This document shows positions 1-64,000 of a stretch of DNA of 64,000 nucleotides, piece by piece. The notes under the pieces were generated by a model. The model had not been told where the DNA came from. It did not search any database and saw only the letters and a program-made list of their open reading frames with translations. Positions within the stretch are counted from its first letter, which is position 1, and each line of letters begins with the position of its first letter. Made by a program: the position numbers and the translations under genes. The stretch lies in contig OY970070.1 in assembly GCA_963705355.1 (NCBI GenBank), positions 91,056-155,055 of the forward strand, read 5' to 3'. Source of the stretch: an uncultured Thermoplasmata archaeon (GTDB lineage: Archaea; Thermoplasmatota; Thermoplasmata; UBA10834).

Positions 1-1
1 A

Positions 2-727
2 GTGGCGGGATGGATATGTGGCTATGATGAGCGGAGACACACAGACCAGAAGGGCAACGTGACCGTGGAGAAGATACCGAAGGAGATCATGGTGCTCCAG
101 GATTACGTCTTCTCTGAGATCGCCTGCGACCCGGGAGACTTGGGCATTCGGACGCTCAGGAACCTCATGGGTGAGACGAGCTTCGCGGATTTCGAGATGA
201 TTCCCACCTTTGAGGCGACGACGAGCAAGGACGATGCCGTGGTCCACGCCAAGAATGACGCCCTCGCCAAGGCTAGGGGCAGCGCACATGTGCCTCATGT
301 GACTTTCGAGAAACTGCACGAGTTCCCCAAGACGTTGACAATGATCTACTACCCGGTCTGGGTCGTGAGATACAACTACAGGGACCGGATGTACATGGAC
401 ACTGTCGACGGTGTGACTGGCCAGATCCTGTCAGGGAGAGCTCCGGGCGATCCTCTGTTCCAGAGCCTTGCTATGACTGGCGGTGCGGTCGCCGGCGGTC
501 TCGTCGCGGCGGGAGGCATTATCTACTCCGGAGCCTCGTATGCGAACGATTCGAGGATAGCATTAGTCGGCGTGGCGGTCGGGGCGGTCATCCTATTCCT
601 CGCGTACAACTTCTTCAGGCACGGATCGGAGAGGGTCGAGGGAGAGTTCAAGGAGAAGAAGGCATCCCTCGGAGGGGCCCTCAAACAGGTCCAGGACATA
701 TCCAAGCAGCTGGAGGGATTGAGATGA
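2..727 (+). CDS. hypothetical membrane-anchored protein (5' end outside window)
   Basis: ORF is open to the window edge. It has C-terminal Gly/Ala-rich hydrophobic segments (GGAVAGGLVAAGGIIY, LVGVAVGAVILFLAY) and a charged tail. Its stop overlaps the next start (ATGA at 724-727). No family recognised. Confidence 0.5.
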   Translation: MAGWICGYDERRHTDQKGNVTVEKIPKEIMVLQDYVFSEIACDPGDLGIRTLRNLMGETSFADFEMIPTFEATTSKDDAVVHAKNDALAKARGSAHVPHVTFEKLHEFPKTLTMIYYPVWVVRYNYRDRMYMDTVDGVTGQILSGRAPGDPLFQSLAMTGGAVAGGLVAAGGIIYSGASYANDSRIALVGVAVGAVILFLAYNFFRHGSERVEGEFKEKKASLGGALKQVQDISKQLEGLR

Positions 728-1311
728 GAGTGATCCAAGTCAAGTGCCCGCAGTGCAACAGCCCGATCCAGATGAAGCAGAAGGACAAGGTGTTTTATTG
801 CACTCAATGCAACACGATGCACATTCGCGACGAAGGGATTGAGAAGCTCGACTACGAGGTTGCCGAGTTCAACCCGACCGCGCAGGGTGAGAGGGCCTAC
901 ATGCCCTTCTGGAGGATCTACGCCACATTCGTGGTGCGCTCCAAGAGCGTCGAGGGCGGCACACTGTTCAAGCTGTCGACCATGCTGAGGGGCGGCGGTG
1001 ACAGCGGCAACATGTTCATCTACGTTCCCGCGGCCGAGCTGGACACGGCCAACTTCAGAAGGATCGCGGTCCAGTTCACGAGCAACCCGCCGAGATATCC
1101 GACGAGGCTCAACTTCGGGAATGTGGCTCGGCTGCCTGCGGCAATATCAAAGCAAGAAGCGGGCGAGCTGGCGGATTTCGTCGTCGTCACGATGGAGGCA
1201 GAGCAGCCGGGAGTCCTTCAGAGGCTGGATTATGATCTGACGGTGAACGACACGAAGCTTGTTTACCTGCCATTCGTGCGGACAGCACAGGGACTCATGC
1301 CAGCTCTCTGA
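724..1311 (+). CDS. hypothetical zinc-ribbon protein
   Basis: N-terminal CPQC-x15-CTQC zinc ribbon. Translationally coupled to the upstream ORF. Shares short aromatic motifs with it (YYPVWVV vs YMPFWRIY, LVYLPF). No family recognised. Confidence 0.5.
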   Translation: MRVIQVKCPQCNSPIQMKQKDKVFYCTQCNTMHIRDEGIEKLDYEVAEFNPTAQGERAYMPFWRIYATFVVRSKSVEGGTLFKLSTMLRGGGDSGNMFIYVPAAELDTANFRRIAVQFTSNPPRYPTRLNFGNVARLPAAISKQEAGELADFVVVTMEAEQPGVLQRLDYDLTVNDTKLVYLPFVRTAQGLMPAL

Positions 1312-1329
1312 TCCGAAACCACGCGAAAC

Positions 1330-2052
1330 TCATTTCGCGCTTCTTTCTTTTCTCTTCGAGAGGAAGTCCTGGACGATCTTGCCATGGTCGAAGGCGAACT
1401 TGGGAAGTCTGTCCAAGGGAACCCACTCGGCGTCCTTTGCATCGTCACCGGCTTTGAGCGAGCCTCCTACGGGCTCGAGATGATAGACCGCAGTCACGAA
1501 ATGGCCTCTCGGATCCCTGTCCGGTGCCGAGTAGACTCCGACCAGCTCCAAGATTCTGGTCTTCAGTCCCGTCTCCTCGAGCACCTCACGAACGACACAG
1601 TCCTCAAGAGTCTCCCCATAGTTGAGGAACCCTCCGGGCAACGCGTATGAGCCTCTGAACGGGTCCTTGAGGCGTCTGATGAGCGCCATCTCACTTCCTT
1701 TCAGAACGATCCCGTCGGCCGTGACCGACGGTTTCCTCCAGCCGTTCTCAAACTGGCTCTGCAGCGAAGCGGCCTTGTTTTCGTATTCGCGCAGGATCTC
1801 CTCCCCGAAAGGCGTGAGCGAAGTGATGCCACCTTCCTTGCCTCCCCGGATGGAATGAGCGACTTCTCCGCCCGCATTCTGCGAGATTCTTTGAATGATT
1901 CCCCAGGCATGCCTGTATGACATGCCCATCTCTTTGGCCGCTTTTGAGAGGGAGCCCAAGTCCTTGACTTTGCGGAGCAGCTTCGCTCTGCCATCGCTCA
2001 CTATGAACCTGCCATCGCGCTCCAGCCAAATCTTCAGCTTGAGTTCGTACAT
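1330..2052 (-). CDS. ModE-N-type HTH domain fused to a NUDIX hydrolase domain
   Basis: The N-terminus (GSLSKAAKEMGMSYRHAWGIIQRI) matches the ModE/LysR-like HTH. The C-terminus has a complete Nudix box, GGFLNYGETLEDCVVREVLEETGL. Confidence 0.75.
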   Translation of the reverse strand: MYELKLKIWLERDGRFIVSDGRAKLLRKVKDLGSLSKAAKEMGMSYRHAWGIIQRISQNAGGEVAHSIRGGKEGGITSLTPFGEEILREYENKAASLQSQFENGWRKPSVTADGIVLKGSEMALIRRLKDPFRGSYALPGGFLNYGETLEDCVVREVLEETGLKTRILELVGVYSAPDRDPRGHFVTAVYHLEPVGGSLKAGDDAKDAEWVPLDRLPKFAFDHGKIVQDFLSKRKERSAK

Positions 2053-2069
2053 TAGGTCCCAATCCCTGT

Positions 2070-3722
2070 TCAGCGAAGCATGGGGATCTTCACTTTCTTC
2101 TTCTTGGCAATCCTAATCGCATCTGGGTATCCGGCATCAGCGTGTCTCAGTATGCCCATGCCCGGATCAGTCGTGAGCACTCGCTCGATCTTCTCCTCAG
2201 CCTCCTTCGTGCCGTCTGCAACAACAAGCAAGCCGGCGTGGGTCGAGTATCCAATGCCCACACCACCGCCGTTATGAAGGGCGACGAGATCCGCGCCCGC
2301 CGCCGTGTTGATGAGGGCATTCAACATGGGCCAATCAGCAATCGCGTCGCTGCCGTCTCTCATTCCCTCGGTCTCCCTGTTCGGAGATGCGACAGATCCG
2401 CAGTCCAGATGATCCCTCGTGATCACGATTGGAGCCTTGAGCTCCTTCTCCGCGACCATCCTGTTTATTATCTTCCCGAACTTGGCCCGTTCGCCGTAGC
2501 CGAGCCAACACACTCTGGCGGGAAGGCCCTCGAAGGGAACCTTCTTCTCGGCCAACTTAATCCAGTTGACGAGCTGCTTGTTCTCCTTGAACTCCCTCAT
2601 CACGATCTTGTCAGTCTTCAGGATATCCTGCGGGTCACCTGATAGTGCGACCCATCTAAACGGTCCTCGGCCCTCGCAGAACATCGGTCTGATGTAGAGT
2701 GGCACGAACCCTTTGAATGCGAACGCGTCCTTCACTCCCGCCTTGAGCGCCTGGCCACGGATATTATTCCCATAGTCGAATACAATCGAACCTTTCTTCA
2801 TGAATGCGAGCATCGCCCGCACGTGAATCGCTATGCTCCCCATCGCGCGTCGGCGGTACTCATCTGGATTAGAGGCTCTCAGCTCTGCGGCCTCATCCAT
2901 GCTGAGCCCTTTCGGGATGTATCCTCCCAGCTCGTCGTGCGCAGAGGTCTGGTCCGTCACAGCATCTGGGATAATGCCCTTGTCGACCAGCAAAGGGTGA
3001 GTTTCCGCGCAGTTCCCGAGCAAGCCGATTGACAGCGCCTTCCCATGCTTCTTCGCATCGAGAGCGGTCCTGACGGCCTCGTCGAGGTCCTTCAGCTTCA
3101 TGTCGCAGTATCCGTTTTTCACACGTCTGTCAATCCTCTTCTCATCGCATTCGACCGCAAGGCAAACGCCTCCATTCATCGTCACGGCGAGTGGTTGCGC
3201 TCCACCCATGCCTCCAAGTCCGCCGGTCAACACCAGCTTCCCCTTCAGAGTCCCTCCGTAGTTCTGTCGCGCGCATTCAGCGAATGTCTCGTAGGTCCCC
3301 TGCAGTATTCCCTGGGTTCCGATATATGCCCACCCCCCTGCAGTCATCTGCCCAAACATGATCAGACCCTTCGCTTCCAACTCGTGGAAGACCTCCCATG
3401 TCGACCACCTTGGAACCAAATGAGCGTTTGCGGTGAGCACTCTCGGGGCAAGCTCGGTCGTCCTGAAGACACCGACCGGTTTTCCTGATTGGATGAGCAG
3501 AGTCTCGTCCCCTTCGAGTTCCGTGAGGGACTTGACAATCGCATTGAAGCAGTCCCAATTCCTCGCGGCCTTGCCCGTGCCGCCGTAGATTATCAGCTCT
3601 TCCGGCTTCTCCGCGTTCTCGAGGTTGTTCTGGAGCATCCTCAGGATGGCCTCCTGCCTCCAGCCCTTGCAGGAAAGCCTTGTGCCCCGTCGAGCCTTGA
3701 TCTTCTTCATGGGCCTCAGCAT
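2070..3722 (-). CDS. hutU: urocanate hydratase
   Basis: Full-length urocanase-like sequence ([29 protein letters not shown]-binding core). The start is probably an internal Met (MLRPMKK or MKKIKARRG) rather than 3782. Confidence 0.85.
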
Positions 3723-3793
3723 CCACAGAAATCTAGTGCGATAATAGGCTTTTGGCCGCCGTGCCAAGGGAGGCTTTATCACAGGTTCGGAGC

Positions 3794-4771
3794 ATGACCT
3801 CCGAGGCTATGTTCGACATTCCCACCGTGCTCACCGCAGATGAGATACTGGACAAGGCGTTCAAGCGGGCCTCGAAGGTCGATTTCGAGGGTCAAACGCG
3901 GATAGAGACGGTGAGGGAGATCAACATCGGGAAGCTGAAGTCCGCCAGCGACACGATTGTCAGCACGATGGGCAAGTATGTCAAGGCATTTCCGAGCATC
4001 GACAGGCAGAGCCCGTTCTATGCCGAGTTGATCGATGTCACGATCGGCAGGGACAAGCTGAAGAAATCGCTTGGCGCAATGGATTGGTGCAGGGGAACCG
4101 TGGCGAGGGTTGCAAAGGTTGCCATGAAGGAAATTGCCTTCGCAAGACACATCGGACGGATCGATGAGATACGCAGATCCACATACGGGCGCATCTCATC
4201 ATTGGTGAAACAAGTCGATAAGGAGCTGTCGTTCCTCGCAAATGCGAGGCACGTGATGAAGAAGTTCCCGGCCGTGAATCCGGATGATCCGACTATAGTC
4301 GTCGCAGGCTCTCCGAACGTCGGTAAGAGCCAGCTTGTTGCGAAGATCTCCACTGCGAAGCCGAGGGTCGCGGTATATCCCTTCACCACTCAAGAGATAT
4401 CAGTGGGGAAGTTCGAGAAGAAGTACTTCCGATACCAGGTCATCGACACGCCTGGCCTCCTTGACAGAGAGCTCAGCGAAAGGAATCCATTTGAGCTCAG
4501 GGGCATCCTCGCCCTCAAGCATCTGGCCGACGTGGTCCTGTTCATGTTTGACCCCACCGAAACGTGCGGTTATCCAATGGCCCAGCAGGAACATCTGCTG
4601 GAAACCGTGAAGAGGGAGTTCTCTTCGGTCCCTATCGTCGAGGTCGAAAACAAATCAGACATGGCGAAGACGAAGAGCGACCGAATCAAGATATCTGCCG
4701 AGACAGGGGCGGGCATTCAGAAACTCGTAGATCATCTAGTTGGACTTCTGAAATCTCAGCAACGCTTATAG
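3794..4771 (+). CDS. NOG1-family GTP-binding protein
   Basis: G1 [12 protein letters not shown]3 DTPGLLD, G4 ENKSD. The N-terminal NOG1-like helical domain starts [20 protein letters not shown]. The start is 3794 or 3809. Confidence 0.8.
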
Positions 4772-4862
4772 TCGGGAGCCCCGATTATCTCACGGGATCG
4801 CACATCTTTGCGAACACGCGGCGGGATGGGGCTATTCTCCGCGGTTCAGTGTTCGGGGGAGC

Positions 4863-7800
4863 ATGAAATCAGTTGTGTGCAGCGAATCGATGGAAGACTA
4901 CTTCTCGACCCTCCAGCGCGAGGTAGACGTCTGCTACGATGTGGCGAAGCGAGCTAGGATGAAAGGCCTCGACCCGGAACTGGATGTCGAGATCCCTCAG
5001 GCCTCAGACCTGGCGGCGAGAGTCGAGAAACTCCTCTTTGAATGGGAGGTTGAGGGGGTGGCTTCCAGGATTCGAGAGCTGAGCCGCGACCATGACCGAG
5101 AAGAGGTTTCGATTCTGATCGCAAAGGAATATGCCAGGATGCCGGCCAAGTCCCGGGAATTCGCCATCGAGAGGGCGATAAGGGTCGGACTCGCCGTTCT
5201 CACGGAAGGAATCCTCGTCGCTCCTCTGGAAGGAATCACTGGAGCTACCACGAACAAGAACCCGGACGGCTCGGAATATCTCACCGTTTACTACTCAGGC
5301 CCAATCAGATCTGCTGGTGGAACTGGACAAGCGATGAGCGTTCTGATTGCGGATATCGTGCGGCGCGAACTCGGCCTGGCCAGGTACATTCCAACCACAG
5401 GGGAAGTGCAGAGGTTCAAAGAGGAGATCCCTCTTTACAAATCGTGCCAGCATCTTCAGTACACTCCGACCAACGAAGAGATAGACTTGATGGCCAGGAA
5501 CACGCCGATATGCATAGACGGAGAGGGGACGGAAGACGCTGAGATATCAGGGTTCAGGGACCTCCCAAGGGTGAGTACAAACCGTGTCAGGGGAGGTGCA
5601 TGCTTAGTCATCGCAGAGGGTCTGTGCCTGAAAGCCCCTAAGGTCCAGAAGCACGTCAAGAGGCTGGGGATCGACGGTTGGGAGTTCATCGACCAGTTCC
5701 TCAATCTGAAGAAGAAGGGTGTGGAGGACGGTAGTTCCGAGATCGCCCCCAGCGCCAAGTTTCTGAAGGACATGTTGGCAGGAAGACCGGTTCTCTCATA
5801 TCCTTCCAGGGTGGGGGGGTTCAGGCTTCGATATGGCAGGACCAGAGCGACCGGACTTGCAGCGCTTGCGATGAACCCGGCCACGATGTTGCTGCTTGGT
5901 GAATTCGTGGCCATTGGGACGCAGGTAAAGGTCGAACGACCGGGAAAGGCAGGAGCAATCACTCCATGCGATACTATCGAAGGTCCAATTGCGCTTCTTG
6001 ACAACGGAGATCTTGTCCAGGCGAACACTACTGAACAAGCGAAGGTCATCCAAGGTCGAATCAAGGAGATCGTTGATGTGGGAGAGCTGCTTGTGCCCTA
6101 CGGCGAGTTCGTCGAGAACAACCATCTGTTGATGCCCAGCGGATATTGTCTGGAATGGCACAGGGAAGAACTCCTGGACAAGTGCGGCAGTCTGCCTCAG
6201 AATTGGGAGCACCCCACATTCGACGAAGCGGTCAAGACCTCTGCCGAACACGGCGTCCCGCTTCATCCAGATTTCAACCTCTTTTGGTCCGATGTGAGCG
6301 TCCAGGACATACTGGCCATCCGCGACCATGTACTCCAGACAGGCAGTATCAAGGACGGCGCGCTCATTGTTGCTGATGACAAGGATGCGAAGCTCATCTT
6401 CGAAAGGCTTGGGGCCCTGCACACAGTGGATGGAAAAAACCTAGTGATCGGAGACTACTCGAAGCCGCTGCTTCTCGGCTTGGGTCTGGAGGCCGAAGGA
6501 GAGAGGGTGAAGCCGGGAGCGACTTCGATTCCCAATACTGCTAACCCGCTCGAGATGGTCTCCGCCTTGGCGGGGATTGAGGTTCGGGCGAGGGCGGTGA
6601 CCAGGATAGGCGCGAGGGTCGCCCGGCCCGAGAAGGCCAGAGAGAGACGCATGAAGCCTCCTCCTCATGGTCTCTTCCCAGTCGGAGTCACCGGCGGCCC
6701 CCAGAGGATCGTCAACCTCGCAGCCGATGCCGGGGAGATCAAAGTCGAGTTGGGAGAACGCATATGTCCCATGTGTGATCGGAAGGCCTTCTTGGCGAGG
6801 TGCGAATGCGGATCGCATACAGTTGTAGCGGGGAATCCTGAGGTGCAGGATGTCCCCATCGGCAGGATTTTCCAGGAGGCACTCGAGCTGCTCAAGGAGA
6901 AGCGGACCCTGGAGGTCAAAGGAGTCCAGGGAATGATTTCTAAGAACAAAACTCCTGAGATGATCGAGAAGGGAATCCTGAGGGCCAGGAACGAAGTCTA
7001 TGTTTTCAAGGACGGGACGATCCGGGTCGATGCCACCGATGTTCCTCTGACGCATTTCTGCCCCGAAGAGGTCGAGATCGATGTCGTGACCGCCAGATCT
7101 CTAGGCTACCTCAAGGACTATCAAGGAAGGGAACTCGATGACCCAGATCAGCTCCTCGAGCTCAGGGTGCAGGACCTTGTGATATCGAACGCGTGTGTGG
7201 ACTACATGATTCACACTGCGCATTTCGTGGACGACTTGCTGGTGAAGGTCTATGGGCTCGAGCCGTTCTACAACATCAGGGACAAGGGAGACCTTGTCGG
7301 CCATCTCGTCGTTGGGCTTGCACCCCATACTTCGGGTGGTGTTCTCGCTCGAGTCATCGGGTTCGCGGATGCGCATGCGGGGTACGCCCACCCATTCTTC
7401 CACGCGGCGAAGCGTAGGAACTGCGACGGTGACGAGGACTCAGTCATTCTACTGATGGATTGTCTTCTGAATTTCTCGCGGGCGTTCCTGCCGGAGAAGC
7501 GGGGAGGGCTGATGGACGCGCCGCTGGTTCTGACGACGAAGCTGGACCCGAACGAGATCGACAAGGAGGCCCACAATATGGATGTGGGCGGGAGGTATCC
7601 GCTCGAGTTCTACAGGGCCACACAGAGATATGCTCACCCGAAGGAGGTGGAGCAGATGATGGACCTCGTGAGCGGGAGGATCGGGACGGTCCTGCAGTTC
7701 GAGGGCATGAGCTTCACCCACCAGATCCGTGACATCTCTGGTGGCCCAATCAGCTCAGCATACACCTCCTTGGAGACGATGGATGACAAGCTCCGGGCCC

Positions 7801-8171
7801 AGATCGCCCTCGGCATCAAGATAAGGGCAGTGGACGAGGCTGATGTTGTCCACAGGATAATCACGAGACATCTTCTGCCCGACATCCAGGGAAGCCTGAA
7901 GAGCTTCACCGGACAGCAACTGAGATGCTCAAAGTGCGGCGCGAAGTACAGACGAATTCCACTCAAAGGAAAATGCTACTGCGGGCACAAGCTCACTCTC
8001 ACCGTGCATGAGGCGGGAGTGAGCAAGTACCTGGAAAGGGCGAAGGAGATCGGGAACGCGTTCAACGTTCCACCATACACCCTGCAGAGGATAGCCTTGC
8101 TGGAGAACTCGATCAATTCGCTCTTTCAATCGGACAAGGTGAAGAACCCGAAGCTGGACGAGTTCGAGTGA
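4863..8171 (+). CDS. polC: DNA polymerase II (PolD) large subunit DP2
   Basis: 1102 aa with a typical DP2 N-terminus (DPELDVEIPQASDLAARVE), Cys clusters (CPMCDRKAFLARCECG; CSKCGAKYRRIPLKGKCYCG) and a catalytic core. No intein-sized insertion. Confidence 0.93.
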   Translation: MKSVVCSESMEDYFSTLQREVDVCYDVAKRARMKGLDPELDVEIPQASDLAARVEKLLFEWEVEGVASRIRELSRDHDREEVSILIAKEYARMPAKSREFAIERAIRVGLAVLTEGILVAPLEGITGATTNKNPDGSEYLTVYYSGPIRSAGGTGQAMSVLIADIVRRELGLARYIPTTGEVQRFKEEIPLYKSCQHLQYTPTNEEIDLMARNTPICIDGEGTEDAEISGFRDLPRVSTNRVRGGACLVIAEGLCLKAPKVQKHVKRLGIDGWEFIDQFLNLKKKGVEDGSSEIAPSAKFLKDMLAGRPVLSYPSRVGGFRLRYGRTRATGLAALAMNPATMLLLGEFVAIGTQVKVERPGKAGAITPCDTIEGPIALLDNGDLVQANTTEQAKVIQGRIKEIVDVGELLVPYGEFVENNHLLMPSGYCLEWHREELLDKCGSLPQNWEHPTFDEAVKTSAEHGVPLHPDFNLFWSDVSVQDILAIRDHVLQTGSIKDGALIVADDKDAKLIFERLGALHTVDGKNLVIGDYSKPLLLGLGLEAEGERVKPGATSIPNTANPLEMVSALAGIEVRARAVTRIGARVARPEKARERRMKPPPHGLFPVGVTGGPQRIVNLAADAGEIKVELGERICPMCDRKAFLARCECGSHTVVAGNPEVQDVPIGRIFQEALELLKEKRTLEVKGVQGMISKNKTPEMIEKGILRARNEVYVFKDGTIRVDATDVPLTHFCPEEVEIDVVTARSLGYLKDYQGRELDDPDQLLELRVQDLVISNACVDYMIHTAHFVDDLLVKVYGLEPFYNIRDKGDLVGHLVVGLAPHTSGGVLARVIGFADAHAGYAHPFFHAAKRRNCDGDEDSVILLMDCLLNFSRAFLPEKRGGLMDAPLVLTTKLDPNEIDKEAHNMDVGGRYPLEFYRATQRYAHPKEVEQMMDLVSGRIGTVLQFEGMSFTHQIRDISGGPISSAYTSLETMDDKLRAQIALGIKIRAVDEADVVHRIITRHLLPDIQGSLKSFTGQQLRCSKCGAKYRRIPLKGKCYCGHKLTLTVHEAGVSKYLERAKEIGNAFNVPPYTLQRIALLENSINSLFQSDKVKNPKLDEFE

Positions 8172-8173
8172 GC

Positions 8174-9010
8174 TCACTCTTCCAAAGTCGAAATCTGCTC
8201 CCTGAGGCCTTCGAACCTCTCCTCGAGGATCTTCAGCCCTCGAATGAGGACTTCCTTGGCAGTGAGCGCTCCATCAGTCTCGAATCTGAAAAGTACCTTC
8301 GAAGGGTCGCCCGTCACCTTGATCACGCCTGCATCGCAGACCTCGATGCAGCTGTTGCACAGGTTGCACTTCTCGGGATGCTTCGCGACGATTTTGCGGT
8401 CTTCCTTGGCCAGCACTCCCTTCGGGCAGACCTTCACGCAGCTCCCGCCGAGGTCGCACTTAGAACTGTCAATCTCGATCTTTGCGAAATACCTGTAGCC
8501 GGCCCCGAGAGCGGCCTGCCACTTGGCGTGCTGCTTTCCGGTGCCGAGCTCGGCTGTCGCATAGACGAGCAGCGCCTGGTCTTCCGCCAGCTTCACGATC
8601 GGGATCAGATCGTCCTTGATCTTGTACTTCGAGTCTCCGACGGGCTCGAGATCTCCTGAGTAGACGGTGCAAGGCCCTTTCTTGTTCAGCGAGTACATGA
8701 TCGTGCAGCTCGGACATCCCTCACCATTGCATGTGCACTTCGCCCTGAAATTGAACGCGTCGAGGTCCGTCGGGATCGGTATGAGCCCAAGCCTGTGAGA
8801 CACGATCTCGTCGAACAAGGGCGAAACGCTCTCGAACGCGGCGCCCTTTTCATCCATGATCGGGCCCAGGTGGAACTCGACATTGTCCAGTGCCATCTTC
8901 GGGACATTGGATATGATGGTCCTCCTGAGGGCGTTGGCGAACGCTGGGCTCGTGTCCGTGATCACGAACTGCGCCTTCGTCGGCGTCATCTCGACTATGT
9001 TGATCTTCAT
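8174..9010 (-). CDS. rpoD: DNA-directed RNA polymerase subunit D (Rpo3) with 4Fe-4S ferredoxin-like insert
   Basis: Starts MKINIVEMTPTKAQFVITDTSPAFANALRR. Cys clusters CTCNGEGCPSC and CDLGGSCVKVCP...CNLCNSCIEVC. Sits at the end of the S13-S4-S11 operon. Confidence 0.9.
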   Translation of the reverse strand: MKINIVEMTPTKAQFVITDTSPAFANALRRTIISNVPKMALDNVEFHLGPIMDEKGAAFESVSPLFDEIVSHRLGLIPIPTDLDAFNFRAKCTCNGEGCPSCTIMYSLNKKGPCTVYSGDLEPVGDSKYKIKDDLIPIVKLAEDQALLVYATAELGTGKQHAKWQAALGAGYRYFAKIEIDSSKCDLGGSCVKVCPKGVLAKEDRKIVAKHPEKCNLCNSCIEVCDAGVIKVTGDPSKVLFRFETDGALTAKEVLIRGLKILEERFEGLREQISTLEE

Positions 9011-9021
9011 TTAGAACCACT

Positions 9022-9414
9022 CTAGACTCTGCGTCCCCTTCTGCCGCCCTTCTTCTTGGTTCCATCGTGCGGCACAGGTGTGACGTCCTCGATTCTTCCG
9101 ATCCTGAGGCCTGCCCTGGCGAGGGCCCTGATAGCCGCCTGGGCTCCTGGCCCTGGCGAAGCCGATTTATTTCCTCCGGGCGCGCGGACCTGAACATGAA
9201 TGCTGTCGATGCCCTTCTCCTTGGCGATCTCGGCCACCTTCTCAGCCGCCTTCATCGCCGCGTACGGAGAGGCTTCGTCCTTGGCGGCCTTCACGACCAT
9301 GCCCCCGCTGGCCTTCGTGATGGTCTCTGCGCCGGTGACGTCCGTGATAGTGATTATGATGTTGTTATAGCTGGCGAATATGTGCGCTATGCCCCACTTG
9401 CCCATCCAGATCAC
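9022..9414 (-). CDS. rps11: 30S ribosomal protein S11
   Basis: [18 protein letters not shown] and VRAPGG motifs, and conserved operon position. Confidence 0.93.
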
Positions 9415-10118
9415 CTCTTCTCCTCAGGCTCAGTTGGTTCCGGGGGCGTCGCAGCTTCGATGTCCTCCTCCTTCTCCTCCTTGAGCTCGGTTGTGATGAT
9501 CTTCTTCAGCTTGGGCTTGGCGACCTTGATCTCCTCCTTCTCCTCGCGCTCCTTCTTCACCGCTTCCTCTTGAGCCTTCGCCTGGAGTTCTTCCGGCTTC
9601 GGCCTCATCGGGTGGAGGTCATTTGCTATCGGGGATGTCACATAGTACTGGATCTGGTCTTCTTCCCCTCTCTTGACAAGGTAGCCCGGAATCGTGACCT
9701 TGCGAGGACCCACCGCTGCGTGTCCATGTACTATGAACTGTCTCGCCTGCTTGGGCGTGTACGCCAGCCCCTTCCTGAATACCATGGTCTGCAATCTGCG
9801 GGCAAGGATGTTCTCGGTCGTGAGAAGGAGGACGTCGTTCAGAGTGGCCCCCTCCAGAGGAAGCAGTGATAGCCGAGCACATCTCGCCAAGAGCTGATTG
9901 GTCTCTATCTTCGCCTGCGGATCGCCAGTTCTTGTTCTGGCCTGAAGTTCCCTGCTCTGGGCCCTCATTGATCTGACGAGCGATTGCGCGCGCCAAAGCT
10001 CCCTCTTGTTCTTCAATCCGTACTTCATGAGAATATCGTTCTCGGCCTTGATCCGCTCTCCTTCCCACGGGTGGGCTGGAGTTTCATACTTCCTTCGAGA
10101 AAACTTAGGGTCTCCCAT
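9411..10118 (-). CDS. rps4: 30S ribosomal protein S4 with Lys/Glu-rich C-terminal extension
   Basis: Starts [19 protein letters not shown] with an S4 domain, followed by an in-frame KE-rich tail of about 55 aa. Confidence 0.9.
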
Positions 10119-10126
10119 GGGTCACA

Positions 10127-10726
10127 CTACTCCTTCTTTTTCTCGTCCTCGCCCGCAGCTCCGGGCTCGAGCTTCTTTCTGATGACACCCATGGTCATGC
10201 CGGTCCTGCCGTTGGACCTCGTCCTCTGGCCTCTGACCTTCTGACCCTGTTCGTGCCGGATGCCCTTGTAGCATCTGATCATCTTCATCAGGTTGACGTC
10301 GTCTCTCCTGTTGAGCTCAACATCAACTCCTACAAGGTGCATGTCCGCGCCGGTCGACCAATCGCTTTGCCGGTTGACCATCCAGTGGGGGACCTTTTCG
10401 GAATAGTCCATGACGAGCTTCTCGAGCTCGTCGGTCTTCGTCTCCGGCAGGTCTCCGATCTTTGTCTGCCTGGGGATACCCGCCATCCTGGCGATGACCT
10501 CTGCGCTCCTTAATCCGACGCCCTTGATGCCCGAGAGGGCGATGACTATGTTCTTGTTGCCGTCGAGGTCTGTGTTGACGATTCTCACGATGTATCTGAA
10601 GTTCTCATCTCTCTTCTCAACAGGCTTCTTTTCAGCGGGTGGGCCCTTCTCCCCCTTCTTCGTAGCTTTCGCTGCTTCCCTATCCTTGGGCGCACCCTTT
10701 GTTTTGGCCTCTTTCTCCTCGGGCAA
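10127..10726 (-). CDS. rps13: 30S ribosomal protein S13 with Lys-rich N-terminal extension
   Basis: The core FRYIVRIVNTDLDGNK...GIRH..G..VRGQRT is preceded by about 40 aa of K/E/P-rich sequence. No alternative in-frame start was seen. Confidence 0.88.
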   Translation of the reverse strand: MPEEKEAKTKGAPKDREAAKATKKGEKGPPAEKKPVEKRDENFRYIVRIVNTDLDGNKNIVIALSGIKGVGLRSAEVIARMAGIPRQTKIGDLPETKTDELEKLVMDYSEKVPHWMVNRQSDWSTGADMHLVGVDVELNRRDDVNLMKMIRCYKGIRHEQGQKVRGQRTRSNGRTGMTMGVIRKKLEPGAAGEDEKKKE

Positions 10727-10900
10727 TCAGGAACCTCCGGGCTAAATGCATCAGTGCAATCCTAACCAGACAACCAGTGCTGTCTGGAGAGCATCCACCC
10801 CCACACACTAAGGTCTATAAAACCCTTATGATGATGATGAATGACGGCTTATGTCAGTTTCCGCGCATGCCAGCATCCATTTTTCTGCGGCCGAATCCTG

Positions 10901-11797
10901 CTATCTTGTCTGTTCACGTGCGTGGGCATGCCCACTGTCGGAGGACAGGTGGTCATGCTCGTGGACATGCGCGTGGAGATGCCTGCCCTCCCGGTCGATC
11001 ACCTTCGTGAGCTCCGCAACCGCCTGATCCATGGACACGGGAAGGTCGTCGACAGCGTAGCCCATGGAATCCAAGACCCTGAAGAGCTTCGAGACGGGCG
11101 GGACCTCCAATCCAGCCTGCTCAAGCACGTCCCTCGATTTCACCAGGTCCCTCATCGTGCCCCCCTTGAGGATCTCGACGTTGAGGACGATCGCTCTGTC
11201 CACTATCTCAGCAGCCGCCTCGAGGTCGTGCGTGGCGATCAGCATTGTCCTGTCCAAGCCTTTGAGAAGCTTGATCAGGTCCGATCTTGACCTCGGATCC
11301 AGGCCAGAGGTGGGCTCGTCCAGAAGCAGCGTATCGGGATCCATCGCGATGATGCCTGCGATGGCTACCCGTTTCTTCATCCCGTGGCTGAGCTTGTGAG
11401 GTCTTCGCTTTGCGAGGTGCTCGATCCCCGCACTTCTAAGGCCTTTCTCGACTCTTTTTTCGATCGCGTCTTGCTTGAGGTTGCGGGGGCCGAACGCGAC
11501 ATCTTCCTCAACGGTCGGCATGAATATCTGGTCGTCGGGCTCCTGGAAGAGCAGCCCAACCCGTTTCCGCAGGTTGTCCGCACTCGACTCCGTGAGCGTT
11601 TTGCCGTCGATCATCACCTTCCCAGCGAAGGGCATCCTGAACCCTGCAATCAGATGGAGGAGGGTCGATTTTCCCGCCCCGTTCGGGCCTATGACGGCGA
11701 CCTTCTCCCCGCGGTCCAGCGATAGTGAAACGTTCTTGAGAGCGACAGTGCCGTCCTCGTACGAAAACCCCAGGCCTGCGATTTCGAGCGGTCTCAC
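10901..11797 (-). CDS. cbiO: ECF/Cbi-type transporter ATP-binding protein (CbiO/NikO) with His-rich C-terminal tail
   Basis: Walker A GPNGAGKST, signature LSHGMKKR, Walker B LLLDEP. The likely start is GTG at 11797-11795, which overlaps the cbiQ stop TGA (GTGA). The tail is HLHAHVHEHDHLSSDSGHAHA. Confidence 0.88.
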   Translation of the reverse strand: MRPLEIAGLGFSYEDGTVALKNVSLSLDRGEKVAVIGPNGAGKSTLLHLIAGFRMPFAGKVMIDGKTLTESSADNLRKRVGLLFQEPDDQIFMPTVEEDVAFGPRNLKQDAIEKRVEKGLRSAGIEHLAKRRPHKLSHGMKKRVAIAGIIAMDPDTLLLDEPTSGLDPRSRSDLIKLLKGLDRTMLIATHDLEAAAEIVDRAIVLNVEILKGGTMRDLVKSRDVLEQAGLEVPPVSKLFRVLDSMGYAVDDLPVSMDQAVAELTKVIDREGRHLHAHVHEHDHLSSDSGHAHAREQTR

Positions 11798-12543
11798 TGA
11801 ACCACTCCTATCTGTAGCATCAGGAGAATGCCCGCGACAACGATCAGACTCGCCATGAATGAGGTCTCCAGAACAGTGATTCTCGACATCTTCCAAGGCA
11901 TGAGCTCTCCGTCGAATCCCTTTCCCTTGAGCCCCTCATAGACCCTGTCGCCCCTCCCAAGCGAGCGGACGAGGACCATGCCAGCGGTGTATGAAATGAC
12001 CCTCAGGCCATACCTGTCCAGGAGGCTCCTTCCTCCTGCGAATCCCCGCGCCTTTCTTGCCACGGTCATCCTGCTGAGCTCCTCAGAGAGCAGCAGTATG
12101 TATCTCTGGGTCAGCATCAAGAGCGTCGTTATGACTGCTGGCACGCGGAGTCGTCTCAGGCCGGCAAAGAGGTCGAAGCTCTCGGTTCCAGCCGCCAGGA
12201 CCAGGAGGGGCAATATGCACGCCGAAGTCCTGGCCAACATCTCGATCCCTCGCTCCCAGCCGCCGAACACGAACATCGAGACTGATGCGAGGAGAATGAA
12301 CGGTAGCGCTGTGAGATACATTCTTGCGAGATGGGCTAGCGGGAGCATGCTGGCAATCGCCATCGCGAGTGCGAATGCAAGTGAGACAAAGATCAACTCC
12401 GGGCGGGTCAGTACTGCTGAAACCACGATGAACAAGAAAACGGCGACCAGTTTGGCTCTTGCATCCAGCCTACCGAACCAGACCTCGTTTGCATACTGAT
12501 CGAGGCGACTGCTGCGCTGCCCAAGGATGTGGCCCGCGATCAT
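11794..12543 (-). CDS. cbiQ: ECF transporter transmembrane (T) component CbiQ/NikQ
   Basis: Polytopic membrane protein between cbiM and cbiO. Its ATG overlaps the cbiM stop (ATGA at 12540-12543). Confidence 0.8.
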   Translation of the reverse strand: MIAGHILGQRSSRLDQYANEVWFGRLDARAKLVAVFLFIVVSAVLTRPELIFVSLAFALAMAIASMLPLAHLARMYLTALPFILLASVSMFVFGGWERGIEMLARTSACILPLLVLAAGTESFDLFAGLRRLRVPAVITTLLMLTQRYILLLSEELSRMTVARKARGFAGGRSLLDRYGLRVISYTAGMVLVRSLGRGDRVYEGLKGKGFDGELMPWKMSRITVLETSFMASLIVVAGILLMLQIGVVQ

Positions 12544-13529
12544 GGGTTCGTGTCTCTGCCAGCTCTCACTCTGACCAGCTTGAGCACTCCCATCGCAGCA
12601 AGAGCGACTGCGAGGAACCCGAGAATGCCAGCGAACAGAGCGCTGAAGTAGTTCTCCCCGTAGCTGAACGGGCTTGCCATCAGAGGTTCTCTCTCAGTCA
12701 CATTGGCATTCTCCATTGTTTTTTCTAGGCCGTCCTTCCCCGCGCTCGAATACAGGAAATAGAGCGGAAGGGCGAGCGCGAAGACGATGATGATCGCAAC
12801 AACTGCCTTGACGGTGCTGCTCGAGATGAGTCCCGCTAGGCCAGGAAGCACTTTTTTTGTTGGGCTGTCCAGCGTGATTGCGCCGGGCGATACGCTCCAC
12901 AGATAGACGAACACCCCAGCTGTAATGATGGCCTCGCCCACACCGATTATGGCGTGAACGCCGAGCATCGCGGGGACCGATACCGTAGCCGCTATGCCAT
13001 ACGCGCCTGATGAGACTGCATAGCTGACCGATAGCTCAGCAGCGCATGTCGCTGCCGCAACGAAAACCGACGCCCAGGCGGCGGCACCAACAACAAAGCC
13101 ACTTGCCACTCTACTGGTGCTCCCTGTTTTCTCGGTCAGCGGTTTGAGCAGTGTGTAGACGCCCCAGCCCGTGAGCGGCGCAATCACAGCCATGTTCAGC
13201 CCGTTCAGGCCGAGCGCGGTGATCCCGCCGTCCCCGAACAACAGCCCCTGGATAAGCAGCACGACCGTCATGCCGATGACGGCAACCATCGGACCAGCGA
13301 TGATTGCGAACAAGGCGCCTCCGATGAGGTGGCCAGTCGTCCCTCCGCCAATGGGGAAATTGAGCATCTGCGCCACGAAGATCCCTGCGGATAGGACAGC
13401 CACCCTTGGCAGGTTCTTCTCCTTGATTCGGTCTCGTGATAGCAGCATGACCCCCGCAAGAACCACGAGGAACTCGATCCATCCAATCATGCTGACCGAA
13501 GGGTCCATGAGCCCGTCAGGTATGTGCAT
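12540..13529 (-). CDS. cbiM: CbiM/NikM substrate-capture component fused to a PDGLE/CbiN-like C-terminal domain
   Basis: The MHIPDGLMDP N-terminus is diagnostic of CbiM/NikM. The C-terminal about 100 aa contain GKDGLEKT (PDGLE-type) plus a terminal TM helix. Confidence 0.85.
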   Translation of the reverse strand: MHIPDGLMDPSVSMIGWIEFLVVLAGVMLLSRDRIKEKNLPRVAVLSAGIFVAQMLNFPIGGGTTGHLIGGALFAIIAGPMVAVIGMTVVLLIQGLLFGDGGITALGLNGLNMAVIAPLTGWGVYTLLKPLTEKTGSTSRVASGFVVGAAAWASVFVAAATCAAELSVSYAVSSGAYGIAATVSVPAMLGVHAIIGVGEAIITAGVFVYLWSVSPGAITLDSPTKKVLPGLAGLISSSTVKAVVAIIIVFALALPLYFLYSSAGKDGLEKTMENANVTEREPLMASPFSYGENYFSALFAGILGFLAVALAAMGVLKLVRVRAGRDTNP

Positions 13530-13543
13530 TCAGGTCCTCCTCG

Positions 13544-13591
13544 GTAATACGATTATGAATTCCCGTAATACCGAATGCGCGATTCGTATTA
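13544..13591. promoter_or_regulatory. candidate NikR operator in the divergent cbiM/nikR promoter region
   Basis: Three copies of TAATAC(C)GA(A/T)T. Two are direct (13545-13554, 13566-13576) and one is inverted (13582-13591). Together they form the palindrome TAATACCGAAT-gcgcg-ATTCGTATTA, which overlaps AT-rich TATA-like boxes for both genes. Confidence 0.5.
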
Positions 13592-13648
13592 AAATCCTCC
13601 CACGGACGGCTGGCAACGCTTATGACGGGACATGTCGTTTCACTGTTC

Positions 13649-14056
13649 ATGGCGGAGAAGACCAGGATATCACTGAGCGTCTCACAGGATCTTCTTGAGG
13701 AGTTCGACCGCTTGGCCAGAATCCTCGGACAACCCACGAGGTCCAAGGCGGTCAGCGAGGCGATGCGCGAATTCCTCGCGAACAGAAAATGGGACATTGC
13801 CAAGAAGGGCCAGGTGCCTGGCGTCATTCTGGTAACGTATGACCATCACTCACGAGGAGTGAACAGGGCGCTGACGGAGTTGCAACATGAGTATCCAGAC
13901 GTTGTGTCTGCAACAATGCACATCCACTTGTCCAAACGTACATGCCTTGAGGTCATTGCGTTCAGGGGCGAAGCTAATAGAGTGCGGACTTTGGCAAGGA
14001 CACTCCAATCGCAGAAAGGTGTCCTTGATCTGAAACTGTTGACCTCTCCCGCTTGA
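13649..14056 (+). CDS. nikR: nickel-responsive regulator NikR (RHH + ACT-like metal-binding domain)
   Basis: RHH N-terminus (TRISLSVSQDLLEEFDRL). The C-domain has conserved His/Cys positions (YDHHSRG...HIHLSKRTCLEV). Divergent from the ECF transporter genes. Confidence 0.85.
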   Translation: MAEKTRISLSVSQDLLEEFDRLARILGQPTRSKAVSEAMREFLANRKWDIAKKGQVPGVILVTYDHHSRGVNRALTELQHEYPDVVSATMHIHLSKRTCLEVIAFRGEANRVRTLARTLQSQKGVLDLKLLTSPA

Positions 14057-14181
14057 TTGAGTCGGCTTTGCTCTGAAATGTGAATTTAAGTGCAGTCGCA
14101 GAATGCGATTAATGCAAGTTGTACGATTTTGGGCGAATCATTTCCGGCACTATTCCCATGCAGATTCTCGACATCCTCTGT

Positions 14182-14778
14182 CTAAGGATGACCGCCGATG
14201 AGTATGAGGATTATCGCCGTCCCAAGTCCGGCGATCACGAATCTCAGACCCGTGTAGACGATGGTCTCCTTTATCAAGCTGCCCAGATAAGCCCCGAGCA
14301 CGAACAGGAATGAGAGGGTCATCGCGATGGCTGTGACCACTGCGGAATCCAATTCCATGAAGAAGAATGGGATCAACGGCACGAATGCAGATAGCAGGGG
14401 TGCGATGCCGTGCGCTATCGCGCTGACTGAGATGCTGACCCTCATGGCATCTATTCTGTCGCCCTCTACTGGCCGAAGCATCGCCTTCTCTAGTTTCTGA
14501 TGGCCGAGCAGATGCTCTACCCGTTCAGCTTCGTAGGCTCCCACCGTGCTCGAGACGGCCAGTGCGATGCCTCCAGCAACACCCGCCCCGATGATCAGAT
14601 GTTTCGCCAGCTCAGGATGGGCTATCCCTTCGCCCACATATGCGCCGAGGATGACTCCGAGAATGGTGAGGGCGCCGTCAAATGCACCTATGACGAAATA
14701 GCGTCTGGCAATGGCGCCGGACTTGGTAAGACTGAACTGGAACCTGAGTTTCTTTAGCCTCTCGGCAATACTGGTCAT
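14182..14778 (-). CDS. VIT1/CCC1-family membrane protein (iron/manganese transporter-like)
   Basis: RRYFVIGAFDGALTILGVILG and repeated Gly-rich TM helices typical of the VIT family. Confidence 0.65.
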   Translation of the reverse strand: MTSIAERLKKLRFQFSLTKSGAIARRYFVIGAFDGALTILGVILGAYVGEGIAHPELAKHLIIGAGVAGGIALAVSSTVGAYEAERVEHLLGHQKLEKAMLRPVEGDRIDAMRVSISVSAIAHGIAPLLSAFVPLIPFFFMELDSAVVTAIAMTLSFLFVLGAYLGSLIKETIVYTGLRFVIAGLGTAIILILIGGHP

Positions 14779-14785
14779 CTGGTGA

Positions 14786-17479
14786 TCACTCTTTCTCCAA
14801 GCTTGACTTCACCATTGCCATGACCCTGTCGACCGCTGCCTCAAGCTTGGCAGCGTCCTGTCCTCCACCCTGGGCGAAATCGGGCTTTCCCCCTCCCGAG
14901 CCGTTGACCATGCTCATCGCTTCCTTCATCAGCGGCCTGCAATCGATCTGCAGGTCCGGGCTCCTGGCGATGACCATCTTCACCCCGTTTTCGTCCGACC
15001 CCAGGACAGCTATCGTTTTGGGATGATCGATCAGCTCCTTGGCCAGGCTGATGAGGTGCTTGATGTCCTCCGACTCGACGTATCTGACGATTTTGACGCC
15101 TCCTGTCTGGACGGCCTTCTGCAGGAGATCGTCTACCGTCTCGCCGACTCTTCCCTTCTTCATCGCGTCGATCTCCTTCGTGAGGTCTTTCTTGTCGGCC
15201 ATGAGCTTGGCCACAGCTTCGTTGATCTTGTCCGGCGTTGTGTTGAGCCTCGCGCTGGCATCGACGGCAGCGTTCCAGAAACCGATCAGCTGCTCAATGG
15301 CCGGCATCCCGGAAACGAATTCCAGTCTCACGACACCGTCCTGAATACGCTTGGTTCTCAGGATCTTGATCGCGCCGACCTCAAGCGAGTTCTTGCAATG
15401 AATCCCTCCGCAGGCCTCGACGTCGAAATCTCCGATTCTGATGACTCTGATCTCTTTTCCGGGGACAGCTCCTCCCTGGTACAGCCTGAAGCCGTAGCGC
15501 TTCTCCGCCAGGTTTCGTTCCATGAACGAGCTGTTGACCTTGGTGGCGGACAGGACTGTCTCGTTGGCCAGCAGTTCGATTTTCTCGAGCTCTTCGGGCG
15601 TGAGGTCTGCATAGTGCGTGATATCCAATCTTGCGATGTCGACCCCCTTGTGGGCACCCGTCTGCCATATGTGGTTGCCCAGGATCTTCCTCGCCGCTCC
15701 GTTCACTATGTGAGTGGCTGTGTGGTGCCTTTGGAGGCGCCTCCTCCGGTTCTCGTCGATCGTGGATGTGATTTGCTTCCCTTCGACCGCCTGCATCTCC
15801 CCTTCGACCTTGTGGACCACCACATTGCCTACCTTGTCAACGTGCACGACCTTCATGTCCTTCATGGTACCGTGGTCGCTCTCCTGGCCGCCGCTCTCCG
15901 CATAGAAGTAGGTCTTGTCCAGAACGACGAGGTCTCCGATCACAGCAAGAACCTTCGCTCGGAACTTGTACTTCGAAGGGTCCTTGTAGAACAGCAGCTT
16001 GGTCGTAGGCAATCCTTCGGGTAGCTCTATCGTCGGAGCGATCTCGTCATGTTCGACCTTGGAATGTCTGGCCGCGACTCTCTTGTAGAAGTCATCGGGA
16101 ACCGTCACGGGGCTGGATGCGAATTCGGCGACGACCTCCGGGTTCAGGCCATGAGAGTCGTAAAGCTCGATCAGGTCCTCGTCGCTGATGCGCTTCTTTT
16201 CGTTCTTCTCCGCCGCCTCGAGTCTCTGGACGATCCCTCTTCCCTTCACGAGCGTCTCCCTGTATTTCTCGTGCTCGACATCCACGAGTTTGATGATCTC
16301 GGCCTTGTTCTCCCTCAGATCAGGGAAGTCTCGAGAGAAGTAGTCGACCTGGGAAGCGATTATCTCCGAGAGCTTCGTTTCTATGCCCAGCTGGGACATC
16401 TCTCTCAAGGCTCTTCGAACGAGAAGCCTGGCGAAGTAACCTTGCCGAACATTCGAAGGGACGACGCCGTCGCTTAGCATGAACATGAGCGCGCGGGTGT
16501 GATCGCAGACGACATACATGCTCTCGAACGGCCTGATCTGCTTCACGAAATCCTCGGCCTTCATTCCAAGCCGAGCAGCTGCATCGGCCTTCAGCGCTCG
16601 CACATCCGCTGCGGTCTCGATTTTCATCGATCCGGCGGCCTTCGAGTACTCAGCGAGGATGGCATCATCGATCTTCGTGCCGGAAAGCCTCTTCAGCTCC
16701 TCCAGGACGTCGCCGAAGACCGCCTCGTAAGCAGACGGTGTGCCCTGCGATATCCACGTGAGTCGTTCCAGGCCATAACCCGTGTCGACAACCTGGATGT
16801 CCATCGGTCTCTGGTTGCCGTTGTCCATGGCATAGCTCATGAAGACAAGCGTTGCGACCTCAACGCCTCCGAGCAGCACTTCCAGGCAGGGGCCAGCGTT
16901 ACCGCCCCCCTCCCACCATGCCTCGGAGTAGTTGACCATCCTCGGATCCAGACCATGAACTCCGGTGAGGAACTCGTGACACAGCTCGGTCGTCCGATCC
17001 TTCCAGTAGATCTCCTTGCCCCGCTTGTTGAAAACGTGATGCGCCATCATCTCGAACATCGTGAAGTGCGACCCTGTCTTGCCCACGTTGTCGATGTCGT
17101 TGAATCTGACGCACGTCTGCGAAATGCCAAGAGGATTCGCTGGCGGCTCGACGATGCCCTGGATGACCCATGGCTGGAAACCGTAGATGCTGGCTTGCGT
17201 GAAGAATACGTCGTCCCTCCATCGTGCGGTGATGGGATACCTCGAGACCCTTGTGTGTCCGTTCCGTTCGAGGAATGACAGAAAGCTCTCTCGCATCTCG
17301 TGGACGCTCTGCTTCTCTTTGAGCAGCGGCTTCCCTATGAAGGTGTATTCGACGCAAGGGGCTTCCCCGCATGTGTCTGCGTCACCGAGCGTCCAAAAGA
17401 ACTTGCCGCAGCTCTTGCACTGCTTCCGCTGGAACCCGTTGTTCTTGAAGAAGTCCAGCTCATAGTCTTTCGGGTCCAT
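14786..17479 (-). CDS. alaS: alanine--tRNA ligase (archaeal type)
   Basis: 897 aa with an N-terminal Cys motif (CKSCGKFFWT...CGEAPC), class II core, editing-domain HxxxH (HHTATH) and CGGIH, and a C-terminal DHHA1-like domain. Confidence 0.93.
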   Translation of the reverse strand: MDPKDYELDFFKNNGFQRKQCKSCGKFFWTLGDADTCGEAPCVEYTFIGKPLLKEKQSVHEMRESFLSFLERNGHTRVSRYPITARWRDDVFFTQASIYGFQPWVIQGIVEPPANPLGISQTCVRFNDIDNVGKTGSHFTMFEMMAHHVFNKRGKEIYWKDRTTELCHEFLTGVHGLDPRMVNYSEAWWEGGGNAGPCLEVLLGGVEVATLVFMSYAMDNGNQRPMDIQVVDTGYGLERLTWISQGTPSAYEAVFGDVLEELKRLSGTKIDDAILAEYSKAAGSMKIETAADVRALKADAAARLGMKAEDFVKQIRPFESMYVVCDHTRALMFMLSDGVVPSNVRQGYFARLLVRRALREMSQLGIETKLSEIIASQVDYFSRDFPDLRENKAEIIKLVDVEHEKYRETLVKGRGIVQRLEAAEKNEKKRISDEDLIELYDSHGLNPEVVAEFASSPVTVPDDFYKRVAARHSKVEHDEIAPTIELPEGLPTTKLLFYKDPSKYKFRAKVLAVIGDLVVLDKTYFYAESGGQESDHGTMKDMKVVHVDKVGNVVVHKVEGEMQAVEGKQITSTIDENRRRRLQRHHTATHIVNGAARKILGNHIWQTGAHKGVDIARLDITHYADLTPEELEKIELLANETVLSATKVNSSFMERNLAEKRYGFRLYQGGAVPGKEIRVIRIGDFDVEACGGIHCKNSLEVGAIKILRTKRIQDGVVRLEFVSGMPAIEQLIGFWNAAVDASARLNTTPDKINEAVAKLMADKKDLTKEIDAMKKGRVGETVDDLLQKAVQTGGVKIVRYVESEDIKHLISLAKELIDHPKTIAVLGSDENGVKMVIARSPDLQIDCRPLMKEAMSMVNGSGGGKPDFAQGGGQDAAKLEAAVDRVMAMVKSSLEKE

Positions 17480-17545
17480 CTTTCCTCTGTCCGCTAGATG
17501 AGTCTTCAGAATATAACCGTTTTCGTGCGATTGTCCATTGTGCGC

Positions 17546-18760
17546 TCAGGTGAAGGCGTAGGAAGGGTCCGAAAGCCTCGACTTGATTATGTCTATCGGC
17601 TCTCCTTCCTTGATGATCTTGGCAACTCTGGGCGCCTCCTTCTTGGTTCCGAGCAGGATCGCGCCAATCATCTTGCCGTCCTTGATCACGAACTTCTTGT
17701 AGATGCTCCTGTCCGGACTCACAGCCCATATCTCCTCGACGCCAGGCTCAGGTGGCTCGTGGACGCTCCTCACCATTCCTATCGATGTGAGGTCGAAGCC
17801 GGAGACTTTCAACGTGTTTGATGGCACCGTGCCCTGGTAGTCCGGCCCTGGCTGTCCAAGGATCTTCTTCGCAGCAATTCTGGCCTGATCCAGGGCGGGC
17901 GGGATCATTGCCCAGACCTGACCGCCAAACTCGCAGGCGTCTCCGAGCGCGAAGATGTCCGGATCAGACGTCCTAAGTGAGGGATCCACCACGATTCCTT
18001 TGTTCACCTTCAGACCTGCATCTCTCGCGAAGCCGACGTTTGACCGGGTTCCTGCAGATATGATGACGAGATCTCCTTCGATCACGCGCCCATCCTTCAG
18101 CTTGACGCCCTCCACGTGGTCTCCTCCCAGGATCTCCTCCGTTTCCGCCTTCAGAATTATCTTGGCGCCGGTCTTCTCTATCCATCCTTGAAGAACCGCA
18201 GCACCCTGATGGCCTAGCTGCCGCATGAGCAGGTGTTCTGCGAATTCGAGGATCGTCACTGTCAGCTCAGGAAACGCAGTGCACACTCCTCTTGCCGCCT
18301 CCAGTCCGAGGAGCCCTCCTCCGATCACAATCGCGTGGTTCGACTTCGACGCGGCCTCGAGTATCTTCCTGGCATCATCAATCGTGCGGAGAGCAAAGAC
18401 GTTCTTCTTCGGCAGTCCCTTGAGCGGTGGGATGTGACTCGAGGAACCGGTCGCCAGGGCGAGCTTGTCGTACGAGTGCAAGTTCCCATTGATTAGAATA
18501 TCCTTCGCGGCGGGATCTATCCTCTCGGCTTTCGAGTTGAGGTGAAGTGTGAGCGTGTTCTTCGCATACCAATCCATCGGATAGAATGGCATGTCCTTCT
18601 CTTTGGCAGCCCCGGCGAGGTAGTCGATCAACCTGGGCCTCGGATAATAGGGCATACCCTCGTCGGTGAAGATCTCAACCTCGGCGCTTGCATCGGCGTC
18701 TCGAAGAGCCTTGGCCAAGGTCGTTCCTGCGACATTGTTGCCGATGATGATGACCTTCAT
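17546..18760 (-). CDS. FAD-dependent pyridine nucleotide-disulfide oxidoreductase (NADH oxidase / rubredoxin reductase-like)
   Basis: The MKVIIIGNNVAGTT dinucleotide fold starts at an internal Met (18760). Also a second Rossmann motif VIGGGLLGLE and ALGDACE. Confidence 0.8.
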   Translation of the reverse strand: MKVIIIGNNVAGTTLAKALRDADASAEVEIFTDEGMPYYPRPRLIDYLAGAAKEKDMPFYPMDWYAKNTLTLHLNSKAERIDPAAKDILINGNLHSYDKLALATGSSSHIPPLKGLPKKNVFALRTIDDARKILEAASKSNHAIVIGGGLLGLEAARGVCTAFPELTVTILEFAEHLLMRQLGHQGAAVLQGWIEKTGAKIILKAETEEILGGDHVEGVKLKDGRVIEGDLVIISAGTRSNVGFARDAGLKVNKGIVVDPSLRTSDPDIFALGDACEFGGQVWAMIPPALDQARIAAKKILGQPGPDYQGTVPSNTLKVSGFDLTSIGMVRSVHEPPEPGVEEIWAVSPDRSIYKKFVIKDGKMIGAILLGTKKEAPRVAKIIKEGEPIDIIKSRLSDPSYAFT

Positions 18761-18890
18761 CTCATTCGCCTCGTCGCAGAATTCCAACTTCAATCGGCTG
18801 ATGAGATGCTTGGTCTTTAAGCTTGCGAGGGACAGCGACCTGACGCAAACCATTATCCACGAAAATCCAATTGGAGGAAGCGCGACATAG

Positions 18891-19310
18891 ATGAACGATT
18901 CCTCGAGAACAAAGAATGGTGTCTCAGGTGACCCGAGCCTAGCTCAGCAGATTTCTCCGCCGGTTCCTGAAACGCCTAGGCGAAGCACGCACCTTCTTCT
19001 GGGAGGCGGGATGACGCTCGCTGCGGGCATATTAGCTCTGATCAATGGCCTCAGAGCTATAGTCTCCAACAGTCCGATTGCGCTCGGGCCCGAGGCCAGC
19101 TTCACCAAGTACACCGCCTGCGGCATAATGGTGATCTTGTTCGGCATTGTGGCCGTTGCTGGAGGAATTTGTGCGCTTCGGGGAAGGAACTTCACACTCG
19201 CATTGGCGGGAGCCGTCTTTGGAATTCTGGGTGGCGGCCTCTTCGGGTTCTTTCTTGGTTTTGGGGCTCTTGTCGTGTTCGGCCTGTCCAATGAGGACCT
19301 ATCGAGCTGA
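18891..19310 (+). CDS. small hypothetical membrane protein
   Basis: Three or four Gly/Ala-rich TM helices. No family recognised, and the start is uncertain. Confidence 0.4.
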   Translation: MNDSSRTKNGVSGDPSLAQQISPPVPETPRRSTHLLLGGGMTLAAGILALINGLRAIVSNSPIALGPEASFTKYTACGIMVILFGIVAVAGGICALRGRNFTLALAGAVFGILGGGLFGFFLGFGALVVFGLSNEDLSS

Positions 19311-19361
19311 AGCTGATCGGTCTGAGATGAAATGAGAAATACGGAAGGATGCAGCAGGCTT

Positions 19362-19390
19362 CATGTGCGATACGTGTAACGGCTGAGCCG
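19362..19390 (-). other. 3' strand of the 23S rRNA processing stem (BHB-like)
   Basis: The sense sequence CGGCUCAGC-CGUU-ACAC-GUAUCGCACAUG pairs with 22598-22626. Confidence 0.7.
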
Positions 19391-19399
19391 AACTGCCGG

Positions 19400-22595
<3,196 letters not shown>

Positions 22596-22597
22596 GT

Positions 22598-22626
22598 CGA
22601 CTCAGCACACGTCCGTATCGCACATG
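22598..22626 (-). other. 5' strand of the 23S rRNA processing stem (BHB-like)
   Basis: The sense sequence CAUGUGCGAUAC-GGAC-GUGU-GCUGAGUCG pairs with 19362-19390. That gives a 12-bp helix, a bulge, a 4-bp helix, an opposite-strand bulge and a 9-bp helix. Confidence 0.7.
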
Positions 22627-22789
22627 ATCGGTATTCACTGGGGCCCGCGGTCCTTCCCGTCCGCTGTCCCTCAACCATCTTCCCCGAACACAATGTGGTC
22701 GGGTGCACGTCCACCCCCGCTTTACTAGAGCACATTCCGTATTTAGGCGTTGCCCTACGTGGGTGAGATTCACGCTATGCTCGGTCCCG

Positions 22790-22796
22790 TATAAAA
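22790..22796 (-). promoter_or_regulatory. candidate TATA box for the 23S rRNA transcript
   Basis: The sense strand reads GCTTTTATAC about 165 nt upstream of the processing stem. It is the only strong TATA-like element I saw in the leader. Confidence 0.3.
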
Positions 22797-22917
22797 GCGT
22801 TACTCCACGGGCGCGACTGCACCAGCACTTCCTTTGGAAGGTCCATGATTCGTCAATCCGTCGACCGAAATGTTGATTTGCGTTCGCGCTGATGGCAGTC
22901 GAGATGGGGTGCGGTGA

Positions 22918-23655
22918 TTGAGTCCTGAGCAGCCAAAGCCAGACACGAAGCAGCAAGGGCCAGCATCCCCTCCGGAACCCCCTCCTCCGCTTCCTCCTGT
23001 CGATGCCGGGCCGGGAGCTGCAAAGAAACCTGACGAGGATGTTTGGAAGGAGGATTACGACGACCTGGTCAAGCCTGAGGAACCGCCGAAGCCTGTGAAG
23101 AGAACGAAAATGCCGTGGGGTGCCATTCTCATAACTTTCCTCCTTATCCTCATACTCATCCTCTGGACGATCTTCAGCCCGAACATCATGCCCCAAGAGG
23201 GCGATACGTACACCAGTTCTCCCACTCATGCGAGTTGGGGGAACTACACAGGATATCGGGACATATGGGCGGGCAACATGTCCTGGGGCGTGTCGGTCAG
23301 CGGGCATGCAACGTCCGCAGGCAATCGGTCCATCGAGCTCAAGGTCCTCGTCACCAAGGTGTCCGAGAGGCCCGGCAACTGGTTCTTCAGGGGCACGGCC
23401 ATATCGCTGAGGAACGTGTCTGTGTTCATTGGCCCGAGTGACAACGCGACATTCCTCGCCTCGATGTCCAACCATACTGAACTCGAATACGGAGTGTTGG
23501 CGACTGTTCCTGCAGTCTTCAGCGGTCCTGGGACATATCAGCTTGTCGTGAAGGTCAGGTTCCTGGTCTACGAGGTCATGCGGATCGGCTTCATCCCGTT
23601 GGAGGCCGTGAATGTCTACCCAGTCTTCATCGACTCTCCTGTTGTCGTGGCTTGA
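22918..23655 (+). CDS. hypothetical membrane-anchored protein with Pro-rich N-terminus
   Basis: Pro/Lys/Glu-rich N-terminus, one TM helix (WGAILITFLLILILILWTIF) and an extracytoplasmic domain with several N-x-S/T sequons. It uses a TTG start, and the true start could be the internal Met at aa 65. I prefer it to the antisense ORF 22582..23475. Confidence 0.5.
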   Translation: MSPEQPKPDTKQQGPASPPEPPPPLPPVDAGPGAAKKPDEDVWKEDYDDLVKPEEPPKPVKRTKMPWGAILITFLLILILILWTIFSPNIMPQEGDTYTSSPTHASWGNYTGYRDIWAGNMSWGVSVSGHATSAGNRSIELKVLVTKVSERPGNWFFRGTAISLRNVSVFIGPSDNATFLASMSNHTELEYGVLATVPAVFSGPGTYQLVVKVRFLVYEVMRIGFIPLEAVNVYPVFIDSPVVVA

Positions 23656-23733
23656 ACATGGGCTTCCAAGGAACTCGGGCCCTTGTCATCGCCGCCTTCT
23701 CCGGGAGAGCCTAAATAGCACGACTGTCATCCG

Positions 23734-24384
23734 ATGGCCGCAATGCCGAAGATGGAACTCATTCTCATCCGGCACGGGGAGACGGACTGGAACAAGGGTG
23801 CGATTTTCCGTGGCCACGAGGACGTCCGTCTGAATGCGACCGGTGTCGCCCAGGCTGATGCCACCGCGGACGCTCTGAAGGAGAAGGTCTTCGAAGCGAT
23901 CTACTCTAGCCCGCTCAAGCGCTCTCTCGTGACCGCTAGGCGCATCGCGCTTCCTCACGAGATCGTCGTGAGGGAGAACGCAGGCCTGTTGGACATCAAC
24001 TATGGGACTTGGCAGGGGATGAAGGAGAGCACGATCAAGGAGCGCTCGCCCACCGCATATGCAAGGTGGGTGAAGACACCCACGAAGACGAAGTTCCCGG
24101 GCGGCGAAAGCACGAAGAAGGCATGGAAAAGGGTCAACACAGCGCTGCGAGAGATACTGTTCACCCACGGAACGGGGACGATAGTCCTGGTCTCTCACAG
24201 GATCCCGATCAAGTTCATGACTGCGTATCTTCTCGGGGAGGGTTTCTCGGGGTTTCCCAAGGTCAAGCACGATCCGTGCGCCATATCGGTTTTTGAAGTA
24301 GAGCAACGTAAATACAGGCCTGTCGTTCTGAACGACTCAAGCCATCTGGCGAAGCTGAATCTGCCTCCGGAGAGGGACTTCTGA
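23734..24384 (+). CDS. histidine phosphatase family protein (phosphoglycerate mutase-like)
   Basis: LILIRHGETDWN (RHG motif) and a downstream VSH catalytic His. Confidence 0.8.
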   Translation: MAAMPKMELILIRHGETDWNKGAIFRGHEDVRLNATGVAQADATADALKEKVFEAIYSSPLKRSLVTARRIALPHEIVVRENAGLLDINYGTWQGMKESTIKERSPTAYARWVKTPTKTKFPGGESTKKAWKRVNTALREILFTHGTGTIVLVSHRIPIKFMTAYLLGEGFSGFPKVKHDPCAISVFEVEQRKYRPVVLNDSSHLAKLNLPPERDF

Positions 24385-24392
24385 GGTCCTGC

Positions 24393-25103
24393 CTACGCGA
24401 AACGTCTGAAGAAGTTCAGGTCCTTGTCTCGAATGCACTTCGCCTCTGGATAGGCGTTGACCCTGTCGACCAGGACAGCGTTCATGCCCGCCTTCTTCGC
24501 TCCCATCACATCGACCGCGAGCTTGTCGCCTACAAATAGCGATCTGCTCGGGCTCGATCCTGCCGTCGCGGCAGCCAAATGGAATATCTTTGGCGATGGT
24601 TTCCTGACGCCGACCTCTTCAGATAGAATCATGAAATCGAAGTACTTGTTTAGGTCGAGGTTGTCGAACACCTTCCGGACGAGATCGGTGGCGTTCGAGA
24701 CGACTCCGAGCTTGAACTCTCTTTTCTTCAGAATCCGCAAGATCGACTTGACCTCGGGGAAGTCTATCCAGCTCCCAACCTTCGGGATGATGTCGTCCCA
24801 GGTCTCGCCCAGATCCTTGGTGAACCGCTTTCTGTCTCCCTTGAATCCGAGCTCATCGAGGACGAAATCATCGTACCTGGACCAGAAAGTAGCCTCGTTC
24901 TTTCCGTCCAGCTTAGCGAATTCCGAATCGAACCGCCCGTCGGCCTTCGCGAGTAGCGCTGCTATCCTTTTCGGCTCGATTCTTCCGCCATGCTTCGCAA
25001 GAACCCTTGAGAAGACCTTCTCACGGGTCGGCCTTACCTCTATGAGCGTCCCGCCCGCGTCGAACATTATTGCGTCGATCTCTTCACTCATCTGCAACTC
25101 CAC
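24393..25103 (-). CDS. HAD-IA family hydrolase (REG-2-like)
   Basis: Motif I is IMFDAGGTL (a DxxxT variant). Motif II is VVSNA and motif IV is FVGDKLAVDVMGAKKAGM. Confidence 0.75.
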   Translation of the reverse strand: MELQMSEEIDAIMFDAGGTLIEVRPTREKVFSRVLAKHGGRIEPKRIAALLAKADGRFDSEFAKLDGKNEATFWSRYDDFVLDELGFKGDRKRFTKDLGETWDDIIPKVGSWIDFPEVKSILRILKKREFKLGVVSNATDLVRKVFDNLDLNKYFDFMILSEEVGVRKPSPKIFHLAAATAGSSPSRSLFVGDKLAVDVMGAKKAGMNAVLVDRVNAYPEAKCIRDKDLNFFRRFA

Positions 25104-25140
25104 TCGCGTGCCATTCGCGAATTCCCAAGATCGAATGCTC

Positions 25141-25998
25141 CTACCTGAGCAGTTCCGGTACGTCTGTCGGGATGCTCGCGACTTTGGCGCCCGCGGCCTC
25201 GAGCGCCTTGATTTTGCTCTCCGCGGTCCCTCTGCCGCGAGTGATTATCGCGCCAGCGTGGCCCATCCTCTTGCCCGGAGGAGCTGTCCTTCCCGCGATG
25301 TAGGCCACGACGGGCTTGTCCACGTTCTCTCTTATGAATTCAGCGGCCTCCTCCTCCGCGGTGCCGCCTATCTCCCCGACCAGAACGATCTTCTTCGTCT
25401 GCCTGTCGTTCTGGAACTTCTCAAGGACGTCGATGAAGTTGGTTCCCGAAACCCTGTCACCGCCGATTCCCACACATGTGGATTGACCTAACTTATGCTC
25501 TGTTATCGCGTTGACTATCTCGTATGTGAGAGTCCCCGATCTTGAAACCAATCCGATGTTGCCCCGCCTGAAGATCGTGTTCGGCAGGATTCCGACCTTT
25601 GCCTTTCCGGGCGATGCGATCCCGGGGCAGTTCGGTCCGATCACCGTGATGCCTCTGCTCCTGGCCACCGCCACGATGTGGACTGCGTCGAGGACCGGCA
25701 GGTGCTCTGTGACGATGACAATCGTTCCAATCCCTGCATCTATGGCCTCGAGCGCTGCGTCCTTGCAAAAGGGTGCAGGCACGAAAATGCAGGAGGTGTT
25801 GGCGCCCGTGCTCGCAACCGCTTCGGATATCGACTCGAAGACGGGAATGCCATTCACCGTCTCGCCGCCCTTGCCGGGGCTCGTGCCGGCGACGACGTTC
25901 GTGCCGAAGTCGCGCATCGCCTTCGAGTGGTACGTGCCCTGGTAGCCCGTGATGCCCTGAACGACCAATTTCGTGCTGTCGTCAACGATGATCGCCAT
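25141..25998 (-). CDS. sucD: succinate--CoA ligase (ADP-forming) subunit alpha
   Basis: VQGITGYQGTYH, SRSGTLTYE and the phosphohistidine loop MGHAGAI. Confidence 0.93.
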   Translation of the reverse strand: MAIIVDDSTKLVVQGITGYQGTYHSKAMRDFGTNVVAGTSPGKGGETVNGIPVFESISEAVASTGANTSCIFVPAPFCKDAALEAIDAGIGTIVIVTEHLPVLDAVHIVAVARSRGITVIGPNCPGIASPGKAKVGILPNTIFRRGNIGLVSRSGTLTYEIVNAITEHKLGQSTCVGIGGDRVSGTNFIDVLEKFQNDRQTKKIVLVGEIGGTAEEEAAEFIRENVDKPVVAYIAGRTAPPGKRMGHAGAIITRGRGTAESKIKALEAAGAKVASIPTDVPELLR

Positions 25999-27108
25999 TC
26001 AGACCACCTTCAGCGATTCCTTCGAGGCGAGTTCGGCGGCTTCGCTGAGTCCTGAAGCGGGTATCATGCCAGCATCCTTCAGCATGCCCCTCGCGATGTC
26101 CTCGTTGACGCCCTTGATCCTCGCGACTATCGGGAAGCTCAAGTTCTGCCCTTCGATCGCCTCCAGGACGCCCTTGGCGACAGTGTCGCACTTGGTGATC
26201 CCGCCGAATATGTTGAGCAGGACGACCTTTGGGTTCGCCTCGCGCATCAGCAGCATGGCGCTCTTCACCTTCTCCGGGTCGTCGGTTCCGCCCAGATCCA
26301 AGAACACTCCGGCCTTCCCCCCGAACATGTTTATGCTGTCGAGCGTGGCCATTGTGAGGCCAGCCCCGTTCGCGATGACTCCAATATTGCCCTCAAGTTG
26401 AACGAACGCGATGTCGAGCTTCCTGGCCTTTTCCTCGAGTGGCGTGAGGTCCTCAGTGAGCGAGTCGTATTCTCTGTGCCTGAAGAGCGCATCGGAATCA
26501 ATCGTGACCTTCGCATCGCCCGCAATCACCTTACCATCCTTCGTTATGACCAGCGGGTTGATCTCCGCGAGCTCTGCATCTTCCTTCATCACCAGTTCGC
26601 TCATCCGCTGGCATACGTTCGCAACTTGTGATGCCAGCTCCTTGTGCAAACCAATGAACGCGGCCACTTTTCTTCCGACGTATGGGGAATACCCGATCAG
26701 CGGGTCTATCGGCTGTATCAGTATCCTGTCCTCGGAGACGCTCTCGATATCCATGCCTCCATCCGGTGAAGCCATCACTATGAGGCTCCTCCTGCTCCTG
26801 TCTATTGTTATCCCGAGATAGAGCTCTTTTGCGATATCCAGTCGCCTCTCCACCAGGACTTCCTTCGCCACGTATCCCTTGATGTTCATTCCGATGATTG
26901 CGGAGGCTGCTTTCCGAGCCTCATCCGCACTATCGGCGGGTTTTATTCCGCCAGCCTTGCCCCTGCCCCCGATCAATACCTGCGCTTTGACCATGACCGG
27001 ACCCGATATCGACTTGATTTGGCTGGGTGAGGAAACGACGAAGCCCTCAGGAACTGGTATGCCGTACTTCTTGAGGACTTCCTTGGCCTTGTACTCGAAG
27101 AGTTTCAT
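25999..27108 (-). CDS. sucC: succinate--CoA ligase (ADP-forming) subunit beta
   Basis: MKLFEYKAKEVLKKYGIPVP, an ATP-grasp domain and a C-terminal NIFGGITKCD. Directly abuts sucD. Confidence 0.93.
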   Translation of the reverse strand: MKLFEYKAKEVLKKYGIPVPEGFVVSSPSQIKSISGPVMVKAQVLIGGRGKAGGIKPADSADEARKAASAIIGMNIKGYVAKEVLVERRLDIAKELYLGITIDRSRRSLIVMASPDGGMDIESVSEDRILIQPIDPLIGYSPYVGRKVAAFIGLHKELASQVANVCQRMSELVMKEDAELAEINPLVITKDGKVIAGDAKVTIDSDALFRHREYDSLTEDLTPLEEKARKLDIAFVQLEGNIGVIANGAGLTMATLDSINMFGGKAGVFLDLGGTDDPEKVKSAMLLMREANPKVVLLNIFGGITKCDTVAKGVLEAIEGQNLSFPIVARIKGVNEDIARGMLKDAGMIPASGLSEAAELASKESLKVV

Positions 27109-27246
27109 CCGCGAATCGCCTTCTCGGAGTAACCCCGAATCTGCCTATTTATGTATTGTCAAATGACGGGATATCCATGCTCTAGCTCTGGCATGCGGAA
27201 CAGCCATGGAAAGGCTTATCCCACAGCCATCCAATCTCACATTCCG

Positions 27247-27747
27247 ATGGAGCAGGACATAAAGATTGAGACGCTAATCATAATGTCCGTCCTCATTTTT
27301 GCGGTCTTGGGCATCGTCGGTTTCGTCATTCCCTTCGAAGACACGAACACGAAGCTTTTCTTCATCGGCGTCGTCGCAGCCCTGACCGCCATTAACGTCG
27401 TTGGCTTGTTCATGGTCTGGAAGTCGTCTCCAACGATCGTGGACGAGGTCTTCTTGATGACTCCCAACGGGATGCTCCTGAAGCACTACACGAGGCGTCT
27501 CAGGCCAGACCAGGACGAGGATATCTTGGCGGGCATGCTCACCGCTGTCCAGAACTTCATTCGGGAGAGCTTCGACGAGGCCGGTGGAAAGCTCAACGAG
27601 ATCAGGTTCGAGAACTACGACATCCTGATCTCGCACTCGAAGAATGTCGTCATCGCGGCCATCATCTCTACGAAGAAGCCGGAGAGATTGAGGGACCAGC
27701 TCAAGACCGCCACGGACGACCTCGAGGAGAATTCGGGGAAAGGCTGA
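27247..27747 (+). CDS. two-TM membrane protein with a cytoplasmic roadblock/longin-like domain (inferred)
   Basis: The start is probably MEQDIKIE. It has two TM helices followed by an alpha/beta-patterned domain of about 100 aa (VFLMTPNGMLLKHY...ILAGMLTAVQNFIRESF...IRFENYDILISHSKNVVIAAII). It lies just upstream of a small GTPase gene. Confidence 0.45.
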   Translation: MEQDIKIETLIIMSVLIFAVLGIVGFVIPFEDTNTKLFFIGVVAALTAINVVGLFMVWKSSPTIVDEVFLMTPNGMLLKHYTRRLRPDQDEDILAGMLTAVQNFIRESFDEAGGKLNEIRFENYDILISHSKNVVIAAIISTKKPERLRDQLKTATDDLEENSGKG

Positions 27748-27883
27748 GCCATTGGAGCGGGGACAAGAAGGACCTCGGGGACGTGGACACCATCATGAAG
27801 AAGTTCCTTTCTGGCAAGTACCGGCGCTAGCCACCGCCAGCCGCGAAGAGCCATAGTGAAAGGTTTAATGCCCTTTCCACACA

Positions 27884-28711
27884 TTGCACTTCTGGATGGA
27901 GCTAAGGGACATACTCAAGAAGGTCGTACTCCTAGGCGACGGAGGCGTCGGCAAGACCTCTCTGATCGCTAGATATGTCGTCGACAAGTTCGATGACAAG
28001 TACATCGCGACCATCGGGACGAAGGTTTCCAGAAAGGACATCCAGTTTGTGAAGCCCGATCTTATCATAAACCTCAGGATGATGATCTGGGACATCCTTG
28101 GCCAAAAGGAGTACTCGAAGATACGCTCCGCGAGCTTGAGCGGGGCTCAGGGGCTGATTCTCGTCGGAGACCTGTCACGCGCAGAGACAATCGGCAGTAT
28201 GAAGGATTTTTGGCTGAAGGAGGTCGGCCTGATCGTCGGCGAGATACCCACTGTCATCGTGGGCAACAAGACCGACCTTGCCGAGAAGGGCTCGATGTCC
28301 GAGATGCTGCTGGAGTCAATGGGCCAGAAGCTGGGTTGTCCGACCGCGCTCTGCAGCGCGAAGACAGGCGAGAACGTAGAGAACCTGTTCAACGTCCTCG
28401 GGGAGCTGCTCGTGGCCGAGGTCGCCGCGATGCGGGTCAAGACCAAGGGGAAGCCACCCCAGACGCTCGCCGAAGTAGTCGACTTTATCGTGCAGGACTT
28501 CTGCGCGCAGTACGGGGACCTCGAGAAGGCCATGCTCATTGTGCAACACCAGTTCGAGGATGCAGGTGTCGATATCAGGAAGCCTCAGAAGGAGGCGGTT
28601 CTGCACGTGCTCGACGGCCTCGCCAAGGCTGAGGAGCTCTCGCTCACCAAGAGCATCGCGAGGGTCAACCTCGAGGAGAGGCAGCGGATGGTTATCCTCG
28701 CCAAGGGTTGA
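27884..28711 (+). CDS. Ras-superfamily (Rab/Ras-like) small GTPase with a C-terminal helical extension of about 100 aa
   Basis: G1 LLGDGGVGKTS, switch I T (IATIGT), G3 WDILGQ, G4 GNKTDL, G5 CSAKTG. Confidence 0.8.
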   Translation: MHFWMELRDILKKVVLLGDGGVGKTSLIARYVVDKFDDKYIATIGTKVSRKDIQFVKPDLIINLRMMIWDILGQKEYSKIRSASLSGAQGLILVGDLSRAETIGSMKDFWLKEVGLIVGEIPTVIVGNKTDLAEKGSMSEMLLESMGQKLGCPTALCSAKTGENVENLFNVLGELLVAEVAAMRVKTKGKPPQTLAEVVDFIVQDFCAQYGDLEKAMLIVQHQFEDAGVDIRKPQKEAVLHVLDGLAKAEELSLTKSIARVNLEERQRMVILAKG

Positions 28712-28794
28712 GTTCTGTCAAACCTGGCATACATAATGGATAATCCTGTTTAAAGACCAAAGTTTTATAACACGGGTGCTATCCCCCTTTTGAG

Positions 28795-29442
28795 ATGAAG
28801 GTCCACTACCTTGCTGGGGTGGGATACGACAGTAACGTGTATCTCCTGGAAGATGAGGACCCGATAGTGGTGGACACAGGAACTGGGATGTACGCCGAGA
28901 CGATCCTGGAGGAGCTGTCGAGGATCGTACCCCTGAAGAAGGTCGGCAGGATAGTCCTGACACACTGTCACTACGACCATCTGGGGGGCGCGGCCGATTT
29001 CCAGAAGGCCACAGGAGCGAGGATCTATTTGCACGAGGCCGAGGCGATGCCTATCATGGCGGGCGACATGTCACTCGCGATCTCGGAGATGTTCGGGCAG
29101 AGGCTGAGAGAGCTCGACCTTGAGCCGCTCAGGACGGGGCAGAAGTTGAAGTGCGGCTCGTCGCAGCTGGAAGTGCTTCACTCCCCGGGCCATTCGCCTG
29201 GCAGCATAGTCCTCCACGAGAAGGAATCCCGGTCGGCCGTCGTCGGCGACACGGTCTTCTGCGATGGAGGAGTAGGCAGATGGGACCTGCCGGGAGGCGA
29301 CCTGGGCCAGCTGATCTCATCTCTGAAGCGCCTAGGTGAGCTGGGACTGAAGAACATGTACCCTGGTCACGGACCGTATACGGAAGGCGATGCCCCGATG
29401 CACCTGCGGCTCGCTACCAAGTACATAGAAGAGGGCTACTGA
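28795..29442 (+). CDS. MBL-fold metallo-hydrolase
   Basis: THCHYDHLGG (HxHxDH), a downstream H in HSPGHSPGS, and PGHG. Confidence 0.8.
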   Translation: MKVHYLAGVGYDSNVYLLEDEDPIVVDTGTGMYAETILEELSRIVPLKKVGRIVLTHCHYDHLGGAADFQKATGARIYLHEAEAMPIMAGDMSLAISEMFGQRLRELDLEPLRTGQKLKCGSSQLEVLHSPGHSPGSIVLHEKESRSAVVGDTVFCDGGVGRWDLPGGDLGQLISSLKRLGELGLKNMYPGHGPYTEGDAPMHLRLATKYIEEGY

Positions 29443-30083
29443 TGAGAATGATCAAGTGCGCAGACAAGAAGAACTGCAAGAAGTGCGACATCAAGGAGAA
29501 GGAGCTGGAAGAGGTTGTAGCAGCTCTCAGATCCGGGGAGCTGGTGGTCTTCCCGACGGACACTCTCTATGGCATCGGAGCCGACCCGTTCAACGAGAAC
29601 TCGGTCAAGAAGGTCTTCGTCGCGAAGAACCGGCCTTTCGACATGCCGTTGTCCATTGCTGTCAGCAACGAGAAGATGATGGAGAGCGTGGCTGTCCTCA
29701 ACGATAACGCGAGGAAGCTCATACGCAAGTTCCTCCCCGGCCCGTTGACGATCATGTTGACGAAGAAGCCGAGCCTCCCTGACATTCTCACATCCGGGTC
29801 GAACCAAGTGGGCATAAGGATCCCTGATCACCCGTTCGCCATCCGGCTCATCGACAAGTTCGGACCGATTATTGCGACTAGCGCCAACCTACACTCTCAC
29901 CCTGACCCGTTCGATGTGACGATGGCCCAGAAGGACCTCAAGGGTCACATCCATTTGTGCGTGGACTGTGGAAAGACAAAATACGCTGAGCCATCGACCA
30001 TCGTTGATGTCTCCGATGGAGCGGTCGAGGTCATCAGAAAGGGCGTCATTTCTCAGGAGCAGATTGAGAATGCCCTCCGTTAG
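29442..30083 (+). CDS. tsaC: L-threonylcarbamoyladenylate synthase (TsaC/Sua5 family, short form)
   Basis: VVFPTDTLYGIGADP, RPFDMPLSI, SANLHSHP and STIVD motifs. Confidence 0.85.
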   Translation: MRMIKCADKKNCKKCDIKEKELEEVVAALRSGELVVFPTDTLYGIGADPFNENSVKKVFVAKNRPFDMPLSIAVSNEKMMESVAVLNDNARKLIRKFLPGPLTIMLTKKPSLPDILTSGSNQVGIRIPDHPFAIRLIDKFGPIIATSANLHSHPDPFDVTMAQKDLKGHIHLCVDCGKTKYAEPSTIVDVSDGAVEVIRKGVISQEQIENALR

Positions 30084-30963
30084 ACCGGATGTTCTCGAGA
30101 AGTACATCAAGGCCGGAAGGATCGCTGGGGAAGCGCGTGATTTCGGCATCTCTCATGTGAGATCCGGCAGCAGTGCGCTCGAGCTCGCGGAAGCCATCGA
30201 GCGCCTGATCCGTCAGAGGGGTGCCGAGTGCGCATTCCCAGTCAACATCGGAGTAAACGAGGTCGCGGCGCATTACACTCCCTCGCGCGAGACCGATATC
30301 CGGTTCCGGGACGGCGACGTCGTCAAGATCGACGTCGGAGCTCACGTCGACGGCTATCCTGGAGACACAGCTGCGTCGGTCGAGGTCGGGACAAGGAACC
30401 ATGTCGCTCTGATAAGCAGCGCCAAGGAAGCGCTCGCAGTCTGTGTCGAGATGGTCGCTCCGGGCACTTCCCTGAATTCCATGGGCGAAGCTGTCTCGGG
30501 GACCATAATGTCCGCCGGATTCAAACCTGTCTCCAACCTGACGGGCCACAGCATGGAGAGATACAATCTTCACGCCGGCCTGAGCATCCCGAACGTGGGA
30601 ACGAGGGACAAGGCAGTATTGGAGGAGGGGATGATTCTGGCGATCGAGCCCTTCTCGACTGTTGGTGCCGGCAAGGTCGCCGGGAAGGGCCGCGGAAGCA
30701 TCTTCAGGATCGTCAGGGACAGACGCGCTCCTCCAGATGTGCTGGAGATGTTCCACAAGATACAGTCCAAGTTCGGTCCTTTCCCATTCGCAGGGCGCTG
30801 GTGTGATCAACTCTTGCCGAACTCGAGCGCTCTTGTGCACAAGCTGTTCAGGCTTGGCATGATCATGAACTACCCCATCCTCACTGAGGTTGCTGATGGT
30901 GTCGTGGCACAGGCGGAACACTCAGTCATTGTCACATCAAGCGGCTGCAGGGTTCTGACCTAG
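30070..30963 (+). CDS. map: methionine aminopeptidase, type 2 (archaeal)
   Basis: The internal start is MPSVRPDVLEKYIKAGRIAGEAR. Metal ligands lie in DVVKIDVGAHVDGY, GHS, LAIEP and AEHSV. Confidence 0.88.
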   Translation: MPSVRPDVLEKYIKAGRIAGEARDFGISHVRSGSSALELAEAIERLIRQRGAECAFPVNIGVNEVAAHYTPSRETDIRFRDGDVVKIDVGAHVDGYPGDTAASVEVGTRNHVALISSAKEALAVCVEMVAPGTSLNSMGEAVSGTIMSAGFKPVSNLTGHSMERYNLHAGLSIPNVGTRDKAVLEEGMILAIEPFSTVGAGKVAGKGRGSIFRIVRDRRAPPDVLEMFHKIQSKFGPFPFAGRWCDQLLPNSSALVHKLFRLGMIMNYPILTEVADGVVAQAEHSVIVTSSGCRVLT

Positions 30964-31045
30964 CCTCGAACCACTCCGTAAGATAAGCTCAGAATCGATT
31001 GAAGGGCATCTCAAGCTTTCTTGACCCCCTCCAGAACCTCGAGCC

Positions 31046-31081
31046 CTCCACCCTGTCACTCTAGAAAAAGGCAGGGTGGAG
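31046..31081. terminator. perfect 10-bp inverted repeat followed by a T-run (possible terminator after map)
   Basis: CTCCACCCTG-16 nt-CAGGGTGGAG, with CTCTTTTGTG about 20 nt downstream. Confidence 0.3.
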
Positions 31082-31397
31082 AGGCACGACGAACACCTCT
31101 TTTGTGTAAAAGTTGTGGGTGGTTCGAAATTCTGGAGGAAATGGCGAGGTGTGTTGGTAATGCCTCTCCATGTTGGAGATAGCAGAGCGTCCTCACGCAC
31201 TGCTTGTATCACTGAACCACATACGGTCTTTAATTCCTTTCGGTTTCACTATTTCCCGGCGATAACGGGTTCTGAGGCGGCTCATGTAGCGTTTGAAATC
31301 GCAGCACGCTGACCGTTCTGGCAGAACCGCATCGAAGGCCTCACGAACCTGCCTTTCCGCTGCATGGTTCACTGTTTAAGAATGGCATTTACATATG

Positions 31398-31405
31398 TTT
31401 ATTAT
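31398..31405 (+). promoter_or_regulatory. TATA box for tRNA-Leu(CAA)
   Basis: TTTATTAT is centred about 30 nt upstream of tRNA position 1. Confidence 0.55.
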
Positions 31406-31430
31406 CCCACCAAACCTACCAAACGGTCGC

Positions 31431-31515
31431 GCGAGGGTAGCCAAGCTCGGTCAAAGGCGACAGACTCAAGATCTGTTCTCGCAGGAGTCCCCCGGTTCAA
31501 ATCCGGGCCCTCGCA
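31431..31515 (+). tRNA. tRNA-Leu (anticodon CAA)
   Basis: Folded by hand. The acceptor is GCGAGGG/CCCTCGC plus discriminator A, the D arm is GCC/GGC, the anticodon arm is ACAGA-CUCAAGA-UCUGU, the variable arm is long, and the T arm is CCCGG-UUCAAAU-CCGGG. No CCA is encoded. Confidence 0.92.
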
Positions 31516-31564
31516 CATTAGTTACCGGTAACTTATATATAGGCCAGACATATATCTGCGTCTG

Positions 31565-32161
31565 ATGAAAAAAGGCCCGGGAAGACCCAATTTAGGGCGA
31601 AAAAAGACCTTCAAAGACCGTCAGGTCGACCTCTATCTTCCGACCGTAGAAATGGTCAAGCAGTGGAAGGTCGAGGCGGAAAAACACGGGCTCTCACTCT
31701 CCAAGTTTGTCGTGGAAGTCGTCGACGACACCCTCAGGAAGAACCCGAGAGGCGTGACCCCGAGGGAGCAGCTTGAAGATGAATTGAACAAGACCTGGGC
31801 AGAGCTGACGACTCTCTCTATCGAAGTGGATCATCTTAGGGAGGCTCAAAAGAGGAACGAAGCGACTATAGCGGAGTATCGGGAGAAACTCGCGAGGCCT
31901 GCGGTCGTCTCTGAGGAATCCGCTGAATATGTCCCTATTCTAGCTGAGCTAATCCAAGAGGAGAAGGTCCTTCCGATTGAGAGGGCCAAGAAGATGTTCG
32001 GGATCGGAGACGCAGATGTCGATGCTCTTCGCGCGCTAGGCGCCGCCGTGGACGCACTGGCTAGCATGGGGCTCATCGAGAAAGGCATCTCGGATTGGAG
32101 GTGGATACGTGGAAATCGCAGAAAGAGGCAAGCCTCTCCGCGCACACGAGAACCTCGATAA
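31565..32161 (+). CDS. RHH (CopG/Arc-like) DNA-binding protein with coiled-coil; possible excisionase/regulator
   Basis: The beta-alpha-alpha pattern VDLYLPTVEMVKQWKVEAEKHGLSLSKFVVEVV is followed by a heptad-rich segment. It sits just upstream of and overlapping the integrase gene. Confidence 0.5.
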   Translation: MKKGPGRPNLGRKKTFKDRQVDLYLPTVEMVKQWKVEAEKHGLSLSKFVVEVVDDTLRKNPRGVTPREQLEDELNKTWAELTTLSIEVDHLREAQKRNEATIAEYREKLARPAVVSEESAEYVPILAELIQEEKVLPIERAKKMFGIGDADVDALRALGAAVDALASMGLIEKGISDWRWIRGNRRKRQASPRTREPR

Positions 32162-33083
32162 CCACTTCGCCTCCTTCATTGAGGACTGCCGCCTCCGAGG
32201 GATGACCCATTACTCGATTCTTTCGTACGCCTCCGTGCTGCGAAGTTTCAACCGTCATCTCGGCAGCCTTGGCATCCAAGATGCCGCTGACATCGACAAG
32301 AACGCCGTAAGGGACTATGTACGAGTCCTGCGCGAGGATCGCAAGCTGAGTATCTCTACGATCGAGAACCATCTGTCGAGCATCTCTGCGTTCTTCGACT
32401 ACCTGATGTACGAGGACGTGGTCGACTCAAACATAGCGTTGTCTGTTCGCAAGCGGTATGTGAGGAGATACAAGGCTGAGACACCCGGCGAGGGCCACAC
32501 GAGGAAGCTCATCACAGTGGAGCAATTGAAGGCGTTGGTCGAGTCCATCCTCCAGCCGCGCGACAAGGCCATGGTCGTCCTTCTTGCGAAGACAGGCATC
32601 AGGAGGAGCGAGCTCGTCACCATCGACATCAAGGACGTCGACTTCGCCAGCATGAAGATACTCCTCAAGCCTAAGGCGAAGAGGTCGAACCGGGTAGTCT
32701 ACATCGACGAGGAATGCGCGAGTCTCTTGCAGGATTGGCTCATCGTGAGGCAGAGATATGCCAGAAGTGACGTTCCCGCACTGTTCATAACCGAAGCTGG
32801 AGGTAGGGTGGACAGGAACGGGGTCTACAACATCGTGACGAGCCACGCTGCCCGTATGGGTCTGCACGATGCGTCCTCATGCAGGCTGGAGGATCATTTC
32901 TCACCGCACTGCCTCCGCCACTGGTTCACAACCCAGCTTCGGAGGAACGGGATGCCCAGAGAGATGGTCCAAGAGTTGAGAGGGGACATTCGCTCAGATG
33001 CGATTGACATCTATTATCACATCGATGAGGAGCAGCTCAGGAGCGAGTATCTCAGGTGCATCCCGAGACTTGGGACACGGTAG
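32109..33083 (+). CDS. tyrosine recombinase / integrase (XerC/D-like)
   Basis: SAM-like N-domain (FIEDCRLRGMTHYSILSYASVLRSF). Catalytic R (TGIRRSEL), HxxR (HCLRHW) and Y (IDIYYH). GTG start. Confidence 0.88.
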   Translation: MEIAERGKPLRAHENLDNHFASFIEDCRLRGMTHYSILSYASVLRSFNRHLGSLGIQDAADIDKNAVRDYVRVLREDRKLSISTIENHLSSISAFFDYLMYEDVVDSNIALSVRKRYVRRYKAETPGEGHTRKLITVEQLKALVESILQPRDKAMVVLLAKTGIRRSELVTIDIKDVDFASMKILLKPKAKRSNRVVYIDEECASLLQDWLIVRQRYARSDVPALFITEAGGRVDRNGVYNIVTSHAARMGLHDASSCRLEDHFSPHCLRHWFTTQLRRNGMPREMVQELRGDIRSDAIDIYYHIDEEQLRSEYLRCIPRLGTR

Positions 33084-33100
33084 TTCAGAGGGAGCCGTGT

Positions 33101-33152
33101 GTGAACCGAGAAGACTGGCCATTTTTCAATCAGCGGGTTTTAGTACCGAGAT
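33101..33152 (+). repeat. direct repeat, copy 1 (about 52 nt)
   Basis: TGTGAACCGAGAAGACTGGCCATTTTTCAATCAGCGGGTTTTAGTACCGAG is roughly 70% identical to 33207-33257. Confidence 0.6.
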
Positions 33153-33206
33153 AAAAACCTTTCCATTTCTTTCCCTAGTGAAAATCGAGTTCAGAGTCCA
33201 CGCCAT

Positions 33207-33257
33207 GTGAACCCGGATGTGTGGTCATTTCTCAATCATGGGATTATGGCACCGAGC
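33207..33257 (+). repeat. direct repeat, copy 2
   Basis: TGTGAACCCGGATGTGTGGTCATTTCTCAATCATGGGATTATGGCACCGAG. A weaker third copy may lie around 33336-33385. Confidence 0.6.
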
Positions 33258-33577
33258 TAACTCAGTTTCTCTCCTCACTTATAACATCCAATCAAGAATA
33301 GAAGAAGAGACTGCCAAGTATTCAAATGCGGGTTTGTGTGCCGAACCGGAGAACGACGGGAATCACCTCCGTGGAGGGCTTTGATTAAAGGGGCGTCCGA
33401 TGTCTCTAGCCATGTCGGTATTTGTGAAGGAGTCATGATAAGACTGGTGAGCATCGACGGCCTCCGGCAACACTTGATTGCATCACGCGCGTAGTCTTTC
33501 GTAAACGCTCCTAGCTTTACCACTTTCGTTGATCCCAACACCAAGTTTTAACTTCTTAGACCCGATTCCCAGACATC

Positions 33578-34702
33578 ATGCCCAAGGAAAACGACTCAGA
33601 GTCCGAAGGCAAGCTGACTCGAGCGCCGAAGAGCAGACTTGGGAGACGTCCGTCTGAAGTATCGTTTCCTCGTGATACGCTGAAGAGGAGTCTCAAAGTT
33701 GCTGAATCTATTGAGAAGAACAACGCAGGCAAACCCTACAACAGGCTCGATCTCGCCCAATCTGTGTCTCTCTCGCCTAGCAGTTACTCATTTCGAAGTC
33801 TACTGAGGTCGTCGATTCGCCATGGTCTCACAGAAGGCAGCGAGAAGGCTGACAGGATACAGCTGACGGCGTTGGGCACATCTATCGTAAGCCCCGCTGA
33901 GGAAGGGGAAGTTGCGCGGGGGCTTCGAACGGCTTTACTGAAACCACCTCTGTTTAAGAAGATACTTGATTACTACGACAAGAAGAGGATCCCCCCAGAG
34001 GAATTGTTCAAGAACGCCTTGAAGAGGGAGTTTGGTGTCCCTGTCGAAGACGTTGATGTGTGTTTTCAGATTTTGATGCAGAACTTGAAAGATTATGGAC
34101 TGATTCAGAAGATCAAGGACAACGATTACCTGCAACTCGATAGGTTGAGTTCCGCGACTTCAGAGGGTGAAGAGGGAGTTCCTACCGAGGAATCCGAAGA
34201 AGAGAGAGCCGAAGTTCAAGTCAGAACAGAGGAAGAAGTGAGTCCCCCAGCGCCTACTCAGAAACCAAGAGATATTTTCGTAGCACATGGGAGAAACAAG
34301 AAACCGCTTGAGCAGCTCAAGACAATCCTTGCGCAATTCAAAGTACCTTTCAAGGTTGCGATAGATGAACCACACAAAGGTCGGGCAATCAGCGCGAAGG
34401 TCTCTGAATTGATGCGGGCATGCGGGTCCGGCATTTTCATTTTCACAGCAGACGAGGAAGCGACCGATGCTAATGGAAATCGACTGCTGAGGCCGAGCGA
34501 CAATGTGGTTTTCGAGCTTGGAGCAGGCACTGTTCTCTATGGTGACAAGATTGTTATACTCAGAGAGGAGGGTGTCTCCTTCGGCAGCGATTTCACGGAC
34601 TACGGCCACATCACTTTTGAAAAGGACAGACTGGACGCGAAGGCGCTAGACCTCATCAGGGAGCTTATTGGCTTGGGGTTCCTTCAAGTGACACCGACGT
34701 AG
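33578..34702 (+). CDS. protein with a C-terminal TIR-like nucleotide-binding domain (COG4271 / Cap12-Pycsar-effector type) and an unknown N-terminal domain
   Basis: The C-terminal 140 aa read IFVAHGRNKKPLEQLKTILAQF...PHKGRAISAKVSELMRACGSGIFIFTADE...DNVVFELGAG...IVILREEGVSFGSDFTDYGHITF. An acidic linker precedes them, and the N-terminal about 190 aa look wHTH-like. Confidence 0.7.
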   Translation: MPKENDSESEGKLTRAPKSRLGRRPSEVSFPRDTLKRSLKVAESIEKNNAGKPYNRLDLAQSVSLSPSSYSFRSLLRSSIRHGLTEGSEKADRIQLTALGTSIVSPAEEGEVARGLRTALLKPPLFKKILDYYDKKRIPPEELFKNALKREFGVPVEDVDVCFQILMQNLKDYGLIQKIKDNDYLQLDRLSSATSEGEEGVPTEESEEERAEVQVRTEEEVSPPAPTQKPRDIFVAHGRNKKPLEQLKTILAQFKVPFKVAIDEPHKGRAISAKVSELMRACGSGIFIFTADEEATDANGNRLLRPSDNVVFELGAGTVLYGDKIVILREEGVSFGSDFTDYGHITFEKDRLDAKALDLIRELIGLGFLQVTPT

Positions 34703-34829
34703 TCAGCCATTCCTTACCCTGAGTCATGATTGAAGTTGAGACGTCTAGTCAATGCATTTCTCAGGTTCAAGTCCGAGATGGTAAGACTAATACCCGGTCC
34801 ATGTATTCTGGAGTTGGGCAGGTGCAGCG

Positions 34830-35555
34830 GTGTTAAGGAAGAAGGACCGGGAGAGTCTTGCTCCAAAGGTTTTCCTTAGCTATTCCTCTGGAGATGCCAT
34901 GTTGGCGGGTCGTCTGAAGAGGTCCCTCGAGCAATACGGAGTGAGAGCCTTTCTTGCGCACGAAGACATTGTTCCAGGCGAGAAATGGACGAATGAAATC
35001 ATAAGCGAGCTCAAATCGTGCGACATATTTGTCCCGATTCTGACGGCTAAGTCAAAGGTTTCAGTATACGTCAATCAGGAAATTGGTTTCGTGCTTGCTG
35101 GCAAGGCGAGAATCATACCTCTCAAGATAGATGTTGACCCCTTTGGTTTCATGTCAGAGACCCAGGGAATGAAACCCATCAGAACTACAATCCGAACTCG
35201 AGACGGTGTTAGCCAAGAGATAGACTCGAACTCTTCTGCATGGCTGATTGTGGAGAAGATCATGCAGGATCCTCAGCTCAGAGATGCGCTGAAACGCAGT
35301 GTAATTGACGATATGCACAATAGCAGAAGCTTCAAAGAAACCCGCTCTAGGACGCGAGTGCTGGAGTGTTTCAGCGAATTTGGCCAGAGGGAAGTTCGAG
35401 AACTCGCTAGAGCAGCAGCCAGCAATAGGCAGATTTTCGAGGAGGAGTACAAAGGGAAGAAGTTCTTGCAGGTATTCTTCAAGAATCACCGCAGATACCT
35501 AACTGATGACTTGGCATTGAGTCTCACTATGAAGGGTTTCCTCGAGGGGGAGTGA
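34830..35555 (+). CDS. TIR domain protein with an unknown C-terminal helical domain
   Basis: The N-terminus reads KVFLSYSSGDAMLAGRLKRSLEQYGVRAFLAHEDIVPGEKWTNEIISELKSCDIFVPILT...VYVNQEIGF, a canonical TIR_2-type pattern that includes the conserved Glu. Confidence 0.8.
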   Translation: MLRKKDRESLAPKVFLSYSSGDAMLAGRLKRSLEQYGVRAFLAHEDIVPGEKWTNEIISELKSCDIFVPILTAKSKVSVYVNQEIGFVLAGKARIIPLKIDVDPFGFMSETQGMKPIRTTIRTRDGVSQEIDSNSSAWLIVEKIMQDPQLRDALKRSVIDDMHNSRSFKETRSRTRVLECFSEFGQREVRELARAAASNRQIFEEEYKGKKFLQVFFKNHRRYLTDDLALSLTMKGFLEGE

Positions 35556-35769
35556 ATGGGATTATCTCGTTCCTGAATGTAGGGAACGAGAGATGTTCCT
35601 TCCACATCCGGAGACACTGGATGCCCTTTAATCAATGGACTATTGCAGCGAGCTGGGCAAAGGTACACTAGGGCCTTTTGAATCCGATTCGAGTCAAAGT
35701 GGAGACGAGCAGCGGCAGAGTTTGTATCCTATCGCATGCATGCCTGGAAACCTGATTCAGAATCAGTTG

Positions 35770-36798
35770 CTAGGCTCCTATTAGACCGTTTCTTTCCAGC
35801 GGTACCTTGTATCGGCTTTTGCCAAGAATCTCCTTGGCATAGGCCTCGTATTCACTGCCTCTCTTCAGCTTTCTTGTCAGATTGACTTCTTGCTGAAACA
35901 CCCAAGCATTGTGTAATGCGCGGAGTCCGAAGCTTCTTCGTAGTCCTTTGAGCCCCTCTCTCCGACATGCCGGACACCTGCAGTTGTCAAGCAACTCCCT
36001 TTCGTGTCTACCAAGCTTCCTTTTGATGGCAGAGCGTTCGTTGGACGTTATGTACCGATCTCCTATCCCTGGGAGTTGAATTGCCCCATAAGCCGCCTTT
36101 GTTCTCCATGCTGAGCTATCAATCGAATCAATACCAATCAAGAACATGAGATGCATTGTAATCGTGCTACCGACGCCAAACGTGTGAAGTCTAGCTTCCG
36201 GCAAACGCTGACGCACATAAGCCAGAATAGAAATCGCCTGAGTAATACCCATGGCACCCTTGAGCTTGAACAATGAAGGAACTAGGCTGCCAATTCCGAC
36301 TAGGTCGAATCTGCCACGGGTTTGAAGTCTCGAAATATACCAGCTAACTGACTCAATCGAATGTCCGTGAATTACTGGAACCATACTGGGGTTGTTGGTG
36401 GTCCTTAGCCTGAGCATTGCAGAAAGGTTCCGTAAACTCACATTCTGTCTGGAACGTTCTTGATATCTGCGAATCCCTGGTCGCAAGGGGTGGTCCAGCG
36501 CAACGCAGTACTCAGGATGACTTGCTTCGTAGAGATCCAGCACTTCCTCGAGGCCGAATCTTGGCTTGCGGTCTCGGAGAATGAGGTATCCACCAGAGTC
36601 CATCATTATTGAGCCTGAGAAACGTAGTGATTTGTGAATGCCATTTGCGGTGACTCGGTCAGTCCATGCCGGCGATTGAAGAATCTCTTGGGCATTGACC
36701 ATCAGGTTCTCAATCCTAAAATGCTCCCATGGCCGCGGACTACCGTCTATGCTGTGTGTGAGCCAGAAGAGAGGACTACGATCTGTCACCAAGTGCAA
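35770..36798 (-). CDS. tRNA-guanine transglycosylase superfamily protein (DpdA / Cap10 / ArcTGT-core-like), no PUA domain
   Basis: MMDSGGYL (catalytic DSGG), VALDHP, and the zinc site CRCPACRRE...LHNAW. It is 342 aa. The start may be the internal Met (MVNAQ), which would remove the 23-nt overlap with the upstream gene. Confidence 0.75.
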   Translation of the reverse strand: MHLVTDRSPLFWLTHSIDGSPRPWEHFRIENLMVNAQEILQSPAWTDRVTANGIHKSLRFSGSIMMDSGGYLILRDRKPRFGLEEVLDLYEASHPEYCVALDHPLRPGIRRYQERSRQNVSLRNLSAMLRLRTTNNPSMVPVIHGHSIESVSWYISRLQTRGRFDLVGIGSLVPSLFKLKGAMGITQAISILAYVRQRLPEARLHTFGVGSTITMHLMFLIGIDSIDSSAWRTKAAYGAIQLPGIGDRYITSNERSAIKRKLGRHERELLDNCRCPACRREGLKGLRRSFGLRALHNAWVFQQEVNLTRKLKRGSEYEAYAKEILGKSRYKVPLERNGLIGA

Positions 36799-37534
36799 CC
36801 TCCAGCGAAGATCTCAAGTGACATTGAGCCACAGGATGAGCAGGCCCATACATGTCCCAAGCAAAGGCGCCCCTGGATGTGACAAGAGATCGAATCTGTG
36901 CTCTATTCGGAACGAATCTGATTGGGACTCCAGAGACATCTGACGCAATCTCTAGAATCCTCCTATGAGTATGATCCCCCTTGAAGGCGAGAGAAGATGA
37001 GCAGTATCGAACGCACGCAATTAGGGTCGCAAAACGCCTTAGGTAATTCCTCTCAAGAAACCTGCCTACTGCCTTCCCGATGATTTCTAGACACTGCCGG
37101 ACAGTATCTGGGTCATAGTCTATTGAATTCCTCTCGCACCACCATTGGAAAAGGCCCGGACAGTCATAGTTCCACTGCGTGTCATCATAGAATTCCTGGG
37201 GTACCAAGCCAAAAGGCTCTGACACTGTGGCCAGGTGGATTTTCCCTTTGCTTCCATTGATTTGATTCAGAGTCTCAAGTAGTATTCTATAGGATCTTGA
37301 CTCCAGGTAGGGTTTTGTCGCCGTACACGGGAACAAAAGCAACACCTCTCTCCTTGGCATAACGTATTTGGATTCGATGAAATCCAGCCAATCCCTTATT
37401 GTTGAATTGTTATTCAGGCCGTCTAATACATCTTCGGGACTACGCAAGACCAGCGCAGTTTCTCTTCTGCGTTCGCTCGCAGAATCAGAGAATGTCAATT
37501 TCGATTTCTCCTTTGTAGAACAAAGATTTCTCAC
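36776..37534 (-). CDS. stand-alone DUF5591 (ArcS C1-domain-like) protein
   Basis: It contains LLLFPCTATKPYLESRSY. This is the ArcS signature PC-x3-KPY-x2-S-x2-H with the final His replaced by Tyr. Confidence 0.65.
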   Translation of the reverse strand: MRNLCSTKEKSKLTFSDSASERRRETALVLRSPEDVLDGLNNNSTIRDWLDFIESKYVMPRREVLLLFPCTATKPYLESRSYRILLETLNQINGSKGKIHLATVSEPFGLVPQEFYDDTQWNYDCPGLFQWWCERNSIDYDPDTVRQCLEIIGKAVGRFLERNYLRRFATLIACVRYCSSSLAFKGDHTHRRILEIASDVSGVPIRFVPNRAQIRSLVTSRGAFAWDMYGPAHPVAQCHLRSSLEVALGDRS

Positions 37535-37549
37535 CTCATACTAGGACAA

Positions 37550-40500
37550 TCATGGAATCAGGGCCACGCCCCCCTTAAGGAATCTCTTCTTTATCAGCCC
37601 TCTGAATACGCTGTCAACCTGGTCAGGGGACAGTGCAAGTTTTTTCTCCAGCTCTGAGTGCAAGTCTGAGAGTGGCAACCATCTGTTGCTGTCTTCTTTC
37701 AGGTGACCAAGTACTATTCCGAGAACGGAGGCCTCATCCTTGGTCAAGACTGGTGCAACAAGCGAATACATCAGTCTACGCGACCTCTGCATTGACGGGT
37801 CGTATTTCGATATCGGAGACCGCAATTCAAGCGGTTTGGTTCTTGAAAGGACCTTATCCAGACTCTCAAGTTCTTTCTCCAGAGCATCGCCAGATGCTAG
37901 AGTTTGTCTTTTTCGAGTTAGTGATACGAGGCGCCGAATGCTGGCTACAAATTCATCGATTTCAGATCGATAGTCAGTCCAAATCTCATTGACTCTCCCA
38001 GAAATAGCTTTCAGGTCCTGCTCGAGGACCGGGAGCTCTTTTTCGAAGATCCGAAGCACTTCCAGGATCTCTTTCGGGTCTTCCGACACTATCTTCGTTT
38101 TCAGCCCATCGTACTCTTCCTGGCGAGCGTCCAGACGTTCTCGCAGAGATAAGGTACCACTTTTCCACGGCTCGACGTCGAGTATTTCCTCCGCCCATTT
38201 GACTGACTCGCCCGCCTGGGCAAGCGCCGCAGAAAGGGAATTCTCGAAGCCATTTATGGTACTCAAATGGACAACGCATGAATGATAACCATCGAGGCCA
38301 GTCAGAATCTTGCCAGTTACGTTTTCGCAATACCTTTTCACATCCTGCAATCCGATTTTTCTTCGTTTTTCCAGCTGAATTCCTGCATATACGTCGAGGC
38401 TCTTGAGTCTCTTCAGGACCTCTGAAGTTAGAAGTGGATAGGGGGGATTGCCAATCGCATCGGCTTTTTCTCGAATTCGCTTGACCGAGTCATCGAGCCT
38501 TCGAAGATTCTCCTCGGCCAGGGTCAGTACCTTAAGATAGTTCACCAGCTTCGATTGCACATCTTCATTGATTTCGACGATCCTTTTTGTCTTGAGATTG
38601 AATCCAAAGGATTCATCATCGCTCTTGTTGAAGAGGAAGCATGATAATTCGCTCTCTTTGAGCCCTTTCTCGAGCTTCCGTAGATTCTGCAAGTCACTGT
38701 ATCCATGGTGAATGGACACTGCGCGGTCCTTCAACCCCGAAATCTCAACGAACTCATCAACATTCTCTGGCTCAACCTCAATCTTGAACCATCGTCTAAG
38801 GTTCGAGCACAGATTCGTGAGTCTCTCCTCGAAATCGCTCACACTTTTCTCAATGCTGAGGATGTTGTCCTCAGCAATCTTTACGGCTCCCCTAACATGC
38901 GGCAGAATTTCATCAAGCATATGCCTTGAGAGGCTGAGTGCCAAAGATGCTTTTTGACGGGTTAGAAGGTCGTCCGTTGTCGAGTCTGGGCTCCTGACAG
39001 GAGCCGATAGAGAGATCGCAATATCAAGTGCCTCCTTCGGCATAATCAGCCTTGATTCGCGCTCCTTGCGCACGAAAACATGACAATAGCCCCCGAGGCG
39101 CTTTGAATCGATTTGCCTTCTGAGCTCTTCCAAGGAAGTCTCCGCTTCTCTAGCGAGTTCGGTCTTGTCCCTGAGCGCAAAGAGTGTGTTTTTCTCATGC
39201 ACTACGCCTTCGTATTCAAGGAGATTCAGGTACACATTGCGAAGCAGTTTCCGAGAACGAGAAGCGAGGATGAAATGCTCCTCCAGCTGATTCTCCGGCA
39301 TTCCTTTCGTACTGCCAAGTATCTCGATGATCCTTTTTTCGATCGGATGCTGTAAAACATAAAGCGCCCCACTCTTGGGTCTGTATGCGAGGAATCCTGC
39401 TTCGACAAGATCTTCCGTCATGCTCTTGAACTTCTCCAGTCCTGAAATGTCTGGTATCAATCCCAGCCTCGAACTGTAGAACACAAACTTCAGCAATTCA
39501 TCCCGATTCCTTGCTAGTGCGGTGTCGGGGGTAGCATCCGACCCTCTAAGGTTGAGATAGAATTTCAGTGAATCAGCTAGTTCTCTTGGTGGGAATTGTG
39601 TCCTTAAGTCGTCAATCACCTTTCCTCCCATGGCTTGTCTTTTGAGCCAAGTCTCAACCTTCTGAGGAATGGTTAGTTCCTTGTTGACGAGATTCTCAAT
39701 CGCACTATTGTACAATTGCGATTCGATGCACTCCTTGTAGGACCTGCAAAGAACAGAGTCAATAATCACCCGCTTTGCGATAGCTGGATGAATCCGGATA
39801 TAGAGCGTTGAGTCCGAGCCCGCCTCTCCAAGTTCTTTTGCTTTTCTACAACTGGCAGCCTCTTTGCTCATCTCCCCAGAGTATAAGACAATCGCCAGAT
39901 GTAGGATTGGAGATGATCCCTTAGCTAGTTCATAGAGTCTGTCGACGTGGCCGGCCTCAAGGTCTCCATTCGCCGAATAGAATAATGTGACAATTCGAGC
40001 TCCGCCAGAAAAACTCAACAATGTAAGGACAAAGTCCGGCCCCTTTCTTAGCACCGACACTTCATTGTCGTCAATCATTCCAATCAAATCCACAACTGCA
40101 TTTGGCATATTCTCGTTGTAGAGATCAGAAAGATTTCTGTTGACTTCCCTCCATAGCTTGGCCCTGGTCTCTCGATTGTGGATATACTCTAGACCGGTCG
40201 GTACTGGAGTTGGAAAAACTCGCTGAAGAAGCTGTTCACTTGCTAGCACTTCCGACGGTCCTTCGGAGCACCTTCTTTCAACTATCTTGGCAAATTCAAT
40301 GGCATCTTCGGGTGCAATTCCTTCAAAAATGGCCAATGCAGAATCAAGATCGGCTGGCACGCATACCCTTGACTTTAGAATGCGGTCTTCTCCATAATCG
40401 TACCATGTTAGTCTATCTTCAACCGCGGCAAGCGGCTCCTCGTAGTTACCCATCTTCAATATCGAACGGTCCTCCTCTTTTGCAACAAACTTGGACAGGG

Positions 40501-41794
40501 CCTGCACAAGGTCAGTGAAGTTCAGGCCTTCCTTCAGCGCCTTGACCTTCAATACTGCGTGTTGGATTCCTTCTTCGCGTCTCAGCCTTTCGTTGATGAG
40601 GCCAATTGAACTCTTGAAATCACCATCAGACAAATGGATGCATGTCCTAACGTTTTCTTGGCTTATCGGCCCGAGGCTCCCTAGTAGAAGTCTCAGGAGG
40701 ATCAATGGCCCCTTCTCAGAGCCAGAATGACCCACTATTCTGAAGAGTCTGTCAAGGGTCTCGGGCTCCAAGCACCTCGTCTGGCCACCGTATACGAATA
40801 CGCGTTCCGACTGAAGGAATTCTAGAAGGGCCGTATGGTCTGCAATTCGCATTTCCTCTTGGGAGACACGCAGAGACTGAAAGAAATGAGCAAACAAGCT
40901 GACCATGACACCAGGGTTGCTTTGGCCAACTCGCGCAAGTGAGCTGAAAATCCCGGCGCTCTCAACAGGAAGAAAGTCCAACTTGCCTTCATAGCTGTAG
41001 CGCATAAGTTCATCCAGGAATCTTGCTGCCTCTCCCTTGCTAATCTGGGTTATCTCGATTTGGCCAACTCTGCGACCCAGCCCTCCAAAGATCAGGCTCG
41101 TGTCTCCGTCTGCCTGTAGTCTGAAGAATGCATCTGGAGTGCATGAAAGCATGAAATGGACTCTGCCTTGGAATTCCCCAGATTCATGAAGCAACGACTC
41201 AGGGCTGAGACTCTTCTTCGATTCCGATGGGATTTGTGGTGGATTAAGGATCTCTTTGAGGCCCGATATCACCTCACTAAGTCTCACTCTTCCAAGCAGT
41301 TCCTCGAACTCATCAATGAAGAAAATAAGGCGTGAGTCCCCCTGACATACGGCCTTGAGGCAATCACGGACGAACTGGAAAGAGTCAGAGTATCCATTTA
41401 CGGAAGGAAAAGGGAGCTCAGGGCTTGTTGACTTGGTAGCCGAGAACAGTGCCACCAGGAACCGTAAGGAGGATAAGGAAGTGTTGGAGATCGCTTCTTT
41501 TGCTTGGGGACTGTCATACGTGTTCGCCAGAGTCGAAGATGAGACGAAAAAGGCCTTGTGATTGTATCTCTTGCACCATGGGGCAATGTGCCTACGGTAT
41601 GCGTCTGTCTTTCCTTCTCCCCATTCTCCAAGCAAAACCCTCATTGAAGGGGCTCTCATCTTAGTGCACGACTCGAGCCAGTTCTCTATTTTCTTACCTA
41701 CAATCTCGCGAGAAGGTATTCTCGTGGTTTCGAATCCTTCGAAGGTCACACCAGCCTCGTTAGGCAATCGTTTCGGCGGTCTCATCGTATTCAT
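37550..41794 (-). CDS. 1414-aa P-loop NTPase (BrxC/PglY-, DUF2791- or KAP-like N-terminal ATPase) with a long helical/wHTH-like C-terminal region
   Basis: Walker A is LLGEWGEGKTDA (about 41606-41629) and Walker B is LIFFIDEFEELLG. The remaining about 1100 aa are helical with no recognisable catalytic motif. The ATG overlaps the HerA-like stop (ATGA at 41791-41794). Confidence 0.6.
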   Translation of the reverse strand: MNTMRPPKRLPNEAGVTFEGFETTRIPSREIVGKKIENWLESCTKMRAPSMRVLLGEWGEGKTDAYRRHIAPWCKRYNHKAFFVSSSTLANTYDSPQAKEAISNTSLSSLRFLVALFSATKSTSPELPFPSVNGYSDSFQFVRDCLKAVCQGDSRLIFFIDEFEELLGRVRLSEVISGLKEILNPPQIPSESKKSLSPESLLHESGEFQGRVHFMLSCTPDAFFRLQADGDTSLIFGGLGRRVGQIEITQISKGEAARFLDELMRYSYEGKLDFLPVESAGIFSSLARVGQSNPGVMVSLFAHFFQSLRVSQEEMRIADHTALLEFLQSERVFVYGGQTRCLEPETLDRLFRIVGHSGSEKGPLILLRLLLGSLGPISQENVRTCIHLSDGDFKSSIGLINERLRREEGIQHAVLKVKALKEGLNFTDLVQALSKFVAKEEDRSILKMGNYEEPLAAVEDRLTWYDYGEDRILKSRVCVPADLDSALAIFEGIAPEDAIEFAKIVERRCSEGPSEVLASEQLLQRVFPTPVPTGLEYIHNRETRAKLWREVNRNLSDLYNENMPNAVVDLIGMIDDNEVSVLRKGPDFVLTLLSFSGGARIVTLFYSANGDLEAGHVDRLYELAKGSSPILHLAIVLYSGEMSKEAASCRKAKELGEAGSDSTLYIRIHPAIAKRVIIDSVLCRSYKECIESQLYNSAIENLVNKELTIPQKVETWLKRQAMGGKVIDDLRTQFPPRELADSLKFYLNLRGSDATPDTALARNRDELLKFVFYSSRLGLIPDISGLEKFKSMTEDLVEAGFLAYRPKSGALYVLQHPIEKRIIEILGSTKGMPENQLEEHFILASRSRKLLRNVYLNLLEYEGVVHEKNTLFALRDKTELAREAETSLEELRRQIDSKRLGGYCHVFVRKERESRLIMPKEALDIAISLSAPVRSPDSTTDDLLTRQKASLALSLSRHMLDEILPHVRGAVKIAEDNILSIEKSVSDFEERLTNLCSNLRRWFKIEVEPENVDEFVEISGLKDRAVSIHHGYSDLQNLRKLEKGLKESELSCFLFNKSDDESFGFNLKTKRIVEINEDVQSKLVNYLKVLTLAEENLRRLDDSVKRIREKADAIGNPPYPLLTSEVLKRLKSLDVYAGIQLEKRRKIGLQDVKRYCENVTGKILTGLDGYHSCVVHLSTINGFENSLSAALAQAGESVKWAEEILDVEPWKSGTLSLRERLDARQEEYDGLKTKIVSEDPKEILEVLRIFEKELPVLEQDLKAISGRVNEIWTDYRSEIDEFVASIRRLVSLTRKRQTLASGDALEKELESLDKVLSRTKPLELRSPISKYDPSMQRSRRLMYSLVAPVLTKDEASVLGIVLGHLKEDSNRWLPLSDLHSELEKKLALSPDQVDSVFRGLIKKRFLKGGVALIP

Positions 41795-43479
41795 GTCCGG
41801 AGGACTCCCACAGTAGAGAGGCCATCAACAACACGAGTCTCTCCAGCTCTGTGCTCAACAAGTCGTTTGTCAGTGATCTTCGCAAGAATCGGGAACGGTA
41901 CAGGGTTCATCTGGCCCGCAAAGATCAACTCACCTCGATCGAGCGTCGTTAGCCTGCTGAGCAGCGAAGGAGGAAGGCCTCCCGTCACGCTTCTCACAAA
42001 ACTCACGTCTTCGTGAGATATCTTGTGCAGGAAAAACGTGTTGCACATTGAAACTACAATTTGGTCAACAAAACGAGGGCTCTGGGATATCACGCACAAT
42101 GATAGACCAAACTTCCGTCCTTGAGTGGATATGTCGGACAGTTTGCGCTGAGCCAGACTATATGATATCGGATAGTTGCTGTTCGGAGCGAAATTGTGTG
42201 CCTCCTCGAGCACGAAAATGAGGTATCGAGCGTCCCCTCTGACTTTGAAATCTGTGAACCTATTTAGAAGTAAAGTCGCGAGATACGTCACGACCAGTTG
42301 TTTGATCCGAAGGTCTACACCCGGTGCCCCTTCGGCCGAAAAATCGATGATCGAAAGACCATGATTGCTTGTCATATCGTCGACGAAATCTTGATGAGGA
42401 TCGGAAATGGGCGACTGTGCTGAGAGGAGTCGATGTCTATTCTCCACAACGCCAACAAAGTTGTCCAGAGCTCTTGCGGCACCTGATGCCGAAGCAGGAT
42501 GCACTACCTGCTGAGGAAGCTGCAGAATTGTTGTCCGCAAAGTTGCAAGAAGAGTTCGGTCCTGGAGCACGGCCTGCATGCTGTCGTAGCCTCTGAGCTG
42601 CATCTGATCGAACCCTTCTTCTATCGCTCGCACTTGGAGATCCGCCCCTTCGAGAGTCCCCTTGTGAAACAGAACCACAGTCTCGGCAATCTCCCTAGGC
42701 GACAAGCGATCGAGGTTTATTCCTATGGGACAAACAACGTTTTTAAGCCTGTTTGCCCGCAGAGTAGGGTTGTATGTGAGAGCCTCTGGAAAAACAAACC
42801 TTTTCACCCAGGCATACTCACCGAACTTTCTACCATCTGAAGCGTAATCAGAGTAAGGCACGTAATCACCGTGTGCGTCTACTACGACCATGGGATAGGC
42901 AAATGAAGATCCGTCGCGACCTGAAGGTATTTTCGAGAGTTTCTCCAGTAAGACCCCCATATCATATGACTTGCCACTACCAGTTGTTCCGAAAACTGCC
43001 ATGTGCATTGGAGCGAATTCGACATCCATGGGAACCGGTGCATCAGGGTAGCCTGAAAGAGAGCCGAACCACGCGATGCCGCTATCTCCTCTCTTCTTGC
43101 CGAAGATAGCCTCAGCGTCTCGGGAGATGTCAAGCCTATAGACATTCTCGCCAGGAGCAGGAGGCGTTCGAATAACGCCACGAGGGATAAGCGTCAGGAG
43201 CTCCAACTTGGCAATTTCATATTGGCGAGCCACTTCTTCTGGGATTGGCACATTTTTCCTGCGAGCCTCACTCCAGGCATCACCGGCCGTGTAGAATGCA
43301 TTGTATGGAATCACCTGGCTGACTCTCGCAAGAATCCTTTGTGATCCTCTATTGAGATCCACAATGAGCATCAGTCCTTCATGGATCTGCCCTCGCTCCG
43401 ATTTCTCCAGTAGTTGACAGAACGCCTCCTGCGTCGTAGCCTCGCTCAGGGTCACCGCTATTGGCTCGTGGTCTTTCAT
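41791..43479 (-). CDS. HerA-like (DUF87, FtsK/HerA superfamily) ATPase
   Basis: N-terminal HAS-barrel-like segment (GLMLIVDLNRGSQRILARVSQV), Walker A VFGTTGSGKS, and Walker B LIFVLEEAHNFAP. Confidence 0.8.
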   Translation of the reverse strand: MKDHEPIAVTLSEATTQEAFCQLLEKSERGQIHEGLMLIVDLNRGSQRILARVSQVIPYNAFYTAGDAWSEARRKNVPIPEEVARQYEIAKLELLTLIPRGVIRTPPAPGENVYRLDISRDAEAIFGKKRGDSGIAWFGSLSGYPDAPVPMDVEFAPMHMAVFGTTGSGKSYDMGVLLEKLSKIPSGRDGSSFAYPMVVVDAHGDYVPYSDYASDGRKFGEYAWVKRFVFPEALTYNPTLRANRLKNVVCPIGINLDRLSPREIAETVVLFHKGTLEGADLQVRAIEEGFDQMQLRGYDSMQAVLQDRTLLATLRTTILQLPQQVVHPASASGAARALDNFVGVVENRHRLLSAQSPISDPHQDFVDDMTSNHGLSIIDFSAEGAPGVDLRIKQLVVTYLATLLLNRFTDFKVRGDARYLIFVLEEAHNFAPNSNYPISYSLAQRKLSDISTQGRKFGLSLCVISQSPRFVDQIVVSMCNTFFLHKISHEDVSFVRSVTGGLPPSLLSRLTTLDRGELIFAGQMNPVPFPILAKITDKRLVEHRAGETRVVDGLSTVGVLRT

Positions 43480-43483
43480 ATCA

Positions 43484-44599
43484 TCACCTCAGCTGTAAAG
43501 AGATTATCTGCCCAAATCTGTCCGTCACCTTTCCCCTGCTCATGATGTCGTCATAGAGGACTTCAGCGCATCCCTGACGAATCTTGCACTTCTCGTCAGC
43601 CAGTCTCACGGGCAGAGGAATGTCCTGCCCCGGATACGTCCAATCAGATGCGTTTCTTACTGCGTTTCTCGCGAGCTTGACCAATTCTTTCTGGTCATCC
43701 ATCACATCGGACGACTCGATGAGATCGAGTCTTAGTACTTTTGCAGACGCATCTTTTTGAAAGAATACGTATCCTACCTTTAGACCTCTATCTTCATAGA
43801 CCCTGTAAGCTCCGCCTTGTCTGACAACGAGCGGTCGAGTGAATAGCGGTCCAGAAGCACCTTGTTCTCTCAACTTTGTGAACAAGTATAGGAATAGATG
43901 CTGGTCGCTTGGGAAACTGTCACGCCAAGCTGGTTCTATGACGCTCTCTTCGACCAAATAGTCCCTGATGAAGCGATCTCTGGACTTCTTGACGCAACCC
44001 ACTACCTGGCTTGTTTCAAGGTTGGTTCTCAGCGCCTCAGTTCTATATTCAATAAATGCATTCTCTTGATACGAGGGCGGGTCCACAATCGGGCCGTCAA
44101 TGAAAACGATAGACTTCTTTCTTCTGGAACCCCAGTTCATTAGAGCCTTGTTCTCTCCCACCATCATTCTTATTGCACATTCTAGGTTGATATTGAAGGT
44201 CTCGCTAGTTTCCTGTATCTCCTCAATGTGCGCATCAAAGACATCAACCACAGGAATCGAGGAAACGCCGCCGTCAAAGACTATTCTGGCAACGCTCATC
44301 GGGACGTACCAGAGACCACCCACTCCACCTATCGGAAAGAAGCTCCCGTCTATCCCCGCTGCGACGCTCATCAAGGAAGCACCCGTAAGCTCAACCTCAT
44401 CAAGGAGGATCGATTTGTCCTTCATCGTGTCTATGATTCTACTGCAGATGTCTTTCAATCGCCGGTGTTCTAGCTGGACCTTCTTACCCTTTCCAACAGC
44501 GTCATTGACAAGCGAAGACAGCGTCTCCGCTTCAGTCTTGTTGAATTGTATTTGGCGAAGAGCCTCCTGGAGTTCGTTCTCATTCATCGGACAAGCCAT
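43484..44599 (-). CDS. NurA-like nuclease
   Basis: The NurA motif series is present: VAAGIDGSF, IVFIDGPIVDPP, VVGCVKKSRDRF, SDQHLF and YPGQDIPLPVRLADEKCKI. It lies 4 nt upstream of the HerA-like gene. Confidence 0.7.
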   Translation of the reverse strand: MACPMNENELQEALRQIQFNKTEAETLSSLVNDAVGKGKKVQLEHRRLKDICSRIIDTMKDKSILLDEVELTGASLMSVAAGIDGSFFPIGGVGGLWYVPMSVARIVFDGGVSSIPVVDVFDAHIEEIQETSETFNINLECAIRMMVGENKALMNWGSRRKKSIVFIDGPIVDPPSYQENAFIEYRTEALRTNLETSQVVGCVKKSRDRFIRDYLVEESVIEPAWRDSFPSDQHLFLYLFTKLREQGASGPLFTRPLVVRQGGAYRVYEDRGLKVGYVFFQKDASAKVLRLDLIESSDVMDDQKELVKLARNAVRNASDWTYPGQDIPLPVRLADEKCKIRQGCAEVLYDDIMSRGKVTDRFGQIISLQLR

Positions 44600-44747
44600 C
44601 TCCTCCTCGAACGACGGATATTCCGTGCTCTAATGCTAGGCGAGCTTCTGAGTGCGCCTCTTTGATGGTCTCTTGTGCCTAAATGCCTTTTGGTTTGGCC
44701 AGATTGATCGGCATTGGAACTGGGATGGAGTCAGTATCTCCGCGATA

Positions 44748-45482
44748 TCATATGGAATCAGGTGATACCACCCGATTGGGGCCACCATTCTTGGAATGGT
44801 ACTCCGTGGGATCACAGATACCGGCACTCAGGAATGCCTCATGCCTTCGAACGCATGCTCCGCAAGTCCCGCAATGTAACCCTCCGTGTTTTGCTGAATT
44901 CTCGTAGCAGCTCCAAGACGCACGGACCATTGCCTCTCCGACCGACTGCGTCATGAGCCACTTGATAGCTTGGCCTTTTGTGATACTGATCAATGGTGCG
45001 ATGAACTTTATGCGAGAATTGTCATCATTGCTCTCAATGCACTCTCTTATGACATCATTCAATGACGAGACGAATTCTGGGGATGAATCAGCCACGATCT
45101 CACTGTCATCTTTGGTGAAACCCATGACGATTAGGCTTGAGCATGTGTGAAAGGCTACTGAAGCGTACGACACAGCAACGGCCCCAAGAACGAGATTCCT
45201 TCCATAGGGAAACGCACAGGGATTCAGCTCCTTCTGTCTCGCGTACCAGGGCATGGTTATAACGTTTTCGCATAGCTTATCGGCGCCAACCATCCTCGAA
45301 ATCTCCATCACAGCTCGTCGCTCGTCATCATAGGCACTCTGACCTCTGTTGACGAACAACGGCTCTACTCGCTTAATGCCGAGATCGTTCATCGCTCTGA
45401 TCGTTGCTATTGCGGAATCCAATCCTCCGGACAAAAGAGGTACAAGCAACCGCTTGGCATGTTCACTGTCATTGCTGCTCAA
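44748..45482 (-). CDS. QueC-family PP-loop ATPase (7-cyano-7-deazaguanine synthase-like; Cap9/QatC-like)
   Basis: PP-loop LLSGGLDSAIA. The C-terminal zinc cluster SCYENSAKHGGLHCGTCGACVRRHEAF is typical of QueC. Confidence 0.8.
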   Translation of the reverse strand: MSSNDSEHAKRLLVPLLSGGLDSAIATIRAMNDLGIKRVEPLFVNRGQSAYDDERRAVMEISRMVGADKLCENVITMPWYARQKELNPCAFPYGRNLVLGAVAVSYASVAFHTCSSLIVMGFTKDDSEIVADSSPEFVSSLNDVIRECIESNDDNSRIKFIAPLISITKGQAIKWLMTQSVGEAMVRASWSCYENSAKHGGLHCGTCGACVRRHEAFLSAGICDPTEYHSKNGGPNRVVSPDSI

Positions 45483-45949
45483 TGATGTCGCCCCCGTACG
45501 AATGCGACTGCCAACGAACGTGGCCGGTATCAGTCTCTGCCTATAAGTCGGTCCCGACTGGATTCGCTCTCATGACAGGACTGCACTCCAGTAAGATCAT
45601 AAATGCTCGTCTGATTGAGATATAGTCCGAACCAAAACGAGAAACCATTTCGAGCGAAAGGATCAGTCTAAACAGCATATGCACTCTCTGCGGCTCCTCC
45701 CCAATCCACACATGGAGAGATTCAGGAAGACCTTGATCTACAATCTAGGTCAATCACACTTTCTCGAGACCGTCTGATTAATGGTCCAACTGGAGAGCGA
45801 CGGGCGCTTCTGGAACAAATGGAGTAGGATACGCATGGCAGAGTGCATTCAATGGGATGCAAACCTGCTTTCGGTTTGTACTCTCCTTGAGTCGTAACGA
45901 CGAATTGCTCATGTTCAAACTGGCATCTCAGCCGCGTATGCACGGGCGT

Positions 45950-46291
45950 GTATACGCAACTACACATCGTATACTCCGTAGACACGTACAATGTAGACGC
46001 GTTTTCACAGCGTATACACTGAGGATGCTGGAGGTAGACACATTCTCTTCTGTCAAGACTTGAAGAACTAGTCCGCAGCTTAGGCTTCTACCCCGTACAG
46101 TTTACGGCTAGTTTACGGCACCGCGTCATGAGATCCGAGTTATGTGATTTTGGTTCGAGCGGTTCCAGGCAAAGGAAATCAGGGACCCATAGCACGCATC
46201 CGTAAACAGGCGTATACGCAGGTTTACACGGAGATACTGATAGTCTACAATACCGGTCAAGATTCATCGTGTCTACATGAGAGCGTCTACA
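45950..46291. repeat. iteron-like repeat cluster in an ORF-poor 1.1-kb region
   Basis: GTAGAC(A/G)C occurs three times forward (45979, 45994, 46035) and GTCTAC three times inverted (46243, 46271, 46285). There is a tandem AGTTTACGGC pair (46099-46108, 46110-46119) plus an inverted copy at 46200-46207. GTATAC cores lie at 45950, 45969, 46012 and 46212, the last within the perfect palindrome GCGTATACGC at 46210-46219. Confidence 0.75.
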
Positions 46292-46581
46292 AGCTAGCAA
46301 TGTAAGTCACAAGACACGGATGGGAACTCTCTCGAACCCATGTATGATTCACGATCTGGAGAGGGCGGTTCACGGTCCAGGCACTCGAACCGATCTGTGC
46401 AGGTCACGTGGCGTGCAAATAGATAAAGCATTATGAAATTATATATCTCAGATGTGGGATATTTATCATGCCAGCATCACAAGAACGCTTTTCTCTCACC
46501 TGAGCAGCCTAGATAATCCATGCTTGTTATCGACCTCTTATCGGCAGTACCTTATATCTTGTAACGCCCCAAAGAATCCTC

Positions 46582-46833
46582 ATGAAGATCGTAATAAAAG
46601 TAGATGGAAAAGAGCTAGACGATGAACTGCTGCACGAGACCGAAGTGGTCAGCGCAAGGCTTCCCGACGTGCTCGTTTGCTGGGCGCGCGAGGCGATAGA
46701 AAACGAATTGAATGGTGATCGCACCATGACCGAGTTCATCACCTCAGCCGTCGTGTATTGGCTCCTCACCAATGAGCTGATCGGATTCGAGGGCTACGAT
46801 GAGGAATCGGATACGATGACCATATCGGTGTAA
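46582..46833 (+). CDS. small acidic hypothetical protein
   Basis: 83-aa ORF following the iteron region. No motif recognised. Confidence 0.35.
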   Translation: MKIVIKVDGKELDDELLHETEVVSARLPDVLVCWAREAIENELNGDRTMTEFITSAVVYWLLTNELIGFEGYDEESDTMTISV

Positions 46834-46867
46834 CAACGTACTCGGACAACCATGCGGTACGGGAGGC

Positions 46868-46905
46868 GAGGAGTAGCTACGGTGTTCAAATCTAATCCCG
46901 AATCT
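46868..46905 (+). other. decayed copy of the tRNA-Leu(CAA) variable-arm/T-arm (candidate attR)
   Basis: GCGAGGAGTAGCTACGGTGTTCAAATCTAATCCCGAATCTCG compares with the tRNA 3' part GCAGGAGTCCCCCGGTTCAAATCCGGGCCCTCGCA in the same orientation. AGGAGT and CGGT(G)TTCAAATC are shared. Confidence 0.45.
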
Positions 46906-46933
46906 CGTGTTCTTCAGGCCCACCACAGTTCCG

Positions 46934-46978
46934 TCGCCAATCATGAGCCGGGGTTCACGGGCTAGATTCAGTTTCTAG
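46934..46978 (+). other. fragment resembling the 5' half (D arm + anticodon arm) of a tRNA-Leu(CAG)
   Basis: GCCAA-tcatga-GCCGGGGTTCACGGGCTAGATTCAGTTTCTAG compares with the 49.2-kb gene GCCAAGCCTGGTCAACGGCGCTAGATTCAGGGTCTAG. The block GCTAGATTCAG..TCTAG is identical. Confidence 0.5.
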
Positions 46979-47536
46979 AAGAATGCGCTTTTCCCATTAG
47001 CAGATCGTCATGTAGTTACACCGCTTGCATTTCCAGGGAGCAGGATTCGGAGAGAAGTCCTCCTTTTTGTTGATCTGAAGCATCTCACAGCAGGGAGCAG
47101 CCTGTACTTGCCTGTGAATGTGGACGGGGGGCTCCTTTTCCTGGGAGATCCCCACGTGGCACAGGGAGACGGCGAGGTGTTCTCAAGCGCGATAGAAGCG
47201 CCTCTCTCGGCAACGGTAAGATTGTCGGTCAGAGAAGATTTAGACCATCTGGATCCTCTGGCCTATGTCGTCAGGAAACCGAGAGTGCACGACGCCTACA
47301 GCAAGGGCTACATGGGATTCGTGGGAGTGGCAAAGACGATCGATGAGGCCACGGATATCGCCTGCATGAAGGCTCTGGGCTATTTTTGCAGCAAGCCCGA
47401 CATGACGCCTCAGAAGACGGCGATTCTACTCGGCGTCGCCCTAGACCTGACGATAAACGAGATTCCAGACAAGCCAAACAAGGTCGTCAGCGGGATCGTC
47501 CCCCTATCCATATTCAAAGGACTCAGATTACCGTAG
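46979..47536 (+). pseudogene. 5'-truncated acetamidase/formamidase-family gene (C-terminal about 40% only)
   Basis: VDLKHLTAGSSLYLPVNVDGGLLFLGDPHVAQGDGEV matches the family core (D.K.L..GS.LYLPV.V.GA..S.GD.HA.QGDGE). The frame is closed by a TAG at 46976-46978 inside the tRNA-like fragment, and the N-terminal half is absent. Confidence 0.7.
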
Positions 47537-47724
47537 ATCCTGTCCAATTAGAGGAACTGCCTTTCCTCGGGCGGAGCAGGCGAAGTCATACCGACAGTCC
47601 AGGGCTTGTCAATCGTGAAACAAGCGTTTGAGGTCGAGTTGATGGGAAACAGTTTTAATCGCGCGAGTTGTTCTCGGAATCCTGACCGCATTTTCATCTC
47701 AACGGCGATCAGGAGGCTGCAAAC

Positions 47725-48930
47725 TTGAAAGCGAGAGACTATATCAAACTGGAACAGACGTATGGCGCGCACAACTACCACCCACTACCAGTCGTGATAT
47801 CGAAGGCGAAGGGCGTGTGGGTCTGGGACGTCGACGGGAAGAAATACATCGACATGCTGAGCTCGTATTCGGCAATCAACCAGGGGCATCTACACCCTAA
47901 GATCGTCAAGGCCGCGATCACCCAGATGAGGAGAGTCACACTGACATCAAGAGCTTTCTCCAACGACAAGATGGGGCCTTTCATGAAGAAGCTGTGCAGG
48001 GTCGCTGGAATGGAAATGGCGCTCCCCATGAACACGGGGGCTGAAGCTGTCGAGACATCGATCAAGATGGCCAGAAGATGGGCACATCAGACCATGGACA
48101 TACCCGAGAATGAAGGAGAGATAATCGTCTGTGAGAACAACTTCCATGGCAGGACGACCACAATCATCAGCTTCTCGAGCGATCCCGATTCCAAGAAGGG
48201 GTTCGGCCCTTACACCCCTGGATTCGTGACAATCCCCTATGATGACATACCGGCGTTCGAGAAAGCCATTGGCCCGAACACAATTGGCATGCTCGTCGAG
48301 CCCATTCAAGGCGAAGCTGGCATAAACGTACCCGCCAAGGGTTACCTGAAGGGGCTGAGAAGGATATGCGACGAGAAGGGCATACTGCTTATTCTTGATG
48401 AAATTCAGACGGGATTCGGCAGGACAGGTAAGATGTTCGCGTTCCAGCACGAGGGCATAAAACCGGACATCCTGTGCGTCGGCAAAGCCCTCGGCGGCGG
48501 CCTGTACCCGGTATCTGCCTCGCTCTCGAGCAGGAAGATAATGAGCGTCTTCACCCCTGGCAGTCATGGCAGTACCTTTGGCGGAAATCCGCTGGCGGCT
48601 GCCATCGGCATTGCCTCGTTGGACGTGCTGGTTGACGAGAAGTTGTCCAGCAATGCGAAGAAGATGGGCGGATATTTCGTCAAGAGCCTCAAGCAGATCA
48701 AGTCTGACAGGATCAAGGTGATCCGGGACATGGGGCTGCTCATAGGCGTCGAATTCCACCTCGGGAAGGACGAAACCGTTCGCCCCATTTGCGAGAGTCT
48801 CATGAAGAAAGGTGTTCTGGCGAAGGACACACACGAGAAGACGATTAGGTTTGCCCCGCCTTTGGTCATCACGAAGAAAGAGATCGACTGGGCGATGGAA
48901 AGGATAACTGAGGTCTTCGAGAGCGTATGA
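47725..48930 (+). CDS. rocD: ornithine aminotransferase (class III PLP aminotransferase)
   Basis: YGAHNYHPLPVVISKAKGVWVWDVDGKKYIDMLSSYSAINQGH, DEIQTGFGRTG and the PLP Lys in CVGKALGGG. TTG start. Confidence 0.88.
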   Translation: MKARDYIKLEQTYGAHNYHPLPVVISKAKGVWVWDVDGKKYIDMLSSYSAINQGHLHPKIVKAAITQMRRVTLTSRAFSNDKMGPFMKKLCRVAGMEMALPMNTGAEAVETSIKMARRWAHQTMDIPENEGEIIVCENNFHGRTTTIISFSSDPDSKKGFGPYTPGFVTIPYDDIPAFEKAIGPNTIGMLVEPIQGEAGINVPAKGYLKGLRRICDEKGILLILDEIQTGFGRTGKMFAFQHEGIKPDILCVGKALGGGLYPVSASLSSRKIMSVFTPGSHGSTFGGNPLAAAIGIASLDVLVDEKLSSNAKKMGGYFVKSLKQIKSDRIKVIRDMGLLIGVEFHLGKDETVRPICESLMKKGVLAKDTHEKTIRFAPPLVITKKEIDWAMERITEVFESV

Positions 48931-49179
48931 AGGAGGCAGGAAGCCTCTGCCTTGAACGCTCTGGACATAATGGGCCATTCTGGCGAGAATGGGAAAACGG
49001 GGCAGGTTCGTGAAGGGCTGCAATGCCCTCCTTTCTGCCATCCTTTGTTCGTCACGCGAGTCATACTGACGGACGAACATCCAATTAAGCCCGCTCCATT
49101 CCCGTCCCATGTCAATCACGGTCTATGTCGGGACAAGCAAAAGGTGACTCGGCGTCCTCGAAGCGACTGCGAAGCGAAA

Positions 49180-49266
49180 TGTACCCTCGTACGGATTTGA
49201 ACCGGCGGACGCCTGCGCGACTAGACCCTGAATCTAGCGCCGTTGACCAGGCTTGGCTATCCCTGC
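49180..49266 (-). pseudogene. tRNA-Leu(CAG)-like gene with a non-pairing 3' end
   Basis: The sense strand GCAGGGATAGCCAAGCCTGGTCAACGGCGCTAGATTCAGGGTCTAGTCGCGCAGGCGTCCGCCGGTTCAAATCCG folds correctly up to the T loop (49192-49266). It then continues TACGAGGGTAC instead of the expected GC-TCCCTGC-A. A TATA-like TTATTTATG lies about 45 nt upstream. Confidence 0.6.
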
Positions 49267-49643
49267 ATGACGCGCCGAAGCGAGGCGGATGATTATGATG
49301 GGCACATAAATAAGTCTGCGGCCTCCTTGGCAATCCAGGGAACCTGAGTACAACCTAGATTTTGGCCTGAAGCAGTGGCCGATCACAGACGTCTCGCTCG
49401 CCGTGTCCTTAATCCCACGCAATACGTGTGTCTCTTGCCCACAAGGAAGTCGAACGCGCAGCCCCGGTTCTTGCCGGCAAGTAAAACTCCCAGCTTTAAT
49501 CACCGGTAGATCCCGGGCTGAAATCCAAGTAGCATCCCGACCCCAGACACGGCTAGCTGCTCTGGCAGGAGATTTCCGGATCTTGGGCAAATAGGTTTCT
49601 TGGTCTTGGAGGCTTCACATAGGAAAGCTTAAGGGCAGGAAGG

Positions 49644-50441
49644 ATGAATAAGACAAGAGCTTCGCTTAAGCTAGTGGGGAGAATAACGTATCGTGCGCGA
49701 GTTCTCGTTCGTCACAAGGGTTGTTGGGGAAGCAACCTCATGCTTGATCCGCACATTCGTGATGTAACGTTCTGGGCGGGTCAGAAGATCGATCATCGCC
49801 TGGTGCTCGGGAGCATGACGGTGCGGAGCGAGAATGAGATTGACGTTATGGCCTACAATCCGTATGATTTGGAGTTCAGTTCCTTAGAAGAGAACAGATT
49901 GAGCGAACGGCAATGGCAATACTCTGTAGACTTCATTGTCCACGATGATTATGGTCAGACGACAGCCGACTTGCTGTTTCGATCTGGTTGTTTCCTTGAT
50001 CCGCCTGTTTTGGTGAAGAGTGACTTTGAGCTGCAAACTGTGTTGGCTCCCCATTTGAACAATCTCAGGCGGCTCGTTCAGATTCTTGAGGGGAAGAAGG
50101 GTCGTGATTTCGCGATTTTGTCGATTAGAGAGCAGGAGCCGAATCAACAGGTATCCTCGTCCTTTGCTTGGAGAAAGGCCTTAACTCCCAAGCAGCTCGA
50201 AGCGGTTCGGATTGCGTTCCAACACGGGTACTATAAGTATCCTCGCAACATTCGGGTTTCGGATCTCGCACGGGAAGCTGGTTTGGCACGATCAACGTTT
50301 CAAGAACATCTTCGGCTGGCCGAAATGAAACTGATTGGGCATTTGCTCAAATCCGAGAAGATGGACGTCGACGTGAGTTCGATGGAAAGAGCATTACATA
50401 ATATGGCAAGACGATGTGCCATCCCTGAACGAATTCGTTGA
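49644..50441 (+). CDS. HTH_10 (bacterio-opsin activator-type) transcriptional regulator
   Basis: C-terminal LTPKQLEAVRIAFQHGYYKYPRNIRVSDLAREAGLARSTFQEHLRLAEMKL. Confidence 0.8.
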   Translation: MNKTRASLKLVGRITYRARVLVRHKGCWGSNLMLDPHIRDVTFWAGQKIDHRLVLGSMTVRSENEIDVMAYNPYDLEFSSLEENRLSERQWQYSVDFIVHDDYGQTTADLLFRSGCFLDPPVLVKSDFELQTVLAPHLNNLRRLVQILEGKKGRDFAILSIREQEPNQQVSSSFAWRKALTPKQLEAVRIAFQHGYYKYPRNIRVSDLAREAGLARSTFQEHLRLAEMKLIGHLLKSEKMDVDVSSMERALHNMARRCAIPERIR

Positions 50442-50570
50442 TATCCCAAGAGCAGACATCGTGGATGAATCCGACCATTGCCGGCTCGTGATACAAATAT
50501 ACGAATTGGCATTACCTGTACTGTTTGTGTCTCCTTAGAAAAGGAAAGAAGTTGGGGATGCGCTTTGGTC

Positions 50571-51593
50571 ATGTTCAAGTTCATAGTCCGTAGAGTGCTC
50601 CTAACGATACCAGTTCTAATGGGAATTAGCGTGATCGTGTTTGTCCTGACGAGGTGCATTGGGAACCCCGCGATGGTTTATGTCACAAATCCCCAAGGGC
50701 TTACCGAGGAAAAGCTCCAAGAGATAATCAAGCTACATCATTTAGATGAGCCGCTCTATATACAATACTTCTACTGGTTGGACGACGCCCTTCATGGCGA
50801 TCTTGGGTATTCTGTGTCGGGGGGAGATACTGTCACAAATTGCATCGCGACCTTTCTCCCTCGAACTCTAGAATTGACAACCGTTTCCCTACTACTAGCC
50901 GTTTTCATTGGTATAGCAGCTGGTAAGTTTTCGGCAATTCGCCGCAATTATCCAAGTGATCACGCCCTGCGGATTGTTGCCTTGTATGGCGTTTCCACCC
51001 CCGTATTTTGGCTGGGTCTGCTTCTACTCTATCTTTTTTTCGGTGTCCTCGGCATTTCGGCATTCGCCCCAGGACCATACAACGAGTCCTTGTTCCTTCG
51101 GCACGATATCAAGACGTATACTAGATTCTTGATCTTGGATGCGATCCTGAACCGCGATTCTGAATTCCTTGTGGATGTCCTCACTCATATGTTCCTTCCT
51201 GCTCTGACTCTCTCCTATGCTTCGATGGCCATAATTATGAGGATGATGCGCTCGTCAATGTTGGAAGTTCTCAGTCAACAATATATTCAGGTGGCTCGAG
51301 CCAAGGGCTTGACTATGAAAGAAGTGGTAAAGCGTCATGCGGTGCGCAATGCGATGCTGCCAACAATCACAGTAATCGGGCTATCCTGTGGGTTCCTCCT
51401 AGGCGGATCGGTCCTTGTGGAAACCGTTTTCAGGTATCCAGGTCTCGGTATGTGGGCAGCCAAGGCGGTTCTTCGACTAGACCATGCTGCAGTGGTTGGC
51501 CTGGCCCTGGTATCTGGCATAGTCTATGTTACCATCAATTTGATCGTTGACATCTTGTATGGATATTTCAACCCTCGTATCGCAGCCGAGTGA
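50571..51593 (+). CDS. peptide/nickel-type ABC transporter permease (DppB/OppB-like)
   Basis: Starts MFKFIVRRVLLTIPVLMGISVIVF. Also an EAA-like loop (QQYIQVARAKGL) and the C-terminal DILYGYFNPR. Confidence 0.85.
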   Translation: MFKFIVRRVLLTIPVLMGISVIVFVLTRCIGNPAMVYVTNPQGLTEEKLQEIIKLHHLDEPLYIQYFYWLDDALHGDLGYSVSGGDTVTNCIATFLPRTLELTTVSLLLAVFIGIAAGKFSAIRRNYPSDHALRIVALYGVSTPVFWLGLLLLYLFFGVLGISAFAPGPYNESLFLRHDIKTYTRFLILDAILNRDSEFLVDVLTHMFLPALTLSYASMAIIMRMMRSSMLEVLSQQYIQVARAKGLTMKEVVKRHAVRNAMLPTITVIGLSCGFLLGGSVLVETVFRYPGLGMWAAKAVLRLDHAAVVGLALVSGIVYVTINLIVDILYGYFNPRIAAE

Positions 51594-51599
51594 AATCAT

Positions 51600-53912
51600 A
51601 TGATTCGCAAGAAGTCTGCATGGTCCAAGACCTTGCTCGCCCAAGTGCGTCGGGTTCGGGAGCTCTTCCGGATGTTAAGGAAGAATCCCCTCGCGCTCAC
51701 GGGAATCGTTATTGTTTCTGGGATCTTGATTATTGCCGTTCTTGCTCCTATTCTCGCTCCGCCTAATCCGATAGACCCTTACCAGCGTCCTCGTACTTGG
51801 CGTTTGCCCGAGCCCCCGGGAACGCCCGACCATATCCTAGGAACCGGGGTCAATGGCGCAGATATCTACTACGGTGTCATATGGGGGACACGCGTCTCCT
51901 TAGGTCTCGCGGTATTGGTCGTCTCGGCATCAGCCCTCATCGGTGTTCTTCTGGGCGGGATTGCAGGATATTTCGGCAAATGGGTCGATGAGATTATCAT
52001 GCGCATTAGTGATTTGTTTATTTCCATTCCCGGTCTGATTATGGCGATGGCCGTGGCTAGCGCTCTAGGGCGGAGTCTCATGAACATCATGATTGCGCTT
52101 GTTATCATCTGGTGGCCATGGTACGTTCGCATCTTTCGGAGCCAAGTCTTGACAACAAAGCAAGAGCAGTACATCGACGCGGCACGATGTTCCGGGGCTT
52201 CCCAAGGTAGAATCATCTTCAAACACATAGTTCCTAATTCTCTCACACCTGTAGTTGTCCAAGCTTCACTCGACCTAGGTGTTACTTTATTGATCGCGGC
52301 AGGGTTAAGCTTCATAGGTTTTGGCGCCGAACCAGGGTTCTCAGAATGGGGTCTCATGATTGCCGAAGGCAGAGACTACATTGCCCAGGGATTCTGGTGG
52401 ATGGTGTTCTTTCCCGGCTTGGCGATCAGCATTTTCGTTCTCGGATTCAACTTGCTAGGAGACGGGCTTCGCGATATGTTCGACCCAAGATTGAGGAGTC
52501 TACTCTATGAGTCTGTCGGTCTTGGGAAGGCTGAGCGTCGGCGGATTCGCCAACAGGCCTACGAGCGTGCGATTCAACGCGAGATAATCTATGACGAGTC
52601 AACTCGGATCGACCGGACTTCCCCACTTCTCAGGGTTGAGGCGCTCACACTCAGATTTCCGACAATGTGGGGGGAAGCGAAGGTTCTCGAAGACGTTACA
52701 TTCGAAGTTCATCGAGGGGAAACCTTTGGCTTGGTTGGCGAGAGCGGCTGCGGAAAGAGTGTTACGGCGAAGGCCATAATAGGTCTTATAGACTGTCCGC
52801 CTGCTAGAATTGTTCGTGGAAGGATTTTGTACTTTCCTTTGGCGGATAAGACTAAGCCGCTTCGCGGAGTAAATCTGCTTGCTCTTGACGAGTCTGAACT
52901 CGTGAGAATCAGAGGATGTGCAATCTCCATGATATCCCAAGATCCGATGACCTCGCTCAATCCGTTGCTCACGGCTGGCTATCAAGTTGCTGAATCCCTT
53001 TTGATACATCAGAGACCGGAGCTCTTACGGGCAGTCTTGACTCGCATCAGAGTAACCATCGAACTCATTGGAAGAGGGGAACAACTTATGAAGCGATCAT
53101 CTGGAGTGGGCTATGTATGCTCTTGTTGCGGTGGGTTAGTGACGACTATTGCTGCCTCTTGCCCGAGATGCAACGCTTATTTCATGGATTCGATCTCCAA
53201 ATTGGTATTCAAACTGCGGATGCTTCTTCTTCAACGAATTGGTCGAGGTGGCATTGCAGGGGATAGCATGTTCGCAAGGTTCTCTCGACACGTGCCCTTG
53301 TTCAATTATGAAAGGCTCTTGAAGGACGAGGCTATGGCCCGTGCCGTAGAACTAATCGATGCTGTTCGGATTCCAGATGCCGAGAAAGTCGCAGAGAGCT
53401 ATCCTTACGAACTAAGTGGTGGCATGCAGCAGAGGATTTCGATTGCCATGGCGTTGGCGTGTAGGCCATCTATTCTGATCGCAGATGAACCTACAACGGC
53501 CTTAGACGTTACCATACAGGCTCAGATTCTCAAGCTTATTTCTGAGCTGAAAGAACGCTTTGATATGTCCGTTCTACTGATTACCCACAACCTCGGGATA
53601 ATTGCAGAGCAATGTGATCGTGTTGCGGTCATGTACGCTGGGTCAATTGATGAGATTGGGGATGTAAGATCCATCTTCAGGAAACCCATGCATCCCTATA
53701 CGAAGGGTCTTATGCGCTGTATTCCGGTGATCGGTGAATCGAAAGAAGAACTTGCTGTAATTCCAGGGAGGGTGCCTGATATGAAAGATCCGCCGAGTGG
53801 ATGTAGATTCCGGACTCGGTGCGGGTTTGCATTTGACAAATGTGCTAAGGTGGTGCCCAGGCCGATTATGACAGAGCCTGGTCACTGGGTCTCCTGTCAT
53901 CTTTACGAGTGA
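51600..53912 (+). CDS. fused ABC permease (DppC/OppC-like) and ATPase (DppD/OppD-like) with a zinc-ribbon insertion
   Basis: The permease ends at [14 protein letters not shown] and continues in frame through a linker of about 50 aa. The ATPase has Walker A GESGCGKS, signature LSGGMQQR and Walker B LIADEPT. Between the Q-loop and the signature lies an insert of about 95 aa with CSCCGG...CPRCN (about 53117-53180). Confidence 0.8.
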
Positions 53913-53922
53913 GATAGTCAGC

Positions 53923-54975
53923 ATGAAAAGGAAAGTAATCGCTACCAGAAAGTTGGTCAGGCATTTTCTTTCGCATGAGGGCCTCAGACGAGGAATAACG
54001 AGAAGGGTTAGAGCAGTCGATGGTGTTTCTTTCGATATCGACGCCGGCACCATTCTTGGACTGGTAGGAGAAAGCGGATGCGGCAAGACAACTGTTGGCA
54101 AGCTCTTACTTCGTCTAATAGAACCTACATCTGGAACCATCTACTATGACATTCCGGAAGATGTTCTGGCCTTGCTCGATGAAGCTTTGGAAACGTCGAA
54201 GATGAGAGATTGGGATAAGGAACTTGAGCGTCAATACGCACTGGGCGAATCCAAGCAAGGAATGCGACGACTTAGGCATTACGCTCAAATGGTATTCCAG
54301 GATCCGTTTTCATCTCTGGATCCGCGAATGCTCGTTCGCAACATTGTAGCCGAGCCTCTTGTTGCCTTGGGGCTAACAAGCGGGCGGCCGTCTGAAGAGA
54401 AGGTAGTGCACGCTCTCGAAGAAGTGGGTCTTTCGTCAGATGATATGTTTAAATTTCCTCACGAGTTCAGCGGAGGCCAGCGACAACGCATTTGCATCGC
54501 AAGAGCCCTTGTGGCGGATCCCAAGTTCATCGTCTTGGACGAACCGACAAGCGCTCTCGATGTCTCAGTACAAGCGCAAACACTGAATCTTCTTCAGCAA
54601 ATCCAGAGGTCCTCCGGGCTCTCTTTTCTTTTTATTTCTCACGATCTCAGCGTCATACACCATATGTCAGATTACATCGGAGTCATGTATGTGGGGAAAA
54701 TCGTCGAGATGGCGAGAAAGGATGAGCTCTTCCGAAAACCTTTCCATCCATATACTGAAGCACTCCTGTCAGCGATTCCACGCCCGAATCCTGAGAAAAA
54801 AGTCGATAGGAAAATCCTAGGCGGGCAAATTCCCAGCCCAGAGCGACCACCTTCAGGATGTCGATTTCATCCGCGATGTCCCTATCGAAAGGAAATCTGC
54901 CATCAGATCGAGCCACCGCTCGTTGATATAGGTGGCCGCCACCTTGTTTCCTGTCATTTTCCCATGTTAGATTGA
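53923..54975 (+). CDS. ABC transporter ATP-binding protein (DppF/OppF-like)
   Basis: [26 protein letters not shown] and the C-terminal oligopeptide-type CRFHPRCP motif. Confidence 0.88.
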
Positions 54976-55001
54976 ATCCAGCATGTCATGTTCGGGTAGT
55001 C

Positions 55002-57434
55002 TCATCCCTTTGAGATCTCATAGTACAGCGGGTGCGATCTCAATGGGTGGTAGTAGTATCCTTTTACCCAAGGCGCCGATGCATCAAGAGCAACGGTATA
55101 GTCTATCCAAACCCACCAAGCTTCGTCATATAGCCGTTGTTGGATCTCCCTAATCAACCCGGCTCTCACGACCGGATCAGTTGCATTGAGCTGATCGGCA
55201 ACCAAAGCGTCAAGGGTAGTAGGTTCTCCCGCGAACTTGGCTATGAAACCATAAGAAGTCGCCTCCTGCCCGAGCCATGTTTGGGGATCCCCATATTCCG
55301 CGTACATTGTCGTGGCCATGATGGCATAACCCCATGTCACCCACTTCGTGAAGAAAGCCGGCAAGTCAAGTTCTTGAACATCGATAGTAATCCTCGGATT
55401 GATGGATTCCAAGTTGTCCTTCAGATTAAGCAATATTGCGGTATATGCCGGAAAGCCCGACATGACGATCCCAGTCAGTCGGAACCCCTTGTCCCACCAT
55501 GATTGCCCGTCGGGCGCTTTCGCCAGGCGTAGTTCCTGTTCCACTTTTGCAGGATTGAAATCATATGTTGGAACATCGGGATTGTAACCAAATGCGGATG
55601 GAGGAATTGGTCCTGTGGAAACGATTGCTTGGCCCGCTCGAGCACTTTCGATAATGGCATGCCGATCGACTGCATAATTGAAGGCCTTGCGGACGTGAAT
55701 ATCCTGGAAGAAGTCAGCAGGCACGTTGTCGGTTGACGGGACCGAATCTAGTGCGATCTTCTGGTTCAGATGGATCTTGGCGGTCTCCGAGAAAGTCGGA
55801 TTCCCGGAGACGATACGGAAGTCGTTGCCTCGCAGAGCTCTAACCGCGGCTACTTGCTGGAGGTCAGATTGTACAAAGATTGCATCAGCTTGTTTACCCT
55901 GGAGAGCCAGCAAGCGTGGAGTGAACTCCGCAGCAAGCTCAATGATAATCGTTTTGATTGCAGCCGGACCACGCCAGTACTGGTCGAATCGCTCCAACTT
56001 GATCGACAGCCCTCGTTTCCATTCACTGAGAAGATAGGCGCCGGAACCGCACATATGACTCTCCATAAAGGCATCATTGCGACCGCCCCATCCAGACGCA
56101 TTCTTGCCACCGTCGTACGGGAGGTTGCTGCCGGGCACACTTGGGTCCCAACCACCATTTGCGATGACGAAATCCTTGCTAAGAACCCCGAAATTTCCAA
56201 AGGTCAAGAGCTTAAGAAGTGGTGAATATGGCCGCCATAGAGTGAAGTGGATCGTGTAGTCATCAATCACTTGGGTGCCGCTAGTGTTCATGGCTTCTAA
56301 CAATTCCCAGGCAGGTCCATCTGGGAGATTCATGACCATCATGCGGTCGAAGGAATACTCAACATCGTAGGCTGTTAATGCTTCGCCGGAGGTAAAAGTA
56401 ATACCCTCCCTGATTTTGAACGTGTAATTCAGACCGTCCGGGCTTATGCCACCGTTTGCAACAGTTGGGATCTGCTCAGCAATGAGTGGCACTAAAGTGT
56501 TTACGTCATCACGATCATAGGTGACTAATGGCTCGTAGATGTTGGCGAAGAAATTGTTGAATCCTGGCCATGTATAGTCGTGCGCGGGGTCGATGAACGA
56601 CAACTCAGAAGGCAACATATGGATATAGACGTCGGGATTCGGAATATCCCCTACATAGGCAGGTTCCGGCTCCAAGATGCGAATCGTATTGATTGTTGTG
56701 TTTGAACTCCCTGTGGTAGAATTGGTGACTTTCAGCCTGACCGGGAAGTTGCCGGGCTCGGAGAATACTCGCGTGACTTTAGCTGATGTCGAATCAGCGA
56801 CACCATCTCCATTGAAATCCCATTCATAGGCAAGGCCAGGTACATTGAGCCCAACCCACGTTCCATCGAGCTCGGTCCACTGCCATGAAGACGTCCCGTC
56901 GAAAGCAACAGTAGATCCCGGGGCTCGCATATTCCCATCAGTGAGAACTACAGCCACAGGAGGACTGGTGGGGGCTTTTGGCGGGCTCAGTGGGAAAACC
57001 TGAATGTGTACCAGACAAACATCGTTGTTGGCGGTTCCGCCTTTATTATCCTCAACCGTTAGAGTGACAACATAACTCCCGTGGATGGAGTAGGAGTGAA
57101 TGACTATTGCACCCTCCGCTTTACCACCGTCACCGAAGTCCCAGGCATAGGATACGATCTTGCCATCAATATCCCATGAGCTCGTTCCGTTGAACTCTAA
57201 TTGAATACCAGGTTGTGTGGTCGTAGACGAAACAGACGCGACAGCACAAGGGAGGCTATTCTTCTTTTCGACACCTACTATGAGGAGATACGCGCCTATT
57301 GCCGCGATAACGAGTATCGCAACGACGGCAAAAACCGCCCAAATCCGCCGGCGAGCCCGCTTGGCTTCATGAGGCGGAGCGATCTTTTCCTCAGGAACTG
57401 TCTTTTCAAGTACTTGTGAAGGTTTTTCCCCCAT
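55002..57434 (-). CDS. family-5 (peptide/nickel) ABC substrate-binding protein with an N-terminal TM anchor and two PKD-like domains
   Basis: TM anchor IWAVFAVVAILVIAAIGAYLLIV. The PKD-like repeats are FNGTSSWDIDGKIVSYAWDFGDGG and FDGTSSW...YEWDFNGDGVADS. An SBP_bac_5-like body of about 520 aa follows. Confidence 0.8.
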   Translation of the reverse strand: MGEKPSQVLEKTVPEEKIAPPHEAKRARRRIWAVFAVVAILVIAAIGAYLLIVGVEKKNSLPCAVASVSSTTTQPGIQLEFNGTSSWDIDGKIVSYAWDFGDGGKAEGAIVIHSYSIHGSYVVTLTVEDNKGGTANNDVCLVHIQVFPLSPPKAPTSPPVAVVLTDGNMRAPGSTVAFDGTSSWQWTELDGTWVGLNVPGLAYEWDFNGDGVADSTSAKVTRVFSEPGNFPVRLKVTNSTTGSSNTTINTIRILEPEPAYVGDIPNPDVYIHMLPSELSFIDPAHDYTWPGFNNFFANIYEPLVTYDRDDVNTLVPLIAEQIPTVANGGISPDGLNYTFKIREGITFTSGEALTAYDVEYSFDRMMVMNLPDGPAWELLEAMNTSGTQVIDDYTIHFTLWRPYSPLLKLLTFGNFGVLSKDFVIANGGWDPSVPGSNLPYDGGKNASGWGGRNDAFMESHMCGSGAYLLSEWKRGLSIKLERFDQYWRGPAAIKTIIIELAAEFTPRLLALQGKQADAIFVQSDLQQVAAVRALRGNDFRIVSGNPTFSETAKIHLNQKIALDSVPSTDNVPADFFQDIHVRKAFNYAVDRHAIIESARAGQAIVSTGPIPPSAFGYNPDVPTYDFNPAKVEQELRLAKAPDGQSWWDKGFRLTGIVMSGFPAYTAILLNLKDNLESINPRITIDVQELDLPAFFTKWVTWGYAIMATTMYAEYGDPQTWLGQEATSYGFIAKFAGEPTTLDALVADQLNATDPVVRAGLIREIQQRLYDEAWWVWIDYTVALDASAPWVKGYYYHPLRSHPLYYEISKG

Positions 57435-57677
57435 CGGAGACCCCCGATTCTTACCCTATTCCATTGTTTGGCCTAAAACAATTTGCCGGCAGCTGCCGGC
57501 ATGTTGGCATTTGCCGTCCAAATTGGCTAATATTCGCAACTAGATCCATGTTGCGGAAACAAGTACGATGGGCGGCAAGGAAAGCAGCCTCTAAGATAGC
57601 GCAATTAGTTTCCCATTGCGAGAGATGAGCCGCCTTCGTTTGAGTCGCTCGAGATTGACAAGTCCAACAGAACTCAG

Positions 57678-58859
57678 GTGAGTGATGCGATGTATACCCT
57701 AGGCGTTTCTGATATTCGGCAAGTCTTCCTTGGAGGAAAGGTGCTTGCCTGCGGTGGCGGTGGTGAAATAGAATGGGCTGAACCGATTCTGAAGGAGATG
57801 GAAGAGAAAGGACTTCGAGTTCGTATCGCCTCACTGGATGATCTAAGGTCTAAAGATAATGTCTGCGTCCCTGGAGGCATCGGGGCCGGGAGCACTGCCG
57901 AGGTTCGTGAGCGTCTCCGCACGGTCGCGCAGATCGCCCCTCCCGAAAAGTTACTTCCTACGATGGCTCGTGTGGCGCTGGATTCCTTCGAGAAATATAC
58001 TGAGACAAAATTCGATAAGTTTCTTGCCGTGAATGTGGGACCGGTGCTCTGGGGACTTCCTCTGTATTTGGCAGCACTGAGGAAGGTTGCGTGTCTGGAT
58101 GGAGATTGCGCAGGTCGGGCTATCCCAGAGTGGACGACTACCACTCTCAATGTCAAACGACTAAGATTGGCTCCCGCGATTATCGTATCAGCATACGGTG
58201 ACGAGGTTTCTATTAGGTCGACCAAAACGAATGAACGGACGGAGCAAGTCGGTCGGGCAGTCGCGGTTGAGTGCGGAGGATGGTGTGTAATGATGACCTG
58301 TCCGACCATTGGCGTCCGGCTGCGAAACGCTTTCGTTCCTGGAACAATCACAAAAGCTCACAAGGTTGGGGCAGCAATAGCGGAAGCTCGCAAGAAGGGT
58401 AGAGATCCCATTGACCCTTGTCTGAAGGCGGCACAAGGGACGAGAGTTTTTGAAGGGCGCATTATCTCCCACGAGCGGAAGGAACACGGGGGGTTCATGT
58501 TCGGAGAGGTCCTAGTCAAAGGTTCGAATGTGTACTCAGGGAAGACTTGTCGCATCTACCAGAAGACGGAGTATAACATAGCCTGGATAAACGACAAGGT
58601 TGTGGCGACCTGCCCCGACTCAATTTGCATTGTCGACCGGCATACTGCTGAGGGATTAACCTCATTCCCCGATGTCGGCGTTGGGCCATTCCAACGGGTT
58701 CGAGATGCTGATCTTAGACCTGGGAGAGAGATCGTTGTATTCGGAATCAGAGCTCATCCTTTGTGGAGAACGAAACGCGGCATTGAGCTTTTTGGCCCCA
58801 AACACTTTGGCTTCAACATTCCATACATCCCAGTGGATCAACGAGTTCGCGACGTGTGA
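57678..58859 (+). CDS. DUF917 family protein
   Basis: The N-terminal GGKVLACGGGGE motif and overall length match DUF917. GTG start, with an alternative ATG at 57690. Confidence 0.6.
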   Translation: MSDAMYTLGVSDIRQVFLGGKVLACGGGGEIEWAEPILKEMEEKGLRVRIASLDDLRSKDNVCVPGGIGAGSTAEVRERLRTVAQIAPPEKLLPTMARVALDSFEKYTETKFDKFLAVNVGPVLWGLPLYLAALRKVACLDGDCAGRAIPEWTTTTLNVKRLRLAPAIIVSAYGDEVSIRSTKTNERTEQVGRAVAVECGGWCVMMTCPTIGVRLRNAFVPGTITKAHKVGAAIAEARKKGRDPIDPCLKAAQGTRVFEGRIISHERKEHGGFMFGEVLVKGSNVYSGKTCRIYQKTEYNIAWINDKVVATCPDSICIVDRHTAEGLTSFPDVGVGPFQRVRDADLRPGREIVVFGIRAHPLWRTKRGIELFGPKHFGFNIPYIPVDQRVRDV

Positions 58860-60148
58860 GAGCCCCTGACCGAATCCCATCGAATGCCACGGTCTACAAA
58901 AATCTGTCCCTCTTTCATGACCATCGTAATACTCTGGTTGTCAAGCATTGAGCGCAGATTCTTTAGTGGGTCCTCCCTAAGGAGGAGAAGGTCGGCGTAT
59001 TTCCCGACTTCAATCGTACCAATTCTTGATTCCATATTCACGCCTTTCGAAGCGACTTTCGTACTAGCTAGGAGGGCTTGCATGGGTGTCATGCCTGCGT
59101 CAGCCATCGCCACAAGCTCTTTCGCATTTGTGCCCTGTTCCACCATTGGTGAGCCCATAAAGTCGCTTCCGTGGGCGATTTGGATTCCGGTTTTCAGACA
59201 CTCCTTGAAATTGTCCAGCTGGACATCCCGGGCCTCTCTTGCCTTTCTCGTCGCCCACTCCGTGATTCCAATCTTCTCACCGTATTCCGCCATGTAGCCG
59301 ACGATTGCCAACGTCGGATTGAAAATGACACCTTTCTCGACAAACATCCTGCGAATTCCACCATCCTGCCAATAGCCATGGAATATCACATCAACCCCAC
59401 CTTCGATAGCGTTCTCCACTCCCTTGTAGGCAGAGGAATGCGAACACACAATCCTGCCGGTCTTGTGGGCTTCTTCGGTAATGGCCTTGACTTCTTCTAT
59501 GGTGAAGTGCCAGTGCGTCGACTCATCCTTTTCGGACAGCATGCCTCCTGTAGTGCAAGTTTTGATTAGGTCAGCCCCATCTCGAATCTGCTCTCTAGCG
59601 GCTTTCCGACATTCATCAGGACCATCTGCAATCCGACCTATGCCGATACCGTTGGCGATTTCGGCTGGCAGAAACATGAACATGTCTCCATGGCCGGCAG
59701 TTTGGCTGATAAGTCGACCGGCAGCCAGAATACGGGGTCCGACGATGGCCCCCTCTCGAATGGCGTTCCGCAGTTGTATGGCAGCTCGGCTGCCAGCGTC
59801 CTGAATTGTGGTGTATCCTGCCTCGAGGTATGCCTTGACGTCTGCAACTGCTCGAATTATTCCGATATTTGATGTAAAATCCAGCAACCAGTCCATTGGA
59901 TTCCAACTGCGGACACCAATCAGGTGCGTATGAACATCAATCAGCCCCGGCATCAGAACTTGCTCAGTTGCATCGATCCATTTCGCTTCTTTCGGGACGT
60001 CTACTGCAGATTCCTTTCCGATCTCAGTAATGCGTCCGTCACGCACTAGGACTAGTTGGTCCCGCCTCTGCCCAGCTCCTGTACAATCAATAAGAAGTCC
60101 GCAGCGAATTGCCACGGGTCCGCTCTTCTTGTCATCAATCATGGACAT
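58838..60148 (-). CDS. metal-dependent amidohydrolase (imidazolonepropionase/aryldialkylphosphatase-like superfamily)
   Basis: PGLIDVHTHL (HxH), an internal K/H/H set (GADLIKTC, HSSAY, FHGY) and a C-terminal GTIEVGKYADLLLL. Confidence 0.78.
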   Translation of the reverse strand: MSMIDDKKSGPVAIRCGLLIDCTGAGQRRDQLVLVRDGRITEIGKESAVDVPKEAKWIDATEQVLMPGLIDVHTHLIGVRSWNPMDWLLDFTSNIGIIRAVADVKAYLEAGYTTIQDAGSRAAIQLRNAIREGAIVGPRILAAGRLISQTAGHGDMFMFLPAEIANGIGIGRIADGPDECRKAAREQIRDGADLIKTCTTGGMLSEKDESTHWHFTIEEVKAITEEAHKTGRIVCSHSSAYKGVENAIEGGVDVIFHGYWQDGGIRRMFVEKGVIFNPTLAIVGYMAEYGEKIGITEWATRKAREARDVQLDNFKECLKTGIQIAHGSDFMGSPMVEQGTNAKELVAMADAGMTPMQALLASTKVASKGVNMESRIGTIEVGKYADLLLLREDPLKNLRSMLDNQSITMVMKEGQIFVDRGIRWDSVRGSHTSRTR

Positions 60149-60297
60149 CCCTCACAGAACGCCGACGAGGTTTCCCGAGCCCAAATGATCATCTCAACGC
60201 CGGAGCGTTCATACCATATATCGTAGTCATTGACTTCAAATGTACTCCGGCAAATGCCGAGTGAAATATTGAATCCAACTAGGACTATTGTTATTGT

Positions 60298-61278
60298 ATG
60301 AGAATTTTGCGACAACATGATGTCACAGAACTGTTGACTTTGAAAGACGCCATACGCCTGATGCGAGAAGCCTTTGAGGCCCTCGGCAACAAGTCGGTTT
60401 CGATGCCTCCAAGAGTATTCGTCAAGGCAGAGCGATTTCGAGGATCAATAGCGTTCATGTCGGCATATGTAGAACCGATAAACGCGATGGGGATGAAAGC
60501 AGTCGCTCTTTATGAGGAGAATCCATCTAGGTTATCATTACCTTCAATCTTGGGCTTGATGCTCCTTTTCGAGGCAGACAGCGGCCGTACCCTGGCGGTG
60601 ATGGATGCCGGACCAATTACGGCTATGAGGACTGCAGCTGTGAGCGCTCTTGCTACAGATTTCCTAGCGAGAAAGGACGCCCGTGCTGCGGGATTTCTTG
60701 GGGCTGGCGTCCAAGGTCGAGCTCATGTTGCCGCTATGCTGGAGGTAAGGCCGATCCGTCAGGTCTTCGTTTTTGACACAATCCCGTCCAAGGCCGAGGA
60801 TTATGCCCGCTGGGTTTCTGAAGAGTTCGGTATCGAGGCAAGAGCAATGCCAGACGCCAAAAGCGTCGTGGTCAATTCCGACATTGTTACAACTGCTACT
60901 CCATCTCGGTCTCCTATCCTCCAGGGTTCCTGGGTCCAAGCCGGGACTCATCTAAACGTCGTAGGCTCTGGCCCTGCAGTTGAAATAGATGGAACGACTT
61001 ACGCCCGCGCAACAAAAATCGTGGTTGACCAGATGGAATCAGCGATTGCAGAGGCTCAGGATCTACTTGGTTCCATAAAAAACGGAATCCTCACTCGCGA
61101 ACAGATCTATGCTGAACTCTGTGATCTGGTCCTGAAACGAAAAATCGGGAGGGAAAGGTCGGACGAGATTACAATTTTCCGCTCCCTTGGGTTGGCAATT
61201 GAGGATGTCGTAGCAGCTAAGCACGTTTACGACTTGGCAGTCCAGAGAGCTCGGGGGCTTGAGGTCGAGTTCCCTTGA
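60298..61278 (+). CDS. ornithine cyclodeaminase / mu-crystallin family protein
   Basis: TAMRTAAVSALATDFLAR and the Rossmann motif GFLGAGVQGRAH. Confidence 0.8.
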   Translation: MRILRQHDVTELLTLKDAIRLMREAFEALGNKSVSMPPRVFVKAERFRGSIAFMSAYVEPINAMGMKAVALYEENPSRLSLPSILGLMLLFEADSGRTLAVMDAGPITAMRTAAVSALATDFLARKDARAAGFLGAGVQGRAHVAAMLEVRPIRQVFVFDTIPSKAEDYARWVSEEFGIEARAMPDAKSVVVNSDIVTTATPSRSPILQGSWVQAGTHLNVVGSGPAVEIDGTTYARATKIVVDQMESAIAEAQDLLGSIKNGILTREQIYAELCDLVLKRKIGRERSDEITIFRSLGLAIEDVVAAKHVYDLAVQRARGLEVEFP

Positions 61279-62651
61279 CCCAGTTCTCTGGTTCGGGTCT
61301 TGTCTCTTCAGGCAACCATGGCAACGCTTTGGCCAACTACCTTGCTAGTCGCTCGGATGCTGATGTTGACCTACTTGCCTCCTTGGTGAGAATCCCTAGT
61401 ATAGCCTCCGATGGTGAAGCCGTTCGCTCAATCACTGACGAATTGAGAAACACAATTATGGAGGCAGGTTTTGACGCCAAGATCCTGCGTGGCCCGGGTC
61501 TGCCCGCCGTGTTTGGTCAGTCCCCCTCTAGGCGCAGATGTCCGACCTTTCTGTTCTACGGTCATTACGATGTGCAGCCTGCTGATCCCCTTTCAGAATG
61601 GTCGTCACCTCCATTCGAGCCTACAATTCGGGATGAGCGGATCTACGGAAGAGGCGTCGCTGACGATAAGGGCCAGATGCTCTGTACGATTCGTGGCGCG
61701 GCCGCAGCCTACGCGATTCAGCCGGATTTACCAATCAATGTGAAATTCTTCTTCGAGGGCGAAGAGGAAATTGGCAGCCCAACATTGAGACAGCTCATGA
61801 AAGGACACGAATCGACACTCAAAGCTGATCTGATGGTCGGGTCGGATGGGTGGCTTGACCGTTCAGGAAGGACAACCCTTATCCTGGGGTGGAAGGGTGT
61901 ATTATGCGTAGAAATTGAGAGCCGCATGCCTTTCCTAGATCTTCACTCGAGCCAGGCTCCTTGCTACCCGAGTGCTGCGTGGAATCTTACCAAACTGTTG
62001 AGCAGCATGGTGGATGACAAGGGACGATGTCGCATACCAGGTTTCGAATCAGACATCATCCAAGATCCCGACTCAGATCGGCTGATTGCGGCCCTTCCGC
62101 TCCCGAAGTTTGAGCCCAAGGAGGTTGCAGAACTTCGCTCGGGGACTGCGCCGCACAACTTCTTCCTGCATATGCTTGGCCGGCCGACGTGCAACATTGC
62201 CGGGCTCAGTGCTGGGTATATGGGTCCCGGGTTCAAGACCGTTCTTCCGAGCAGAGCTGTCGCACGCGTTGACTTCCGTCTGGTTCCAGACCAAAAACCA
62301 GACAAGATCTTGTCGCTCTTCCGCGATTTCGTAGCATCCACTGACCACACGGACATTCGGGTACGAAAGATCATTGGCCATCCCCCTTCGCAAACCCCCT
62401 GGGGGTTGGCAATGACGAAGCGGGTTGTTGATGCGATACACCGCTCAGGTGAGCAGGATATTATTATCTTCCCACGACACGAAGGGACCGGCCCAGACTA
62501 TCTATTCCACGAGATCTTGGGTCTCCCTGTGTATTGGCTACCAGCTGCGTCCGATGACTGCCACATGCACGGGCCAGATGAAAACATGCGCATCCTGGAT
62601 TTGCACAATGGAATATCAAGGATTGCAAAGCTATTGCTCAATTTTCCGTAG
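61275..62651 (+). CDS. M20 family metallopeptidase (dipeptidase / deacylase)
   Basis: YGHYDVQP, GRGVADDKG, FFFEGEEEIGS and a C-terminal HGPDE. Confidence 0.82.
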   Translation: MTQFSGSGLVSSGNHGNALANYLASRSDADVDLLASLVRIPSIASDGEAVRSITDELRNTIMEAGFDAKILRGPGLPAVFGQSPSRRRCPTFLFYGHYDVQPADPLSEWSSPPFEPTIRDERIYGRGVADDKGQMLCTIRGAAAAYAIQPDLPINVKFFFEGEEEIGSPTLRQLMKGHESTLKADLMVGSDGWLDRSGRTTLILGWKGVLCVEIESRMPFLDLHSSQAPCYPSAAWNLTKLLSSMVDDKGRCRIPGFESDIIQDPDSDRLIAALPLPKFEPKEVAELRSGTAPHNFFLHMLGRPTCNIAGLSAGYMGPGFKTVLPSRAVARVDFRLVPDQKPDKILSLFRDFVASTDHTDIRVRKIIGHPPSQTPWGLAMTKRVVDAIHRSGEQDIIIFPRHEGTGPDYLFHEILGLPVYWLPAASDDCHMHGPDENMRILDLHNGISRIAKLLLNFP

Positions 62652-63762
62652 GCTGGCTCATGGGCCGAGTCTGCAGTTCCTCAACCGGCACATATGATTC
62701 CTTAGAACCGAGCACGTCTTCCAACACCTTCTGATAAAGGGGAATTGCACGGGGGTCGCGACACTTTGTGTGGATAGGTATTCCGAGGACACGGACCTTT
62801 AAGCCTCTTCTAATGTCTGCATTCGTAATAGGGCGACCCTCGTGGTTAAGATAAGTAATGATGTCTGGCAACATCGCAGCTAGCAACCCGTGAGACCAGC
62901 GCGCAAGAATGCTTTCGTTTTTTAGAAAAATCGACAATTTCCGTCTTCTTGACCGACCGTACCCTTCCACCTGAATAAGGCCATGATCGGAGCCGATCGG
63001 CGAAGTCCGTACTTCTTTTTTTGCCACACTTCCGTCGATTAGAAGAAACCCCCCAGTCGTCTTCAGAACCGCCTCGAGCGGATCCTGCCCGCGTGTCATC
63101 AATTTTGTCATCATGGCTCCCAACGCACGTTCCATAGAGATCATGTTGGGTACCATTGCAGCGCGAGCCTTAGCTCCCGACATTACATATCCCGCCGTAC
63201 CGCTTATCAGTCCAAATTCCCGAAGAACAGCTCGAGCGTATCGATCAACCTCGATCGCGGTGCTCCCGTAGATGACTGCGGAGTGGCCATGGCCGTCAGC
63301 GAGTGCAAAGGGAGACATTGGAATGCGGTGGACTTCAAACATAGATATGTACCATTCACAGACTGCACGTCCGGTTCCATCACAGTCGATTACAGGGATA
63401 CCTTTCAATGCTGCTGCATAGAAGGGGACTAGGCTGTTATAGCCCCCGGACTCGAAAGGAACTAGATAGTCGATCTTCTTCCCAAGGACCCGCTCGAGTG
63501 TTTCCAGAGCGAAGAAGTTTTGGACGACGCATTCACGGTTTTGGAGAACTTCCGGTGATCCAAATCCGCATGTAGCTGCCACTATAGCTTCGTCCGGAAC
63601 CTCCTCCAAAGGGAGGAGGGAGACGGACTCTGTGATCCTGCTTATGGCACTCACGACAGCGTTACCAGCCCCGGGTGAGCCTCCTCCTCCTGACCCGAAA
63701 ACCGTAGCGCCTTGGACGATATTCCGCAAGTCATTCATGGATAGCTTAACGATTCCGGTCAT
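62638..63762 (-). CDS. DUF917 family protein (second paralog)
   Basis: GATVFGSGGGGSPGAG at the N-terminus. Same length class as 57678..58859. Confidence 0.6.
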   Translation of the reverse strand: MTGIVKLSMNDLRNIVQGATVFGSGGGGSPGAGNAVVSAISRITESVSLLPLEEVPDEAIVAATCGFGSPEVLQNRECVVQNFFALETLERVLGKKIDYLVPFESGGYNSLVPFYAAALKGIPVIDCDGTGRAVCEWYISMFEVHRIPMSPFALADGHGHSAVIYGSTAIEVDRYARAVLREFGLISGTAGYVMSGAKARAAMVPNMISMERALGAMMTKLMTRGQDPLEAVLKTTGGFLLIDGSVAKKEVRTSPIGSDHGLIQVEGYGRSRRRKLSIFLKNESILARWSHGLLAAMLPDIITYLNHEGRPITNADIRRGLKVRVLGIPIHTKCRDPRAIPLYQKVLEDVLGSKESYVPVEELQTRPMSQPTEN

Positions 63763-63775
63763 GCCGCCACTCTTC

Positions 63776-64000
63776 CTAACTTACGTCAAATACACAATCA
63801 TCAGATTGACCATGTTTGACCCATATCAGCGCCTTTTCCGTCCCTCGCCGCCAGATCCGATTTCCGAGCCCGCGCAACTCGGCAATATCCGTTGCTTGGC
63901 CAACTCTTGCAACTTTGATGCATCCGTTTTGATCTCGCGGCTGTGATATGCCATAGGACAATATGAACTCTGCCAGCTTCGGAAAATATGCCATCATTCC
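63776..64000 (-). CDS. hypothetical protein, probably 5'-truncated by the window edge
   Basis: The ORF runs to the window end. No motif recognised. Confidence 0.3.
   Translation of the reverse strand, partial: GMMAYFPKLAEFILSYGISQPRDQNGCIKVARVGQATDIAELRGLGNRIWRRGTEKALIWVKHGQSDDCVFDVS

Follow-up and report, generated by a model that had tools for sequence, protein, structure and literature searches.

Two neighboring TIR genes of an uncultured Thermoplasmata archaeon (UBA10834) are probably independent, stand-alone single-protein modules, candidates for abortive infection, which lie in an island at a tRNA-Leu gene and are partners of neither each other nor the adjacent gene cassette. The window, by which we mean the whole 64,000-nt stretch of DNA that was analyzed, comes from assembly GCA_963705355.1 (contig OY970070.1, forward-strand positions 91,056-155,055); the genome that we searched is complete, at 1.98 Mb. 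The features of the locus, in window coordinates, are these:

31431..31516, plus strand: tRNA-Leu(CAA) (ARAGORN), probable integration site of the island with both TIR genes
32109..33083, plus strand: tyrosine recombinase, the island integrase (Pfam Phage_integrase, E 9.9e-26, and N-terminal SAM-like domains)
33578..34702, plus strand: gene 1, 374 aa, with an N-domain (candidate sensor), an acidic linker and a Cap12-type TIR
33578..33664, plus strand: gene 1 residues 1-29, disordered basic tail with AT-hook-like GRRP / (K/R)RGR motif (pLDDT <50)
33665..34147, plus strand: gene 1 residues 30-190, basic N-domain (pI 9.3), predicted as two winged-helix-like units (pLDDT >90)
34148..34264, plus strand: gene 1 residues 191-229, acidic disordered linker (pLDDT 28-38, pI 4.05)
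34265..34699, plus strand: gene 1 residues 230-374, Cap12-type TIR (Pfam PF10137)
34502, 34514 and 34589, plus strand: gene 1 TIR residues N309, E313 and D338, invariant in the family
34830..35555, plus strand: gene 2, 241 aa, TIR and DARNA-like C-domain, starting at GTG 34830
34857..35165, plus strand: gene 2 residues 10-112, canonical TIR (TIR_2, E 2.4e-19)
35079, plus strand: gene 2 E84, invariant, within a Y/W-x-x-x-E motif
35166..35552, plus strand: gene 2 residues 113-241, C-domain of a beta-hairpin and seven helices, homologous to the distal ssDNA-binding part of DARNA/PD-T7-3

The integrase gene directly follows tRNA-Leu(CAA), and GC content drops from ~0.57 to ~0.49 across roughly 34-47 kb of the window. 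When the island was compared with the tRNA region for an att repeat, only 9-10-nt matches were found. Genes 1 and 2, which an earlier sequence-only reading had described as two adjacent plus-strand genes, were both recovered as ORFs. They are separated by 127 nt on the same strand and converge, within the low-GC island, on a cassette with DpdA-like, HerA and NurA genes.

We compared gene 1 with domain profiles and solved structures. Residues 233-341 match Pfam CAP12-PCTIR_TIR (PF10137) with E 3.6e-14 (53 bits against a cut-off of 24.7), with no second Pfam domain, and the four motifs from which a Cap12-type TIR had been read (FVAHGRN, HKGRAI, IFIFTADE, and NVVFELG) are all present. The AlphaFold2 model places a TIR fold after the linker, and its best Foldseek matches are the TIR-STING entries 9lmq, 9lmr, and 7un8, with alignments of ~150-170 columns that are consistent with the TIR part alone. 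Profile alignment to SfSTING, read with PMC9402430, pairs N309, E313, and D338 with N80, E84, and D110, and the three gene 1 residues are invariant among 20 aligned family members. In SfSTING, E84 is the catalytic glutamate and D110 enters the partner's active site only once the filament has packed (PMC9402430). At the level of sequence, the TIR of gene 1 belongs with those of TIR-STING (Cap12). Foldseek matches also include SARM1, DNPH1, hmCMP hydrolase, and nucleoside deoxyribosyltransferases. Since the Cap12-type fold is common to nucleotide N-glycosidases such as DNPH1 and MilB, the substrate of gene 1 need not be NAD+.

The region ahead of this TIR had been described as two wHTH-like modules and an acidic linker, and the predicted structure agrees. 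AlphaFold2 models residues 30-190 as two helix-helix-helix-hairpin units, with helices and hairpins at 35-104 and 111-185, followed by a disordered linker in which 12 of the 39 residues are Asp or Glu. An RGR-type AT-hook-like motif is found in 15 of the 18 family members that possess the N-terminus. In the model, the N-domain thus resembles two winged helices in tandem, preceded by the AT-hook-like RGR tail, a reading based on the predicted secondary-structure pattern. Searches of the N-domain against Pfam (E up to 10) and PDB profiles returned nothing significant (the best match, to La protein, had E 0.53), PADLOC gave no match, and Foldseek, run with the whole model on PDB and BFVD, found no structures other than TIR-like or flavodoxin-like ones, none of them matching this domain. 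The two halves align with each other in register, though not significantly (hhalign E 0.036, probability 1.4%). Because the N-domain is basic and tandem winged-helix-like and is preceded by the RGR tail, the cue that it recognizes is probably foreign nucleic acid (DNA or RNA) or a complex of nucleic acid with protein. The N-domain family comprises at least 3631 clusters at 50% identity, mostly archaeal, and 100 of 128 related N-domain proteins carry a Cap12-type TIR, with DUF7226 or other tails in a minority.

Could gene 1 instead have no immune role? It might act as a DNA-binding regulator, or it might be an N-glycosidase of the DNPH1/MilB/deoxyribosyltransferase type, acting on nucleotides or modified bases and directed to its target by the winged-helix domain. 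The Foldseek matches to DNPH1, hmCMP hydrolase, and the deoxyribosyltransferases fit this idea, as does the database name of the family, merely 'predicted nucleotide-binding protein,' and housekeeping genes (RNA polymerase, tgtA, and pyruvate formate-lyase) are found next to some relatives. Against it, sequence comparison with solved structures gave a single significant match, the TIR of TIR-STING, and gene 1 keeps the equivalents of N80, E84, and D110. The gene is also patchily distributed (it occurs in 8 of 88 genera, and the genomes listed for the same genus lack it), and it often adjoins transposases and defense genes: neighbors of its relatives include McrBC, an OLD/GajA-like ATPase, DpnI with a methyltransferase, NurA/HerA, DUF3800, a PLD-like protein, and IS240-type transposases. 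One copy is frameshifted, as expected if gene 1 is a dispensable accessory gene. We consider a non-immune role unlikely.

For gene 2, gene callers place the start at Met24 (218 aa), which would remove the first TIR strand. We preferred the longer frame, from GTG 34830, since an 86%-identical relative is conserved at the protein level from residue 3. The expected canonical TIR followed by a C-terminal domain was evident: TIR_2 aligns to residues 14-104, the TIR model has a pLDDT of 88.7 with Foldseek matches to L6, SPARTA, SARM1, SpbK, and EcThsB, and the C-terminal ~125 aa, with the ~110-aa helical C-domain, have no Pfam match. Matches to ThsB1 models were weak (E 3e-6 to 2e-3), and NCBIfam ThcB4 scored 28.5 bits against a cut-off of 220. 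E84, invariant across 18 sequences, is aligned with the glutamate in the HKEI motif of SARM1, the catalytic E642. Thus, the glutamates that the sequence-only reading expected to be conserved are kept in both alignments (E313 in 20 gene 1 sequences, E84 in 18 gene 2 sequences), and each is the predicted counterpart of the catalytic Glu on helix alpha-C of TIR NADases of the SARM1/AbTIR type.

Profile and structure comparison, which left the gene 1 N-domain without a match, did assign the gene 2 C-domain. The PADLOC model PD-T7-3 matches 12 of 13 gene 2 family members (best E 5.9e-9) and PDC-S34 matches 7 of 13; in gene 2, the PD-T7-3 match is limited to profile positions 322-405 of 432. A profile of the C-domain matches the PDB 'Dandelion' entries 9wwz and 9wxf (E 1.3e-4). 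Two conserved family motifs, S165-x-x-F168 and N199-x-Q201, align with F368 and N401/Q403 of DARNA, whose contacts with ssDNA have been described (bioRxiv 10.64898/2026.02.22.705581). Comparing the base-contacting residues F368, D372, Q403, and W406, we found that gene 2 keeps the equivalents of F368 and Q403 (F168 and Q201) but not those of D372 and W406, which are R172 and E204. Sequence comparison places the C-domain as a homolog of the distal C-terminal subdomain of DARNA (PD-T7-3), and we infer that gene 2 may be an ssDNA-activated TIR, that is, a DARNA sensor in which a TIR replaces the HEPN RNase.

DARNA and gene 2 each have an effector-and-sensor layout in one gene, but they differ in several respects. 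DARNA, at 456 aa, has as its N-terminal effector a HEPN anticodon nuclease with an Rx4H motif; gene 2, at 241 aa, begins with TIR_2 and lacks Rx4H. The gene 2 C-domain covers only ~80 of the ~300 residues of the DARNA C-domain. For ssDNA sensing, DARNA assembles HEPN dimers into a dodecamer, and a TIR protein has no such scaffold.

The top match of the C-domain profile, the designed TPR-like protein 4y6c, was rejected as a repeat-summed artifact, as each stretch individually gave E >=3. Since the profile gives such inflated matches, some of its signal could come from a generic helical repeat.

We examined the neighborhood and the genome for partners. Among the neighboring genes there is no CD-NTase, cyclase, SIR2/SLOG, or STING, as the sequence-only reading had noted, and the whole 1.98-Mb genome contains no match to SMODS (PF18144), Guanylate_cyc (PF00211), or SIR2_2 and no TIR gene besides genes 1 and 2. 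Thus, no cognate synthase detected by these profiles explains the genes as a described system, and the proposal that they do not fit CBASS, Pycsar, or Thoeris holds. Gene 1 resembles TIR-STING of CBASS in its predicted PF10137 TIR with the catalytic Glu, in its invariant N80, E84, and D110 equivalents, and in the logic of a sensor fused to a TIR. It differs in having no STING or SAVED domain: its sensor is N-terminal and, as modeled, an unrelated basic winged-helix-like domain, and it stands alone, with no CD-NTase in an operon or in the genome. For Pycsar, the pyrimidine cyclase partner is missing from both neighborhood and genome. For Thoeris, there is no ThsA or other effector near gene 2 or in the genome, and gene 1, the adjacent candidate for a signal-responsive effector, never co-occurs with gene 2 relatives in the loci described below. 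Gene 2 shares with SpbK and ThsB the TIR fold, the conserved Glu, and a defense-island context, but its C-domain is unlike theirs.

The best PADLOC match of gene 1 is PDC-S35, a single-gene candidate that is likewise a stand-alone Cap12-type TIR gene (E 2e-16, over the TIR and the preceding linker). The match is not full-length: the PDC-S35 profiles have 231-278 positions, the first 30-107 of which are unaligned, and positions 95-255 of 264 or 30-224 of 231 correspond to gene 1 residues 177/206-368, so that the 160-aa N-domain has no counterpart. Our literature search on PDC-S35, COG4271, and 'Dandelion' as defense systems found nothing usable and no paper naming PDC-S35.

We next consider whether the two genes belong together, as in the suggestion of a self-contained NADase pair. 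One form of this idea is a minimal Thoeris-like pair in which gene 2, as the ThsB-like partner, senses infection and makes an ADPR-derived signal that binds the gene 1 N-domain and switches on the TIR NADase. The adjacency of the genes on one strand and the weak ThsB1 and ThcB4 matches of gene 2 fit such a pair. A locus from a second sample also has both genes in the same arrangement, though it looks like the same island. To set against this, we collected 16 loci with full-length gene 1 homologs, comprising 13 genome loci and the 3 closest relatives (68-73% identity). Neither tblastn nor four purpose-built domain HMMs detected a gene 2-type TIR or C-domain in any of them, the 16 loci have no conserved neighbor in common, and gene 1 is absent from the five other contexts of gene 2 relatives. 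The 86%-identical copy of gene 2 moved alone: it matches the window only over 34755-35562 and adjoins an O-methyltransferase. In a set of 300 same-class genomes, 7 besides the window's own have gene 1 and 14 have gene 2-like genes, none of those listed being in the same genus. Only one other genome of the 300 has both, on different contigs, so that outside the window's own genome the two are never adjacent in this set. The gene 1 family, with >400 clusters at 90% identity, is far bigger than that of gene 2, with 21 matches, and both proteins come with a candidate sensor domain of their own. These results do not support a self-contained pair, and we regard the Thoeris-like version as very improbable.

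The genes had also been proposed as the effector arm of the adjacent operon. We identified 80 metagenome loci of the cassette, 48 of which extend at least 1.5 kb past the DpdA-like gene; tblastn detected neither gene in any of the 80, and the HMMs gave one marginal match (E 1.6e-3). Conversely, the cassette is absent from the 13 gene 1 genome loci, where the sole TGT match is a 528-aa, housekeeping-type tgtA. NurA/HerA pairs do lie near two of the three closest gene 1 relatives, but with other partners (HATPase_c_3 in one, KTSC/OLD in the other), and neither locus has a called TGT or DUF5591 gene. Despite the convergence of the TIR genes on the cassette in one low-GC island and these NurA/HerA pairs, the absence of both genes from cassette loci in diverse metagenomes and the different partners elsewhere make it highly improbable that the TIR genes are a suicide arm of the DpdA-like/ArcS-like/QueC and giant ATPase/HerA/NurA cassette that fires when modification-restriction is inhibited. 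That relatives of the two genes occur independently of each other is an outcome that the sequence-only reading had itself named as counting against its proposals.

A defense role for both genes, as separate one-gene modules, remains likely because the Glu is conserved in both and both kinds of gene have defense-type neighborhoods; relatives of gene 2 adjoin Mrr_cat and an Eco57I-type restriction-modification gene.

A model for two independent modules is that each gene landed in the same integrase-borne defense island at tRNA-Leu, which would account for their position side by side. Each protein would be a sensor fused to a putative TIR NAD+-glycohydrolase and would stay silent until an infection cue arrives. 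Binding of the cue would lead the TIRs to self-associate, completing the active site, and NAD+ would be drained in abortive infection. For gene 1, with its probable nucleic-acid cue, the acidic linker could, speculatively, mask the basic N-domain at rest. Gene 2 may be triggered by ssDNA through its DARNA-type subdomain.

Stand-alone TIR fusion proteins were explicitly left out of the latest systematic survey of TIR immunity (bioRxiv 10.64898/2025.12.03.692087), and because of this exclusion their sensors are largely uncharted. If our reading is correct, both genes would be single-protein immune sensors of the kind that systematic TIR surveys have set aside. The deazaguanine/HerA/NurA cassette nearby should be analyzed without genes 1 and 2. 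Gene 2 predicts that a TIR NADase is activated by ssDNA via a DARNA-type subdomain whose key residues are F168 and Q201, and it would illustrate effector swapping, here on a sensor for which the mechanism became known only in 2026. Gene 1 represents a very large, mostly archaeal family in which the active-site constellation of SfSTING is joined to a probable nucleic-acid-binding domain. A broader possibility, which we raise tentatively, is that the gene 1 N-domain marks out a large class of innate immune receptors, most of them archaeal, that sense nucleic acids directly and fire a TIR-STING-type NADase with no second messenger, and that the DARNA ssDNA sensor, as in gene 2, is a portable module that also drives archaeal TIRs. 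If the gene 1 N-domain is such a direct sensor, the protein would offer a simple model of messenger-free TIR activation in archaea.

The two TIR genes lie in a region with a GC content of ~0.49, versus ~0.57 in the flanks, that begins with a tRNA-Leu gene and a tyrosine integrase gene. Both are on the plus strand and convergent with a minus-strand cassette:

31431-31516, tRNA-Leu(CAA), start of the low-GC region
32109-33083, tyrosine integrase gene, after the tRNA-Leu
33578-34702, plus strand, gene 1, ORF of 374 aa
34830-35555, plus strand, gene 2, ORF of 241 aa
Minus strand, cassette of six genes: DpdA-like TGT, DUF5591/ArcS-like, 1414-aa ATPase, HerA, NurA-like and QueC

Another locus, L018, has exactly this arrangement, integrase included, and appears to be the same island in another sample. 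No att repeat of the island was confirmed: the search gave only 9-10-nt matches to the tRNA-Leu region (e.g., 46884-46892, within 45400-48000), leaving the right border undefined. The sequence-only reading had described two TIR genes, with their domain make-up, that lack a signal synthase. Domain searches, structural models and a genome search confirmed this description in every point, and the domain-level interpretation of both genes was right. Their neighborhood contains no gene for a CD-NTase, a cyclase, SIR2 or STING, and the whole genome, complete in one contig of 1,975,906 bp, contains no match to SMODS, Guanylate_cyc or SIR2_2 and no third TIR gene. Since the defining partner genes of CBASS, Pycsar and Thoeris were sought and not found, genes 1 and 2 fall outside these systems. 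Our literature search found no paper on either architecture; stand-alone TIR proteins were left out by design from the most recent systematic TIR survey (bioRxiv 10.64898/2025.12.03.692087).

The sole Pfam match of gene 1 was CAP12-PCTIR_TIR (residues 233-341, E 3.6e-14). An AlphaFold2 model made with 20 homologues as input (mean pLDDT 78.8) divides the protein into four parts:

Residues 1-29, disordered basic tail
Residues 30-190, N-domain of two helix-helix-helix-hairpin units (pLDDT >90, pI 9.3)
Residues 191-229, disordered acidic linker (pI 4.05)
Residues 230-370, TIR fold

Foldseek ranked TIR-STING structures (9lmq, 9lmr and 7un8) at the top, followed by SARM1/TIR-1 and DNPH1. SfSTING, a TIR-STING (Cap12) of CBASS, was the only solved protein with a significant alignment to the gene-1 family profile, over the stretch 'PSDNVVFELG...SDF'. 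Using this alignment and PMC9402430, and correcting for the deposited chain, which is offset by 8 residues, we mapped N309, E313 and D338 of gene 1 to SfSTING N80, E84 and D110. [quoted passage not shown] As all three residues are invariant in 20/20 gene-1 family members, the mapping argues for a TIR that would act as a NADase turned on by ordered self-association, although Foldseek also finds this fold in nucleotide N-glycosidases. Gene 1 is predicted to resemble the TIR half of TIR-STING, but with a different sensor and without a messenger. Its best PADLOC matches, to the single-gene candidate model PDC-S35, were limited to residues 177/206-368, an overlap confined to the TIR.

The N-domain of gene 1 had no sequence match in Pfam or PDB. 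Its two halves align only weakly, although the third helix, a 'YGL' turn and the hairpin fall in register. An AT-hook-like motif, (K/R)RGR or GRRP, precedes the domain in 15 of the 18 members with a complete N-terminus. We infer that it is a putative nucleic-acid binder serving as a sensor. Searching 1.84 billion representatives with a profile of this domain recovered 3631 clusters, of which 1369 had E <=1e-10. Among the 128 best matches of at least 230 aa, 100 carried a gene-1-type TIR, seven DUF7226 and two AAA_assoc_C. As a minority has other C-terminal domains, the N-domain is mostly, not always, wired to a gene-1-type TIR; our data suggest a reusable module. In some N-domain proteins (P0329, P0344, P0394, P0406 and others), the domains that replace the TIR are 120-220 aa long.

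The gene-1 family itself comprises 408 clusters at 90% identity (E <=1e-3), with the full-length architecture conserved and the best matches 50-74% identical over >90% of their length. One homologue, in a Bathyarchaeota genome (L013:8001-9088), is split over three frames and is probably a pseudogene. On a Thermoplasmata contig, a second, distant Cap12-type TIR ORF (L012:2185-2910, HMM E 2e-7) lies ~5 kb upstream of a gene-1 homologue.

Gene 2 matched TIR_2 over residues 14-104 (E 2.4e-19). Its model is compact (pLDDT 88.7, pTM 0.86):

Residues 13-110, TIR
Residues 118-131, hairpin
Residues 133-234, seven helices

The public gene call (P0121, 218 aa) begins at Met24, skipping 34830-34898 and losing the first TIR strand (KVFLSYSS). 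Because this upstream part holds that strand and is conserved in the 86%-identical relative at locus L014, where protein-level conservation runs from residue 3, the GTG at 34830 is the better start. The TIR fold matched L6, SPARTA TIR-APAZ, SARM1, SpbK, RPS4 and EcThsB. In a profile alignment, the invariant Q83-E84 of the gene-2 family coincides with the SARM1 motif 'HKEI', whose Glu is the catalytic E642. Four positions ahead of the gene-2 Glu, most members have W; the window's gene has another aromatic residue there, Y80. Gene 2 is predicted to resemble SpbK in being a stand-alone TIR NADase.

The C-domain of gene 2 gave an unexpected result in comparisons with known proteins. When 13 family C-domains were scanned singly, 12 matched the PADLOC PD-T7-3 model (best E 5.9e-9, profile positions 322-405 of 432) and seven matched PDC-S34. 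PD-T7-3, now named DARNA, is an anticodon nuclease of the HEPN type. Its C-terminal domain, which is helical, binds ssDNA that phage SSB presents, with base contacts from F368, D372, N402, Q403, Y405, W406 and N408, and neither the F368A nor the W406A mutant is functional (bioRxiv 10.64898/2026.02.22.705581). The C-domain family profile also matched, at E 1.3e-4, PDB structures deposited as 'Dandelion' (9wwz and the 12-chain 9wxf), a name on which we found no paper. Since all the DARNA ssDNA-contact residues are present in the aligned 'Dandelion' stretch at a +5 numbering shift, and 9wxf has 12 chains, 'Dandelion' appears to be the same as, or near-identical to, DARNA. In this alignment, S165-x-x-F168 and N199-x-Q201, the two motifs best conserved among gene-2 family members, sit on DARNA F368 and on N401 and Q403, respectively, while D372 and W406 are replaced by R172 and E204 and are not conserved. 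We conclude from these alignments that gene 2 is a predicted fusion of a TIR to the distal ssDNA-reading subdomain of DARNA, with the TIR replacing HEPN. The common stretch is ~80 residues, and a match of the same profile to a designed TPR-like protein (repeat-inflated) is a caveat on this homology. Although gene 2 would borrow the sensor subdomain of DARNA, it lacks the dodecamer scaffold that DARNA builds on HEPN.

The two genes had been proposed to form a functional pair. We examined 13 genome loci with gene 1 (Nitrososphaerota, Bathyarchaeia and Thermoplasmata) and the contigs of its three closest relatives. Neither tblastn nor HMMs from the gene-2 TIR and C-domain detected a gene-2 relative in these 13 + 3 loci, and all-against-all comparison of neighbors in the fetched loci revealed no conserved neighbor of gene 1; the only items in common were IS240-type transposases (two loci) and a DUF3800 gene (two near-identical loci). 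The gene-2 family is small (21 matches), and its members adjoin an Mrr-type nuclease (L019 and L020), an Eco57I-type restriction-modification gene (L021), a radical-SAM gene (L017) and an O-methyltransferase (L014), with gene 1 beside none of them. Since the match to the L014 copy is limited to window positions 34755-35562, which is gene 2 plus 75 nt upstream, gene 2 has moved alone. Among 300 same-class genomes, gene-1 relatives occur in seven others and gene-2-like TIRs in 14 others, and none of these is listed under the window's genus. Apart from the genome of the window, only G213 has both families, on different contigs. As the genes are found independently of each other, with no co-location in the 16 gene-1 loci, the gene-2 contexts or the same-class genomes outside the window, the pair reading is not supported. 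Their side-by-side placement is coincidental.

A role as the effector arm of the cassette was likewise not supported. In 80 metagenome loci retrieved with a DpdA-like protein profile, this gene lies beside DUF5591 (61 loci), the giant ATPase (46), HerA (42) and NurA (38). DNA on the TIR-gene side extends at least 1.5 kb in 48 of the 80 and at least 2.5 kb in 36, and tblastn found neither TIR gene in any of the 80. Four domain HMMs gave a single marginal match, just past a NurA gene (L060:1557-2000, minus strand; gene-2 TIR HMM, E 1.6e-3), the only TIR-like signal in a cassette locus. Thus, genes 1 and 2 are not a component of the cassette.

Close gene-1 relatives sit among McrBC, OLD/GajA-like, DpnI + methyltransferase, NurA/HerA and RelA_SpoT genes, and more distant ones near transposases, DUF3800, PLD-like, CcdA-like and also housekeeping genes. 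A NurA-HerA pair adjoins two of the three closest relatives, with HATPase_c_3 as partner in one (L103:1902-6801) and KTSC and an OLD-like ATPase in the other (L104:2-2801); gene calling yielded neither a TGT nor a DUF5591 gene at these two loci. These pairs may just reflect how common such modules are in archaeal defense islands. The neighborhoods, the frameshifted L013 copy and the patchy distribution fit accessory defense genes, although less well than they would for a validated system.

The best reading is that genes 1 and 2 are candidates for two independent single-protein TIR modules. The pairing that made them striking is a coincidence; the link to DARNA and the size of the gene-1 N-domain family are the leads for experiment.

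Follow-up and report, generated by a model that had tools for sequence, protein, structure and literature searches.

A candidate restriction-modification-like cassette joining a TGT-like enzyme to NurA, HerA and a giant ORC/Cdc6-type ATPase on mobile islands of archaea and bacteria

Introduction

Insertion of the modified base in Dpd needs a DpdB-like ATPase, and archaeal ArcS needs RaSEA to complete G+. In type IV CBASS, protein deazaguanylation is done by a QueC-like enzyme. The combination of HerA with TGT has already been noted in BRC systems. In E. coli, a viral pair, DpdA2 and ArcS2, yields DNA containing dPreQ0 and dG+ (PMC10516641), and DUF6884, which Pfam curators relate to YaaA/DUF328 (the DpdC family), has a CxxxK motif and a DNA base-flipping cleft (PMC11701544). 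Finally, 'HerA/FtsK + Orc/Cdc6 capture systems' have been proposed as a theme, together with an architecture for the DNA-localising components of HerA/FtsK capture systems (PMC10853773).

Here we compare with these systems a group of genes found in a 64-kb stretch of DNA from an uncultured Thermoplasmata archaeon (the window). PADLOC holds no model for its NurA-like, giant or DUF5591 proteins and none that covers the system, and no description of the cassette was found in the searchable literature; the system thus looks undescribed, as had been suggested from the sequence.

Results

Six co-directional open reading frames were confirmed where the original prediction had placed them (Table 1), and every motif that it quoted was found in the translations. 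The spacings also agreed: a gap of 148 nt follows the QueC-like gene, 4 nt separate the NurA-like and HerA-like genes, the HerA-like and giant genes overlap by 4 nt (ATGA), 15 nt lie between the giant and DUF5591 genes, and the DUF5591 and TGT-like genes overlap by 23 nt. The genes are tightly packed. The conserved unit consists of five genes (NurA-like, HerA-like, giant, DUF5591 and TGT-like) instead of the six originally proposed, and the QueC-like gene is accessory to it.

Table 1. Features of the island, numbered by position within the 64-kb window; all cassette genes lie on the minus strand
Feature	Position	Strand	Length	Basis or description
tRNA-Leu(CAA)	31431..31516	+		ARAGORN and Rfam
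Tyrosine integrase	32109..33083	+		Pfam Phage_integrase 1e-25
TIR-domain protein pair	33578..35555 (33578-34702, 34830-35555)	+		Pfam and PADLOC
TGT-like	35770-36798	-	342 aa	
DUF5591	36776-37534	-	252 aa	
Giant protein	37550-41794	-	1414 aa	
Giant, aa ~691-1414	37553..39724	-		Tandem winged-helix/helical region, long coiled coil (~aa 940-1340), C-terminal winged-helix-like end
Giant, aa ~411-690	39725..40564	-		Beta-rich domain, then restriction-endonuclease-fold (alpha-beta-beta-beta-alpha-beta) domain; structure matches
Giant, aa 1-410	40565..41794	-		AAA+ base and lid plus winged helix; AF2 model
HerA-like	41791-43479	-	562 aa	
NurA-like	43484-44599	-	371 aa	
QueC-like	44748-45482	-	244 aa	
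Formamidase/acetamidase C-terminal remnant	47108..47536	+		Pfam FmdA_AmdA 3.9e-16, profile positions 226-372 of 373

The prediction that these genes would recur together in distant genomes was borne out for the five-gene unit. NurA, HerA and giant genes were accompanied by a TGT and a small partner in 20/20 related loci with adequate flanks; the loci being independent, chance falls far short of explaining this arrangement. When TGT homologues were drawn without reference to the giant, all of them (4/4) were likewise inside a cassette. Carriers belong to at least 10 archaeal lineages (Thermoproteota, Bathyarchaeia, Nitrosopumilus, Archaeoglobales, Hydrothermarchaeota, Thermoplasmata, Methanodesulfokora and Aenigmatarchaeota among them) and to several bacterial phyla (Bacillota, Chloroflexota, Bacteroidota). 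The flanks differed in every locus. Integrases were the commonest flank family (6 tyrosine-type and 2 rve among 133 ORFs), and the defence genes observed there were type III CRISPR, type II R-M, Old/AriA, LmuB, DrmC, GmrSD, McrBC-like, NERD and PLD. The cassette is carried by mobile islands. It is not viral, judging from IMG/VR searches, which returned no relatives of the giant and two TGT matches, both remote. Giant, HerA and NurA co-evolve tightly (Mantel r 0.91-0.94 among them) and the TGT is coupled more loosely (0.43-0.55), which makes two modules.

In the window the left edge of the island is probably the tRNA-Leu(CAA) gene, as integration site, and the right edge approximately the formamidase/acetamidase remnant, beyond which lie ordinary metabolism and transport genes; no att repeat was found. 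The low GC content that had been ascribed to the island is real on the left, where it falls from 0.55-0.58 to 0.48-0.50, but does not mark the right edge, because the housekeeping DNA there reaches only 0.50-0.54. The integrase and the two TIR proteins reported near the operon were recovered by profile searches, the pair matching CAP12/Pycsar TIR (3.6e-14; PADLOC PDC-S35, 2e-16) and TIR_2 (2.4e-19; ThsB-like). These TIR genes are neighbouring defence-type genes outside the cassette, and were not conserved next to other cassettes.

By its sequence, the TGT-like (DpdA-like) protein is predicted to be a base-exchange enzyme (Pfam TGT 7e-16; PADLOC DpdA 4.7e-14). It consists of the catalytic TIM barrel and zinc subdomain only, with no C1, C2 or PUA domain, and aligns with the catalytic domain of P. 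horikoshii ArcTGT (1iq8, 1e-12) and with DpdA (7ui4, 4e-3), scoring somewhat higher against ArcTGT than against bacterial DpdA. It appears catalytically intact: the motifs DSGG and CRCPAC..H are present, and D67/S68/G69, D102, D227 and the zinc site C273-C275-C278-H296, which together make up all the catalytic and zinc residues, were invariant or nearly so among 17 cassette TGTs. The best match in a phage collection was DpdA of the Sulfolobus viruses STSV1/2, in which the DpdA and ArcS2 genes are adjacent. That the TGT acts on DNA we infer from relatives with 26-33% identity only.

The partner of the TGT was always an ArcS2-like DUF5591 protein or, in bacterial-type cassettes, DUF6884, and thus appears to be of the nitrile-modifier type in every cassette. 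The DUF5591 protein has the sequence characters of a standalone, ArcS2-like C1 catalytic core of ArcS (Pfam 1e-13 in the window; up to 5e-18 across cassettes, in a long or a short form). It matches AF0587 (PDB 2q07) across the signature PC-x3-KPY-x2-S, here PCTATKPYLES; the short form retains the last His of the canonical ArcS motif, and the long form has Tyr at that position. It also weakly matches the STSV1 gene adjoining the viral DpdA, and ArcS2 of STSV1/2 was its best match in the phage collection. DUF6884 is distantly related to DpdC; hhalign did not support homology between DUF6884 and DUF5591.

The QueC-like protein (Pfam QueC 2.8e-26; TIGR00364 73.5 bits against a 150-bit cut-off) has the PP-loop SGGLDS and the zinc cluster HCGTCGACVRR; SGGLDS and C-x11-CxxCxxC are conserved in its small subfamily. 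The gene caller's 214-aa start would remove the PP-loop, and homologues show the 244-aa ORF to be correct. Present in 4 of about 25 cassettes, the gene is an accessory, and its product probably supplies preQ0 or a derivative. The order QueC, NurA, HerA is repeated in two loci (L025, L051), a third (L053) has a QueC fragment, and this rare subfamily is essentially confined to the flanks of cassettes and of a sister HerA+TGT system. In L011 a YhhQ/Vut_1 queuosine-precursor transporter gene lies directly upstream of the TGT, and fragments of one adjoin it in L055. Cassette-specific QueC-like genes, neighbouring preQ0 transporters and an ArcS2-like or DpdC-like partner together strengthen the proposed link to deazaguanines.

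HerA-like is, from its sequence, a hexameric DNA translocase ATPase (Pfam DUF87 4e-22; PADLOC HerA 6.8e-32; Walker A GTTGSGKS, Walker B LEEAH), scoring 67-72 bits against housekeeping HerA equivalogs with cut-offs of 800-970. The NurA-like protein matched Pfam NurA over its full length at 1.2e-3, below Pfam's cut-off; 20 of 21 cassette family members gave the match, the best at 4e-14. Its motifs are GIDGS, FIDGP, GCVKKS and YP..LADE, and D84, E149, D168, K204 and D232 are invariant. A sequence-profile search of the PDB with the NurA-like protein matched nothing.

The giant protein had been likened to BrxC, to which no relationship was detectable; its predicted structure instead shows an AAA+ ATPase of the ORC/Cdc6 type, to which other domains are joined. 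Searches of Pfam, PADLOC and NCBIfam matched no family save a weak nSTAND5, and the giants form a discrete family (111 full-length homologues; 170 clusters at E<=1e-30 among 1.84 billion representatives). The model of the N-terminal region (pLDDT 85) gave ORC/Cdc6, SSO1545 and PAB2304 as best Foldseek matches (E down to 9e-8), and the residues of Walker A (GEWGEGKT, aa 56-63) and Walker B (FFIDEFEE, aa 158-165) are invariant among homologues. In the central region, with domain limits inferred from the secondary structure of the model, the REase-fold domain matched MspJI (1e-4 and 1.4e-3), the Cap4 nuclease domain, EndoMS, EcoO109I, EcoT38I and Mus81. This domain is probably inactive: no conserved acidic catalytic residues were found among the aligned homologues, and conservation in the region is limited to W548, R549, G610 and G640. 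A second model gave SelB-like tandem winged-helix matches and a 60-residue helix, so that predicted models assign folds to the first ~1090 residues; a PDB profile search with positions 1050-1400 returned coiled-coil and helical-bundle proteins only, and, from its sequence, the C-terminal end is a putative wHTH. The giant is the fastest-evolving member (identity of 20-33% across cassettes, against 42-53% for HerA), as expected for a specificity or sensor component, and is predicted to be a DNA-bound sensor or organiser.

Discussion

On balance we lean towards reading the cassette as a two-module, restriction-modification-like immune system on mobile islands, in which self DNA would carry a deazaguanine mark and DNA lacking it would be destroyed by the giant with HerA-NurA. 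The chemical identity of the mark, triggering by its absence, and protection against viruses or plasmids are parts of this reading that we infer. The proposed order of events is as follows: the TGT-like enzyme would replace guanine in self DNA by preQ0, a 7-deazaguanine base that the archaeosine or queuosine pathway of the host would provide, with an added supply at some loci from a cassette-linked QueC-like enzyme or YhhQ-type transporter. The small partner would then convert the DNA-embedded nitrile, ArcS2-like DUF5591 giving dG+ or a related amidine in archaeal cassettes and DpdC-related DUF6884 giving dADG or a similar product in bacterial-type ones. The giant would use its winged helices and its probably inactive REase-fold domain to load on DNA, whose status it would check; where the mark is missing it would recruit or license the hexameric translocase HerA together with the nuclease NurA, and these would reel in and degrade the unmarked DNA.

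Three alternatives bear on this scheme. The giant-HerA-NurA trio may exist without modification and read no mark, since deep-branching giant homologues in Desulfurococcales sit among housekeeping genes with NurA, sometimes HerA, and no TGT. Deazaguanylation of a protein partner, raised in the original prediction, is unlikely as the core mechanism; such chemistry does exist in type IV CBASS, yet there it belongs to the QueC-like enzyme, which most cassettes lack. Housekeeping archaeosine synthesis is rejected, as it had been from the sequence, by the low scores against TgtA (66 bits, cut-off 350) and ArcS (51, cut-off 440), the absent PUA/C1/C2 domains, the occurrence in bacteria and the variable, integrase- or defence-rich flanks.

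Compared with known systems, the cassette differs from Dpd in having no DpdB-like ATPase and from archaeal ArcS in having no RaSEA partner, and because both are missing the final modification product is uncertain. The HerA+TGT combination is shared with BRC systems. The system is not without precedent: the giant, being ORC/Cdc6-like, places the system within the HerA/FtsK + Orc/Cdc6 capture theme, whose proposed architecture (ORC/Cdc6 AAA+ fold, REase-fold domain, winged helices) it shares. In sum, the cassette appears to combine known kinds in a new way, pairing modification of the Dpd type with a 'capture' module of the HerA/Orc type.

The cassette and its genomic island

Six co-directional open reading frames (ORFs), all on the minus strand, occupied positions 35770-45482 of the window. 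The HerA-like gene and the gene for the largest protein (hereafter the giant) overlapped by 4 nt (ATGA), and the DUF5591 and TGT-like genes by 23 nt. The spacings read earlier from the sequence agreed exactly with the ORF coordinates, and all of the motifs quoted with them were found in the translations.

Window coordinates, strand, length, and family matches of the cassette genes
Gene	Position	Strand	Length (aa)	Family match
QueC-like	44748-45482	-	244	Pfam QueC, 2.8e-26
NurA-like	43484-44599	-	371	Pfam NurA, 1.2e-3 (below the Pfam threshold for the window protein alone)
HerA-like	41791-43479	-	562	DUF87, 4e-22
Giant	37550-41794	-	1414	
DUF5591	36776-37534	-	252	Pfam, 1e-13
TGT-like	35770-36798	-	342	Pfam TGT, 7e-16

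The cassette was located in an island of about 16 kb that started on the left at a tRNA-Leu(CAA) gene and ended on the right near a formamidase remnant, to the right of which lay ordinary metabolic and transport genes. The predicted tyrosine integrase and two TIR-domain genes were confirmed in the island. Low GC content, also part of the original prediction, was borne out at the left edge (a drop from 0.55-0.58 to 0.48-0.50) but not at the right, where housekeeping DNA is also GC-poor; composition therefore does not delimit the island, and its right edge was set by gene content only. No att repeat was found by a direct-repeat search, nor was there a second copy of the tRNA-Leu 3' end at ≤3 mismatches. 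The remnant (47108-47536) was the C-terminal part of a formamidase/acetamidase gene (profile positions 226-372 of 373), cut short perhaps when the island inserted or else by decay.

The two TIR-domain proteins were encoded beside the cassette (33578-35555). One resembled the CAP12/Pycsar effector TIR and the PADLOC candidate PDC-S35, the other was TIR_2/ThsB-like, and no partner sensor gene was recognized. A promoter and terminator scan gave bacterial-type matches at chance level, and such models do not apply to archaea; TATA-like TTATAG and TATATC were noted upstream of the QueC-like gene by eye only. The ORF-poor 1.6 kb upstream of that gene held dense GTATAC, GTAGAC, and GTTTAC motifs and small palindromes (45948-46280), and 6 of the 30 window matches to CGTWKAC were packed into 270 bp upstream of the same gene; the motif cluster may be a protein-binding array. 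Elsewhere in the window, a group I intron (20423-20625; Rfam, 61 bits) split an archaeal 23S rRNA gene (19409-22593), which marks the host as an archaeon. Scans against protein family libraries covered the part of the window to the right of its first 31 kb.

Conservation, carriers, and flanking genes

The giant belongs to a sharply bounded family: when 1.84 billion representative proteins were searched exhaustively with its profile, there were 252 matches at E ≤ 1e-3 and 170 at E ≤ 1e-30. Its 111 full-length (about 1400 aa) homologue clusters included none that was annotated. Related loci, 47 from species-representative genomes together with further contigs, were examined by phmmer and clustering and are designated by L numbers. 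Twenty loci had a close homologue of the giant and enough flank to be read (the window, L001-L006, L010, L011, L013, L014, L016, L018, L019, L023, L048, L052-L054, and L058); all 20 encoded NurA, HerA, and the giant in that order, together with a TGT and a small partner protein. The expectation that the gene neighborhood would be kept together was thus upheld for the core genes. The unit itself proved smaller than the six genes predicted, with five in the core and the QueC-like gene absent from about 21 of 25 cassettes. The TGT subfamily comprised 314 clusters, all of about 340-370 aa, and in a reverse test 4/4 TGTs, chosen for contigs outside the list of giant matches, sat in the same cassette.

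Archaeal carriers included Thermoproteota, Bathyarchaeia, Nitrosopumilus, Archaeoglobales, Hydrothermarchaeota, Thermoplasmata, Methanodesulfokora, Methanomethylicia, Aenigmatarchaeota, and Asgard archaea; among bacterial carriers were Bacillota, Chloroflexota, and Bacteroidota. The distribution was patchy, with about 25-47 loci among 185,579 species genomes. In the bacterial-type cassettes (L010, L011, L023, L058) the TGT gene was relocated upstream of NurA and the partner was DUF6884 in place of DUF5591. Relatives of the giant were absent from IMG/VR, and the TGT had two remote matches only in that collection; a viral origin of the cassette was rejected on these two results.

Nothing was common to the flanks of different loci. 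Phage integrase was the top family among 133 flanking ORFs (six, plus two rve), and frequent defense neighbors were type III CRISPR RAMPs, type II R-M, Old/AriA, LmuB, DrmC/PLD, and PIN genes; single loci were additionally flanked by transposase, GmrSD, NERD, STAND NTPase, or McrBC-like genes. Flanking radical-SAM genes were considered as QueE or RaSEA and rejected, being instead PA0069-type or activase-like. In the flanks of L001-L046 one ORF matched PADLOC DpdB at 4e-22; ten candidate ORFs were tested and none was the source.

Two loci carried additional genes. In a Crocinitomicaceae locus (L018:8908-10576), genes for a 404-aa ABC-type ATPase resembling AriA/NsnB and for a product of 163 aa lay between the giant and the TGT, a defense gene pair nested within the system. 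In L058 (2017-4735), an McrBC-like pair (AAA_5 and DUF2357/PDDEXK_7) stood directly upstream of the bacterial-type cassette. The L058 giant protein was read on 24 contigs; the L058 contig itself comes from a biogas-fermenter metagenome, and 'Methanothermobacter sp. MT-2' is another name under which the protein is recorded.

An ORC-like giant with HerA and NurA

Structure prediction was required for the giant because a sequence-profile search against the PDB gave coiled-coil noise only. AlphaFold models of residues 1-690 (pLDDT 85) and 405-1090 (pLDDT 87) were compared with the PDB by Foldseek, the check that had been proposed for this protein, and yielded ORC/Cdc6-fold and REase-fold matches. 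The N-terminal ~410 residues formed an ORC/Cdc6-type AAA+ ATPase with a lid and a winged helix; the top structural matches were ORC, Cdc6, SSO1545, and PAB2304 (E-values down to 9e-8), and the Walker A and B motifs were invariant in the alignment. The next ~280 residues matched the REase fold of MspJI (1e-4 and 1.4e-3), EcoT38I, and Mus81 and, at weaker E-values than MspJI, that of the Cap4 nuclease domain, EndoMS, and EcoO109I. This domain is probably inactive, because the alignment contained no conserved acidic catalytic residues. Tandem winged-helix-like units followed, and then a long coiled coil; a C-terminal wHTH is putative. The giant, described earlier as a BrxC-sized NTPase, is ORC-like and had no BrxC-type match in Pfam or PADLOC. 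Kinship with DUF6079 and DUF499 was likewise discarded after Pfam and PADLOC gave no match and an exhaustive HMM search returned the giant's own family only.

A sequence-profile search of NurA against the PDB found nothing. Its assignment is a family-level one drawn from Pfam, which 20/21 orthologues from related cassettes matched (best 4e-14). Residues D84, E149, D168, K204, and D232 were invariant among the cassette orthologues. HerA scored 67-72 bits on equivalog models with cut-offs of 800-970.

The distance matrices of the giant, NurA, and HerA were tightly correlated (Mantel r = 0.91-0.94), and the TGT tracked this trio loosely (r = 0.43-0.55); the fastest-evolving component was the giant. 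The cassette is therefore made up of a co-adapted trio of translocase, nuclease, and putative sensor joined to a more exchangeable modification pair. Deep-branching homologues of the giant (~23% identity, 1390-1590 aa) were found in Desulfurococcales, Pyrodictiaceae, and Ignicoccus pacificus (CP006868.1), all within L022-L047. NurA, in some cases with HerA, lay 3' of these genes or divergent from them, and some of the giants were split into ORFs of ~600 and ~885 aa. Their loci had no TGT and showed conserved housekeeping synteny (ABC transporter, HMG-CoA reductase, MatE); they may be an ancestral or a domesticated cellular version.

The TGT, its partners, and possible precursor supply

The P. 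horikoshii ArcTGT catalytic domain aligned with the TGT at 1e-12, and Salmonella DpdA (7ui4) did so less well, at 4e-3. Across 17 cassette TGTs, the base-exchange residues (DSGG Asp67, Asp102, Asp227) and the zinc site (Cys273/275/278-His296) were invariant or nearly so, and a conserved motif, D-S-x2-W-R-x-K-A-A, was specific to the cassette family. The PUA domain was missing, as predicted, and so were C1 and C2. Scores were 66 bits against a cut-off of 350 for TIGR00432 and 52.9 against 200 for DpdA (PADLOC DpdA, 4.7e-14); as far as profiles go, the TGT is a DpdA homologue, not an equivalog.

The DUF5591 protein bears the ArcS C1 motif PC-x3-KPY-x2-S, in which the final H of -x2-H is Y in the long form; some loci encode instead a short form (~180 aa) in which the motif is complete and keeps its final His. 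The best phage-collection matches of the window TGT and DUF5591 were the adjacent DpdA and ArcS2 genes of the Sulfolobus viruses STSV1/2. The Pfam curators regard DUF6884 as distantly related to YaaA/DUF328 and describe in it a conserved CxxxK and a cleft that binds DNA and flips bases (PMC11701544); DpdC, which turns DNA-embedded preQ0 into ADG, belongs to DUF328 (PMC12839542). Because its partner is either an ArcS2-like DUF5591 or a DpdC-related DUF6884, the TGT is always paired with a predicted or known type of enzyme acting on preQ0 in nucleic acid. We do not claim homology between the two partners, since hhalign gave a probability of 0.2%, although the CxxxK of both was aligned.

An intact, full-length gene for a YhhQ/Vut_1 queuosine-precursor transporter lay immediately upstream of the TGT in a Chloroflexota locus (L011:5291-5995), and such a gene, fragmented and inverted, adjoined the TGT in another (L055:5441-6216). 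In a distant, TGT-less locus (L026), a YhhQ/Vut_1 gene was found ~2 kb from the giant gene.

The QueC-like gene preceded NurA in the window and in two other loci (L025, L051), and a fragment lay 3' of the cassette in a third (L053). In the cassette most closely related to that of the window (46% identity between the giants), an IS110 transposase took its place. The public call for the window gene is a 214-aa product from Met31, a start that would cost the protein its SGGLDS PP-loop; comparison with homologues establishes the longer ORF, which begins with TTG at 45482, as the right one. Against QatC the protein scored 44.8 bits (cut-off 280) over its C-terminal 70 aa only. The QueC-like subfamily was tiny and essentially confined to these cassettes and a sister TGT+HerA system. 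The latter was seen on two Thermoplasmata contigs (L049:2880-10111 and L050), where a divergent QueC-like gene (37% identity to that of the window) accompanied an operon for a 323-aa TGT, a 519-aa HerA, and, between these, two proteins of 409 and 510 aa, beside a DDE transposase. Neither the giant nor NurA was found on these contigs, and the 409-aa and 510-aa proteins had no family matches.

A proposed mechanism and its alternatives

Building on the observed gene content, conservation, folds, motifs, and contexts, we lean with modest confidence towards a system resembling restriction-modification, in which a deazaguanine would mark self and the giant, HerA, and NurA would destroy unmarked DNA. 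We infer that DNA is the substrate of the TGT, which would write preQ0 into the DNA of its own cell. The partner would then convert the embedded base, an ArcS2-type enzyme to a dG+-like product and a DpdC-type enzyme to a dADG-like one. The ORC-like giant would bind DNA and, where the mark is missing, engage HerA-NurA for translocation and degradation, and the cell would thereby be protected. A more specific version is put forward tentatively, at a little under even likelihood: carriers would have 2'-deoxyarchaeosine or another preQ0-derived self-mark on the chromosome, which the giant would read to license NurA-HerA destruction of unmarked DNA. Much of the original interpretation is retained here; the amendments are a core of five genes, an ORC-like identity for the giant, and a preference for modification of DNA over that of protein.

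The alternative that fares best, although an unlikely one, dispenses with the mark. The trio would detect invaders by other cues, for instance free DNA ends, intermediates of replication or transfer, or features of the sequence, and the TGT would have a separate role, either to shield host DNA from its own or foreign nucleases or to add a second layer. Because giant genes with NurA, and sometimes HerA, but no TGT occur in Desulfurococcales, Pyrodictiaceae, and Ignicoccus, the trio can exist without the mark, and these loci therefore support a capture system not gated by modification; they are the chief caveat to the proposed mechanism. The loose co-evolution of the TGT with the trio points the same way, and NurA-HerA acts naturally on DNA ends. 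HerA systems of the DndFGH type have also been argued to be functional when decoupled from modification modules (PMC10853773). However, the presence of TGT and partner in 20/20 complete loci of the mobile clade, with 4/4 sampled TGTs in the cassette, is stricter than a loose association, and one locus (L021) pairs TGT and partner with a deep-branching giant too.

It is improbable that the cassette serves instead to maintain or transfer a mobile element, with the giant and HerA replicating, partitioning, or transferring island DNA, NurA processing ends, and the TGT mark acting against restriction. ORC/Cdc6-like and HerA/FtsK ATPases are frequent in archaeal plasmids and viruses, a HerA-like family (arCOG00280) is one of the top-ranking ones in archaeal 'dark matter' islands (PMC4158269), viral deazaguanine modification is anti-restriction (PMC6884629), and integrases and transposases adjoin many of the cassettes. 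Yet the compact five-gene unit recurs in unrelated contexts, including between ribosomal-protein and metabolic genes, with no other conserved element genes traveling along and, at many loci, no integrase. The cassette was not found in IMG/VR, its typical neighbors are other defense systems, and neither an origin nor an initiator-specific partner was detectable for the giant.

The TGT and DUF5591 or DUF6884 might also read modification on viral DNA and guide giant-HerA-NurA to it in the manner of a type IV system, a reading we hold to be quite improbable. Archaeal and bacterial viruses do carry dPreQ0, dG+, dADG, or dCDG (PMC10516641, PMC6884629). Nucleic-acid-embedded preQ0 is bound by ArcS-type and DpdC-type domains, type IV systems (GmrSD, McrBC-like) neighbor cassettes, and the giant contains an MspJI-like fold. 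A mere reader, however, could lose the catalytic and zinc apparatus that is fully invariant in the TGT, and the links to QueC-like and preQ0-transporter genes point to consumption of a free base. The TGT reaction is irreversible, and removal of 7-deazaguanines by this enzyme is chemically disfavored.

Deazaguanylation of a protein, in which the QueC-like and TGT-like proteins would attach or bind deazaguanine on a partner such as the giant or HerA and so prime or regulate that protein, had been the other half of the original prediction and now appears very improbable. A precedent is set in type IV CBASS by Cap9 (QueC-like) and Cap10 (TGT-like), with QatC a related case, and the window QueC-like protein matches QatC models weakly. 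That match covers the C-terminal 70 residues only, at 45 bits against a cut-off of 280. In CBASS the conjugation is carried out by the QueC-like enzyme, and protein deazaguanylation is less likely here because the required enzyme is missing from most cassettes (about 21 of 25). There is also no CD-NTase, the nearest viral relatives of the TGT are DNA-modifying DpdAs, and the obligatory partner, ArcS2-like or DpdC-like, is of a nucleic-acid enzyme type.

Finally, we can give hardly any credence to housekeeping genes adjacent by chance (tRNA archaeosine made by a split ArcTGT/ArcS, and double-strand breaks repaired by HerA-NurA): the best TGT alignment is to ArcTGT, DUF5591 is the ArcS core, and HerA-NurA is a known archaeal repair pair, but every score is far below the equivalog cut-offs, PUA, Mre11, and Rad50 genes are lacking, flanks vary and include integrases and defense genes, the distribution is patchy, and the cassette is present in bacteria, which to our knowledge lack archaeosine.

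Novelty and significance

The cassette is an apparently undescribed system built from recognizable module types. PADLOC (2023 release), whose application to the island had been proposed, lacked models for three of the proteins (NurA-like, giant, and DUF5591) and matched only generic HerA, DpdA, and QueC. No prior description was found in a literature search of full texts and supplements, a search whose scope excluded most subscription journals.

Outside CRISPR and classical R-M, archaeal defense has been little charted. If the proposed mechanism is true, the cassette would be the first restriction-modification system of archaea to be based on a deazaguanine, and would provide the first cellular (non-viral) ArcS-type enzyme acting on DNA and the first immune role for the NurA-HerA pair, classically a resection machine. 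It would also be a widespread system (314 TGT and 170 giant clusters in public data) with a hypermodified base as its self-mark, and would extend cellular 7-deazaguanine DNA from Dpd, a bacterial island, and viruses into Thermoproteota and Bathyarchaeia and on to ammonia-oxidizing archaea, Asgard, and DPANN lineages. Modified genomic DNA would affect the sequencing and metagenomic analysis of carriers. A defined five-gene system would allow study of how the modification status of DNA is read by an ORC-like ATPase, a question shared with BREX, Dnd, and Dpd. The interchangeable ArcS2-like and DpdC-like partners amount to a natural experiment in which the deazaguanine derivatives written could be compared. 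As a candidate for deazaguanine-based discrimination of self from non-self in archaea, the cassette is widespread, sharply defined, and amenable to experiment.

Comparison with known systems

The archaeosine pathway is set aside, as in the original prediction: scores fell below the cut-offs (TGT 66 bits vs 350 for TIGR00432, ArcS 51 vs 440), C1-C2-PUA is missing, and the cassette occurs in bacteria too. Canonical archaeal HerA-NurA, which works with Mre11-Rad50 in end resection, resembles the cassette pair in gene adjacency and in the ATPase and nuclease motifs kept. The cassette pair, however, is highly divergent, mobile, and patchy, its NurA is barely detectable, and Mre11 and Rad50 were absent from every cassette examined.

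Type IV CBASS and QatABCD have likewise recruited QueC-like and/or TGT-like proteins to defense. Their chemistry is protein conjugation, whereas the QueC-like gene is optional in the cassette. QatC is a QueC-like protein of ~400-450 aa, as compared to 244 aa for the window protein, and QatA, QatB, and QatD (a TatD nuclease) had no PADLOC match. The earlier statement that CD-NTase, DpdB, and DpdC are lacking was sustained by Pfam and PADLOC, which detected no CD-NTase among the island proteins and neither DpdB (a ParB-like ATPase) nor DpdC (DUF328) in the window cassette.

BRC (BREX-related capture) systems (PMC12839542, NAR 2026) share with the cassette HerA/FtsK and a TGT homologue, the latter proposed to mark self-DNA with deazaguanine. 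None of their defining set (PglZ, DUF6079 (BrxC-like), a BrxB-like STAND NTPase, DUF4007, and often GNAT) was found in the cassette by Pfam or PADLOC; BRC systems in turn lack NurA and DUF5591, neither of which is mentioned in the text or supplement of that study. The capture systems with HerA/FtsK and Orc/Cdc6, proposed from comparative genomics (PMC10853773, NAR 2024), come closer, combining an Orc/Cdc6 AAA+ protein, a translocase, and a nuclease in mobile neighborhoods. Their inactive REase-fold insert and wHTH may have counterparts in the giant's probably inactive REase-fold domain and putative C-terminal wHTH, and in the cassette HerA shares an operon with the giant (4-nt overlap; DUF87, 4e-22). 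They differ in having active REase-family nucleases, where the cassette has NurA and no active REase was found, and in lacking a TGT/DUF5591 module and a giant of ~1400 aa with a long coiled coil; their text and supplement do not mention NurA, TGT, or DUF5591.

The modification pair is most like the adjacent genes for a TGT-like protein and a standalone DUF5591 in viruses (STSV1/2, Vibrio phage nt-1). Viral DpdA2 alone puts dPreQ0 into DNA and with standalone ArcS2 yields dG+, as for the nt-1 pair; STSV2 DNA carries dCDG (PMC10516641). The viral pair serves anti-restriction; the window pair, at 26-33% identity and in reversed gene order, is cellular and joined to a nuclease/translocase module. 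With Dpd the cassette shares an island location and a TGT-family enzyme and, as predicted, dependence on the preQ0 pathway, a small enzyme acting on the preQ0 nitrile, and the two-module logic of modification plus ATPase/nuclease restriction. The chemistry would be of one class, but the proteins other than the TGT differ. Restriction in the cassette would fall to the ORC-like giant with HerA and NurA; DpdD-K were not found, PADLOC Dpd matches in the window being limited to DpdA and QueC. Archaeal cassettes use an ArcS2-like enzyme, and the bacterial-type cassettes stand nearer to Dpd in their DpdC-related DUF6884 partner (PMC11701544).

Follow-up and report, generated by a model that had tools for sequence, protein, structure and literature searches.

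The 1414-aa protein encoded at 37550-41794 of the window (the whole 64,000-nucleotide stretch of DNA that was analysed) is the signature ATPase of a cluster of five genes that is conserved, mostly archaeal and island-borne. These encode NurA, HerA, the giant ATPase itself, an ArcS-core-like enzyme (DUF5591/DUF6884) and a TGT, to which a QueC gene is added here. We found no description of this five-gene cluster in the searchable literature; it is apparently undescribed and most likely constitutes a new restriction-modification-like defence system. The first-pass annotation had suggested a scaffold or sensor near HerA and the modification genes, which we judge the most reasonable reading. In its fuller form, the giant would serve HerA-NurA as an ATP-dependent DNA sensor, loader or scaffold, within a restriction-modification-like system based on 7-deazaguanine. 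We give this an about even chance, with support from domain anatomy, family boundaries, ATPase motifs, gene linkage, co-evolution with HerA and NurA, partner motifs and defence neighbourhoods.

The giant is translated from a single uninterrupted ORF with an ATG start on the minus strand, which the first-pass annotation had left unstated (Table 1). The annotated length and both Walker motifs are present, and the motif residues named in Table 1 are invariant as scored over a 104-sequence family alignment. The quoted C-terminus, LSPDQVDSVFRGLIKKRFLKGG, was recovered in the translation, where it is followed by VALIP, and the N-terminal 25 residues are strongly conserved. The ORF is real and not a chance reading frame, as shown by 110 other clusters of full-length homologues and by 288 family representatives. 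Nearly all of the 111 clusters, including that of the giant itself, comprise proteins of 1390–1438 aa. The representatives, 253 of them at E<=1e-10, come from an exhaustive scan of 1.84 billion proteins, and the family is thus rare and sharply bounded, with nearly all members unnamed and of ~1400 aa.

Table 1. Features of the giant ATPase, its operon and the surrounding island (positions in the window; aa, residues of the giant)
Feature	Position	Strand	Evidence
tRNA-Leu(CAA)	31431-31516	+	island context
Tyrosine integrase	32109-33083	+	island context
CAP12-type TIR protein	33578-34702	+	island context
TIR_2 protein	34830-35555	+	island context
TGT-superfamily transglycosylase, 342 aa	35770..36798	-	PF01702 E 7e-16; PADLOC DpdA E 5e-14; NCBIfam arcTGT E 2e-18
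Stand-alone DUF5591, ArcS catalytic-core-like ('ArcS2' type)	36776..37534	-	PF17884 E 1e-13; NCBIfam ArcS
Giant ATPase gene	37550..41794	-	ORF and translation; ~1400-aa family; AlphaFold pLDDT 90.4/92.1; Foldseek
C-terminal winged helix-turn-helix, aa 1352-1410	37565..37741	-	DSSP; homologue domain matches
Long-helix bundle, aa 877-1346	37757..39166	-	model pLDDT 92, pTM 0.77
Helical region and two winged-helix modules, aa 670-875	39170..39787	-	DSSP; conserved motifs
REase-like-topology alpha/beta domain (tentative), aa 578-667	39794..40063	-	DSSP order; motifs
Beta-rich segment, aa 414-480, and helical linker, aa 483-573	40076..40555	-	DSSP; conservation
First winged-helix region, aa ~320-410	40565..40837	-	DSSP; weak HTH matches; Foldseek
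AAA+ core and helical lid, aa 27-307	40874..41716	-	DSSP of model; invariant columns; Foldseek
Walker B FFIDEFEE, aa 158-165	41300..41323	-	translation; D161, E162, E164 invariant
Walker A GEWGEGKT, aa 56-63	41606..41629	-	translation; W58, G59, G61, K62 invariant
HerA-type hexameric DNA translocase, 562 aa	41791..43479	-	PF01935 E 4e-22; PADLOC HerA E 7e-32
NurA-like nuclease, 371 aa	43484..44599	-	PF09376 E 1.2e-3; motifs
QueC-like accessory gene, 244 aa	44748..45482	-	PF06508 E 3e-26; PADLOC QueC, QatC

The giant has no significant match to a named family in Pfam, NCBIfam, PADLOC, PHROGs or PDB sequences and no recognisable catalytic effector domain, in line with what the first-pass annotation had reported from the letters alone. 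Sequence searches bear out the view of that annotation that nothing past the first ~200 aa can be assigned, but structure prediction does not: the confident AlphaFold models give fold types to segments over almost the whole chain. The remainder is largely helical, as had been described, with several winged-helix modules (at least four in the whole protein) and a long helical/coiled region. In the AAA+ core, sensor-1 residues T219 and P220 are invariant, as is R242 of the GGLGRR motif, the likely arginine finger, and the lid carries a QxNPG motif with an invariant N293. Foldseek matched this region to Cdc6/ORC, PAB2304, MuB, TnsC and BrxC, the top match of the model being Cdc6/ORC (E 3.5e-6); weak recurrent matches were obtained to nSTAND_NTPase5 (24 of 33 members) and AAA_22 (14 of 33). 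The first winged helix follows the lid, where ORC/Cdc6 have their winged-helix domain; Foldseek aligned the model to Cdc6/ORC chains in full length, and aa 360-400 of homologues weakly match HTH_Mga and HTH_36. Over aa 1-410, ORC/Cdc6, MuB and TnsC are structurally closest to the giant, with Walker motifs, sensor-1 and the arginine motif in common. These proteins assemble on duplex DNA in an ATP-dependent manner and recruit or load another machine, which is MCM or a transposase for them and would be HerA-NurA for the giant. They differ from the giant in lacking its ~1000 further residues and in showing no sequence-level match to it, Pfam scores being below cut-offs.

Downstream, the beta-rich segment and linker, to which no fold type was assigned, have conserved FPTPxP and KLWR motifs, an invariant P528 and a nearly invariant W548 (fully so in smaller alignments). 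The next domain is tentatively REase-like in its predicted topology, with elements in the order alpha-beta-beta-beta-alpha-beta after helix 555-573. It conserves only NGD (609-611) and YTGE (638-641); a conserved D...(D/E)xK is absent, so the domain is probably non-catalytic. The giant model also matched MspJI (E 3e-3, position along the giant not reported), and two of 33 family members weakly matched NA-iREase1. The following helical and winged-helix region conserves PDIE, NGFL, HPVEKRIL and LEYKG. The long-helix bundle of ~470 aa, with helices of 48-62 residues, is the least conserved part of the giant and is nevertheless conserved in length; it has no structural neighbour at E<0.09 and retrieved only coiled-coil noise in a PDB profile search. 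At the C-terminus, aa ~1340-1404 of homologues match WHD_MCM8, HTH_IclR, MarR_2, DnaD_N and Rio2_N. No domain of the giant was positively identified as reading modified bases. [quoted passage not shown]

The first-pass annotation had compared the giant with KAP, DUF2791/BrxD and BrxC/PglY ATPases. KAP and DUF2791/BrxD were rejected for want of any match, and the BrxC/PglY likeness stands for fold and domain order and falls for sequence membership. Like the giant, BrxC/PglY proteins have ~1200-1400 aa, no effector domain and an N-terminal ORC/Cdc6-clade AAA+, followed by a wHTH, an alpha/beta domain, further wHTHs and a long helical/coiled C-terminal region; the giant, which has an extra C-terminal wHTH, matches the published BrxC order (PMC12839542). 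The BrxC structures 9zdx_C and 9zll_B gave the longest Foldseek alignments (563 columns for BrxC), and BrxC/PglY also belong to a multi-gene self/non-self system, whose BRC variants bring HerA and TGT together with a BrxC-like ATPase. The giant might therefore be a true, highly divergent BrxC/PglY (DUF499/DUF6079-type) in a BREX-related system such as BRC, acting as a scaffold without nucleolytic capture, which we hold to be very unlikely. The hhalign probability was 0.2% against both E. coli BrxC and a 16-member BrxC profile. Neither the Pfam models PF25796, PF25791, PF27153, PF25792 and PF19557 nor the NCBIfam and PADLOC BrxC/PglY models matched, so that membership of BrxC/DUF499 by sequence was rejected; the N-terminal profile retrieved no PDB sequence, BrxC included, and Cdc6/ORC had the better Foldseek E-value. 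BrxC is accompanied by PglZ, PglX, BrxA, BrxB and BrxL, whereas PglZ, PglX, BrxA/DUF4007, BrxB/STAND and GNAT genes were missing from every locus examined. NurA is universal in giant loci and goes without mention in the BRC description, and BrxC has many thousands of representatives where the giant family has ~288. The predicted structures and the searches together indicate a family separate from BrxC in sequence with the same domain plan.

The gene order NurA-HerA-giant was found in every core-clade locus, and each of the 20 whose flanks were long enough also has a TGT catalytic-domain protein. In all of these but L023, where none was found, a gene for DUF5591 or DUF6884 adjoins the giant; if DUF5591 is not clear-cut, every scanned flank, L023 again apart, has a short protein of DUF5591 or DUF6884 that resembles the ArcS core. 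In the window the giant does lie between HerA and the DUF5591/TGT genes, as first annotated, and for the always TGT-linked core clade there was no full-length match to a characterised family outside QueC/TGT contexts. BREX methylation requires BrxC, and by analogy the giant might belong to the modification half only, as a DpdB-like ATP-dependent helper or sequence-recognition subunit that gives TGT access to duplex guanines while HerA-NurA restricts independently. The operon has no ParB-like DpdB, and the many winged helices could provide site specificity. We nonetheless give this a small chance, since the giant tracks its HerA-NurA partners in distance-matrix correlations (r=0.925 with HerA, a comparison that had been proposed at the outset, and r=0.90 with NurA) and TGT only loosely (r=0.49, about 0.4-0.5). 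The HerA stop overlaps or abuts the giant start in five of five gene-called loci, here by 4 nt (ATGA), and the two are translationally coupled; in TGT-first loci NurA and HerA separate TGT from the giant, and distant relatives keep HerA-NurA and lack TGT.

TGT, NurA, HerA and the DUF5591 protein look active, judging from their conserved motifs. HerA, matched by PADLOC and NCBIfam anti-phage HerA models, retains conserved Walker A, Walker B and arginine-finger motifs. NurA conserves GxDGS, ETKA and FIDGP, and PF09376 matches 11 of 12 orthologues (best E 9.6e-13). The DUF5591 protein has a PC-x3-KPY-x2-S motif and a PDB match to AF0587. Canonical ArcS requires a radical-SAM partner to finish archaeosine; the operon has no radical-SAM gene, which leaves the final base uncertain. 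TGT consists of the catalytic TIM-barrel only, with no tRNA-binding or PUA domains, and conserves the DSGG and GxDxxD aspartates and the CxCxxC...H zinc site. The QueC-like protein, encoded 148 nt upstream of NurA, has SGGxDS and a Cys-rich zinc motif, scores below the TIGR00364 cut-off and also matches QatC and CBASS-QueC models.

In other defence systems, the substrates of TGT- and QueC-family enzymes are proteins and not DNA (PMC11996544). Along the lines of type IV CBASS, with its Cap9/Cap10 deazaguanylation, or of QatBC, TGT, the ArcS-like enzyme and QueC might conjugate or process 7-deazaguanine on protein or RNA. The giant or HerA could be the target, and the giant would then be the substrate under regulation, or the sensor, in an abortive or nuclease response. 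The QueC matches, the conserved N-terminal 25 residues of the giant and some trio relatives that function without TGT would fit. We consider this unlikely, given that TGT is nearest to the arcTGT catalytic domain (1iq8, E 1e-12) and DpdA (7ui4, E 4e-3) with both catalytic aspartates and the zinc site kept, while its match to the CBASS TGT model is no better than E 0.026, against 5e-14 for DpdA. QueC occurs in only two loci (the window and L030), and the ArcS-core partner has a documented role on preQ0 in nucleic acid (PMC10516641).

Among known systems, the HerA/FtsK capture systems (Krishnan lab, NAR 2024, PMC10853773) and DndFGH also couple a HerA translocase to an Orc/Cdc6-clade AAA+, which likewise bears wHTH domains together with an REase-like insert that is probably inactive. 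That AAA+ is proposed to place the machinery on DNA, which HerA pumps towards a nuclease (PMC10853773). The nuclease is a PD-(D/E)xK REase there and NurA here; the giant is far larger, with the helical bundle in addition, and the TGT and ArcS-like module is obligatory here. PMC10853773 mentions neither NurA nor TGT. The Dpd (DpdA-K) and phage DpdA-ArcS2 modules share a TGT-family enzyme that has no tRNA-binding domains and is predicted to place preQ0 in DNA, and an ArcS2-type DUF5591 able to convert dPreQ0 to dG+, which in DNA is the product of DpdA2 and ArcS2 (PMC10516641). Further likenesses to Dpd are the tRNA-Leu-linked island and a transglycosylase that depends on an ATPase, DpdA needing DpdB for preQ0 insertion into DNA (PMC10164549). 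In contrast to Dpd, DpdB (ParB-like), DpdC (DUF328) and the DpdD-K helicases are missing, TGT is closer to arcTGT than to DpdA, and the restriction half would be HerA-NurA with the giant ATPase. SIR2-HerA and DUF4297-HerA also couple a defence-type HerA hexamer to an effector from the same operon, but comprise just two genes, the effector being an NADase or a nuclease, and have no giant AAA+ partner or TGT module.

The window copy lies in an integrase-bearing island where GC drops from ~0.57 to ~0.49, beside TIR genes, and McrBC-like, pAgo and toxin-antitoxin genes neighbour other loci. The locus occurs in metagenome contigs only, and the family is distributed sporadically across many archaeal and several bacterial phyla, implying horizontal transfer. 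Such a rare, horizontally transferred family speaks against a role in DNA repair or recombination, or in maintaining mobile elements, with an ORC-like ATPase that would target HerA-NurA end resection. In favour of such a role, HerA-NurA is the archaeal end-resection machine, the giant has no viral or defence-specific domain, and a distant clade of giant-like genes (Ignicoccus, Pyrodictiaceae) stands solo amid housekeeping genes or beside HerA-NurA without TGT. Considering also the defence neighbourhoods, and an obligatory TGT without tRNA-binding domains that is hard to square with repair, we give such a role only a very slim chance.

Among the points against the favoured sensor, loader or scaffold reading are the loose co-evolution of TGT with the trio, the TGT-less distant clade, the protein-modifying TGT/QueC enzymes elsewhere, the failure to identify a base-reading domain and the uncertain final base. 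Given the distant clade, the ATPase can work without a modification module, and perhaps outside defence. For the core clade, we infer a defence function, DNA as the TGT substrate and the identity of the modified base, together with physical contact between the giant and HerA and the loader or sensor role. TGT would replace guanine in host DNA with preQ0, and its ArcS-like partner would turn preQ0 into an archaeosine-type derivative, so that self DNA is marked. The giant would oligomerise on DNA in an ATP-dependent manner, its winged-helix and alpha/beta domains reading the DNA and perhaps its modification state. On unmarked DNA it would recruit or load the HerA hexamer and NurA, as ORC/Cdc6, MuB and TnsC do with their partner machines, and HerA-NurA would then degrade the invader processively.

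We regard the giant, with high confidence, as the ATPase subunit dedicated to a HerA-NurA-TGT system. Its open reading frame, as called and translated, is unbroken, starts with ATG and encodes 1414 aa, including both Walker motifs and the C-terminal peptide quoted in the first-pass annotation. The gene belongs to a tight minus-strand operon with the order QueC-like, NurA-like, HerA, giant, DUF5591 and TGT-like. It does lie between HerA and the modification genes, as described at first pass, with HerA immediately upstream and translationally coupled to it, and DUF5591 followed by TGT downstream.

Positions of features in the window, in the giant protein (aa) and in homologous loci (L numbers)
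Feature	Position	Strand	Remarks
23S rRNA gene, complete, archaeal	19409-22593	-	
Group I catalytic intron	20423-20625		inside 23S rRNA gene
tRNA-Leu(CAA), then tyrosine integrase	31431-33083		left island edge; integrase ~600 nt downstream of tRNA
TIR gene	33578-34702	+	
TIR gene	34830-35555	+	
TGT-like	35770-36798	-	final gene of operon
DUF5591	36776-37534	-	23-nt overlap with TGT-like
Giant	37550-41794	-	15-nt gap to DUF5591
HerA	41791-43479	-	4-nt overlap with giant
NurA-like	43484-44599	-	4-nt gap to HerA
QueC-like	44748-45482	-	148-nt gap to NurA-like
Region from QueC to first metabolic genes	45483-47107		
Class-III aminotransferase gene	47725-48930		
390-aa ORF	47947-49119	-	antisense to aminotransferase gene
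Conserved N-terminal extension	aa 1-25		
AAA+ core	aa 27-250		
Walker A	aa 56-63		GEWGEGKT; translation
Walker B	aa 158-165		FFIDEFEE; translation
Helical lid	aa 253-307		motif QxNPG
Winged helix	aa ~320-410		
Beta-rich segment	aa 414-480		
Helical linker	aa 483-573		
Alpha/beta domain	aa 578-667		alpha-beta-beta-beta-alpha-beta order as in restriction endonucleases
Helices	aa 670-770		
Two winged helices	aa 786-875		
Bundle of very long helices	aa 877-1346		48-62 residues each
Terminal winged helix	aa 1352-1410		
DUF6884, L001	12213-12710		160-170 aa, TGT-first locus
DUF6884, L016	14180-14683		160-170 aa, TGT-first locus
DUF6884, L028	11522-12034		160-170 aa, TGT-first locus
DUF6884, L015	14178-14657		160-170 aa, TGT-first locus
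QueC-like, L030	3-689		
AbiEii-like ATPase and PIN gene, L023	8884-10576		between giant and TGT
Giant-like, L033	9971-14158		Ignicoccus pacificus DSM 13166
Giant-like, L039	9968-14407		Pyrodictiaceae MAG
McrBC-like pair, L001	1017-3735		
Piwi/pAgo gene with HsdM fragment, L004	1-362 and 998-1192		
MNT/HepT pair, L003	17138-17835		

The operon is located within a low-GC stretch (~0.49 vs ~0.57) that starts at a tRNA-Leu gene, with a tyrosine integrase and two TIR-domain genes next to it, and beyond ~47.7 kb the gene content turns to ordinary metabolism and transport. A direct repeat (att) of the tRNA-Leu 3' end was looked for downstream and not found, so the right border of the island (~45.5-47.1 kb) is set by GC and gene content only. 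The ~1.6-kb region following QueC contains only short ORFs of at most 89 aa and no Rfam match at gathering thresholds, and it may represent the right island border or a degraded element. The 390-aa ORF antisense to the aminotransferase gene (Pfam E 1e-129) can almost certainly be dismissed as a spurious shadow of that GC-rich gene. The two adjacent TIR genes lie beside the operon on the opposite strand; one, a match to PDC-S35 among the PADLOC candidate systems (E 2e-16), has a C-terminal CAP12/Pycsar-type TIR domain, and the other encodes a TIR_2/ThsB-like protein. They probably constitute a separate defence module on the same island. Elsewhere in the window, the 23S rRNA gene, whose archaeal type identifies the host as an archaeon, is interrupted by a group I intron (Rfam RF00028, 61 bits). 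In public sequencing runs, the locus is present only in Illumina-type metagenome contigs.

The giant is strongly conserved in sequence over aa 1-870 and weakly over aa 870-1350, a region whose length is nonetheless conserved; the invariant residues include R29, W58, G59, G61, K62, D161, E162, E164, T219, P220, R242 and N293. Two AlphaFold2 models built on 104-sequence alignments cover aa 1-890 (pLDDT 90.4, pTM 0.79) and aa 871-1414 (pLDDT 92.1, pTM 0.77), and the domains were read from DSSP. In these models the giant is an ORC/Cdc6-clade AAA+ protein with predicted Walker A/B, sensor-1, arginine finger, lid and winged helix. The remainder of the chain is largely helical, with winged-helix modules and a long helical region, much as it had been read from the sequence, and the modelled chain contains no catalytic effector domain, again in agreement with the first-pass annotation. 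Weak Pfam matches in homologues coincide with the modules, namely AAA_22 and nSTAND at aa 25-180, HTH at aa 360-400, and WHD_MCM8, IclR, MarR and DnaD_N at aa 1340-1404. An active nuclease was considered for the alpha/beta domain and rejected, as the strands that should carry D...(D/E)xK in this REase-like domain do not conserve it. NGD and YTGE are the only motifs conserved there, and NA-iREase1 is matched by 2 of the 33 members of the family scanned with Pfam.

When the models were compared with the PDB using Foldseek, the N-terminal module found its neighbours in the ORC/Cdc6 clade, including Cdc6 (7jgr_G, E 3.5e-6), Cdc6 of P. aerophilum (1fnn, E 7e-6) and PAB2304 (E 1.7e-5), as well as ORC2 (1w5t), Orc1 (2qby), MuB (8xvb) and TnsC (8fcu). 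The longest alignments (546-563 columns) were obtained with the BrxC structures of 2026, 9zdx_C and 9zll_B (E 3-5e-4), and MspJI was matched at E 3e-3. The structural check suggested at first pass gave confident models with ORC/Cdc6, MuB, TnsC and BrxC as neighbours. The C-terminal 544 aa had no neighbour at E<0.09. As the Foldseek output does not locate its alignments on the chain, the two middle domains are identified tentatively, and so is any reading of modified bases by them.

Searches of Pfam, NCBIfam, PADLOC and PHROGs with the giant returned nothing significant, the sole match being nSTAND_NTPase5 at E 0.007, under its cut-off. This model is matched by 24 of the 33 scanned members, in each case short of the 34-bit cut-off and over no more than aa ~20-100; AAA_22 also matches the family below threshold only, and neither the repeat sensor nor the effector domain of STAND proteins is seen. 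KAP_NTPase (PF07693) and DUF2791 are absent from the Pfam matches of the window protein at E<=0.1 and from the 25 families with the most matches among the scanned members. The first-pass resemblance to KAP or DUF2791/BrxD ATPases was not borne out, the structural neighbours being ORC/Cdc6-clade AAA+ proteins. Sequence searches of the PDB (phmmer; full-length and N-terminal 872-aa profiles) yielded coiled-coil noise or nothing.

Homologues of the giant form 110 clusters, nearly all of 1390-1438 aa and full length, all labelled hypothetical. Among archaea, they are found in Thermoproteota, Methanomethylicia, Bathyarchaeia, Korarchaeia, Thermoplasmata, Methanothermobacter, Archaeoglobales, Aenigmatarchaeota, Asgard and Nitrososphaeria, and the few bacterial homologues come from MAGs of Bacillota, Chloroflexota, Bacteroidota and Poribacteria. 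The system is carried, for example, by Methanothermobacter sp. MT-2 (L002). When the HMM profile of aa 1-872 was run exhaustively against 1.84 billion representative proteins, it returned 288 matches at E<=1e-3, 253 of these at E<=1e-10; the full-length proteins among the 150 matches listed agree with this profile end to end. The family is therefore rare, and its boundary is sharp, with no transition to other AAA+ families. No relative was detected among 2.9 million viral contigs that would point to a viral origin.

The resemblance to BrxC/PglY proposed at first pass held for fold and domain order and failed for sequence and gene context. BrxC consists of an ORC/Cdc6 AAA+ domain, a wHTH, a ~200-aa alpha+beta domain, one to three wHTHs and a coiled coil of 250-500 aa (PMC12839542), and the DSSP assignments of the two confident models give the same order for the giant, which differs by an extra terminal wHTH. 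However, genuine BrxC proteins bear all five dedicated Pfam domains and the giant bears none: PF25796, PF25791, PF27153, PF25792, PF19557, NCBIfam BrxC and PADLOC BrxC/PglY are not matched by the window protein, and BrxC models are absent both from the 25 families with the most matches among the scanned members and from the precomputed Pfam annotations of 111 clusters (the window protein and its homologues). BLASTP against E. coli HS BrxC found nothing, and hhalign of the family profile gave a probability of 0.18% against the same protein and of 0.23% (E 0.27) against a 16-sequence BrxC profile; the N-terminal profile likewise found no PDB sequence, BrxC 9zdx included. On the BLASTP, profile-sequence and profile-profile comparisons, BrxC membership was rejected. 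Neither PglZ, PglX/BrxX methyltransferase, BrxA nor BrxB is encoded in the window operon or in gene-called homologous loci, and phmmer and Pfam scans of the homologous loci did not find these BREX partners either. The shared architecture notwithstanding, it is very improbable that the giant is a highly divergent true BrxC or that the system is BREX-related. As all sequence-based tests fail, we filed the giant as a separate ORC/Cdc6-clade family and describe it as built like and working like BrxC.

Comparison of the homologous loci demonstrates two degrees of coupling. NurA-HerA directly precede the giant in every locus of the core clade, and the HerA stop overlaps or abuts the giant start in all five gene-called loci. 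A TGT gene is present in 20/20 core-clade loci with enough flanking DNA, either downstream (giant-DUF5591-TGT) or upstream (TGT-NurA-HerA-giant), the latter in Methanothermobacter, Bacillota, Chloroflexota and Bacteroidota. Loci that seemingly have no DUF5591 carry a gene of 160-190 aa beside the giant that encodes a short DUF5591 or DUF6884; the exception is L023, where an AbiEii-like ATPase and a PIN gene separate the giant from a reverse-strand TGT and no small partner was found. In the TGT-first versions, DUF6884 takes the place of DUF5591. The QueC-like gene is accessory, occurring only in the window and in L030 among the examined loci. Distance-matrix correlations over 17 systems are high between the giant and HerA (r 0.925), a pair for which the first-pass annotation had proposed a co-evolution test, and similar for giant-NurA (r 0.90) and HerA-NurA (r 0.89), whereas TGT correlates with any of the three at only r 0.37-0.49. 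The giant thus belongs to a co-evolving trio with the translocase and nuclease, to which the modification module is more loosely attached. A role of the giant in the modification step only is disfavoured by this co-evolution pattern, and we consider it improbable.

The partners of the giant look active, as judged from their motifs. HerA retains the Walker A, Walker B and arginine finger, and the NurA-like protein retains the GxDGS, ETKA and FIDGP motifs. The NurA assignment rests on Pfam, PF09376 being matched by 11 of 12 orthologues (best E ~1e-12); a sequence-profile search of the PDB gave no match. At 342 aa, TGT amounts to the catalytic barrel alone and lacks tRNA-binding C-terminal domains; the CxCxxC...H zinc site and the two catalytic aspartate motifs are conserved in it. 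In the PDB it comes closest to P. horikoshii arcTGT (catalytic domain, E 1e-12), and DpdA ranks next (E 4e-3). The DUF5591 protein has the ArcS core motif PC-x3-KPY-x2-S, and the CSKTK motif of DUF6884, with invariant Cys and Lys, aligns with the ArcS-type PC-x3-K; this suggests a distant kinship of DUF6884 with the ArcS core and an action on 7-deazaguanines. The QueC-like gene scores 73.5 bits against a curated QueC cut-off of 150 and also matches QatC and CBASS QueC models. A stand-alone 'ArcS2' of the DUF5591 type, together with phage DpdA2, leads to archaeosine in DNA (PMC10516641), and DNA is the substrate that we prefer. The 7-deazaguanine enzymes might instead target protein or RNA, as Cap9/Cap10 do (PMC11996544); next to the ArcS2 precedent, we give this reading a low probability.

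A distant clade of giant-like proteins (22-28% identity, ~1400-1480 aa, some matching PF00004 AAA) occurs in Ignicoccus, Pyrodictiaceae and Desulfurococcales. In L033 and L039 the giant-like gene is solitary, surrounded by housekeeping genes (TrmI-like methyltransferase, RimK-like ATP-grasp, amino-acid kinase and MatE), and in L036, L038 and L042 it lies beside a divergently oriented HerA-NurA pair and there is no TGT. Archaeal HerA-NurA is otherwise known as a repair machine, and a function of the giant system in repair or maintenance, not defence, would suit such loci; given the island/defence neighbourhood, which in the window includes an integrase and TIR genes and in other loci genes of the McrBC-like, pAgo and toxin-antitoxin kinds, we regard it as highly unlikely. 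In individual loci, the system adjoins further defence-type genes: an MNT/HepT toxin-antitoxin pair, an McrBC-like pair in which AAA_5 is combined with DUF2357/PDDEXK_7, a Piwi/pAgo gene accompanied by an HsdM fragment, or, in L023, the AbiEii-like ATPase and PIN gene named above.

In the literature, the BRC system and the HerA/FtsK capture systems with Orc/Cdc6 ATPases come closest. BRC, a BREX-related system, comprises PglZ, DUF6079, STAND, DUF4007, HerA, GNAT and TGT (PMC12839542). The capture systems share with the window operon a HerA next to an Orc/Cdc6-family ATPase with wHTH; their ATPase has a probably inactive REase domain, inserted after the AAA+ core and ahead of the C-terminal wHTH, and a separate active REase serves as nuclease (PMC10853773). 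The giant has an alpha/beta domain of REase-like order and no catalytic triad, the fold identity being tentative, but no active REase gene is found here and the nuclease is NurA. Neither paper mentions NurA or describes the architecture of the giant. The 7-deazaguanine restriction-modification system Dpd differs in that equivalents of DpdB (ParB-like ATPase), DpdC (DUF328) and DpdD-K are absent from the operon, and TGT falls under the DpdA cut-offs (PADLOC E 5e-14; NF041059 52.9 vs 200 bits) and is closer to arcTGT. No description of the NurA-HerA-giant-DUF5591-TGT cluster or of the giant family was found in open-access full-text literature; absence there is no proof, and because the search was confined to open access, the claim of novelty is provisional. 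Provisionally, we classify the system as a HerA-based defence that targets DNA, is linked to modification and centres on giant ORC/Cdc6-clade ATPases of a new family.

The overall picture of this defence has, in our estimate, an even chance of being correct. TGT and the ArcS-like enzyme would place a preQ0-derived base in host DNA as a mark; the giant would assemble on DNA with ATP, discriminate unmarked DNA and recruit or load HerA-NurA, leading to its degradation. This matchmaker logic is borrowed from the structural relatives ORC/Cdc6, MuB and TnsC. What we observe is an ATPase of the ORC/Cdc6 type whose catalytic motifs are invariant and which has many modules of DNA-binding type but no effector domain; an association with HerA-NurA that is obligate, co-evolving and translationally coupled; and an obligate but looser association with the TGT and ArcS-like pair. 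The giant may also assist TGT, since DpdA requires the ATPase DpdB (PMC10164549). Of the scaffold or sensor role envisaged at first pass, the linkage and the co-evolution with HerA-NurA stand; the role itself, sensor or loader, we infer as part of the same evenly weighted picture. A bolder and more doubtful, though possible, proposal is an unrecognised, archaea-centred, RM-like immunity with an archaeosine-type 7-deazaguanine in cellular chromosomal DNA, in which the giant would be a modification-sensitive loader of HerA-NurA on unmarked duplex, possibly without free ends. Its BrxC-like plan would have originated in a separate lineage, or changed there past recognition, and the loading logic of replicative helicases would have been turned to immunity.

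To our knowledge, 7-deazaguanine DNA marking has so far been described in bacteria (Dpd), phages and archaeal viruses. If the proposed picture is true, it would add a new member to the small set of 7-deazaguanine-based defences and provide the first case of such marking in cellular archaea. Archaeal HerA-NurA would gain a paralogue devoted to immunity and equipped with a defined targeting subunit, and two families of unknown function, DUF6884 and stand-alone DUF5591, would be assigned a context. The giant would also offer a structurally tractable and independent counterpart of BrxC, a protein of still unclear mechanism in BREX, and the coupling of a BrxC-like plan to a well-understood translocase-nuclease could reveal the role of giant ORC-like ATPases.
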